A stretch of 35,970 nt of DNA from Mollicutes bacterium (GTDB lineage: Bacteria; Bacillota_I; Bacilli_A; RF39; UBA660), in the NCBI GenBank assembly GCA_012513875.1, contig JAAZBI010000099.1, positions 1-35,970 on the forward strand, given 5' to 3'. The translations under genes were made by a program, and so were the position numbers. Every line of letters begins with the position of its first letter. The first letter of the stretch is position 1. Below are positions 1 to 35,970 of this stretch, one piece after another. The notes under the pieces are model-generated. The model was not told where the DNA came from and made no database searches. It saw only the letters and a program-made list of their open reading frames with translations.

Positions 1-8
1 CAAAGGGC

Positions 9-86
9 TGGCGGTTCGCTACCTTTCGGTTATGAAAGTTGGAAAGTTATCGAGCGTTCTTAAATGCCCTATACCGTGTTATCGGC
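9..86 (+). repeat. Intergenic element copy A (truncated by the window edge), plus an inverted GCCGATAAC..GGTA block
   Basis: 12-19 CGGTTCGC and 31-37 TATGAAA match 1643-1650 and 1654-1660. The reverse complement of 66-86 (GCCGATAACACGGTATAGGGC) closely resembles 779-796 (GCCGATAACGGTAAAGGC). Confidence 0.6.
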
Positions 87-121
87 TTTTAATTTTTTAA
101 TCAAATAAATATCAAAATATT

Positions 122-775
122 ATGAATACTTACAAAAAATATTGCCCGAATGTATTTGTGGCACAATGTGAAGAAAAACACGAAAAAGGCGAGACTATTA
201 TAGTTGTAACCAAGTACGGAAAAGAAAACGAATGTATAGTTCACAATTTTGTAGGCTATACAGGAACAAAAGAAAATCCTATGTATTGCTATTCGATTAC
301 TCGTGCTGATGGTTATAATAACCAAGAAAGAGCAAAAAGTAAAGTTGAAAAGCTAAATAATTGGGCTGACAATGCGACTAAAAAAGGTAATGATTGGCAA
401 GAAAAAAGTAATGAAGGTAAAGACTTTTTGGCACTTGCAGAGCCTATAAAAATAGGACACCACAGCGAAAAAAGACACCGTGCATTAATTGAACGAAACT
501 GGAATAGAATGAGTAATGCGATGGAAGAATACAAAAAAGCTGATACCTACCGTGAAAGAACTGCATACTGGGAAAGTATGGCAAATAAAATTGACCTTTC
601 AATGCCAGAAAGTATAGAATTTTTTGAGATACAACTCGAAGAGGCAAAAGAATATCATCAATTTTTAAAAGACAACCCAAAAGAGCGACCTCACGGAATG
701 TCTTTATCTTATGCGAGCAAAAAAGTAAAGGACTTAAAATCGAAGTATGAAACTGCTGTGAAGCTCTGGTCTTAG
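122..775 (+). CDS. DUF3560-like protein
   Basis: 217-aa ORF with an ATG start. The central motif IKIGHHSEKRHRALIERN is the signature I associate with the DUF3560 family of mobile-element and phage accessory proteins (recalled, not searched). There are four Cys in the first ~60 aa. The ORF ends in TAG. Confidence 0.6.
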   Translation: MNTYKKYCPNVFVAQCEEKHEKGETIIVVTKYGKENECIVHNFVGYTGTKENPMYCYSITRADGYNNQERAKSKVEKLNNWADNATKKGNDWQEKSNEGKDFLALAEPIKIGHHSEKRHRALIERNWNRMSNAMEEYKKADTYRERTAYWESMANKIDLSMPESIEFFEIQLEEAKEYHQFLKDNPKERPHGMSLSYASKKVKDLKSKYETAVKLWS

Positions 776-832
776 GGTGCCGATAACGGTAAAGGCTATG
801 TGCAGTGCCGACAAACTTACACAAAACTTAAT
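776..832 (+). repeat. Intergenic element copy B
   Basis: It starts directly after the TAG stop. 778-790 TGCCGATAACGGT matches 1634-1646 TGCCACTAACGGT at 11/13 positions. 797-812 TATGTGCAGTGCCGAC matches 1654-1669 TATGAAACGTGCCGAT at 11/16. An ACAC-AAA-TTA tail is also shared. TGCCGA occurs twice, 28 nt apart. Confidence 0.7.
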
Positions 833-847
833 ACGAAGTAGAAACTT

Positions 848-1630
848 ATGGATATAGAAAAACTTAAATACGAAGCACAAAATAAGGCATTGCATATAGC
901 CGATGTTAGTGGCAGTGCTTTATTCAATGCGGATTGTATGGATATTTTACCTCTTGTTCCTGATAAATCAGTTCAACTTATTTTGGCTGATTTGCCTTAT
1001 GGAACTACTCAAAACAAGTGGGATAGTATAATACCATTAGAACCACTTTGGCAACAATATGAAAGAATAATTGCTGATAATGGTTGTATAGTATTGACTG
1101 CTGATGGCATTTTTACAGGCGTGTTAATGATGAGCAACCCTAAGATGTTTAAGTATAAACTTATATGGGACAAGAAAAGCACCACAGGTTTTTTAAACGC
1201 TAAGAAAATGCCACTAAGAAGACACGAGGATATTTTAATTTTTGCCAAAGGAAAGACAACTTACAACCCAATAATGGAAGTAAGAGGGAAGCCACGAAAC
1301 AAAGGGAGCTACAATAAGAAAAAAGGTGATGGAGATATGTGTTACGGTGGCTTTAAAAACATAACTTCTTTTAGTAATGAATATTACCCGACTTCAATTA
1401 TTGAGATTAGTAACGCAAACCAAAAGACAAAACAACACCCAACGGAAAAACCATTGGAGTTGATGAAGTGGATTATTAGGACTTATTCAAATGATGGCGA
1501 ACTTGTTTTGGATAATACAATGGGAGTAGGCACAACTTGTTTAGGAGCAAAGGAGTTGAACCGTTTTTTTATCGGAATTGAAAAAGAGGTAAAATATTAT
1601 GATTTGGCAGTTGCTCGTGTGTTCGGGTAG
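848..1630 (+). CDS. Site-specific DNA methyltransferase (N6-adenine/N4-cytosine, beta-class motif order), with no partner nuclease nearby
   Basis: 260 aa. ILADLPYGT (a DPPY-type catalytic motif IV variant) lies near the N-terminus. HPTEKP and LDNTMGVGTT (AdoMet-binding motif) lie near the C-terminus. This is the typical N6_N4_Mtase layout. The ORF ends in TAG. Confidence 0.85.
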   Translation: MDIEKLKYEAQNKALHIADVSGSALFNADCMDILPLVPDKSVQLILADLPYGTTQNKWDSIIPLEPLWQQYERIIADNGCIVLTADGIFTGVLMMSNPKMFKYKLIWDKKSTTGFLNAKKMPLRRHEDILIFAKGKTTYNPIMEVRGKPRNKGSYNKKKGDGDMCYGGFKNITSFSNEYYPTSIIEISNANQKTKQHPTEKPLELMKWIIRTYSNDGELVLDNTMGVGTTCLGAKELNRFFIGIEKEVKYYDLAVARVFG

Positions 1631-1690
1631 CATTGCCACTAACGGTTCGCAAGTATGAAACGTGCCGATTTGAAACACGAAATTATAAAT
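1631..1690 (+). repeat. Intergenic element copy C
   Basis: It starts directly after the TAG stop. See the alignments given for copies A and B. Confidence 0.7.
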
Positions 1691-1706
1691 TAAAAATAAC
1701 TTAGAT

Positions 1707-2120
1707 ATGAAAAGCGAACAATCGAACACTAACGAAAAAGGCATGGCGTATGACCGCTTGTTATGCACTGGCCTTAACGATGCAGCTAAACAGATACACG
1801 GAGATGCTAAACGTAAAGGATTCTGGGATAGTGAGCGAGAAACAGGAACTTTATTAATGCTGTGCGTGAGCGAGCTCTCCGAGGCATTAGAAGCTGATAG
1901 GAAAGGTAGAGTAGCCAACTTGGACAAATTTGATAAAGGAATTGCTCATGGCAATGTATTTGAAACTTACATAAAAGATACATTCGAGGACGAGTTGGCG
2001 GATACAATTATACGAATACTTGATTTATGCGGTGCGAGGGGAATAGACATTGAAAGACATATAAACCTTAAATTGAAATACAACCGTTCACGCGAGCGGA
2101 TGCACGGAAAAGCGTATTAG
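1707..2120 (+). CDS. MazG-like all-alpha NTP pyrophosphohydrolase
   Basis: 137 aa. It has the metal-binding acidic motifs SELSEALEA (ExxExxE) and FEDELADTIIRILDL (EDExxD), plus a C-terminal KYNRSRERMHGK, as in phage MazG-like proteins. The ORF ends in TAG. Confidence 0.7.
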   Translation: MKSEQSNTNEKGMAYDRLLCTGLNDAAKQIHGDAKRKGFWDSERETGTLLMLCVSELSEALEADRKGRVANLDKFDKGIAHGNVFETYIKDTFEDELADTIIRILDLCGARGIDIERHINLKLKYNRSRERMHGKAY

Positions 2121-2366
2121 GCTTGTGCATAACTTGCAGATAAAAGTAACAACAATTATTCGCCTCCCTCCCAAAAGAAGAGAGAGCAATGCTGTTGATG
2201 TTTGCGGTGAACTTAAAGAGTTGATAAACAAATTAATAGAGGTAAAGAGGCAAGAAAGCCAGCCTGTATGTTCTTCTCTTTATAATGCTAATAGCCAATA
2301 GTATAGCGATAGATGCATAGCATAATGAGCAAGATACCGTAACAATGCGGAGCATGTATCTATATG

Positions 2367-4976
2367 TCACCTTAATTTGTTAGCATACCTCTCATCGAAA
2401 TCTGTATCAGCACCTATTAAATAAAAATCCTCATCGACTTCCCCACCAAGCACTAGTATAAAATACCGGCAGGAGAATGATGTCCTGCCAATAAGAAGGG
2501 GCATATTACCGTTTGCAAATAGTTTCCCGTTATTCATCAGGTGCCATGAGATATTATCTATAGAGCCGAATAGATTAATGCTAAAAGGCTTTACTGGTTC
2601 CGACAGGGATCCTTCTATTAAAATACGGTTAAGCATCTTAAAAGCTCCCGATGCGGTTAATTTGATGGGTCTGGTCTCAAGATGGACAGGGATATAGTTA
2701 TTGTATTCCTCCTCTCCCATGTCGTATTGAAAATAGGTATCTTCGATAGTCTTGTATCCGTAGGTATTAGGATAATCGGTTACAAACCTGTCCCATGAGT
2801 TGGATATTTTAAACCATAACTTGTGGTTTATATTATAGATCCAGGAATAAGGATAAGATGAATTGGAGATAATCAGTTCTTTGTGGTCTTCGTGATGGTC
2901 CCAGGCCATGATAGCCCCTGCAAGGTATGTAAGGAAGGGATTTGAACATAGGTAGTCTTTTATCTGGTACAGATTGGGATTGTTGGCAATAGCATCATAA
3001 TTGATTGTACCGGTTATCCTGCTGTTATGTTTGCCTGTTACCAGGTCGCTTATCAGGATAACTTCAGGCCCGGAAATGATATACAACCCTTTCTGTGTTG
3101 TAAAAGCTGTTCCTCCGTCAATAGGTGTTATGCTCCTGGGATTATTACATACATGCCGGGATAGCGGAGTTATTGTATTGATAAGGGTCTCTCCGGATCC
3201 TATGTTCATGGTCCATATCCCGTCAGTCGTAAAACAGTATATGGGATATTGCCCGAATTGTCCTTCCGAAAGAGCGATGGCATTGGTACTCATGCCTTGG
3301 ATGGTCCCTAATCCTATGCGATAGCTGTTGATAGCCGGGAAATAGAATGGGTTATTGATCTCGGTAGCCTGTACCCTGTTGTAATCATGATAATAATTAA
3401 CACTCGATTGTAAATCTCCATCAGTCATGGCTGAGAAACTGGAGAGTATAATGGTCCCTTTGGTGACAGAGAAATTATTTTCCGGATAACTCTCAAGCTC
3501 TTTTGTGGCTGCCAGCTTTATTATATCGTTTTGTCGCACGTATACCCTCGCAGCAATAGCCCTGGAATCAGGATAACCCCAATAACTATGTACTGGCGCA
3601 AGTGTATTATACTTGACTCCGAAAAATATAGAGGTTCCTCCCAGGTCATAGTAATCATAGGATTCCCAGCCAGAGAATACTGTTAGAATGGTTTTGTCAT
3701 CTGTCAATATATCATATTCAATGCCTACATCATAAGGATCTCCGTATGATAGAGCAGGTAGCCCGGTGATTAATCCTTTTACTTCTGGTCCGGAGTACAA
3801 ATAATTCTTAACATTCCCCATGAAGATACGATCATTATAGCTAAAGAGCTTATCAGCATATAGTGTGTGATGAGTAATATTATCAACGGGCATTATCTCT
3901 CTTAGCGATAGATCCTGGACACTGTCATTATTGATGGTCACGTAAGTATCTGCTTCCAATTCCGATAATTTGTACTCTTTCAATAGGTAGTAATTAGAGT
4001 CTTTTACTTCCGGCTTATATGATGACAGCTCCGATACATCATAAGTAAGTTCATTGACCGTCTGGCGTATCCCTACTGCTTTGCGCATAAAATCAAGTAC
4101 ATCATTGGTGGGGTCATGAGTTGCCGTTTTACCTGTATAGGTTACTTCTGGGGACCTGGGAAGAGTGACATATATCTTCAATGAGCTGATTATGTTCTTG
4201 TAATTGGCTTTCAATGCTTCCAGGTCATCATTGGCGATGCCTAATTTATATTGCACATTATATGCAGCATACTCTTTTGTTACACGGTATGTTGCTGCTA
4301 CCGGGGATCCTGTGACAGATAATGTTGATGCTAATACCTGGTCCGGAAGAGTGTGTTTGACAATAGTGCCGTCAAATAACTCCCATGCACAGCGCAGTAA
4401 GATAACACCTGTCAGATAACCTTTCTCAGCATAACTCTTCTGCATCTTGACATAACTACCTATTCGTGCCTCGTCCCAATTAGATTCCAAAGAGTAATCT
4501 TCCGTTTCGCTCTTATCATCATCATGCACATGAGACCGTTGGAACAGCACGTAAGGTATTTCTGGTACTCCCTGGGAATATTCTTTGTATATGCCTTGTT
4601 GCTGATCGTACAGGAGTATGTATATCTTCTCCTCCGTAGTATCAGAGACCATAACAGAGTTTTTAAGGCTGGCGAACCTCATAGATGACGATGCTGTAAT
4701 AGTAGTCGCCTCGTCTGATTGCAGGGTGTCATCATCATAAATCCAATAATGCAGGTGCCCACCCGAGGTTCCGATATATATTTTCAGTTCATCAGATACT
4801 GTATGTATATATCTTACATCAGTGGGGACAGAAGCAATCCGGCTCTTCTCTCCTACCGGCCTTAATGCTCCATCTTTTGGGCGCAGGTTAATAAGTTCCT
4901 GCATAGCTCCATCCTTAACAGTCTTGTCAGGCAGGTTACGGACAATACCAGATAACTCAATTCTCTGTCGGCTCAT
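2367..4976 (-). CDS. Large hypothetical protein (869 aa), possibly a virion or tail-associated structural protein
   Basis: This is an uninterrupted 2.6-kb ORF that overlaps the upstream HTH gene by 20 nt. It is rich in Y, G, N, S and T and looks beta-rich. I recognise no enzymatic motif. The structural role is only a guess from size and composition. Confidence 0.4.
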   Translation of the reverse strand: MSRQRIELSGIVRNLPDKTVKDGAMQELINLRPKDGALRPVGEKSRIASVPTDVRYIHTVSDELKIYIGTSGGHLHYWIYDDDTLQSDEATTITASSSMRFASLKNSVMVSDTTEEKIYILLYDQQQGIYKEYSQGVPEIPYVLFQRSHVHDDDKSETEDYSLESNWDEARIGSYVKMQKSYAEKGYLTGVILLRCAWELFDGTIVKHTLPDQVLASTLSVTGSPVAATYRVTKEYAAYNVQYKLGIANDDLEALKANYKNIISSLKIYVTLPRSPEVTYTGKTATHDPTNDVLDFMRKAVGIRQTVNELTYDVSELSSYKPEVKDSNYYLLKEYKLSELEADTYVTINNDSVQDLSLREIMPVDNITHHTLYADKLFSYNDRIFMGNVKNYLYSGPEVKGLITGLPALSYGDPYDVGIEYDILTDDKTILTVFSGWESYDYYDLGGTSIFFGVKYNTLAPVHSYWGYPDSRAIAARVYVRQNDIIKLAATKELESYPENNFSVTKGTIILSSFSAMTDGDLQSSVNYYHDYNRVQATEINNPFYFPAINSYRIGLGTIQGMSTNAIALSEGQFGQYPIYCFTTDGIWTMNIGSGETLINTITPLSRHVCNNPRSITPIDGGTAFTTQKGLYIISGPEVILISDLVTGKHNSRITGTINYDAIANNPNLYQIKDYLCSNPFLTYLAGAIMAWDHHEDHKELIISNSSYPYSWIYNINHKLWFKISNSWDRFVTDYPNTYGYKTIEDTYFQYDMGEEEYNNYIPVHLETRPIKLTASGAFKMLNRILIEGSLSEPVKPFSINLFGSIDNISWHLMNNGKLFANGNMPLLIGRTSFSCRYFILVLGGEVDEDFYLIGADTDFDERYANKLR

Positions 4977-5451
4977 AATCTATGTCTTTCGTTTCTTCAA
5001 TGTTCTCTTTCTGCATCCCATTGATCTGCATGTTAAAGATCTGCATGAACGACTTATCATTAGGGATGCTCCCATCCTGTATCCCATTGATACAGTCATG
5101 TATGATCTTATATGCCCTTGATAGCTGGTCCAAATTCTTGGTCTTTGGAACAACATCTTTCATTCGCATTATAATCATATCCTTTACTTTCTCTATCTCG
5201 CTGGTCGTGGATTCCCGGTATAACTCCATGGTGTCAGATACATCCACAGAAGACCGGCCTACGGAAAGAGCATGGATCTGCTCTTTGTATTCAACACTGT
5301 ATTTTTTTACCCATCGGCTAATTGAATCGACAGAGACATCGGCCTCGACAGCAGTCTTCTGCATGTCGTTGTCATTTAGTATGAGGGCGCTAAGTGTCTG
5401 CAAGATAAACGGCAGATCGTATCTTCGGTACCCTCCTTTTCTTTTTCCCAT
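4957..5451 (-). CDS. HTH DNA-binding protein (a regulator or small-terminase-like protein; undecided)
   Basis: 164 aa. The N-terminal segment DMQKTAVEADVSVDSISRWVKKY looks like a helix-turn-helix. A TACATTTG (-7 box) lies 24 nt upstream of the ATG. Confidence 0.45.
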   Translation of the reverse strand: MGKRKGGYRRYDLPFILQTLSALILNDNDMQKTAVEADVSVDSISRWVKKYSVEYKEQIHALSVGRSSVDVSDTMELYRESTTSEIEKVKDMIIMRMKDVVPKTKNLDQLSRAYKIIHDCINGIQDGSIPNDKSFMQIFNMQINGMQKENIEETKDIDYEPTEN

Positions 5452-5475
5452 GATATTAATTGATTGTGATATTTA

Positions 5476-5483
5476 CAAATGTA
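5476..5483 (-). promoter_or_regulatory. Bacteroidota-type -7 promoter box (TACATTTG on the minus strand)
   Basis: The plus-strand sequence CAAATGTA is the reverse complement of TACATTTG, which fits the Bacteroides sigma-A consensus TAnnTTTG. It sits 24 nt upstream of the ATG at 5451. Confidence 0.45.
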
Positions 5484-5500
5484 CCCCCAGATAAGTTATT

Positions 5501-5523
5501 ATATGTGGTTAATAACCATATAT
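5501..5523. promoter_or_regulatory. 23-bp near-perfect palindrome in the divergent control region (operator-like)
   Basis: The sequence is ATATGTGGTTAATAACCATATAT, centred on 5512. Ten of 11 arm positions pair. Confidence 0.4.
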
Positions 5524-5593
5524 TACTGTTAAATAACCGCCTGTTAAAACAATAACTGTTATATGTTTATCCTCAATAAACACTTGTATTATC

Positions 5594-6205
5594 ATGATAG
5601 GAGAAGTATTAGCCGGATTATCACTAGTATCCTCATTGTTCGGCTCTTTAAAATCTGCTCAGGCCAACAATCGGATGGATAGACAACTGGATAAACGTCA
5701 GTCAGAACTTGATGCCTGGTACAATAAAGAGTACAACATGAACTACCTTGATACCGATGAAGCCAAGAGTGTTACTCAGTTGCTTAACCGCCAAAAAGAT
5801 GAAACCCTTCAGAAGGTTGATCAAAATAGCGCAATCAAAGGGGCTTCAGATGAAGCCAGGGTTGCTACTGCAGATAAAATAAACCGCAGTGTGGGTGATG
5901 AACTTACACGGCTAGCAGGATATGGCACCAGGTATAGAGATTCAGTAAGGAGGGAATACCAGGGATTAAAGAGTAATCTCGATAACCTCGAATCTTATAA
6001 CCTCCAAAACAAAGCTTCTCAATGGTCTAATTTCTCAAATAATGCTGCTAATGCAGGAATGGGATTCGCACAGGCCGCAGGAGAAGGAGCTTTCGAGGGG
6101 TGGGAAAAATGGTTTACTAATTGGCGCAAAGCTAATAAACTGCGTAAAGCTGGAGGAGCTGTTAACCCTGTCTCAACATCTCATCTTAAACAACCGTCCT
6201 TTTAA
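5594..6205 (+). CDS. Hypothetical protein with a hydrophobic N-terminus (first gene of the giant-protein/portal block)
   Basis: 203 aa. The N-terminus is MIGEVLAGLSLVSSLFGSL. It is packed 12 nt from the next gene. Confidence 0.55.
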   Translation: MIGEVLAGLSLVSSLFGSLKSAQANNRMDRQLDKRQSELDAWYNKEYNMNYLDTDEAKSVTQLLNRQKDETLQKVDQNSAIKGASDEARVATADKINRSVGDELTRLAGYGTRYRDSVRREYQGLKSNLDNLESYNLQNKASQWSNFSNNAANAGMGFAQAAGEGAFEGWEKWFTNWRKANKLRKAGGAVNPVSTSHLKQPSF

Positions 6206-6217
6206 AATCAATTAAAT

Positions 6218-7270
6218 ATGCCTACGAGTGCAATCAAAGATCCCGGACCATTCTCTTCCCTCTTTGACTATAAAGAGGAACAAGCTAGGCTTGACCAACA
6301 AAAAAAACAGGTCGAAGAGGCACAGAAGAAGATAATGCGGACTAACAGCATAGGAGATGCTTTCAGGCTACTCATTGATGCTGTTGGAGGTAGTCAGGGA
6401 GCCTCAATAGCACAAAGGCCGGTTAATCCTGCTATTATGCAAGCCTCGGAAAGACTCCGGGAGCATTCCCGGGACTATGATAATCGCAGTGAAAATCTTC
6501 GTCTGCAGGATCTCAGGGCCAAAGAGATGGATATGCAATATCGTACAGGACTCGAATCTGAAGCCAGAAAAAGGGAATGGGAAACAGACCAGTTGAATAA
6601 ATCACAAGAGTTTCAGCTCGAAAGAGATAAAAAGCAAAGTGATTATGCCAAAGACCTTGAAATATTGAGAGCCAAACATGATAAAGAGCTTGTAAATGTA
6701 AAAGGGGAACATGACCTTGCTCAATTACAAGAGAAATATAAAGGAGAGATTGAAAAGATAATTACCAAAGGGGAAGCTGACATAAAGAAGGCCGGAGGGA
6801 TGTATGTAGCCCGTTATGATGATCCGTATGCGACAGAAGCAGTTGACAGGGATGTCATTATTGGTATGTTCAAAGATCTCAAACAATACCTTACTGACAA
6901 AGGAGTATATTCCACTATGCAGCCTGCTGTTTTACAGTCCAAAGACCAGGGGAATATTTCCAATGATGACCTACGTAAACTTATAGCTGAGTATCCTGAT
7001 TTCTTTGCACCACGTCTCCCACAGTTAACAGGAGGAGCATCACTACCGCAAGCACCGCAACTCACACCGCTCGAAATGCGAAAACAAAAATATGACGGGG
7101 AACTTGAAAAGATCATAACAAACCTTAACCTGTCACCCAGGCAAAGGGCACGTAAGATCAAAGCATTGCAAAAAAACAACAAAGACATTCTTGACATGGA
7201 CCTTATAAAAGATACAGTTATCCCTGCAAGTGCTGATGGTGTGACGGATGTGAGCTCAATCTTTAACTAA
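6218..7270 (+). CDS. Hypothetical coiled-coil-rich protein
   Basis: 350 aa and rich in charged K, E, Q and R heptad-like stretches. It lies 10 nt upstream of the giant ORF. Confidence 0.55.
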   Translation: MPTSAIKDPGPFSSLFDYKEEQARLDQQKKQVEEAQKKIMRTNSIGDAFRLLIDAVGGSQGASIAQRPVNPAIMQASERLREHSRDYDNRSENLRLQDLRAKEMDMQYRTGLESEARKREWETDQLNKSQEFQLERDKKQSDYAKDLEILRAKHDKELVNVKGEHDLAQLQEKYKGEIEKIITKGEADIKKAGGMYVARYDDPYATEAVDRDVIIGMFKDLKQYLTDKGVYSTMQPAVLQSKDQGNISNDDLRKLIAEYPDFFAPRLPQLTGGASLPQAPQLTPLEMRKQKYDGELEKIITNLNLSPRQRARKIKALQKNNKDILDMDLIKDTVIPASADGVTDVSSIFN

Positions 7271-7280
7271 GTGGTACGAC

Positions 7281-10200
7281 ATGGAAGATAAACTGCAACT
7301 CTTTTATAATTCCCTTTCAGCTAATCCCAACATCAAAGGGATCCCCGATGATTATGACGTTTTCAGATCAACCCTTGCCGATCCGGAAAAGTCAGAGCTG
7401 TTCTATAACTCCCTTTCAGCAAACCCCAAAATAAAAGGCTTACCAGAGGATTATGATGCATTTGTATCAGGGCTGAATCTCAATACAGGAGGAGTAACAC
7501 CCAAAGAGGAACAACAGCAACAAAGACAGGGATACTTCGAAGGTCTTGGCAATAAACTGCAGGCCGGAGCTCTTAGTCTTGGAGAGATAGTAACAGAAAT
7601 ACCACAATTTGCCGAAGGTGTATCGAATCTGCCATATATGATATTCTCTAATATGATGGTCAATAGAGCAGAGAAGAAGGGGGAAATTGACAAAGAGACT
7701 GCCGATGTTCTTAAAAAAGAACAGTTATTACCGAAATCAAGTTTCGCACAGGGATTGCCACGGATGCCCGGCGAACAAACAGTAGGGGAAGCATTAGCGA
7801 ATAGTAAGCTTAATCAATTCTTTGAAGATAAAGCAGAAGAACTCAGCGAGGCAGCAACGAGATATGACAGGACAGCTACCGAATATATTAAAGACAAACA
7901 ATTCGGGAAGGCTTTAGGAGTAGTCTCTTATGGTATAGCTGAATCGTTAGCCCCAACGCTGGCGGCTGCATTTAGCCCTTATGGAGCAGCTTATCTCGGA
8001 CTTGGCGTAGGCGCACAGTCTTACGATGAAGTAAAGGACCGAGAGGATATGTCAGAGATGATGAAACTTGCTGATGCTGTCACTTCTGGAATATTTGAAT
8101 GGGTATTTGAAAGGTTCGGGACCCGGGAGATGGCACAATTCCTTAAAGGATATTATAAACAGGCTGGTAAAAAAGGGATAGAACAGGCCATTAAATCACA
8201 AGGGCTACAGAATCTTTTCGCAAGGGCTTATAAGAAATTTGGGTTATGGTTCGCTCCTTTGCATGAGGGATTGTCAGAGATGCTCACAGAATTTGGCCAG
8301 AATTGGGCAGCAAAGTTCTCAGGGGAAGATCCTAACAGGAAAATAACTGACAATGCTATTGAGAGCTTCCTTGTTGGAACAGGGATGGGTGGTGTATTTA
8401 CATCAACAGCCGCACTTGCAAAGAAATTGAAAGGGCAGGAAGATGAGACAGGCACTCCTGGTGAACCTGTTGATCAGGGACCTCCTGGTATCGGGGAACT
8501 AAAAGTACCCTATACGGAAGAGCAAGCCACCGAAGCAATAAATGAAATCGGGAAAGACCTGAAGTTTGGAGACACACCCCTTGAAGAAGATCCTAATCCT
8601 ATTATATCATTTGCCGAAACTAAACTGGGGCAAAAGGTTATCCTTAAAAAAGAGGGTGGAGTAAATGGGGATACCTTCTTTATTGCTTTTGATCTTGAGA
8701 CAAATGAACCAATCCTTGTCAAGCCCAGGGATATACTCGAACGCAAAGACGTGCCTTATCAGGAATGGGTCAAAAACGAACTCAATAACTATAATATAGT
8801 CAAAACACAAGGGGGCAAAATGGTTGCCCAGGCTGAAGCACCAGTACAGGAAGGGCAGGAAATAACTTTAAAAGATAAGAATTTCTATGTATCAGAGGTC
8901 ACTCCCGAAGGGATAGCTCTTAATGAGATTGATGAGGAGGGGAATGTTACTGGCGCAACCGTACATATAACACCCGATCAGTATGGTCCTGTCTTTGGTA
9001 TAGAGGAACAGCCAGGAGAAGCTCCTACGATAAAAGAGGGGGCTACTGGTCAGCCGGTGACAGAAGATGCTCAAACAGCACCACAAGAGGAACTACAGAT
9101 ACCTCTTAATAAACAAGGAGAGATTGATTATGACAATATTCAGGATCCTCAGACTTATGCTCAAGCCTTAATACAGGAATTCGCAGAAGGAGCCCCTACC
9201 GTACTGGATGAACTTATCACAGAGAAACAAGATGCTCTTGCTAAAGCAGGTAAGGTAAGTAATGCTATTGAGAGAGCCCGGAAGATTAAATCACTTAATT
9301 CGGAGATTAATAAACTCACTGATGTAAGAAATATACTATCTCCTACGGCCACTACTACCACAATCGCAAGTCCTGCCGTGGAACAAGCTGAACCAATAGA
9401 ACAGCCCACAGCGCAGGACATGGCGAGGACGAAAGAAGAACAGCCTGTAGTCGAGCAGACTACAGCCCAAACTCCATCGACCCCGGACGAGACTGTACCT
9501 GTTGAAGCAGAGATGCAGAAAGCCGGGGAGGTGGAGAAAAAGACTTCCGCAGACCTTACAAAGGCCAATGCAGAAATAGATACTAACCCTACAGAGGCTC
9601 AGAAAGAAGCCGGGAATTACAAGAAAGGGCATCTGTCAGTACAAGGGCTTGATATATCTATTGAGAATCCTGCAATGTCCGTAAGATCCGGGACCGATAA
9701 GGCAGGCAAGAAATGGAGTGTAATGCTCAATAATTCCTATGGGTATTTTCGCAGGACCAAAGGGAAGGATGGCGACCAGGTAGATGTATTCCTGGGCGAT
9801 AACCTGGATTCAGATGCAGTATATGTTATTGATCAGGTTAATCCAGAAACCGGGTTATTCGATGAGCATAAGGTTATGATGGGCTTTATCTCCGCTCAGG
9901 ATGCTAAGGATAACTACCTTGCTAACTATGAACCGGGATGGAAGGGCCTTGGCGCTATCTCCAAAATGTCTATTGACCAGTTTAAGGATTGGTTAGGTAG
10001 TGGGACCAGAACAAAGAAACCTGTTGACGGGAACGTGCCGGTTAAGAAAAAGGCAGAACCAAAGACAAAAGCAGAGAAACCATCTAAACCTGTTAAAGAA
10101 GTTACCCTGAAGCCCAGAAAGAAAGGATTCACCTACGGGCCTAATAGCAGAACAGGGAAAGTTCTCTCCAAAACTCCTAACTCATTTCAGGAAGCAGTTC

Positions 10201-13200
10201 TCCAATTCTTTATTGGGGGAGGGAGAATAAAAACACAGGACTTCCTTGATCATACCGGATATAAAAGAGGAAGCCGGGAGTTTAGACAGTATGTCTGGGC
10301 AATTAAAAACGATGGACAAAGGCTTGATACATTCAATGAAGCTCTTGATAATAGCTTTGGGATAGAGGATCAGGGTCCGATGGACATGATTAATGAGGTC
10401 ATTGACATACTTCGGACATATCCTGGAAGAGGACACATGATGACTGCACTTGAAAAGATGCAGGATGTTGAGACTATTCCTGACCACATGCTGCCCCCGG
10501 AAGAAGATCCTTCTCTTGAATATGATGACTTACAAGGAGCCGATGAGGAGACAGAAGAGCTTACGGATGACATAATGGACCATCCGGAAGTAAAAGAAAT
10601 AATTAAAGAATACTCTTTTGATGGTGTTTTAGATGTTAGTAAACTACTGGATAAAATAGACACTGATCCCAATGAATTTACTATCTTTCCATTCGCTCTT
10701 AAGAAGTCCGAATTACTGAAACTTAAAGAAAGACTGCAAGATGAACAAAGAAGAAGAACGCAAGAAAGTCAAACAGGGACTGGTCAACATAATAAAGATC
10801 AGAGCCAGGGCGCAAGGGAAAACACCACTCGAAGTGATCAGGGAAATGCAGTACGAACTGGACCAGTCGAAAAAGGACCAGACGAAAAACCAGAAGTAAC
10901 TCGCAAAAGTTCACAGAAGTCCAAGTCAGAATTTGCAGGAGAAGTACTTGAGAAAAAATCCCCGAAGGGAAAGGCTGAATATGGTTCAAAGAACAAAGTA
11001 TTTACAGCCGATGCAGCTCAGAAAGCCCGGGAATTACTAAAGAAGAAACTCGGGAACCTTAATGTAGGTATAGATCCTGAGGTTATGCAAGCCGGGATAA
11101 CCCTTGCAGGATATCATATCGAGGCCGGGGCACGTAAGTTCGCTGATTATGCAAAGGAAATGATCAATGACATGGGAGAAGCTATTAAACCCTATCTGAA
11201 ATCATTTTATAATGCTGTTCGTGATTGGCCTGGATTCGACACCGAAGGTATGGATGATTATGCAGCAGTATCAACGATAGACGTTAGTAATTTAGTCGCT
11301 GAAAATTTGGATAATACCAAAGAAGTTAGTAACTTACATAAAAACATACAAGATGTACCTAATAGATCAGGAGATAGCCAACCAAATAGCCAGAACAACT
11401 CCGATGAAGTATCCGGAGATGAAGAAACTGTTCCTAATGAAGGAGGCAGCAGCAGACCGGTGGGAGATGAATCTTCGCAACAAAATAGAGAAACAAGAGG
11501 GGGAAGAAGTAGCCAGGGTGGTAGCGGTCTATTTGCCCCTTTATTTGGAGAACCAAGCAATAACAAGGTTTCTCAGGAGGACCAAAGCCCAGAGCTTACG
11601 GATGATGATGCCGGAGATTTTGACGGTAGAGGAAATGATCTATTTGGCCCAGCAGGACATGATAGCTCTGTCTCCAATACAGGAGAAAAGGGTAGCAACA
11701 TTAGCAAGGGAGTATCAACGTCTTTTCAGGAAAGGACAAGGTTAAGAAAGATAGCCCAGCAAAAAGCTGAACCTATTCCTATCAAAATAGCTGACAAAGG
11801 GAATATTGAGGAAACTCTTCCCGTCTTGCTTCCTGAACAACAGGAAGATGTCCTGAAAGCAGAAAACAGATTTTTCAATGAAGCTCACCAGACCCATGAA
11901 CTGGCCTATGGTAAAGGTATGTTATTTACCAATGGTACCGGAACCGGCAAAACATACACAGGATTAGGTATTATCAAACGATTCTTAAAACAAGGGAAGA
12001 GAGATATTCTTATTGTTGTTCCAAGTGAAGCTAAGAAAAAAGACTGGATCGAGGACGGGGAAAATCTATTATTATCAATAACAGAACTTAAAGATACCAA
12101 AGATAAAGGTAATGGTGTCCGGGTCACTACTTATGCAACATTCAGGGCTAATGAGAACTTAAAGAATGTTGATTTTGACCTTGTTGTATATGATGAGTGT
12201 CATAGGCTCATGGAAGATAAAGGGGGTAATCCTTCCGCTACCACTGAAGCACATTACCAAATGTCTAATGTATCTCCAAACAGTGCATTTACCAGAATAA
12301 CAAGTGTCCATCCCTTATGGATAAGACGTTCAGCCCTCAATAGGGAAATACGTATTGAATCCAAGAGCACAAATAACCTTGATCTTATGGACTGGCAGCT
12401 TGCCGAGATTCGTGATAAGATCAAAGCCCTTGAAGAAGAATTGAAGACCGTAGAAGAAGAAATAAGGCAGGTTGAGCCTTCAATCAAAGAAAGAGCTGAG
12501 AAAGCCCATGATAAAACAAAAGTTTTGATGCTTTCTGCTACACCGTTTAAAGGCCATTTTAACCTAAGATATGCTAATAAGGTCCTTTTTGATTGGGGTG
12601 ACGAGACAACGTATGAACAGGCAAGTAGGGGGATGAGCCGTGTGGATCCCGAAGGCCGTTTCTTCCTTGATAACTTTGGGGCTGCCTATGAATGGAAATT
12701 CCATCGCCTGCAGACAAAATCCAATGCTAATGCGGAGGCAATTGCTATGCAAGAGGTAGAGTTTGCTGAAAATCTCATGAAACAGGGGGTCCTTTCTGGA
12801 AGAGCGATTGAGAGTAATATGGATTATTCAAGAGAATTCCCTTTGGTAGCCCTTGATAAAGCAGAAATATTTAACCAGGGATTCACAGACATATTTACTT
12901 ATGGCGAGGCAGCATTATTCCCTAATCTAACAGAACCGGCTTCTGAGGTATTCTTTAACTATAACTATACTACTCAGCTCCTTGAGTCCCTAAGGGCTTC
13001 AATGTCTATCCCAAGGATAGAAAAACACCTTGCTCTTGGAAGGAAGGTAGTTGTTTTCCATCGCAGAAAACAGGCAAATGCTTCTCCTCCATTTGCTAAC
13101 ATTCTCCAGGTAGCACGTAGCAATGCCAATACTGTTCTTAAAAGTGATACAGCAAGGGAGGAAGAAAAAGCAAAGGCAAAGGAAACTCTTGTCCAAGCAG

Positions 13201-16200
13201 ATTTATTTGAGGAAAAATACAGGGAGCTTCTTGAATACGAACAGACCCTTAATTATTCATCAGCTATTGATCAGATCATTCAGAAGTTTGGGGCTGAAAG
13301 GGTAGGGCTTGTTAATGGGGATGTAAGCAAGAAAGACAAAATGAACAATATCCGCAGATTCAATGAGGATGATTCAGGGGTAGATATCATTGTCGTTCAG
13401 GAAGAAGCCGGGAAAGAGGGCATATCCCTTCATGATACAACAGGCAAGCATCCACGGGTTATGATGAGCCTATCACTCCCTATCTCTTCAACTACTGCAC
13501 TACAGATGGAAGGAAGGATATTTAGAATAGGACAGGCCAGTAACGCTATATTTGAAAATCCTATCCTGGGCCTTGATATGGAGATAGCTGATTTTGGCCA
13601 GAAGATAAACCGTAAATTAAGTACTACAGAGAATCTTGCCGTAGGGAACCAGGCAAGGGATCTTATCCGGTCATTTTCAGAAGGAGTATTGTTCAATGCC
13701 AAAAAAGACGATCCCCATATTGACCAAGGGAAGGGAGGTAAGGAATATGATAAGAAAGCTCAACAGCAGTTATCTGAGTTTCGTAGAGCAGTACTTGTTT
13801 ATTCCACTAATCAGAAAAATAGAGGCCGCCGGGATTCGAGAGAAGGGATAGACTACTTTGCCACTCCTGAACCATTGGGGCAGAAAATGGTCGAATGGCT
13901 TGATTTAAAACCTGGGAATTCAGCTATGGAGCCAAGTGCAGGACATGGAGCTATTGCAATGTGGTTCCCTGAGAGCATAAATACAACATCAATAGAACCA
14001 TCCTATTCCTTATATGCCAAGTTGAATGCCAGGGCAGGGGGAGGAAACAGGAAGATAGTACGTTCAAATTTTGAGGACTTCAATATCGTCAATAAGTTTG
14101 ACGGGATTGCTATGAACCCTCCGTTTGGGACCCAGGGAAAGATGGCAATGGATCATATTGAAAAGGCATTCAAACACCTTAGAAACAGAGGCCGGATCGT
14201 TGCTATTATACCCGATAGTCCCTCTATGCAGAAACGGTTTGATAGTTTCATAAATGGAACCAATGAAGATGGAAAACCACTGAATCCCGATGCTCATTTA
14301 GTCGAATCCATTAAGCTGCCAAGAGTAACCTTTGAACAGGCAGGTACTCAGGTAGCAGCCAGGGTAGTTGTTATTGATAAGATCGAGATCAAGACGAAAG
14401 CACAGATACAAAATGAATTAGCTGCAGAGGACTTACAAAGAGTCATAAGCCAGAGAGGGGCCACCCTTCGTCCAAAAGAAATGCTTTCAGCAGAAGCACT
14501 AAGAAGATACGAGGAGCAGTTTGAACAAATGCCCCATACCATTAACAGGGAGTTGCCGGAAGTAAAAACCGTTGATGAGTTTTTTGATAGGATTGAAGAT
14601 ATATCTGTCCCTGCCAGACCTGAAGCCCCTGAATCTGCTAATTCAATATCCACAGATTCCCCGACTGCAACCGAACCAGCACAGGAAGGCGATGTCGCTA
14701 AGTTAATAATTCAGAAACACAGCAAGACCGGGGCAGAACTGCCAACAGTACAATTATTGAATCGTGTCAGTTCAGATGTTTATAATAAATATAAGTCCAT
14801 TGCTAGTTCATTCGGGGGCAGATGGAGCTCTTATAAGCGAGAAGGGATGATTCCTGGATTTATATTTCGAAATGGTGAGGATGCGAAAAATGCATTGACA
14901 CAAATAAATAACACAAAAAATGATGTATCTTCGTTACATGACAAAGCAGAAAAATATATCAAGAAAAACAAGGTCTATTCTCAAGCCAGACCAAAAACAG
15001 ATTTCCCCGAAGAAGTATCATTTGTCTCAGAAGGATCCTTGGGAAATATACCAGGACAGCTTAATTTATTCGGGGAAGAAGTATATTCTCCCACCCCCCC
15101 TGATGATAACGTAACGTATGTAGAAAGGCTGCTCTCAGATAAAGGGCAAATAGAGTTTATTGGTGATAAAATAACCGGGCCATCCGAAATACGCTCATCG
15201 GCAGATATAGCTTTCCTTTTTAAGAATCTTGAATCAGCAGCAAGCGAAAATGTATTTTTTGTATTTATTGATAAAAATAATAAATATAAAGTGTTATACA
15301 TGTCAACAGGGACAACTAATATGGCACCTGTCGATACAAAAATAGTAGTTGCTGCAGCAAAAGAGTTTAAAGCCGAAAGAGCTGTCTTTGTCCATAACCA
15401 CCCATCTGGATCTCTAAAAGCTTCCGATTCTGATATAAAAACATATAGCAGGACACGTGATCTTTTAGAGAAAATAGGAGTAACTCTTGACCCATCAGTA
15501 ATAATCAATCTTGACAGTGGGGAATATGCTGTTTTTGATACTAGTAGCTTTTCTGTTGTACCAAGTGACAAGATGTATTATGACCTATATGAAACGGTGA
15601 CTCCTCAGTCGATCTATCAATTTGATAGGCAGAAATTATATGCCCCCTTGTCTGATCATCACGCAATACGGGAATCTTCAGATGTAGCAGAGTATTTAAG
15701 CAGAATGAAACGAGGGACAACCCCAAAAATACATGCCATAATTCTTGATCGTAACCTAAAGATCACTCGTTATGCATTGTACGATGAAACCATTACAAGG
15801 GAGAAACTGATAGAAGAGTTATTGTATGAGGTAGGTAAGCATGGGGAAAACATAATACTGGCATCAAATAGTGATCCTGCCCCGGAACTATTAAGCTCCA
15901 TTTCAAATGCCATGAAACTAGCAAATGGGCAATTATTAGACTATGTTGTTATTAAGCAATCAGATGATATTACAAGGAATTATAATAGTTATGCTGACCT
16001 TGGCTATCTATCAGAACCAGATATTGAATACGGAGAAGGTCCCGATGCTAAGTTTCGGATCTCCGATGACCTGTACTTCTCTCCCGTTGAAAGAGCCCTG
16101 GATGCAATAAAACAGGACAAAGCAACTGTTGAGCAGTTCAAGGCCATGTTGTTAAAGAACGGAGCAAAACAGGCTGAACTTGATTGGATGGGATGGGATG

Positions 16201-19200
16201 AGTTTGCTAATGACAAGCGTGTCATCACCAAAGCAAAAATCCAAGACTGGATTGACCAAAATAAAATCAGGGTTGAGGAAGTACAGAAAGGCGGTTTCCA
16301 ATGGAAAGGAAATGATTTAATAGTCGGGGGAAAAGTCGTTGCTAATCTTATTCACAACGAAGATGGAACATGGTCTTATCAAAGTGATTTTTCAGAGGGT
16401 GAAGAAGCATGGGAAACCAAATTGGATGCACAGAAAGAAGCTGAAGAAGCAATTATTGGTGATGCTTATTCCCCAAATGCTACCAAATACTCCCAGTACA
16501 CCCTCCCCGGAGGCGAAAACTACAAGGAGTTGTTGCTGACGATGCCTGACTTACAAAGAAAAAACAGGCTTGATTACAATAGAAGATTTGGCGAGCTTGA
16601 AAAAGAAGTATTACAAAGACTTGGCGATAACATTAAATATCCGGCAGCATTTAATTTATATGATGCAAAACATAATGGATTATTAACCCCGGACGAATTA
16701 TCTCGCTTAAATAGTATTGACCAACAGGCAAATAAAAAACTGCCTGAAAACTTTAAATCCTCCCACTTTGAAGAACCCAACATACTTGCACACGTAAGAT
16801 TCAATACCCGAAGAACCCAAGACGGGAAGAATATCCTTTTTATCGAAGAGATCCAGAGTGATTGGGCGCAGGAAGGGAAAAAGAAAGGATATAAGTCAGA
16901 TAAAGATAAACTTTTCAAAGACTTAGCTGCAAAAGGAATATTCCAGGATAGAAAATCAACGATTGAAACATCATTTATTGATAAAGAAGGGAATCAGATA
17001 TATCATCCAAATAGCAACGTACCACAGAAAGCATCACCTGAACAGGATGCTGCAATAGATGAATTCTATAAAGAATATCAGAATATAAGCAATGCTTCTA
17101 TCCCCGACATGCCCTACAAGAAAACCGATCAATGGGTTGGCCTGGCACTCCGGAGGATGGTCCGCTATGCCATTGATAACGGCTTTGATGCTATTGCATG
17201 GACTCCGGGAGAGGTACAGAATGAGAGGTATGATCTGAGTAAACAGGTGGATAAGATTACTTATAATATCAACGAAAAAACAAGGAAGACCGAGTACCCC
17301 TTCAAAATGAGGGTGTGGCCAAAAAATGGAGGATCCCCGATTGTAAGAGAGATAAATAATGTAAATGAACTTGAAGATTTTGTAGGTAAAGAAATTGCCG
17401 AAAAAATTGACAGTTCCGGGGGAGAATACGAAGGAGGCAATAGGGAATATAAAATACTGTCTAACCTTGATCTTAAAGTCGGGGGCTCCGGCATGACAGG
17501 TTTCTATGACAATATCCTTCCGTCTATTGCCAATAAGTTGGGTAAGAAGTTTGGGAGCCATGTTGAAGAAACAAAGGTTGTAAATAAACGATTCAATATA
17601 AGGCTTAAAAACAACGGATTTTATGAAATAAATGATATTGATGGCCACATGGTCATAAACAATGTTGATCCGGAGAAAATTGATCAATGGAAGGAGTCAT
17701 CATATACAGTTCACTCTCTTCCTATAACCGATGCAATGTTCGATTCCTACCGGCAGGGGATCCCGTTATTCAGAAGGAATCAATACCAGGGACAGTCCTT
17801 GCTTTTTGATGTCGTTGGCATCAATACAAGCCAAAATCTGGAAAAGGAAATCCGGGATAAAGTAAAAGACCTTGAAGAAAGCCTACATACGAAGATTACT
17901 ATAATTCAAAACAGGGGACAATTACCCGAGAGGATCCAAAGGCAGGCTATCAGGCAAGGTATTGCCACTAACAAACGGATTACAGGAGTATATGACCCTC
18001 AGACAGAATCAGTATATGTTCTCCTGGATGATGTTAAGGCAGTCGGTATCATTAAAGGGATAGAAGAAGTAATTAAAACAGTCCTTCATGAAGTAGTCGC
18101 ACATAAAGGATTGCCTTCATTATTAGGGCAAGACGAATATAACCGGTTACTGGATTCTGTCTATTGGGATATGCCACAGATTGACCGGAGTTTCCTGATG
18201 GAGCAGTATAATACTACAGATCCTCATACAATAGCAGATGAATACCTTGCTATGATGGCTGAACAGAACGTCAGCCCCACCCTATTCCAGAGGATTCTTG
18301 CCAAAATACGTCAACTGCTTAGGAAACTATTTAAGATCAATTACTCCGAGAACGATATTCATGATATGCTTCGCAGGAGCCGTGAAAATCTTCATAAGCC
18401 ACAAGCAAATAATTATACAAATGCTGAGGAATATCTTGAAGCTATTGATACCTATGAAAAAGCAAGGTTCAGGGTTGCCAAAGCATATAGTAAAAATATT
18501 GTTGATAAAGCAGCCGAGGCATATAAAGAAAAAGAGGTCAAAAGGAGTATCAAAGAGACCAAACAGGGGATAAGGGAATATATTCAGGATCTTAACCTGC
18601 CGGTCCGTAAATTTGAAGAAGAGGTATTAAAACGTGGGGGCAAGCAGGATGATCAGTCAAAACCTTATAGGGATACCAGTCTGTCTTTTGGCCGTCAGGA
18701 GAAGTTATACAATGATTTCTTTGACCAGAAGATGAAGCCTGTACTGAATACGGTTGCAAAGATGAAAAAAACCGGGATCCCGGGAGAAAATATCTTGCCA
18801 TATATTATCGCTAAACATGCTATTGAACGTAACAGGGTATTCCGCACAAAAGAGAGAGACGAGTATATAGCAAGTAACCCCGAAGCAACACCTTCTGAGA
18901 TAAAAGAGATTGAAGAAGTACTAAAGGATAAAGATTATTCGGGGGTTATGCCATTCGACAAAGAAGGAGAATATACCAATCCTGACGAACTTGCCCAGGA
19001 TATTGTAAATGAATTTGAAACACAACTCAATAATAAAGGTCTCATTGATGAATTATGGGAGAACCTCAGAACTGCCAATACTTCTATACTGGATACATGG
19101 GTAAAAGGTGATCAGATATCAGAGGAGCAAAGAGAAGAGTATCTGAATAACTTTAAATACTTTGTTCCCCTTCGTGGATGGAGACAAGGAGCAGCAAAAG

Positions 19201-21419
19201 AATTAATATATACTAAAGGGCAAGGGTTCTCCCGTTCGCTTCGTCATGCAGAAGGAAGGAAAACACTTGCAGACAATCCTCTTGCATATATCCTCTCGGT
19301 CCAATTTCAGGCAATATCCGAACAGGTGACAAATGAGGTCAATAATTCTATGCTGAATCTTATCATCAAAAATCTTGGCAATAATGAGATCCATGAGTTG
19401 GCCACACTGAAAAAACTGTATTACCTGAAAGTAAATCTCCCTGATGGATCGTATGAATGGGAACCAACACTAACCAGGCCCACAGCAGAACAATTCGCCA
19501 GTGGAGAAGCAAGAACGAAAATATTCCGTGAACATGAAAAATTAAGAGCCCCTTCGCAGGCCCGGGAGCATGAGGTTATTGTCCGTAAGCCCGGAGGAGA
19601 TATGGTGATGATCTTTAAAGGACAAAACTTGCCCGTTGCACAAAGTCTTAACAAGCAAAATTACTTATACCGATCCATATTTGGGAACGTACATGATGCA
19701 AGGGATATCAATAAGGCTATGACCCTGCTCGGAGATATAAATAATATTCTTAAAGCAGCTTATACTTCATGGAACGTGGTGTTCCCCTTTACTAACTTCA
19801 TGCGAGATTTCCAGGAAGCATCAATAACACAAGCAATAAAACAGGGATCCGGCCTTAAAGTGATTCGCAATTACAAACATGCATTCCCGGCAATCATAAG
19901 GCATCTTACAGGCAAGGCAGATCTAAATAATAGGATTGACAAAGAGCTGGAAGAATTCTATCAGTATGGAGGAGCAACCGGATATACACACCTGAAAACA
20001 CCGGAAGAGATAGAAAAAGACATAAAGAAGGAAATTAAACGTATGGTCAGGGCTGGTTCCCTAAGAGGAGATATGGCCAATACAGCCGTTAAGTTCCTGG
20101 GAGGCGTTGAAGCATGGAATATGATCTTTGAGGATGCAACACGGTTCTCCGTTTACTTGGCTTCTATAGCAAGTGGTAACACAAAAAAAGATGCTGCCTA
20201 TGATGCGAAAGAAGCTTCTGTTAACTTCAACCGGAAAGGAAAAGGGAGTAAGGCCTGGGATGCATATTTCGCATTCTTTAATGTAGCAATACAGAGTATG
20301 CAGAAAAACTTCGCACTGGCTAAAGATCATACCGGTAAGTTCGCTGCCGTTGCTGGTTCATTTATTGCCGTAGGATTCCTTGAAGCCATGATGAATGCCC
20401 TCTTTGATGATGACGATGACACATCTTATTACAACATCAATCCATATATGAGGCAAAACTACCTTGTGATTCCGAATATTATCTCATTACTCAGGGGCGG
20501 GACAAAAGGGGACAAATACCTAAGCATACCGCTTCCACAGTTCTGGAGAGGATTCAAGAGTATGGGGGCGATAGGTTTTGATATTGCTGTTAAAAAAGCA
20601 ACCGTCAAAGATGGTATAATGCAAGCCCTGGGGAATTTTGGAGCTTCCCTTCTCCCTGTTGATATAGGGGGATTCTGGGCTTCAGGTGAATTCAGCTTTG
20701 CCCCTATCATGCCAACGGTTATTAAACCAGTTGTAGAAGTACTTGAAAACACCAACTATATGGGCTATGCAATCAAGAATGAACCTTTCACAAGAGATCA
20801 GGAGGCCATCCTTGCTAATGCCGGTCTAGGGAAAAAGAATGTCAGTCCGGCAGCTAAATTCATAACCGATATGCTCTTTAGATGGGGAGGGGGAGATAGT
20901 AAGTATAAATACTACTATGATAGCAATAAGGGGATATCAAAGAAGGTGCCGGGCATACTTGATATAAACCCGTCCACGATAGAACATTTATTCAAGGGAT
21001 ATACCGGAGGCACAGGAGGGGTTTTCTCTGATATGATAACCACCATATCCCAGGCTCTTGACGTGGAACAAGAGATTGATTATAGGAATATGCCATTCGT
21101 AAATAGGTTTATAAGGAAGGTCCCTGAGTCCAAATGGGATATTATTTCAAAATATTACAACCTAAGGGATGATTACAAGGTGATTAATGCTTTAAGCTCG
21201 AATTATTTCAAGGAAGGGCAGTATGAGAAAGCTCTTGAGATAGCCGGAGACGAGTATATGGCAAAATATGTTGCAATATTCAAACACTACGAATCAGCAC
21301 TAAATGATGCAAAGAAAGCCGTTGACTTTGATGATGTGGAAGGGAATTATGTAGGGATAGAGTTAATGCGCCAATGTGTCAATGACATAAATGATCTTAA
21401 AGAAGAATATGGGAGGTAA
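7281..21419 (+). CDS. Giant polyvalent protein (4,712 aa): a multi-domain helicase/methyltransferase/RadC/zincin fusion, likely virion-associated
   Basis: A single uninterrupted 14,139-nt ORF, flanked 10 nt and 6 nt from its neighbours. The domain motifs are listed as separate features below. Confidence 0.85.
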   Translation: MEDKLQLFYNSLSANPNIKGIPDDYDVFRSTLADPEKSELFYNSLSANPKIKGLPEDYDAFVSGLNLNTGGVTPKEEQQQQRQGYFEGLGNKLQAGALSLGEIVTEIPQFAEGVSNLPYMIFSNMMVNRAEKKGEIDKETADVLKKEQLLPKSSFAQGLPRMPGEQTVGEALANSKLNQFFEDKAEELSEAATRYDRTATEYIKDKQFGKALGVVSYGIAESLAPTLAAAFSPYGAAYLGLGVGAQSYDEVKDREDMSEMMKLADAVTSGIFEWVFERFGTREMAQFLKGYYKQAGKKGIEQAIKSQGLQNLFARAYKKFGLWFAPLHEGLSEMLTEFGQNWAAKFSGEDPNRKITDNAIESFLVGTGMGGVFTSTAALAKKLKGQEDETGTPGEPVDQGPPGIGELKVPYTEEQATEAINEIGKDLKFGDTPLEEDPNPIISFAETKLGQKVILKKEGGVNGDTFFIAFDLETNEPILVKPRDILERKDVPYQEWVKNELNNYNIVKTQGGKMVAQAEAPVQEGQEITLKDKNFYVSEVTPEGIALNEIDEEGNVTGATVHITPDQYGPVFGIEEQPGEAPTIKEGATGQPVTEDAQTAPQEELQIPLNKQGEIDYDNIQDPQTYAQALIQEFAEGAPTVLDELITEKQDALAKAGKVSNAIERARKIKSLNSEINKLTDVRNILSPTATTTTIASPAVEQAEPIEQPTAQDMARTKEEQPVVEQTTAQTPSTPDETVPVEAEMQKAGEVEKKTSADLTKANAEIDTNPTEAQKEAGNYKKGHLSVQGLDISIENPAMSVRSGTDKAGKKWSVMLNNSYGYFRRTKGKDGDQVDVFLGDNLDSDAVYVIDQVNPETGLFDEHKVMMGFISAQDAKDNYLANYEPGWKGLGAISKMSIDQFKDWLGSGTRTKKPVDGNVPVKKKAEPKTKAEKPSKPVKEVTLKPRKKGFTYGPNSRTGKVLSKTPNSFQEAVLQFFIGGGRIKTQDFLDHTGYKRGSREFRQYVWAIKNDGQRLDTFNEALDNSFGIEDQGPMDMINEVIDILRTYPGRGHMMTALEKMQDVETIPDHMLPPEEDPSLEYDDLQGADEETEELTDDIMDHPEVKEIIKEYSFDGVLDVSKLLDKIDTDPNEFTIFPFALKKSELLKLKERLQDEQRRRTQESQTGTGQHNKDQSQGARENTTRSDQGNAVRTGPVEKGPDEKPEVTRKSSQKSKSEFAGEVLEKKSPKGKAEYGSKNKVFTADAAQKARELLKKKLGNLNVGIDPEVMQAGITLAGYHIEAGARKFADYAKEMINDMGEAIKPYLKSFYNAVRDWPGFDTEGMDDYAAVSTIDVSNLVAENLDNTKEVSNLHKNIQDVPNRSGDSQPNSQNNSDEVSGDEETVPNEGGSSRPVGDESSQQNRETRGGRSSQGGSGLFAPLFGEPSNNKVSQEDQSPELTDDDAGDFDGRGNDLFGPAGHDSSVSNTGEKGSNISKGVSTSFQERTRLRKIAQQKAEPIPIKIADKGNIEETLPVLLPEQQEDVLKAENRFFNEAHQTHELAYGKGMLFTNGTGTGKTYTGLGIIKRFLKQGKRDILIVVPSEAKKKDWIEDGENLLLSITELKDTKDKGNGVRVTTYATFRANENLKNVDFDLVVYDECHRLMEDKGGNPSATTEAHYQMSNVSPNSAFTRITSVHPLWIRRSALNREIRIESKSTNNLDLMDWQLAEIRDKIKALEEELKTVEEEIRQVEPSIKERAEKAHDKTKVLMLSATPFKGHFNLRYANKVLFDWGDETTYEQASRGMSRVDPEGRFFLDNFGAAYEWKFHRLQTKSNANAEAIAMQEVEFAENLMKQGVLSGRAIESNMDYSREFPLVALDKAEIFNQGFTDIFTYGEAALFPNLTEPASEVFFNYNYTTQLLESLRASMSIPRIEKHLALGRKVVVFHRRKQANASPPFANILQVARSNANTVLKSDTAREEEKAKAKETLVQADLFEEKYRELLEYEQTLNYSSAIDQIIQKFGAERVGLVNGDVSKKDKMNNIRRFNEDDSGVDIIVVQEEAGKEGISLHDTTGKHPRVMMSLSLPISSTTALQMEGRIFRIGQASNAIFENPILGLDMEIADFGQKINRKLSTTENLAVGNQARDLIRSFSEGVLFNAKKDDPHIDQGKGGKEYDKKAQQQLSEFRRAVLVYSTNQKNRGRRDSREGIDYFATPEPLGQKMVEWLDLKPGNSAMEPSAGHGAIAMWFPESINTTSIEPSYSLYAKLNARAGGGNRKIVRSNFEDFNIVNKFDGIAMNPPFGTQGKMAMDHIEKAFKHLRNRGRIVAIIPDSPSMQKRFDSFINGTNEDGKPLNPDAHLVESIKLPRVTFEQAGTQVAARVVVIDKIEIKTKAQIQNELAAEDLQRVISQRGATLRPKEMLSAEALRRYEEQFEQMPHTINRELPEVKTVDEFFDRIEDISVPARPEAPESANSISTDSPTATEPAQEGDVAKLIIQKHSKTGAELPTVQLLNRVSSDVYNKYKSIASSFGGRWSSYKREGMIPGFIFRNGEDAKNALTQINNTKNDVSSLHDKAEKYIKKNKVYSQARPKTDFPEEVSFVSEGSLGNIPGQLNLFGEEVYSPTPPDDNVTYVERLLSDKGQIEFIGDKITGPSEIRSSADIAFLFKNLESAASENVFFVFIDKNNKYKVLYMSTGTTNMAPVDTKIVVAAAKEFKAERAVFVHNHPSGSLKASDSDIKTYSRTRDLLEKIGVTLDPSVIINLDSGEYAVFDTSSFSVVPSDKMYYDLYETVTPQSIYQFDRQKLYAPLSDHHAIRESSDVAEYLSRMKRGTTPKIHAIILDRNLKITRYALYDETITREKLIEELLYEVGKHGENIILASNSDPAPELLSSISNAMKLANGQLLDYVVIKQSDDITRNYNSYADLGYLSEPDIEYGEGPDAKFRISDDLYFSPVERALDAIKQDKATVEQFKAMLLKNGAKQAELDWMGWDEFANDKRVITKAKIQDWIDQNKIRVEEVQKGGFQWKGNDLIVGGKVVANLIHNEDGTWSYQSDFSEGEEAWETKLDAQKEAEEAIIGDAYSPNATKYSQYTLPGGENYKELLLTMPDLQRKNRLDYNRRFGELEKEVLQRLGDNIKYPAAFNLYDAKHNGLLTPDELSRLNSIDQQANKKLPENFKSSHFEEPNILAHVRFNTRRTQDGKNILFIEEIQSDWAQEGKKKGYKSDKDKLFKDLAAKGIFQDRKSTIETSFIDKEGNQIYHPNSNVPQKASPEQDAAIDEFYKEYQNISNASIPDMPYKKTDQWVGLALRRMVRYAIDNGFDAIAWTPGEVQNERYDLSKQVDKITYNINEKTRKTEYPFKMRVWPKNGGSPIVREINNVNELEDFVGKEIAEKIDSSGGEYEGGNREYKILSNLDLKVGGSGMTGFYDNILPSIANKLGKKFGSHVEETKVVNKRFNIRLKNNGFYEINDIDGHMVINNVDPEKIDQWKESSYTVHSLPITDAMFDSYRQGIPLFRRNQYQGQSLLFDVVGINTSQNLEKEIRDKVKDLEESLHTKITIIQNRGQLPERIQRQAIRQGIATNKRITGVYDPQTESVYVLLDDVKAVGIIKGIEEVIKTVLHEVVAHKGLPSLLGQDEYNRLLDSVYWDMPQIDRSFLMEQYNTTDPHTIADEYLAMMAEQNVSPTLFQRILAKIRQLLRKLFKINYSENDIHDMLRRSRENLHKPQANNYTNAEEYLEAIDTYEKARFRVAKAYSKNIVDKAAEAYKEKEVKRSIKETKQGIREYIQDLNLPVRKFEEEVLKRGGKQDDQSKPYRDTSLSFGRQEKLYNDFFDQKMKPVLNTVAKMKKTGIPGENILPYIIAKHAIERNRVFRTKERDEYIASNPEATPSEIKEIEEVLKDKDYSGVMPFDKEGEYTNPDELAQDIVNEFETQLNNKGLIDELWENLRTANTSILDTWVKGDQISEEQREEYLNNFKYFVPLRGWRQGAAKELIYTKGQGFSRSLRHAEGRKTLADNPLAYILSVQFQAISEQVTNEVNNSMLNLIIKNLGNNEIHELATLKKLYYLKVNLPDGSYEWEPTLTRPTAEQFASGEARTKIFREHEKLRAPSQAREHEVIVRKPGGDMVMIFKGQNLPVAQSLNKQNYLYRSIFGNVHDARDINKAMTLLGDINNILKAAYTSWNVVFPFTNFMRDFQEASITQAIKQGSGLKVIRNYKHAFPAIIRHLTGKADLNNRIDKELEEFYQYGGATGYTHLKTPEEIEKDIKKEIKRMVRAGSLRGDMANTAVKFLGGVEAWNMIFEDATRFSVYLASIASGNTKKDAAYDAKEASVNFNRKGKGSKAWDAYFAFFNVAIQSMQKNFALAKDHTGKFAAVAGSFIAVGFLEAMMNALFDDDDDTSYYNINPYMRQNYLVIPNIISLLRGGTKGDKYLSIPLPQFWRGFKSMGAIGFDIAVKKATVKDGIMQALGNFGASLLPVDIGGFWASGEFSFAPIMPTVIKPVVEVLENTNYMGYAIKNEPFTRDQEAILANAGLGKKNVSPAAKFITDMLFRWGGGDSKYKYYYDSNKGISKKVPGILDINPSTIEHLFKGYTGGTGGVFSDMITTISQALDVEQEIDYRNMPFVNRFIRKVPESKWDIISKYYNLRDDYKVINALSSNYFKEGQYEKALEIAGDEYMAKYVAIFKHYESALNDAKKAVDFDDVEGNYVGIELMRQCVNDINDLKEEYGR
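7299..7463 (+). repeat. Internal duplication in the giant ORF (two 22-aa units with a 33-aa period)
   Basis: aa 7-28 read LFYNSLSANPNIKGIPDDYDVF and aa 40-61 read LFYNSLSANPKIKGLPEDYDAF (18/22 identical). The DNA copies differ at many synonymous sites. Confidence 0.9.
9585..9998 (+). other. Giant ORF domain: inorganic-pyrophosphatase-like module
   Basis: AGNYKKGH is followed by GLDISIENPAMSVRSG, YGYFRRTKGKDGDQVDVFLG and VMMGF. DGDQVDV resembles the PPase signature D-x-D-x-x-D-V. This pattern recurs in phage and ICE giant proteins (recalled from memory). Confidence 0.45.
11808..13690 (+). other. Giant ORF domain: SNF2/DEAD-like superfamily-2 helicase
   Basis: The motifs are Walker A NGTGTGKT (11931-11954), DECH box (12192-12203), LMLSATPF, and motif VI QMEGRIFRIGQ (13503-13535). 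Confidence 0.8.
13848..14390 (+). other. Giant ORF domain: N6-adenine DNA methyltransferase (gamma-like motif order)
   Basis: AdoMet motif I EPSAGHGAI starts at 13929. The catalytic motif IV NPPF is at 14115-14126. Confidence 0.8.
15189..15539 (+). other. Giant ORF domain: RadC-like JAB metallo-domain (apparently active)
   Basis: The sequence reads ...SENVFFVFIDKNNKYKVLYMSTGT...AVFVHNHPSGSLKASDSD. HNHPSG is at 15393-15410. Confidence 0.8.
15666..15965 (+). other. Giant ORF domain: degenerate second RadC-like copy that lacks the metal site
   Basis: The layout is the same (IRESSDVAEYL..., HAIILDRNLKITRY..., ...LLDYVVI). ASNSDP at 15861-15878 replaces HNHPSG. Confidence 0.5.
16030..17760 (+). 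other. Giant ORF: large conserved-looking module of unknown function
   Basis: The motifs are HFEEPNILAHVRF, IEEIQSDWAQEG (from 16842), DQWVGLALRRMVRYAIDNGFDAIAWTPG and GGSGMTGFYDNILPSIANKLGKKFG. I cannot assign a family. Confidence 0.3.
17979..18280 (+). other. Giant ORF domain: zincin-like metallopeptidase motif (polyvalent-protein type)
   Basis: TVLHEVVAHKGLP has H-E-x-x-x-H at 18087-18104, preceded by a beta-rich segment ITGVYDPQTESVYVLLDD. The spacing is HExxxH, not the classical HExxH. Confidence 0.45.
18500..21419 (+). other. Giant ORF: C-terminal ~970-aa module with hydrophobic segments
   Basis: The motifs are YFVPLRGW, WNVVFPFTNFMRDFQE and EDATRFSVYLASIASG...EASVNFNRKGKG (from 20130). 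Hydrophobic stretches include FAAVAGSFIAVGFLEAMMNALF. It resembles C-terminal modules of phage polyvalent proteins (recalled from memory). Confidence 0.4.
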
Positions 21420-21425
21420 AAGAAT

Positions 21426-23423
21426 ATGAAAATCATCACAGCTAAAGAGGAGCTAAAAGGATTTACTAACAGTACCCTCGGCATGAGGAAACAGAAGGTT
21501 GTCCCCTTAATAGATGTTTCTGAGATATCTGATGAGGTAAATGCTAATATGCAGCTTCTTGAAGATTGCCGCAGGTATTGGGATAGTCTAAGGGATTTCC
21601 GTAACCGGAGGCTTCGTAACAGAAAATATTACCGAGGGGATCAATGGAGTGACCAAATAGAAGACCCAGACAACGAAGGAGAATATATAACAGAGGAGAC
21701 ATACCTTAAAGAACAAGGGAAGGTTCCATTAAAGCAGAACCAGATTCGTCAGCTCGTAAAAAACCTTATTGGGCAATACAGGAGTAATCCATCGAAAAGT
21801 ATTGTCATTGCCCGGGCCCGGGAAGATGCTCAAGCTACTGAGATGCTTACTAATGCCTTACAAGCTGCATCGTATGTTAATATTTTACCTGAACTGGATG
21901 CAAGGGTATTTGAGGAATTCAACCTTTCAGGCGCTATTATTCAAAAGATAGGATATAAATACTTTAAAGAGCGGAATCTGGAGGACCTTTATGTTGAAAA
22001 TACAAATCCTAACAGGATATTCTTTAATTCGGATCTGTCAGATATAAGGCTTAATGACCTCCGGTTGATAGGGGAGATTATTGACACTACAGTTGATAAC
22101 ATTGTAAGCTCATTCGCCAAACACAAAGGAGACGAAGAAAAGATAAGGCAGTTATATGCAGGGCTGGTAGATAGAACATATCTCTCAGACCATGGCCTTG
22201 ATCCCACCAGACTTGATAACATGGATTTTTATAATCCAAGAGATTCTAACAAGGCAAGACTGTTTGAAATATGGACACTAAAGGGGGAATGGAGGGTGTA
22301 TGCTCATGATCCAATGGATGGGACATATAATATTGTCGATTATACTCTTAAAGAGATCGCAGCCCAAAACAAGGAAAGAATAGCCATAGGGGAAGAACAA
22401 GGCATACCACAGGAAGAGATACCGCTTATTGAGGCAGAGGAGAAGTTTGAACAGTTCTGGTATGTTAAATTTCTTACTCCCTTCGGCCATTGTCTCTATG
22501 AAGGGGAAACACCTTATAAGCATGAAGAGCATCCTTATGCAATAACCCTTTACCCTCTTCTTGATGGTGAAGTATGGGGATTCGTTGAGGACATAATTGA
22601 CCAACAAAGATATATTAACAGGCTTATTATCCAAATGGACTTTATTATGAGTGCATCAGCAAAAGGAGTACTCTTAATCCCTGAGGATGTTATCCCTGAT
22701 GGGATGACCCCTGATGATTTTGCAAAAGAATGGACCCGTTTTAACGGAATAATAACATATACACCTAAGCCACATGGGAAGATGCCAGAACAAATTAGCG
22801 CAAATTCCACGGGGATAGGGCTAAATGAGATGATAGCTCTTCAGATGAATCTATTACAAAATATTTCCGGGATCCATGATGCTATACAGGGGAAATCACC
22901 AAGCTCAGGAACCCCCTCTTCTTTATATGCGCAAGAAGCTCAATATGCATCGCTTAATACTCTTGACTATATGAGTACGTTCCGTTATTATAAACAGAAA
23001 AGGGATTTAAAAGCTCTCAAAGTAATTGTCCAGTATTATAACGACAAAAGGTACTTATCTGTTAACGGTAGAAGTATAAACGAGGATTCTAAAATATACG
23101 ACCCTGATATTGTTCGGGATCTTGACTTTGATGTAGTTGTTTCACAGGGGATGGATACTCCTGTATATAGACAATTGATTGATGAAACATTAATGAAGCT
23201 TCTTGAAGGACAAATGATTGATATTGAGATGTTCTTAGAACACACTTCATTGCCATTTGCTGACAAACTACTCTCGGCAATAAGACAAAGGAAAGAGGCT
23301 ATGATGCAAGAAGGAGGAATGCCAGGTATTCCGGAAGATTTGCTGGCTCAGATTAATCAGGGCACAAACCCGCAAGCAATGGAAATGGCAAAACAGGCTA
23401 TAGGAATGAAGTCTGCAGCATAA
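21426..23423 (+). CDS. Portal protein
   Basis: 665 aa, the expected size and position in a head module. It has an N-terminal ...RRYWDSLRDFRNRRLRNRKYYRGDQW... segment and an acidic, Q/M-rich C-terminal tail typical of portals. The call rests on pattern recognition only. Confidence 0.7.
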   Translation: MKIITAKEELKGFTNSTLGMRKQKVVPLIDVSEISDEVNANMQLLEDCRRYWDSLRDFRNRRLRNRKYYRGDQWSDQIEDPDNEGEYITEETYLKEQGKVPLKQNQIRQLVKNLIGQYRSNPSKSIVIARAREDAQATEMLTNALQAASYVNILPELDARVFEEFNLSGAIIQKIGYKYFKERNLEDLYVENTNPNRIFFNSDLSDIRLNDLRLIGEIIDTTVDNIVSSFAKHKGDEEKIRQLYAGLVDRTYLSDHGLDPTRLDNMDFYNPRDSNKARLFEIWTLKGEWRVYAHDPMDGTYNIVDYTLKEIAAQNKERIAIGEEQGIPQEEIPLIEAEEKFEQFWYVKFLTPFGHCLYEGETPYKHEEHPYAITLYPLLDGEVWGFVEDIIDQQRYINRLIIQMDFIMSASAKGVLLIPEDVIPDGMTPDDFAKEWTRFNGIITYTPKPHGKMPEQISANSTGIGLNEMIALQMNLLQNISGIHDAIQGKSPSSGTPSSLYAQEAQYASLNTLDYMSTFRYYKQKRDLKALKVIVQYYNDKRYLSVNGRSINEDSKIYDPDIVRDLDFDVVVSQGMDTPVYRQLIDETLMKLLEGQMIDIEMFLEHTSLPFADKLLSAIRQRKEAMMQEGGMPGIPEDLLAQINQGTNPQAMEMAKQAIGMKSAA

Positions 23424-23452
23424 TATGTTTTTCTGATAGGTTTAGGTTATAT

Positions 23453-23480
23453 CCCCGGCACGAGTTGCTGGGGATTTTTA
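23453..23480 (+). terminator. Rho-independent terminator of the portal operon
   Basis: The stem CCCCGGCA (23453-23460) pairs with TGCTGGGG (23466-23473) over 8 bp, including one G-U pair. The loop is CGAGT, and ATTTTTA follows. Confidence 0.6.
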
Positions 23481-23609
23481 CAGGTGGTGAAAAGTTACCG
23501 GTTTTATATCTCAGGTGGTGAAAAGTTACCGGTTTTATATCTCAGGTGGTGAAAAGTTACCGGTTTTATATCTCAGGTGGTGAAAAGTTACCGGTTTTAT
23601 ATCTCAGGT
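23481..23609 (+). repeat. Tandem direct repeat array: 4 perfect copies of a 31-bp unit plus a 5-nt partial copy
   Basis: The unit is CAGGTGGTGAAAAGTTACCGGTTTTATATCT, at 23481-23511, 23512-23542, 23543-23573 and 23574-23604, followed by CAGGT. There are no spacers. Confidence 0.97.
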
Positions 23610-23630
23610 TTGGTATATAGTCAAAGGTAG

Positions 23631-23957
23631 TTATTTTTTCGGTGCTAATACCCGTAACCGGAACTCATGTATGATAGCATCATGGAAATGAGTCCTTAAA
23701 GAATAATCACGTTGAATACGGTGTTCAACAAAAGGGGCAGCTTTTTTTAATACTTCATGGATCTTATTTTCCATTTTCATTTTCATCGCAAACTCCGGCT
23801 CTCTCATTCCAAGATAGTCGGAAGCATGCTCTACAAATGATCCTCTTATAATTCTTACCTCATGTTTCTGTATTAATTCAAGAGAGGGTCGTATCTCATT
23901 ATACTTTTCGATTTTGACGCACCCATATTTTGCTAAGATTTTCTCAATGATTTTCAT
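23631..23957 (-). CDS. Hypothetical protein (108 aa)
   Basis: It is the last gene of the minus-strand block. Its start overlaps the upstream stop (ATGA). Confidence 0.5.
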   Translation of the reverse strand: MKIIEKILAKYGCVKIEKYNEIRPSLELIQKHEVRIIRGSFVEHASDYLGMREPEFAMKMKMENKIHEVLKKAAPFVEHRIQRDYSLRTHFHDAIIHEFRLRVLAPKK

Positions 23958-24361
23958 GGTAATAGATATTGAAGTGTTAATAATTCTCCGTGATGTTCGA
24001 TCTTCTGATACGGGACAGAAGGGAATAGCTGAATAGCCTCGGACAGTTGTTCGTAATGGTCGGCAATGAGGTTAAAGTAATCAGAACTGAGCAAAAAAAT
24101 AATGTAGAGCACCTCGATAATTCGGGGCAGATAGACAGCCTGGTCTGGTTCGTTGTCAAATATATTATGGCATTCTCTATGGGCTAATCCCGTATTCAAC
24201 TTTACCGTTTGGAGCTCTCTTGAATAACTTCTGCGAATCAAATGAGCAAGGTCTCCCTCACCCTCTTTAATTCTGTGCCCACAAAATATGCAGAGGGGCC
24301 AGTTCTCAATGTACCATGCCTTAATTTTCGATAGTTCCCGGGCAATCTGTTGTTGTTGCAT
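23954..24361 (-). CDS. HNH/NinG(Rap)-like zinc-binding nuclease candidate
   Basis: 135 aa. The pattern is CIFCG ... DLAHLIRRS ... N..LAHRECHNIFDN, that is CxxC, then His, then Asn, then HxxCH, resembling a beta-beta-alpha-Me nuclease core. It neighbours a NinB-like gene, as in lambdoid nin regions. Confidence 0.4.
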   Translation of the reverse strand: MQQQQIARELSKIKAWYIENWPLCIFCGHRIKEGEGDLAHLIRRSYSRELQTVKLNTGLAHRECHNIFDNEPDQAVYLPRIIEVLYIIFLLSSDYFNLIADHYEQLSEAIQLFPSVPYQKIEHHGELLTLQYLLP

Positions 24362-24378
24362 AATTTTCTTTGGCTCCT

Positions 24379-24474
24379 TTACCCCTTTTTCCGGTTATCA
24401 ACAGCTAGTGCTTTATTAAGTACTGTTTTGAAATGTTCTCTCAAATCCTCCAAGTGTTTTTCGGTTGCTTTCAT
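24379..24474 (-). CDS. Small ORF (31 aa, MKATEKHLEDLREHFKTVLNKALAVDNRKKG)
   Basis: It fills an otherwise empty gap. Its ATG overlaps the upstream TGA (ATGA at 24471-24474). It is below the ORF-track length cutoff. Confidence 0.35.
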   Translation of the reverse strand: MKATEKHLEDLREHFKTVLNKALAVDNRKKG

Positions 24475-24728
24475 TTTTCTCTCCTTCCTTTTAATATATT
24501 TTCATTCCTAAGGTTTGTCTGTGCCTTACAGATAATATTAAATATAGCATATCCTACAACAAGCCAGAGGAAATTTATTTCCTGCCATCCATTGATCTCT
24601 TCCTGTATTTGCTCAATGGACAGGTAGTTAAACGATTCATTTAGTTTATCTAAACGAACATAGTGAAGGATCAGTAAACCCAGAGCTAATAAGCCGAATA
24701 TGATATCAACACCCTGGTTTAATATCAT
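24471..24728 (-). CDS. Small two-TM membrane protein (holin-like topology)
   Basis: I prefer the start MILNQG at 24728, which is 1 nt after the upstream TAA. The hydrophobic segments are IIFGLLALGLLILHYV and INFLWLVVGYAIFNII. The track's longer start (24779) overlaps the upstream gene by 50 nt. Confidence 0.4.
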   Translation of the reverse strand: MILNQGVDIIFGLLALGLLILHYVRLDKLNESFNYLSIEQIQEEINGWQEINFLWLVVGYAIFNIICKAQTNLRNENILKGRREK

Positions 24729-24729
24729 T

Positions 24730-24906
24730 TTAATCGTTCTTTTCATCATCACTGTTATTATTATCCTCCTCTTTATCAAGAAGAGGCGTTGTTAATACTT
24801 TTTTCTTGTCTAACAATGGGTCTTTTATTATTCCGGCCCGGATACCATCTTCTGTCGTCACCGGCTTCCCGGAGACTATATGCCCAGTGAATATCTTTTT
24901 ATCCAT
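24730..24906 (-). CDS. Small acidic-tailed hypothetical protein (58 aa)
   Basis: I prefer the start MDKKIF at 24906, which gives an ATGGATAA overlap with the upstream stop. Confidence 0.4.
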   Translation of the reverse strand: MDKKIFTGHIVSGKPVTTEDGIRAGIIKDPLLDKKKVLTTPLLDKEEDNNNSDDEKND

Positions 24907-25195
24907 GGAACACATATTTAAGCCATGCAAATCGCCTCCTTGTCAGTAAGTATTCTTTATCCTTCTCATGGGAATAGGCTTCTCTTTCAAATGAGATATT
25001 GTAATAAGACTTTCTCCCATAAATAAATAATTTGACCACCCATTCCAGTAAATACCATATATAGAAAAACAAGGCAAGCATTTCTTTTTGTTGCTCCCAA
25101 TGGATGCATTCATGATTGATAGTAGTTGGGGATCCATGCCCTGCTTTGATATATATACTGATAGGGTATAGTGATATTGCAACAATTTTTTTCAT
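24899..25195 (-). CDS. Small HExxH-motif protein with a hydrophobic segment (putative metallopeptidase-like)
   Basis: I prefer the start MKKIVAISL at 25195, just downstream of the upstream gene's stop at 25203. The motif NHECIHWEQQKE (HExxH..QQ) is followed by a TM-like LALFFYIWYLLEWVVKLFIY and then FEREAY. Confidence 0.4.
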   Translation of the reverse strand: MKKIVAISLYPISIYIKAGHGSPTTINHECIHWEQQKEMLALFFYIWYLLEWVVKLFIYGRKSYYNISFEREAYSHEKDKEYLLTRRRFAWLKYVFHG

Positions 25196-25202
25196 TATTA
25201 TT

Positions 25203-25679
25203 TTAAATATTGGTCCGGGTTCTTTTATTCCCATTGCGATATTTATTCCTTGATTCATCCCTGTCACGGGCAAAATCAAGATCATTAACAAAACATTCAT
25301 TGGGGTAAGGAATTATTATACGTAATTCGATTTCCGCATCACACCGGACCCGAAATATATAATCCCAAAACTCCTTATTGTCAAGAGTAGCTGTCGAATC
25401 CACTCCTGCTGTAAATTCATAGGTCCCTGATAAAGGATCATAAACAAAGTCCCATCGGAAGTTGTATTTTATTTTATATCCTTCGTGGCATTCCTCAATA
25501 GGTTGTCCTGTCTCATCGGATATTATTTTCATTATGACACCCCAGTAATACGAATTGGCATCAAGAGATCTGTAAGGATAAATGTCCTGCAGTGCAAATT
25601 TGAACGGCAACCGCATTTTATTTATCATCTCAGTAAGATCGAGAGCTTGCTTTTTATTCCTGATAACCCCGAAATGCAT
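25203..25679 (-). CDS. NinB/Orf-family recombination mediator candidate
   Basis: 158 aa. RSLDANSYYWGVI compares with lambda NinB RSLDQNRKLWACL. Later, STATLDNKEFWDYI compares with STSRMRVGEFAELL. The comparison is with the lambda sequence recalled from memory. Confidence 0.5.
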   Translation of the reverse strand: MHFGVIRNKKQALDLTEMINKMRLPFKFALQDIYPYRSLDANSYYWGVIMKIISDETGQPIEECHEGYKIKYNFRWDFVYDPLSGTYEFTAGVDSTATLDNKEFWDYIFRVRCDAEIELRIIIPYPNECFVNDLDFARDRDESRNKYRNGNKRTRTNI

Positions 25680-25681
25680 TT

Positions 25682-26230
25682 CTATTCTATTTTGAGCTCT
25701 TTTATTTCTTCAGGATTAATTGCTTTTATAATATCCAGACAGGACATACCGTGAAAAGAGACTGTATCAAAGTTTACAATCTTCCTTTCACCTCTTATGG
25801 TGCAGATCCATTCGTCTTCCCCTTTTATACGTTGTTGGCCTTTGAGTTTGATAGTAGCCCTTAGAGGTTTAAGTATTGGACCTGGCTCTTGTATGGGGCC
25901 CAATATCTTATTATTAGTCTCCTTCCGTACTATCAAACCGCTCGTAAATCTATCCGTAAAAGACTGTGAATAAGAAATAATCAATTCTCTTTCTGCCAGG
26001 TAGCGAATTAAGTCCTCATATTCTTCCTGTGTCAATTCCGAAGAATTCTGAAGTCTCATATTCATTCCTTCTCGATATCCTTCTTCATATCCTAATTTCT
26101 TGCCAGCAGTAAAGTCTGGGGATTCTTTTTGTGCTCCAATCCCTTTTTTGTTATTGGAAGAGCCCATCATGCAAGTTACTGCCCCGCTTATTGCGCCAAT
26201 TATACCACCCATAGCTATACTCATGATCAT
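25682..26230 (-). CDS. Hypothetical protein with an N-terminal glycine-zipper membrane segment
   Basis: 182 aa. The N-terminus is MSIAMGGIIGAISGAVTCMMG (GxxxG-type). Its ATG overlaps the SSB stop (ATGA). Confidence 0.5.
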   Translation of the reverse strand: MIMSIAMGGIIGAISGAVTCMMGSSNNKKGIGAQKESPDFTAGKKLGYEEGYREGMNMRLQNSSELTQEEYEDLIRYLAERELIISYSQSFTDRFTSGLIVRKETNNKILGPIQEPGPILKPLRATIKLKGQQRIKGEDEWICTIRGERKIVNFDTVSFHGMSCLDIIKAINPEEIKELKIE

Positions 26231-26613
26231 ATATCTGTTAATTCATCATAAGAAGGGTCATTTTCAACCGGGGGACGTGCTCCCCGATTAGTAATAAACT
26301 CATGCATCTGCACATAGCTTCTATATTTCTTCTGATCGGTATTCGGATCAGTCCATGAGTCAACAAAGAGATGGCCCTGTATTGTTACATTAGTCCCTTT
26401 TTGGATAAACTTTTCAACCTTACGGGCAAGGTTTCCCCAGCATGTAATGTTATGCCATGTAGTTTTGTCAATCCAGTTTCCGGAACGGTCTTTATAACCA
26501 TCATTAGTTGCCATGACGAAATTAGCAACGATAGTTCCGTTATCATTATACTTTATCTCGGGATCTTTCCCTACATTCCCGATTAGCAATACGAAGTTGT
26601 TTAATATACCCAT
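26227..26613 (-). CDS. ssb: Single-stranded DNA-binding protein
   Basis: 128 aa with an OB-fold SSB pattern: NNFVLLIGNVGKDPEIKY...GTIVANFVMATND...W...TTWHNITCWGNLARKVEKFIQKGTNVTIQGHL. The C-terminal tail is acidic. Confidence 0.88.
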   Translation of the reverse strand: MGILNNFVLLIGNVGKDPEIKYNDNGTIVANFVMATNDGYKDRSGNWIDKTTWHNITCWGNLARKVEKFIQKGTNVTIQGHLFVDSWTDPNTDQKKYRSYVQMHEFITNRGARPPVENDPSYDELTDI

Positions 26614-26617
26614 AACT

Positions 26618-27091
26618 TTATTCTATTAAGAGATTAACATTAATGTTGAGAATTATATCTACGAATTGAGGCTCTTTGTCAGAGTCTTTTTGTATGTTCA
26701 CCTTTACCTTCTTGGTTATTGTCTGTTTAGGCCGCTCAGGTTTGTTCGGTTCGTCAGGAGGGCAATAAGTAACCTTGGCCAGATCGGCATAGATATTGTC
26801 CTTTGATGAGACATCTTCTTTTTCAGGTTCAATATCCGGGACCATACAGTCAGGTTCTATCCTCCTCTTCTTGAGTCCCCATCCCCTTATTGTCAATCCA
26901 CTATCGACCCATTCATGTAGTATATCCCAAGTAGCTTTTGATACATAATCATAATAAATTTCCTTTTTGATCATGCTCAAATTAGTTGATTTGACACCCA
27001 GGTATGCACCAGCTTCCCTTAACAGGAGCCTTTCATCAGAAATCGCTTTTGTGACTTTTTCTGCCACTCTTTCTTTTGTTACTTTGTTCAT
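26618..27091 (-). CDS. Hypothetical protein with a possible HTH (LLLREAGAYLGVKSTNLSMIKK)
   Basis: 157 aa. It overlaps the upstream ORF by 56 nt. Confidence 0.45.
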   Translation of the reverse strand: MNKVTKERVAEKVTKAISDERLLLREAGAYLGVKSTNLSMIKKEIYYDYVSKATWDILHEWVDSGLTIRGWGLKKRRIEPDCMVPDIEPEKEDVSSKDNIYADLAKVTYCPPDEPNKPERPKQTITKKVKVNIQKDSDKEPQFVDIILNINVNLLIE

Positions 27092-27443
27092 GATTATTCT
27101 CTTTTCTTAATTGTTCCTGATTATACTGTTCCTGAATGGTCTGATTACTGGTAACAATAGCAATAGAGGCCCTGAGTAGTTGCATGTAATTCATGTTGTG
27201 AAACATCCCCCTTGCGCTCCAGTAATTGATTTCCATTCTTGTTAGAGCACTTATCCCTCCTCTGTTGTCTTTGAGTATATAATAAGTCCTGTTGTCCCTT
27301 AGATTGCGAAATTTTGCCCTTTTGATAGCTTTATCAATCTGCTTGGCTTCACGTCTCAGGTTCCAGTTACCGATAAGCTCTTTTCGGTAATCATGGTAGT
27401 CAATTTTTATCCTCTTAAGGAGGTCTGTGAAAATATTTGCCAT
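27036..27443 (-). CDS. Hypothetical protein (135 aa)
   Basis: It is a tightly packed ORF with a basic C-terminal tail. Confidence 0.45.
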   Translation of the reverse strand: MANIFTDLLKRIKIDYHDYRKELIGNWNLRREAKQIDKAIKRAKFRNLRDNRTYYILKDNRGGISALTRMEINYWSARGMFHNMNYMQLLRASIAIVTSNQTIQEQYNQEQLRKENNHEQSNKRKSGRKSHKSDF

Positions 27444-27448
27444 AACTA

Positions 27449-27691
27449 TTATATTAAGTGTTTAATCTCATTCAATATCTTTTTGTCTCCTGTATATGCC
27501 ACAAGAGCATCATTTACCCCTTTTTTATGAATTATCTTTTTCTCTTTGAACAATTCATTTAGAGCTGTATTAACTTCGTTTATCCCTTTATTCAGATCCT
27601 TCGCTAACTGTATCCTCTGGACAAAGGGCCATCGGGTAATCTTGTACTGCTCTATCAGGTAATTAATAATATCTTGTTTGAGTTCTGCCAT
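27449..27691 (-). CDS. Small hypothetical protein, possibly a winged-helix DNA-binding protein
   Basis: 80 aa, located 1 nt downstream of the methyltransferase stop. Confidence 0.4.
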   Translation of the reverse strand: MAELKQDIINYLIEQYKITRWPFVQRIQLAKDLNKGINEVNTALNELFKEKKIIHKKGVNDALVAYTGDKKILNEIKHLI

Positions 27692-27692
27692 A

Positions 27693-28454
27693 TTAACAAA
27701 ATAACCTTATCTGTAATTTATGGTTCTTGAATCTCTTCATCGCTGCATCATAATAATCCTTATCAATCTCGCAACAGACAAACTCTTGTATGCCAAAATC
27801 ATAAGCTGCTATAGCTGATGAGCCACTGCCTAAATGGGTATCAATGATTCTAAAGTTGGGCTTGGCATAGTTTTTTAAGAGCCATTTATAAAGATTAATA
27901 GGCTTATGAGTTGGGTGTATTCTTTTCTCATTAAGCTTTTTATTCCCCTGTTGGACGGTAGGTTCTTTTAGTGATTTAGCCTGACACATTCCCGTCCATA
28001 AATATTGAAATTCCACCTCATAATCTATGAAACTGCAGTAAGCGTATTCATATCTATTAAAACTCATGCCTTTTGGAACAAGTTTGTCCCATTTAATTCT
28101 ACCCGACCCAATATTCTTTAAGTTAAAATAGTTTATCCCCCAAATAATTTGGTGATTACTAATACGAAATAATTCATCAAAATATTCTTGTGTCGGTGGC
28201 GTCTTATCCCAACTACCGTATTTGTATTTAAGTTTTTTTACCCTCAATATACTACCGTTTTTTTGCCTACATGGTATATTCTCCTCCTGTGTATATGCCA
28301 TACGTGCAACATCTATTCCATACGGTGGGTCAACACAAGAAAGGTCTGCCCATTTATCGGGAAGTTGAGACATTAAATCCATACAATCCATCTGATATAA
28401 ATGAATATTGCCCGAATGATATTCCTGCTTTGCACCTATAATTTTTGGAACCAT
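27693..28454 (-). CDS. Site-specific DNA methyltransferase (N6-adenine/N4-cytosine, beta-class)
   Basis: 253 aa. The motifs are CVDPPYGID (motif IV), HPTHKP, and IDTHLGSGSSAIAA (motif I). Confidence 0.85.
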   Translation of the reverse strand: MVPKIIGAKQEYHSGNIHLYQMDCMDLMSQLPDKWADLSCVDPPYGIDVARMAYTQEENIPCRQKNGSILRVKKLKYKYGSWDKTPPTQEYFDELFRISNHQIIWGINYFNLKNIGSGRIKWDKLVPKGMSFNRYEYAYCSFIDYEVEFQYLWTGMCQAKSLKEPTVQQGNKKLNEKRIHPTHKPINLYKWLLKNYAKPNFRIIDTHLGSGSSAIAAYDFGIQEFVCCEIDKDYYDAAMKRFKNHKLQIRLFC

Positions 28455-29014
28455 TGCCTGTCTCTTATGAAATCATTAAAATATCTTGCACTTGTTTTAA
28501 AAGGAATCCAATCAGGTTTTAAATACCTATTAACGGTTGCAACGGCTAAATTTAATTGCCTTGCAATTTCAGATTGATTTTTAATTGTTTTGTATAACTC
28601 GATGCACTTCTTATAATCGCTTATCCCCTTCTCATCATAATAATTACCCCTTAGTGAGTCAGCTCTAATATTAATTGTAGAAGGCATTTCATTACCTAAT
28701 ATATAACCGATTTTCATTGTATCTAAACAAACAAGGGCAAATATATCACAATCATTATTTATTTTTTTATTGCTCTTCCCATGTAACTTAATACTAAATA
28801 TATAAGCCAGACTATCCTTATTCCTTTGTGGTATCTTTCGGGGCTTCTTAGTTGTTTTCACCTGTACCCTCAAAAGTTTATTCCCTGTATCTAAAAGAAC
28901 ATCATACGGAAGCCCTTGTTCTGACGGAAAGGCAACAAAACCCTTTAATATTAAATCAGCACAGACTAAATACTCTCCAGCCTTACCTACCTGTAATTCA
29001 TTACTTGTTCTCAT
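28436..29014 (-). CDS. PD-(D/E)XK-family endonuclease with a C-terminal HTH (homing-endonuclease-like)
   Basis: 192 aa. GKAGEYLVCADLILKG ... YDVLLD ... LLRVQVKTT gives an E / D / QxK nuclease core, as in the family that contains I-Ssp6803I. The C-terminal HTH is SEIARQLNLAVATVNRYL. It overlaps the methyltransferase start by 19 nt. Confidence 0.6.
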   Translation of the reverse strand: MRTSNELQVGKAGEYLVCADLILKGFVAFPSEQGLPYDVLLDTGNKLLRVQVKTTKKPRKIPQRNKDSLAYIFSIKLHGKSNKKINNDCDIFALVCLDTMKIGYILGNEMPSTINIRADSLRGNYYDEKGISDYKKCIELYKTIKNQSEIARQLNLAVATVNRYLKPDWIPFKTSARYFNDFIRDRQWFQKL

Positions 29015-29029
29015 ATTAAATCTTTTTCA

Positions 29030-29037
29030 CAAAGATA
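29030..29037 (-). promoter_or_regulatory. Possible Bacteroidota-type -7 box (TATCTTTG on the minus strand) upstream of the endonuclease gene
   Basis: It fits TAnnTTTG and sits 15 nt upstream of the ATG at 29014. Caveat: the same gap can also be read as a 29-aa sORF (29016-29105) that ends 1 nt before that ATG. Confidence 0.35.
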
Positions 29038-29128
29038 ATAAAATACTTTGGTATTACAATAGCCAAATCGAAGTACTTATCCGGCCTATTACGCATGTAT
29101 TCCATGCAATCGATATTTATAAATTCTA

Positions 29129-31129
29129 TCATATACTTGCCTCCGATATTATTTTTTTACTTAATGAACTTTGTGAATAGCCAATGTATTTAGGAAGAGG
29201 TAGGTATTTGAAGCAAGCCCAAAGACCTATTGCTGTAGCCATAACTATATCATCATGGCACCCACTGACAGCCCCCATTGATCCGTCTGGTTTAATCTCG
29301 TATGTATCCATCTCATCACATGCCCGGGAATCTTTTTCAATATATGCATCATCCCTAATAGCGGCATTGAGGATATCAATAACCATCGGTTTTGTTGATA
29401 CGGTTGTCTGGAATCCATACTTAATAGGCAGCCCTTGTCGTACTTTTTCTGGATCTGTCCTTGCATATATGTTTGGATAATAAAGTACTATTTCATCAAG
29501 GATAGTAAGGAAATGAGTCCCTTCTGTTTCAGCATCTTTATCTAAAGAGTTTGATTCAATAATAAGCAGCCCTTTATTATACCAATGTGCTATTTGGGCA
29601 GCTTTCCAGGCAACTAAATCCTGGTCCAGGTGGCCCCTCCATGTAGCAACCACCTCAGGCTCTCCTCCGTACATCATCCAGTACCTATCAATAACCTTTA
29701 TTATTGAATAGTCTGCTTTATGGGTCCTCCCTCCTATATCTACAGATATAACATATCGGTCTGATACATTTGTTGTCTTGTCTGGTTTACTCCATACATA
29801 TAGGGCCCCCTTTGAATTAGGCATAAACTCAATTCTCTCAAAGGCTTCTTTCCCTTTTTGTGATTTAGCAGATATCTCCCCGATAAATTCCGGAGCAGTA
29901 CAATTCATTCTTGCTCTAAGAACGTATTTCAGGCTAAATACCCTCATGTCAGAACTGCTAAATGCCTCCTGTGCGGTGCTGGGGAATTCGGAGTTCATTC
30001 TCCAATCATCATAATTCTTCCCTATTTTAAAACTCAAATACCAATTAATCCCTTCCAGGGTGGCTCCCGATCCCCATAAGAATAAGACATATTCATCCTC
30101 AAAATGGTCTTTTATGAATTGTGTGTAGCTTCTAATCTTTTTTTGGTACCTGGGTATCTCAAACCATGGAATGAATATAGGTGTATATGAGCTCTTCCCT
30201 TCTATGGCAGTCAGCCATTCTCTGTGGAAGAAGTTACCAACACCTTTGGCAGTTGATTCAAGTACTTCGAGGGAATAAGGAACATCAGGGATAGCCGCCC
30301 TGGTGCTTTGAACAAGATCCTCAGGAGATCGTTGAAGAGTTGTTTTGAAAGAACCTACTTCGGACAGATGGCACATAGCAAAGTCAAACGAACGAAGATT
30401 CTCCGGTTTCTGAGCTGACCCTACTCCAACTATACAATTACGTCCAACAATCATCCGGTTCTTGGCTGATCCCTCAAAAGGCACAAATTCAACTTTATCA
30501 AATATGGCCGGATATTCTTTTGCGAATCGAGAATACATACTCCGGATATTACGGGCCTGATCTTCTACGTCAGCAATAATAACTGAGTGCCAGTTTTTTT
30601 TATGGATAACCTGTATCCATCCCATATAAATCTGGACGAGTGTAGATCCTCCCCACTGCCTTGCTTTTAAGATTATAGCCCTAATGGGTGCCCCCTCACA
30701 ACGCATCTTCTCAAGTTTCGCAAGGGTTTTCCGTTGTGGCTTATTCAGCTTAAAAGGGATTACCCTTTTTGTGGATTTATCCTGTATCCTTGCTGTGAGG
30801 TATGCCCAGAACTCAAAGTCATATTTAAACCGGAGGGTGGTTAGTTCATTGATAAACTTTGATATATTCAGAGGTGCCGGTCTCATGCCCCGGCTCCTTA
30901 GAAGATCTTCGACAGATCCCTGTTTTACTAGTTCATCAAACAGAGTTTGATTATCCTTATACATTGGGACAGGAATCGAGTAGGACCAGAACTGGCCACT
31001 TCCAAAATAGGTTATATGAACCCTTTCGAGAGGAGATCCATTCCCCGTAATAGGGTTATAAGGAGATTCCAATTCCGCTTTCCGCTTCCCGTTCTCCTTG
31101 ATGATCGTGTTGATCTCTTTGTCGGTCAC
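29129..31129 (-). CDS. terL: Terminase large subunit
   Basis: 666 aa. It has a Walker-A-like LKARQWGGSTLV, a Walker-B-like SVIIADVED, the nuclease-domain motif VISVDIGGRTHKADYSIIKV, and a C-terminal GCHDDIVMATA. The GTG start directly abuts the upstream TAA. Confidence 0.85.
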   Translation of the reverse strand: MTDKEINTIIKENGKRKAELESPYNPITGNGSPLERVHITYFGSGQFWSYSIPVPMYKDNQTLFDELVKQGSVEDLLRSRGMRPAPLNISKFINELTTLRFKYDFEFWAYLTARIQDKSTKRVIPFKLNKPQRKTLAKLEKMRCEGAPIRAIILKARQWGGSTLVQIYMGWIQVIHKKNWHSVIIADVEDQARNIRSMYSRFAKEYPAIFDKVEFVPFEGSAKNRMIVGRNCIVGVGSAQKPENLRSFDFAMCHLSEVGSFKTTLQRSPEDLVQSTRAAIPDVPYSLEVLESTAKGVGNFFHREWLTAIEGKSSYTPIFIPWFEIPRYQKKIRSYTQFIKDHFEDEYVLFLWGSGATLEGINWYLSFKIGKNYDDWRMNSEFPSTAQEAFSSSDMRVFSLKYVLRARMNCTAPEFIGEISAKSQKGKEAFERIEFMPNSKGALYVWSKPDKTTNVSDRYVISVDIGGRTHKADYSIIKVIDRYWMMYGGEPEVVATWRGHLDQDLVAWKAAQIAHWYNKGLLIIESNSLDKDAETEGTHFLTILDEIVLYYPNIYARTDPEKVRQGLPIKYGFQTTVSTKPMVIDILNAAIRDDAYIEKDSRACDEMDTYEIKPDGSMGAVSGCHDDIVMATAIGLWACFKYLPLPKYIGYSQSSLSKKIISEASI

Positions 31130-31342
31130 TTACCTATTGTTCTTAGTCTTTCTTAATTCTTTCCGTATGACAGATTGGACATGTTCGGTTGACCATTTTA
31201 GTCTATCAGCAATAATCTCATATATCCGTCTCTTTAGAAAATAGGGGGCAATCTCCTCCCCTAACTCGGTAATCACTTTATCGTATTCTATCATAATATC
31301 CTCATGTCTCTCATCAGCCCGGGTGATTCGCTTATGAGTCAT
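31130..31342 (-). CDS. Small protein translationally coupled to terL (possible small terminase or DNA-binding protein)
   Basis: 70 aa. Its stop TAA is immediately followed by the terL GTG. Confidence 0.35.
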   Translation of the reverse strand: MTHKRITRADERHEDIMIEYDKVITELGEEIAPYFLKRRIYEIIADRLKWSTEHVQSVIRKELRKTKNNR

Positions 31343-31349
31343 AGATACG

Positions 31350-31357
31350 TATTTTTG
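31350..31357 (+). promoter_or_regulatory. TAnnTTTG-type box (TATTTTTG) in the divergent control region
   Basis: It is an exact consensus fit on the plus strand, but it lies 123 nt upstream of the scaffold ATG. An imperfect TATTTTG also lies at 31426-31432. Confidence 0.3.
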
Positions 31358-31479
31358 AACGTAAATATACGTTTAATAAACAACTTTCAGGAGTTAATAA
31401 ACATACAGTTTACTAACATATTACATATTTTGCAGCTATTATAGATACGAACATTCGTCAGTATTAAATTGGAAATGTT

Positions 31480-32427
31480 ATGGATGAAGAAAAAAAAGAA
31501 ACAATTGTTCCTGGAGAAGGAGAACCCTTAGAGGAACAGAAAGTTACTCCTGATGAAGCTGCAGTTCCTGACCCCCCTGCTGAACCTGAAAAAGAAGAGC
31601 AGGAAGAGACAGAAACACCTGAAGAAGAAGAAGAAGGAACGGAAGAAACTGGATCCGGAGAAACACTACCTGCCGAAGGCGAAGAGCCTCCAACAGCCCA
31701 TAAGTATGCAGACAGGCTTACAAAAGCTTTCCCTGATCGTGAATTTAAAAGCGATGAAGATTACGAGAAGGGGATGGATGAATACTTACAGGAGCTGGAA
31801 GGCTACAAAGAGAGGGGGACCATGGCCAACCAGAAACTCATTAGCCTCTTTGAATCGGAACCCCAGGTCGGAGATGTTGTCAGGGACATGATCAATGGAG
31901 CTACTTTCCGTGAAGCCCTGGCCCGTCATATATCCCCGGAAGATTTAACAGCTATTGAAGGAGATCCGGATTATGAAGGATGGAATAAGCGCAAAGCAGA
32001 GAGGGAAGAACTACTGAAAAAGCGCAATGCAAAAAAAGAAGAGTACGACAAGAACCTTGAATTTACTGCCAAAGCCATAGATGAATTTGCCAAAGAAAAC
32101 AACATGGATGATGAGGCTGCAGCTAAATTCCTGGGACGGTTTGATGCTATGCTCGCTGATATAAATAGCGGGAAGATAAGCAAGGAGATGCTAATGACCA
32201 TGAAAAGAGCATGGGATTACGATAACGATATCGCTACGGCTAGGACACAAGGTGAGGTAGCCGGGACAAATAAAAAGATAGTTGCACAAAAGGAAAAGGC
32301 AAGTAAAGTTAAAGGAGATGGGCTTCCAAAAATTGGAGGGACATCAGAAGTTCCTGCAGCCAATAACCCTGCCCCGTCATATATAGACAGCCTTTTGGAA
32401 AGAACCAATAAAAAAAGAGCCTTATAA
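31480..32427 (+). CDS. Scaffolding-like protein
   Basis: 315 aa. It has a highly acidic E/P/T-rich N-terminus, a helical charged body and a basic C-terminus, and sits directly upstream of the capsid gene. Confidence 0.55.
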   Translation: MDEEKKETIVPGEGEPLEEQKVTPDEAAVPDPPAEPEKEEQEETETPEEEEEGTEETGSGETLPAEGEEPPTAHKYADRLTKAFPDREFKSDEDYEKGMDEYLQELEGYKERGTMANQKLISLFESEPQVGDVVRDMINGATFREALARHISPEDLTAIEGDPDYEGWNKRKAEREELLKKRNAKKEEYDKNLEFTAKAIDEFAKENNMDDEAAAKFLGRFDAMLADINSGKISKEMLMTMKRAWDYDNDIATARTQGEVAGTNKKIVAQKEKASKVKGDGLPKIGGTSEVPAANNPAPSYIDSLLERTNKKRAL

Positions 32428-32491
32428 AAAAATGGGTGCGAAGCCTCGGGGGACTGCCCAGAGGGCCCTTGTTAGAGGAATATTAATAATC

Positions 32492-32502
32492 AAAAAAAAA
32501 AA
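32492..32502 (+). promoter_or_regulatory. A11 homopolymer leader directly 5' of the capsid ATG
   Basis: A run of 11 A's abuts the ATG at 32503, and there is no Shine-Dalgarno sequence. Confidence 0.6.
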
Positions 32503-33870
32503 ATGAAAAAGATCAATTTATTCAAAATCACTGTGAATATGTTTGGATTGCTTGCAGTACTGGCCGTTCTTACATTATTCTCAACCGTTCTGGCATTTGG
32601 CGGGACCGTCATATATGCCCTTACGGGCGCTGTTATTCAATCAGACCCGGTTACAGTAGAGGGAGTTAAAGAAGGCTCCCCTGAGCTGGATAAGAATTAT
32701 ATCAGCAAGAAAGTAACTCAAATGAAGCCTGCGGCTACACCTCTTGATACTATCATGAGGCAGATACCTAACCAGGTGGATTGTAAATCATTCGTATCTG
32801 AATATTATGCTGTTGACAGTCGTCCTTTCTTCGATACTGTAAACACTGCTTATGCAACATCAGATGACGGACAGCTTGTTGCTGACCTGAAAGTAAATAA
32901 TATTTCGATGTGGAGCGAAGATGATACTGCAATGTTTTATGGAGTAACAGGATCTGACGGTCTTGACCTGGTATGCTTTATTATCAGTAAGAATGTGTCT
33001 AACCAGACCATAAAGATACAGCCTCTTAATGGTGAAGCCGGATCAGGCGCTACAGACGGTGAGATGATACTGCCCGTTGCAGGTATTCCAAAAGATACCA
33101 GGATAGTCAGATGTGGGGCTTGTAAACACGAACTCGATGCTCAGACATCACCTTATGCTATCATCCCTGTAAAAGCAGAGAACTTCCTGCAGATATTTAT
33201 GGCACAGGTCGAAGAATCAACATTCCAGAAGATACATGAGAAAGAAGTTGATTGGGGGTTTAGTGACTATGAAGCACAGAACATATATGACATGAGAGCC
33301 ACTATGGAATTTAGCTTCCTCTTTGGGGTTAAATCCAAATTCTCCGATAACACCAATGCCAAAGAGAGATATACAACTGGTGGTGCTGTAAGGTATATAA
33401 CCAAATCCCTTGAATATGGAACTGGTGGAGCAGACAGGACAATAGACAACGCTACTTTTGTCGATTGGAACCAATCAATCTTCCAGGGCAATAGCGGATC
33501 AGATACCAGGATACTCTTCGGAGGAGATGGTCTTATGGCTAATCTGATGAAAGTTGATACTGTCCTGAAACAGATCGAGGCTAAAAGCACAGAAGTTGTT
33601 TATGGTATCCGTTTCAACAAGATCGAAACTAACCACGGCGTTCTCCTTTTCAAACGTCATCCGATGTTATCACTTGCCGGATGGAGCGAAAAGGGAATTG
33701 TCCTTGATCTCAACTATATAGAGAAACACACCTTCAAACCGATGGCAACACGTAAACTTTCCCTGAAAGAATCAGGACAGAGGAATGTTGATGCAGTCGT
33801 TATTGAAGAAACAACCGGCCTTATTCTCCGGTATCCCGACACTCACGCAATTATAACACCCGCTACTTAG
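32503..33870 (+). CDS. Major capsid protein
   Basis: 455 aa, in the expected position after the scaffold and followed by a strong hairpin. The segment SPELDKNYISKKVTQMKPAATPLDTIMRQI resembles N-terminal regions of HK97-fold capsid families (recalled from memory). The N-terminus is unusually hydrophobic (see findings). Confidence 0.65.
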   Translation: MKKINLFKITVNMFGLLAVLAVLTLFSTVLAFGGTVIYALTGAVIQSDPVTVEGVKEGSPELDKNYISKKVTQMKPAATPLDTIMRQIPNQVDCKSFVSEYYAVDSRPFFDTVNTAYATSDDGQLVADLKVNNISMWSEDDTAMFYGVTGSDGLDLVCFIISKNVSNQTIKIQPLNGEAGSGATDGEMILPVAGIPKDTRIVRCGACKHELDAQTSPYAIIPVKAENFLQIFMAQVEESTFQKIHEKEVDWGFSDYEAQNIYDMRATMEFSFLFGVKSKFSDNTNAKERYTTGGAVRYITKSLEYGTGGADRTIDNATFVDWNQSIFQGNSGSDTRILFGGDGLMANLMKVDTVLKQIEAKSTEVVYGIRFNKIETNHGVLLFKRHPMLSLAGWSEKGIVLDLNYIEKHTFKPMATRKLSLKESGQRNVDAVVIEETTGLILRYPDTHAIITPAT

Positions 33871-33884
33871 CACTCTGTAAAGGA

Positions 33885-33920
33885 AGGGGAGCAACCATAC
33901 TCCCCTATCCTTTATTATAT
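33885..33920 (+). terminator. Rho-independent terminator after the capsid gene
   Basis: The stem AGGGGAG (33885-33891) pairs with CTCCCCT (33900-33906). The loop is 8 nt, and a T-rich ATCCTTTATTAT follows. Confidence 0.55.
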
Positions 33921-33943
33921 AAACCAAATTAATAAATTATATT

Positions 33944-34450
33944 ATGGCCGTAACAAAAACTTATCAATCAATCCACTTTATCGAGCTTGATACTTATATC
34001 ATGGTAGGTGGAAACAAAAAGTTGGTCCAGTTCAGAGGCGGAAGCCTAAAACCGAGGATCATGGGCAGATACACAACAAAAGACCCTGATGAAATTGTTG
34101 CATTAGACAGGGCAGCAAGAAGGGCCGGAGCATCATTCAAATGTATAGCCACAGAGGGAGCCCCCGATGTAGTTGAATTACCCAGGCCGGGACCAAAACC
34201 CCCTGCTCCTCCCCCCAGACCAACAAAAGAACAGTCCGAACTTCAGGGAGAAGCACAAGACCAGGATGAGAGGGAAGATCTTACTGAGGCAACTGAAGGA
34301 CTAAAGTTAGTCCCGGAAGTGACTACTGTAAAAGCTGCAAGGGAATACCTTGCAAACAACATTGAGAGGTTGACCTTATCAAGACTCCCCAATCTTGCAG
34401 CCGTGAAAAACGCTGCAGAGAAGAACAATATTGCTTTCCCCAATCTTTAA
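33944..34450 (+). CDS. Hypothetical head-associated protein with a Pro-rich linker
   Basis: 168 aa with a central PRPGPKPPAPPPRP. The C-terminal VTTVKAAREYLANN...LPNLAAVKNAAEKNNIAF looks like a HeH/SAP-type helix pair. Confidence 0.45.
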   Translation: MAVTKTYQSIHFIELDTYIMVGGNKKLVQFRGGSLKPRIMGRYTTKDPDEIVALDRAARRAGASFKCIATEGAPDVVELPRPGPKPPAPPPRPTKEQSELQGEAQDQDEREDLTEATEGLKLVPEVTTVKAAREYLANNIERLTLSRLPNLAAVKNAAEKNNIAFPNL

Positions 34451-34492
34451 AATGTGGAACGGACAGGGTTAATAAATAAGGTAAAGATCAAA

Positions 34493-35068
34493 ATGGATGA
34501 GTACACCCCTGACGGGGTGGCTCTTCCCTTTGAAGAGACCATAGGGCCGATCCTTGACGAATGTGCAAGAGAGATCCTTGAGAAAACTCCTTTACCCCTG
34601 CTCACCCCTTCCATAATACCCTTTGAGGGGGTTATATATAAATCCGACAAGGCTTATATCCCTGTGCCCTCCGATTATGTAAGACTATATGAGATAAAAT
34701 TTCCTCTTTGGAAAAAATCTATCAGAAGGGCTATCTCAACACAGGATGACGAATACAAGATACAGGAAAACGAATACATAAAAGCAGGGTATAGCAGACC
34801 TGTTGTTGCTATTGTAACAACATCTCTGACTGCAGGGGATCCTCCCGGAAAATACTTTGAATGTGCAAAAGTACTAAGTGAAGGAGCCCCGACACCGATA
34901 GCCCTGTATGTTAAAACAGACAAACCAGAGAACCTTAATGATATACTATCTGATCCTCTTACGTGGCTCTGTGCCTCAAAAGTATTGGGAATAGTAAATC
35001 AGATAGATGCAGCAAAACTAGCCTATGATCAGTTCACCAGTTCAATGGAAGGGTTAGTTATAACATAG
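34493..35068 (+). CDS. Hypothetical structural-module protein
   Basis: I prefer the ATG at 34493 (MDEYTPDG) to the track's GTG at 34454. Confidence 0.5.
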   Translation: MDEYTPDGVALPFEETIGPILDECAREILEKTPLPLLTPSIIPFEGVIYKSDKAYIPVPSDYVRLYEIKFPLWKKSIRRAISTQDDEYKIQENEYIKAGYSRPVVAIVTTSLTAGDPPGKYFECAKVLSEGAPTPIALYVKTDKPENLNDILSDPLTWLCASKVLGIVNQIDAAKLAYDQFTSSMEGLVIT

Positions 35069-35092
35069 TAATAACAATTAAAAAACAAAGTC

Positions 35093-35632
35093 ATGCAATT
35101 AGGAATTGACATAAAACTCAAAAAATGGAATCCCCGGATTCTCTTCCGCTCGATTAAAAACAGCTTTTCGGCTTGGCTTGGGACAGATTACAGAAACTTT
35201 ACTCTTAACGATGATGTTTTCTCAGCCGTCAGGACCAGGAAAATTGTTATCGGTGCCCCTGGAGTTGCTGATTGTGATTACAATTTCGCATCAGCAGAAA
35301 ATCAATTAGAACAATCTATTAACCTGGGCATAAGGGTTAGTATGCTTGAGACACTTCTTGATGTTAAGATGTGGACCAGGGAGACACCTGCAGGAGCAGT
35401 CTCGTTTGCCACAAAGCTAGGAACCGCTTCAGGGGGAGCAGAGATAATAGCAAGCGGCGCATCTTACTCATCAAATACAGTAAGGCAGGCTATTATAGGA
35501 GATCTCGCCCCAGATTATGCTGGATCGCATTTCTATATCTCAGCCACACCTGGAGCTAATTGGGATCAGCTAACTCAAGGTAAGATTGAGATCCATTATA
35601 CTATCATTGAGCCTCTTATTCTTCAGTCGTAA
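35093..35632 (+). CDS. Hypothetical structural-module protein (179 aa)
   Basis: It is a packed ORF in the late block. Confidence 0.5.
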   Translation: MQLGIDIKLKKWNPRILFRSIKNSFSAWLGTDYRNFTLNDDVFSAVRTRKIVIGAPGVADCDYNFASAENQLEQSINLGIRVSMLETLLDVKMWTRETPAGAVSFATKLGTASGGAEIIASGASYSSNTVRQAIIGDLAPDYAGSHFYISATPGANWDQLTQGKIEIHYTIIEPLILQS

Positions 35633-35648
35633 TTGAATATACAAGGAG

Positions 35649-35970
35649 ATGGCAATAGTCTATGCAGGCAGTACGCCCCTCTATAATGCAACACTGTTCG
35701 ATAAAGATGGGGTACAACTTGATCCTTCTGATATAAGTAAGGTCATTGAGGTTAAGATATTTATCTATAATGCTATTACAGGAGCTATCATAGGTAAGTT
35801 CTATCTTAATGAGCTACCTGATGAGGGAGAAGGATGGATTAAGCTGCCTGCCCCAAAGACAATCAGTGCCGGGGATGTAAGAATCATATTGCCTCTTACC
35901 GCAGCACAGACAACGGCTGCCGAAGGGAATAGCAATGAGATCCAGATGAACGTACATATCGCTGATGCCG
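35649..35970 (+). CDS. Hypothetical protein, 5' part only (it runs off the window)
   Basis: The ATG at 35649 opens a frame that stays open to the end of the window (MAIVYAGSTPLYNATLFDKDG...). It is missing from the ORF track because there is no stop. Confidence 0.5.
   Translation, partial: MAIVYAGSTPLYNATLFDKDGVQLDPSDISKVIEVKIFIYNAITGAIIGKFYLNELPDEGEGWIKLPAPKTISAGDVRIILPLTAAQTTAAEGNSNEIQMNVHIADA

Follow-up and report, generated by a model that had tools for sequence, protein, structure and literature searches.

What kind of protein is encoded by a single open reading frame (ORF) of 14.1 kb lying directly upstream of a phage portal gene, and does such a protein leave the cell inside the virion? 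We examined this for a stretch of 35,970 bases from an uncultured source (hereafter the window), of which the ORF takes up 39%. The encoded protein belongs to the phage-type polyvalent proteins described by Iyer et al. (2017) and comes from an uncultured Bacteroidales phage. It is probable, in our judgement, that this protein consists of a chassis with cargo that is packed in the capsid and injected with the DNA.

The giant ORF and its neighbours

The ORF listing of the window gives the giant ORF as 7281..21419 (plus strand) with an ATG start. Translation of its 14,139 nucleotides yields 4,712 amino acids (aa) with zero internal stops, in agreement with an earlier note on this DNA, which had been made from the sequence alone and had reported one uninterrupted ORF of this size. 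The protein has a predicted mass of 530 kDa and a pI of 5.4. At a G+C content of about 42%, chance does not account for 4,712 codons in a row without a stop. The ORF and the neighbouring genes that bear on its identity are as follows.

5594..6205, plus strand: ORF of 203 aa; hydrophobic helix at the N-terminus, weak match to T7 gp14
6218..7270, plus strand: highly charged ORF of 350 aa, ending 10 nt before the giant ORF
7281..21419, plus strand: giant ORF, phage-type polyvalent protein of 4,712 aa
21426..23423, plus strand: P22-like portal protein gene (Pfam P22_portal, E 2.2e-42; phrog_156, E 1e-69)
29129..31129, minus strand: large terminase subunit (phrog_2, E 8.7e-20)
32503..33870, plus strand: major capsid protein of the SU10 type (Pfam SU10_MCP, E 9.4e-29)

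The portal gene starts 6 nt past the stop codon of the giant ORF, so that the immediate adjacency claimed in the earlier note is correct. Its placing of the gene in a morphogenesis operon stands in part: portal, terminase and SU10-type capsid genes are nearby, but the block that contains the giant ORF is short and is followed, directly after the portal gene, by a minus-strand block of DNA-metabolism genes. Two DNA methyltransferases that stand alone and a pyrophosphatase-like protein are also encoded in the window. The terminase is 40% identical to its homologues in the Bacteroides phages BS-TP4 and BKO1-TP3. Upstream, the 203-aa ORF matches Pfam T7_gp14 at E 1.9e-4 and 21.8 bits, below the cut-off of 27, and has no PHROG match; its product is a candidate small ejection protein. 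The 350-aa ORF matched no family in Pfam or PHROG.

Domains of the giant protein

The giant protein was divided into the following modules, all encoded on the plus strand.

7281..9428, plus strand: N-terminal module (aa 1-716), similar to P0073-P0076 and L009
9594..9995, plus strand: InPase domain (aa 772-905; Pfam PF18823, E 3.9e-56)
10983..11312, plus strand: conserved helical patch (aa 1235-1344), common to BS-TP4 gp3, BKO1-TP3 gp55 and P0081
11841..13580, plus strand: SNF2-type SF2 helicase/translocase (aa 1521-2100), from Pfam matches and its GTGKT, DECH and QMEGRIFRIGQ motifs
13848..14420, plus strand: N6-adenine DNA methyltransferase domain (aa 2190-2380), from PHROG profiles and motifs I and IV
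15123..15584, plus strand: RadC/JAB domain (aa 2615-2768; Pfam RadC, E 4.9e-16)
15585..16046, plus strand: degenerate RadC-like companion domain (aa 2769-2922), from hhalign against the active copy
16041..17774, plus strand: module E (aa 2921-3498, about 570 aa), from alignment A1
17817..18428, plus strand: module F (aa 3513-3716), with a conserved HExxxH (HEVVAH, aa 3603-3608)
18429..21416, plus strand: C-terminal, mostly alpha-helical module (aa 3717-4712), from LPD38 and an AF2 model
20340..20423, plus strand: conserved hydrophobic helix followed by an acidic run (aa 4354-4381)
20421..21101, plus strand: LPD38 (aa 4381-4607; Pfam PF18857, E 4.2e-21)

All six motifs quoted in the earlier note were found in the translation, namely GTGKT (aa 1554), DECH (aa 1638), QMEGR(IFRIGQ) (aa 2075), NPPF (aa 2279), HNHPSG (aa 2705) and HEVVAH (aa 3603), and the profile searches that it had proposed sustain its helicase, methyltransferase and RadC calls. 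The linkers that it had described between modules were likewise found, as five hydrophobic-poor stretches at approximately aa 575-615, 696-787, 1139-1240, 1344-1474 and 2444-2487.

InPase and LPD38 are signature domains of the class. In the survey of Iyer, Burroughs, Anand, de Souza and Aravind (2017, J Bacteriol; PMC5512222) both are confined to phage-type polyvalent proteins, and in the giant protein both score far above their curated thresholds (189 bits against a cut-off of 26.8 for InPase, and 76 against 27 for LPD38). Furthermore, unrelated effectors (InPase, SNF2 helicase, N6-adenine methyltransferase, RadC/JAB and LPD38) are joined in one chain, and portal, large terminase and SU10-type capsid genes are present in the window. 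The protein resembles the surveyed class in its InPase, LPD38, SNF2 ATPase-adenine methylase module and RadC, and in belonging to a genome with portal-terminase packaging; a putative HEXXXH variant of the processing peptidase would be a further resemblance. As to RadC, the summary of the survey restricts it to conjugative elements, whereas its RadC section also mentions prophages. The protein differs from the class in that no survey-derived Pfam model matches the N-terminal module, aa 927-1500, module E or the helices that precede LPD38. The portion without such a match is about half of the length. The earlier note had put the regions that it could not assign at more than half, and had overlooked LPD38 among them.

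The InPase domain is a polyvalent-type inorganic-pyrophosphatase-like OB fold, as the pyrophosphatase-like module of the earlier note had implied. It also matches the portal protein of Pa193 (PDB 9B41) in a C-terminal part that is unresolved in that structure; there, an InPase-like domain forms the C-terminus, which is disordered and faces the capsid. Ahead of InPase, the N-terminal module opens with two repeats of about 33 aa (aa 5-69; FYNSLxANPxIKGxPxDYDxF). It is 58% identical to P0073 (aa 1-716) and 45% identical to P0074 and P0076 (aa 78-625), and the N-terminal region is 34% identical to P0075 (aa 61-1225) and 57% identical to L009. In the relatives the module always forms the N-terminus of the first protein. 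The helical patch at aa 1235-1344 is not DarA_C.

The helicase region (aa 1521-2098) matches ResIII/DEAD and Helicase_C in Pfam, with ResIII above its cut-off at 47.5 bits, as well as AAA_34, Helicase_C_4 and SsoRad54 (1z63; E 0.0014). It has both RecA-like lobes as well as motifs I, II and VI, and belongs to the SWI2/SNF2 ATPases of superfamily SF2. The methyltransferase call is carried by two PHROG profiles (phrog_15406, E 6.4e-32; phrog_6263, E 4.6e-18) and by motifs I (EPSAGHG) and IV (NPPF), the Pfam MTS match being below its curated cut-off (20.7 against 23 bits). For RadC, the Pfam match covers aa 2639-2744 at 59 bits against a cut-off of 22.1, with further support from NCBIfam RadC (8.1e-14) and PDB 2qlc, and the JAMM signature is intact (H2705-x-H-x7-S-x2-D2718, here H2705-N-H-PSGSLKA-S-DS-D2718).

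The second, degenerate RadC copy proposed in the earlier note is moderately supported. A profile-profile comparison of the two halves by hhalign gave E 2.7e-5 and a probability of 75% over 114 colinear columns, whereas BLASTP similarity is weak and aa 2769-2922 have no Pfam match. The catalytic residues of HNHPSG are lost in the companion, and the active and degenerate copies form a fixed unit of about 310 aa in 29 homologues.

Module E has no match in Pfam, nor in the PDB by sequence or fold, and all of its fold matches in BFVD are uncharacterised or polyvalent phage proteins. At E<=1e-3, related sequences fall into 15,118 clusters. About 30 polar or glycine positions are invariant among 16 sequences with 29-44% identity to the giant protein, which argues for selection on an activity; the conserved motifs are LPGGENYRE, H..N..H.R.N.R, EE.QSDW.Q.G, RYDLSKQ and GGEGMK.FYD. 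In fusions the module often lies directly downstream of ADP-ribosyltransferase domains.

Module F is the first part of a conserved C-terminal unit. Its HExxxH, and a downstream helix with an invariant Glu, (D/E)EYLAxxAE, are kept in all of 13 homologues, and its model shows a beta-hairpin and then helices, an order compatible with a zincin-like peptidase. The zincin-like motif of the earlier note is present, but it is not the canonical HExxH, and module F gave no significant match to zincins with Foldseek or hhalign, no match to the Pfam MPTase families, and E 0.03 against an ArdC-type peptidase with hhalign. Iyer et al. (PMC5512222) describe an HEXXXH clade of peptidases that process polyvalent proteins; by motif, secondary-structure order and this description, module F is a putative zincin-like processing peptidase. 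The AF2 model of the C-terminal module that follows is almost entirely helical, at modest confidence (pLDDT 62.6, pTM 0.49). Its hydrophobic helix and acidic run are kept in 13 of 13 homologues, and 335 phage records match the module.

Conserved ends and an exchangeable middle

Among the relatives, the corresponding product is either an ORF of 2,644-5,900 aa or a set of two to four genes, and in every case checked the portal gene is adjacent, although the portal proteins of these relatives are just 37-85% identical. The smallest version (L009; 2,644 aa) consists of the N-terminal module, InPase, half of module E, module F and the C-terminal module, followed by the portal gene, and lacks the helicase, methyltransferase and RadC modules. 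L010 has the order RadC tandem, E, F and C-terminal module, then portal; in P0035 the methyltransferase is joined directly to E without the RadC unit; and in L012 the modules stand in a different order. From these alignments we distinguish a likely chassis, kept among the relatives and apparently always adjoining the portal gene, which comprises the N-terminal module of about 700 aa, InPase and the C-terminal 1,200 aa or so (the HExxxH and helical LPD38 modules). The middle would then be swappable cargo: here the SNF2 translocase-N6-adenine methyltransferase, the tandem of active and inactive RadC/JAB domains, and module E. This arrangement of fixed ends and exchangeable middle fits the report that an LPD38 protein is required for efficient infection beside cargo that looks dispensable: in phage PTXU04, knock-down of an LPD38 protein (PTXU04_00025) impairs infection.

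The closest cultured relatives are the isolated Bacteroides phages BS-TP4 (gp3; 5,391 aa) and BKO1-TP3 (gp55; 5,553 aa). Their portal proteins are 37-38% identical to that of the window and their gene order is the same (giant ORF, portal, terminase, capsid), but their giant proteins are similar to ours only in InPase (49% identity), in the helical patch (aa 1235-1344; 45%) and in roughly the last 1,100 aa (25%). The middle of the BS-TP4 protein contains instead a DdrB-type ParB domain and a Strawberry-notch-type helicase, and neither the RadC unit nor module E was detected in it by BLAST. BKO1-TP3 gp55 is annotated as 'DarB-like antirestriction', and the paper on these phages (PMC12694917) leaves the giant gene undiscussed. 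Phages of other hosts and lineages also have a cassette of helicase followed by methyltransferase, in the same order as here. Within aa 1439-2400, the region compared, gp28 (3,695 aa) of the Pseudomonas phage Skulduggery and a sequence of Ruegeria phage 45A6 align along 91-95% of the length with 34-37% identity. Skulduggery gp28 closes a block of virion genes.

The earlier note had judged the size and domain combination unusual and perhaps undescribed. As to size and kind, this did not hold. In addition to the two isolates with giant ORFs at the same position, contigs in IMG/VR have corresponding ORFs from 3,876 to at least 5,895 aa, proteins with module E reach 7,483 aa, and a polyvalent protein of 12,242 aa is cited in PMC5512222. 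Since the class is known, the giant protein is a striking example of it and no new kind of thing, and as a well-preserved further example it makes our main finding confirmatory.

Comparison with giant and ejected virion proteins

The most informative homologue is vb_24B_48 of phage phi24B (2,807 aa in GenBank), which we take to be the protein called gp47 (2,811 aa) in a preprint. As here, it is the product of a giant ORF of a short-tailed temperate phage. Residues 3768-4610 of the giant protein (843 aa) align with its residues 1914-2698 at 23.6% identity (E 8e-42), so that the C-terminal LPD38 lies inside an extended homologous helical region of about 850 aa. The phi24B protein is 40% shorter, with orthologues of about 2,800 aa in Stx-converting phages; it carries LPD5, LPD1 and a peptidase in place of InPase, helicase-methyltransferase, RadC and module E, and it is encoded at the distant end of the late genes and not beside the portal gene. 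According to the preprint, mass spectrometry finds gp47 in abundance in virions while the cryo-EM map does not show it, and the authors propose an encapsidated ejection protein. The suggestion in the earlier note of an internal virion or ejection protein finds indirect support in this homology to a protein detected in virions, from which we infer packaging of the giant protein itself.

P1 DarB (2,255 aa) was cited in the earlier note as a precedent, and it is one as far as a methyltransferase and an SF2 helicase in one large, capsid-packaged polypeptide are concerned; darB also adjoins the portal gene. DarB is packaged with its Dar partners (DarA, Hdf, DdrA and DdrB) and guards injected DNA against type I restriction in cis, and it serves here as a functional model for such protection. 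Its domain order, however, is methyltransferase then helicase, the reverse of that in the giant protein. In a search of a five-sequence database, the methyltransferase region matched DarB marginally (24% identity, E 1e-3) and the helicase not significantly (E 0.4). No part of the giant protein resembled DarA, DdrA, DdrB or Ulx, none of the accessory proteins DarA, Hdf, DdrA and DdrB was detected, and no P1 record is among the tblastn matches listed. An orthologue of DarB was rejected on the grounds that the marginal methyltransferase match stands alone and the domain order is reversed; for the same reasons an anti-restriction mechanism is drawn by analogy.

Ejection proteins of short-tailed phages (T7 gp14/gp15/gp16, P22 gp7/gp16/gp20 and the N4 vRNAP) are also encoded near the portal gene, are largely helical internal proteins and leave the capsid through the tail. 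The N4 vRNAP, a polyvalent protein according to Iyer et al. (PMC5512222), is a packaged precedent of about 3,500 aa. The only link between them and our locus is the sub-threshold T7_gp14 match of the upstream 203-aa ORF, and the giant protein matched none of the solved ejection proteins in sequence or fold.

Proposed role and alternatives

According to our proposal, the giant gene would be co-expressed with the portal gene, as gene order and gaps of 6-10 nt suggest, and a few copies of the protein would be built into the procapsid interior, where mass spectrometry speaks for the homologous phi24B protein. The chain would be ejected ahead of or with the DNA. Its five hydrophobic-poor linkers, modelled helical C-terminal module and conserved hydrophobic helix appear suited to threading: disordered linkers and helices could pass through the tail, and the C-terminal module may help to form a conduit across the envelope. 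At its linkers the chain may be cut by the putative HExxxH peptidase, after the processing described by Iyer et al., and the released enzymes would act within the first minutes of infection. The translocase-methyltransferase might then track along the incoming DNA and shield it against restriction, if P1 DarB is a guide, while InPase may remove pyrophosphate or nucleotide signals.

Three other explanations need to be weighed. One is an artefact of assembly or sequencing, in which a chimera or falsely joined adjacent genes give the appearance of a single ORF; this would suit the uncultured origin of the window and the fact that close relatives keep separate genes (four in L003; two in L004, with a homing-endonuclease ORF between them). 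Against this stand the stop-free 14,139 nt, over which composition and strand skews are even, the uninterrupted ORFs of the two sequenced isolates, and independent colinear sequences that bridge most module junctions: P0075 (aa 61-1225), phrog_10691 (aa 1203-2380), P0035 (aa 1895-2542, then E), P0020 (aa 2820-4705), P0012 (aa 2921-4649) and L010 (RadC tandem, E, F and C-terminal module). Only the junction of methyltransferase and RadC (about aa 2542-2600) has no bridge among the independent sequences. We regard an artefact as very improbable.

Nor do we favour a protein that is never packaged and works in the cytoplasm, early or late, as a multi-enzyme modifying host targets and the DNA of replicating or progeny phage, its place beside the portal gene being incidental. 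The free-standing methyltransferases and pyrophosphatase-like protein of the window must work inside the cell, DNA-metabolism genes follow the portal gene, and the case for packaging comes from a homologue; that homologue, however, is physically in virions, InPase and LPD38 occur in virion-associated contexts that include a fusion to a portal protein, and the adjacency has been kept while portal sequences diverged. This makes a purely cytoplasmic role unlikely. It also seems improbable that the protein is essentially structural, a DNA conduit whose enzyme-like modules have decayed or are carried along as secondary passengers and contribute little to counter-defence. Such a protein would account for a conserved chassis with freely varying cargo, for the 2,644-aa relative, for the importance of an LPD38 protein to PTXU04 and for the RadC copy that is already degenerate, but the catalytic motifs of the helicase (GTGKT, DECH, QxxGRxxRxGQ), methyltransferase (I, IV), RadC (HxHx7Sx2D) and InPase are intact, and module E keeps its invariant positions. 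A packaged and injected chassis with active cargo remains our preferred reading.

We also put forward, with more doubt than confidence, a stronger version of it, in which the N- and C-terminal modules are an essential, portal-linked ejection chassis for arbitrary cassettes and module E is an undescribed enzyme family of phage-host conflict. If this were true, the giant protein would be a natural high-capacity platform for protein injection.

The locus poses a physical problem, namely how a short-tailed phage of about 60 kb packages and ejects a chain of 530 kDa, and the cultured phages BS-TP4 and BKO1-TP3 offer a route to testing packaging and ejection. It also marks a gap in the domain databases, where a module as common as E has neither a Pfam model nor a PDB match. 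As the relatives show, the modular logic is that the ends stay fixed beside the portal gene and the middle is freely exchanged, in a system that has repeatedly been fused or split. In gut-phage biology, proteins of this type probably do much to set host range in the face of the many restriction and defence systems that Bacteroidales possess.

Integrity and modules of the giant protein

The giant ORF, which occupies positions 7281-21419 of the forward strand, begins with ATG and is by far the longest in the ORF listing of the window. Its translation of 4,712 amino acids (530 kDa, pI 5.4) has zero internal stops, so that the single uninterrupted frame claimed in the earlier note is real as a reading of the sequence. 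All six motifs quoted in that note were found in the translation (GTGKT at aa 1554, DECH at 1638, QMEGR at 2075, NPPF at 2279, HNHPSG at 2705 and HEVVAH at 3603), and its linkers correspond to five stretches poor in hydrophobic residues that lie between modules. G+C content and both strand skews are even along the gene. Most module junctions are bridged colinearly by independent sequences, which argues against an assembly chimera.

Module boundaries were obtained by homologue searches with three segments of approximately 1,100-1,500 aa, followed by local BLAST mapping. The following modules and domains are referred to below (aa positions in the giant protein, encoded on the forward strand):

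aa 1-716, N module
aa 772-905, InPase (Pfam, E 3.9e-56)
aa 1521-1667, ResIII/DEAD/AAA_34 (Pfam)
aa 1990-2098, Helicase_C/Helicase_C_4 (Pfam)
aa 2639-2744, RadC (Pfam, E 4.9e-16)
aa 2921-3498 (window 16041-17774), module E (homologue searches and local BLAST mapping)
aa 4381-4607, LPD38 (Pfam, E 4.2e-21), not recognised in the earlier note

Other searches added little. NCBIfam returned RadC and weak helicase matches and nothing else for the giant protein, Pfam searches of five tiles of the unassigned regions gave only noise at E<=5, and a PDB sequence search with the whole protein was limited to RadC and the C-terminus of the Pa193 portal protein. Megablast of the giant gene against 50,697 phage records found no match, and a tRNA scan found no tRNA.

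The N module is N-terminal in relatives without exception, with identities of 58% in the homologous protein P0073 and 45% in P0074 and P0076. It opens with two tandem repeats of about 33 aa (aa 5-69; window 7293-7487; FYNSLxANPxIKGxPxDYDxF), which also occur in P0073 and P0082 and might be a capsid-targeting or scaffold-binding signal. The giant proteins of the isolated Bacteroides phages BKO1-TP3 (gp55) and BS-TP4 (gp3) start with comparable aromatic/acidic tandem repeats. A helical patch at aa 1235-1344 is common to the Bacteroides phage proteins. Since the related loci L003 and L004 have DarA_C after InPase, this patch was considered as a candidate DarA_C; it was rejected, because hhalign gave a probability of <1% against the DarA_C regions of both loci and against P1 DarA.

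Three enzyme assignments of the earlier note are upheld by the profile searches. The SF2 helicase is supported by the Pfam helicase matches; it is of an SNF2-like type and weakly matches SsoRad54. The adenine methyltransferase reaches only 20.7 bits with Pfam MTS, below the cut-off of 23; the call holds through PHROG DNA-methyltransferase profiles (6.4e-32 and 4.6e-18) and through motif I (EPSAGHG), which lies about 50 residues ahead of NPPF. The RadC/JAB domain keeps the complete JAMM signature, HxHx7Sx2D. It travels together with the next ~150 residues as one unit of about 310 aa in 29 homologues. The two halves of this unit align profile to profile over 114 colinear columns (E 2.7e-5, probability 75%), and the second half has no metal-binding residues, so that the degenerate RadC copy proposed earlier is moderately supported. 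The idea that RadC is new to a phage-type polyvalent protein was dropped, because the relatives L004, L010, L012 and P0022 carry it too and because the 2017 survey of Iyer et al. (PMC5512222), internally inconsistent on RadC distribution, mentions prophages.

The C-terminal ~1,200 aa comprise the HExxxH module, followed by a long, nearly all-helical region with LPD38 in the AlphaFold model. Just ahead of LPD38 lies a hydrophobic helix with an acidic run (…FLEAMMNALFDDDDD; aa 4354-4381, window 20340-20423), kept in 13 of 13 aligned homologues, distant ones included. Foldseek with the AlphaFold2 model of the C-terminal 1,173 aa (pLDDT 62.6) gave a best PDB E of 0.43, all matches being non-significant and to helical membrane proteins.

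The earlier note had called HEVVAH zincin-like. The motif is present, in a module of about 200 aa (aa 3513-3716), but it reads HExxxH, whereas the canonical zincin motif is HExxH. HExxxH is invariant in 13 homologues, with a conserved (D/E)EYLAxxAE helix downstream, and Iyer et al. (PMC5512222) explicitly name, among the peptidases of polyvalent proteins, a clade whose active site is HEXXXH. In the AlphaFold model a beta-hairpin precedes the HExxxH helix, and more helices come after it. No significant match came from Foldseek, or from hhalign against an ArdC-type peptidase; in the comparison with the ArdC-type MPTase and P1 DdrB, the one alignment obtained superposes the HE residues but is non-significant. 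A zincin-like fold is thus plausible, though unproven.

Module E

Module E has no Pfam match, nor do homologues that consist of little else, and its profile found zero matches among PDB sequences even at E<=10. Foldseek with the AlphaFold2 model (pLDDT 70.4) gave no PDB fold match (best E 0.25), with scattered GNAT-like hits that we do not trust; its only structural matches come from uncultured phages, in proteins that are either polyvalent or uncharacterised. The family is very large: among 1.84 billion representative proteins (50%-identity clusters), the profile matches 15,118 clusters at E<=1e-3, of which 9,926 also reach E<=1e-30, in proteins of up to 7,483 aa. In contrast, tblastn found the module in only two of the 50,697 phage records. 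About 30 positions are invariant, many of them polar. The module frequently stands directly behind an ART-PolyVal domain, and also occurs as stand-alone proteins of 620-890 aa.

A conserved chassis linked to the portal gene

The closest cultured relatives are the temperate Bacteroides phages BS-TP4, BKO1-TP3 and BF1-TP2, with portal identities of 37-38%. In BS-TP4 and BKO1-TP3, ORFs of 5,391 and 5,553 aa, respectively, lie directly upstream of the portal gene, so that the earlier suggestion of an unusual size or kind is not supported. As in the window, the gene order is giant ORF, portal, terminase, capsid. Their similarity to the window protein is confined to InPase (49%), the patch at aa 1235-1344 (45%) and about 1,100 aa at the C-terminus (25%), and the middle of the BS-TP4 protein has instead a ParB domain of the DdrB type and a Strawberry-notch-type helicase. 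The giant gene goes undiscussed in the paper on these phages (PMC12694917).

Among the metagenomic relatives, every stage of fusion and fission is represented. The minimal form is a 2,644-aa ORF followed by the portal gene (L009:6365-14296; IMGVR_UViG_3300014204_000467). It is reduced to five parts, 57-88% identical to those of the window protein and in this order: N module, InPase, half of E (the C-terminal one), HExxxH module and LPD38 module. The retention of this half alone suggests that module E is two domains, the C-terminal one being part of the chassis. In locus L010 the RadC tandem, E and the HExxxH and LPD38 modules follow one another in an ORF of at least 5,129 aa, with the portal gene next; in locus L012 the modules stand in a different order; and in the homologous protein P0035 the methyltransferase region is joined straight to E, the RadC unit being absent. 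The helicase-methyltransferase cassette recurs, in that order and at 34-37% identity, in Ruegeria phage 45A6 and in Pseudomonas phage Skulduggery gp28, a protein of 3,695 aa that closes a virion-gene block. At L003:654-13504 (JGI 3300000032) the system is four consecutive genes ahead of the portal gene:

gene 1, N module, HTH and TnsA-like endonuclease domain
gene 2, InPase and DarA_C
gene 3, LPD5, LPD1 and LPD23
gene 4, HExxxH and LPD38

Locus L004 (Logan SRR28382702_512), whose portal protein is 65% identical, has two genes, of at least 3,623 aa and of 1,456 aa. Exactly between the halves of module E lies a 235-aa NUMOD3 homing-endonuclease ORF (L004:9293-10000), at a site equivalent to aa 3220/3255 of the window protein (about nt 16940-17045), a loop disordered in the AF2 model. 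An intron or intein was considered for this split and rejected: the endonuclease ORF fills the entire gap, leaving no space for intron RNA, and it overlaps the region of the upstream stop and terminates at a stop of its own, with no intein-like in-frame fusion. These comparisons point to a chassis that is conserved and stays linked to the portal gene, and to a middle part whose cargo is exchangeable.

Gene neighbourhood

In the window, a forward-strand block runs from a 203-aa ORF (with an N-terminal hydrophobic helix and a weak, sub-threshold T7_gp14 match) through a highly charged 350-aa ORF to the giant ORF and the portal gene. The gap between the 350-aa ORF and the giant start codon is 10 nt, and the P22-type portal gene (E 2.2e-42) begins 6 nt past the giant stop codon. 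The position between two small proteins and the portal noted earlier is correct. The term "morphogenesis operon" is only partly accurate, because the next genes, for SSB, a NinB-like protein, a DNA methyltransferase and the large terminase, form a block on the minus strand; a third block, on the forward strand, carries the SU10-type major capsid protein gene. Two free-standing DNA methyltransferases and two other separate genes were also observed:

848-1630 (+), DNA methyltransferase
27693-28454 (-), DNA methyltransferase
1707-2120 (+), small pyrophosphatase-like protein (phrog_9236)
122-775 (+), DUF3560 protein

Some functions thus occur twice, in the giant protein and in genes of their own. 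An 869-aa ORF (2367-4976, minus strand), in an orientation opposite to the flanking forward-strand genes, matches only phrog_32516 (unknown function, 2.8e-57). A Cys/Phe/Ser-rich 170-aa ORF (4982-5494, forward strand) has no family match, overlaps a minus-strand ORF (4957-5451) and is probably not a real gene.

Probable packaging and possible mode of action

Four indirect lines suggest that the window protein is probably packaged in the virion. A 2026 preprint reports the giant protein of phage phi24B (gp47, 2,811 aa) as an abundant component of purified virions in mass spectrometry, though absent from the cryo-EM map, and its authors propose an encapsidated ejection protein. Aa 3768-4610 of the window protein align to residues 1914-2698 of phi24B vb_24B_48 (2,807 aa; 23.6% identity, E 8e-42), which we presume to be gp47, given its size and its match in the LPD38 region. 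Aa 621-915 are homologous to the InPase-like C-terminus of the Pa193 portal protein, whose residues 529-765 have no density in PDB 9B41. InPase and LPD38 are phage-type-only domains, probably packaged, according to Iyer et al. (PMC5512222). Knock-down of an LPD38 protein of phage PTXU04 impairs infection, consistent with a chassis whose part in delivery is essential and not purely accessory. By our own estimate one 530-kDa chain takes about 640 nm3. Some 300-600 bp of DNA would fill a similar volume in the capsid, so that a few copies are physically feasible.

P1 DarB, cited earlier as a precedent, serves as an analogy. Orthology was rejected, because the match is marginal and confined to the methyltransferase region, and the domain order is reversed. 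P1 darB (L007:10469-19021, NC_005856) is divergently transcribed from the immediately adjacent portal gene prt, so that the classical example, too, has a giant anti-restriction protein that is packaged and linked to the portal gene.

In the mechanism that we propose, the giant and portal genes would be co-expressed late, and the protein built into the procapsid interior and ejected as an extended chain, with or ahead of the DNA. The helical C-terminal module and its hydrophobic helix may contribute to an envelope-spanning conduit, and the HExxxH module may cut the chain at its linkers. By analogy to P1 DarB only, entering DNA might be shielded or adenine-methylated against restriction during translocation.

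InPase and LPD38, with the helicase, methyltransferase and RadC domains, place the giant protein in the polyvalent class named in the earlier note, and it is probably a virion-borne member with a counter-defence toolkit. What remains new is module E, which no Pfam model covers, together with the explicit arrangement of chassis and cargo.
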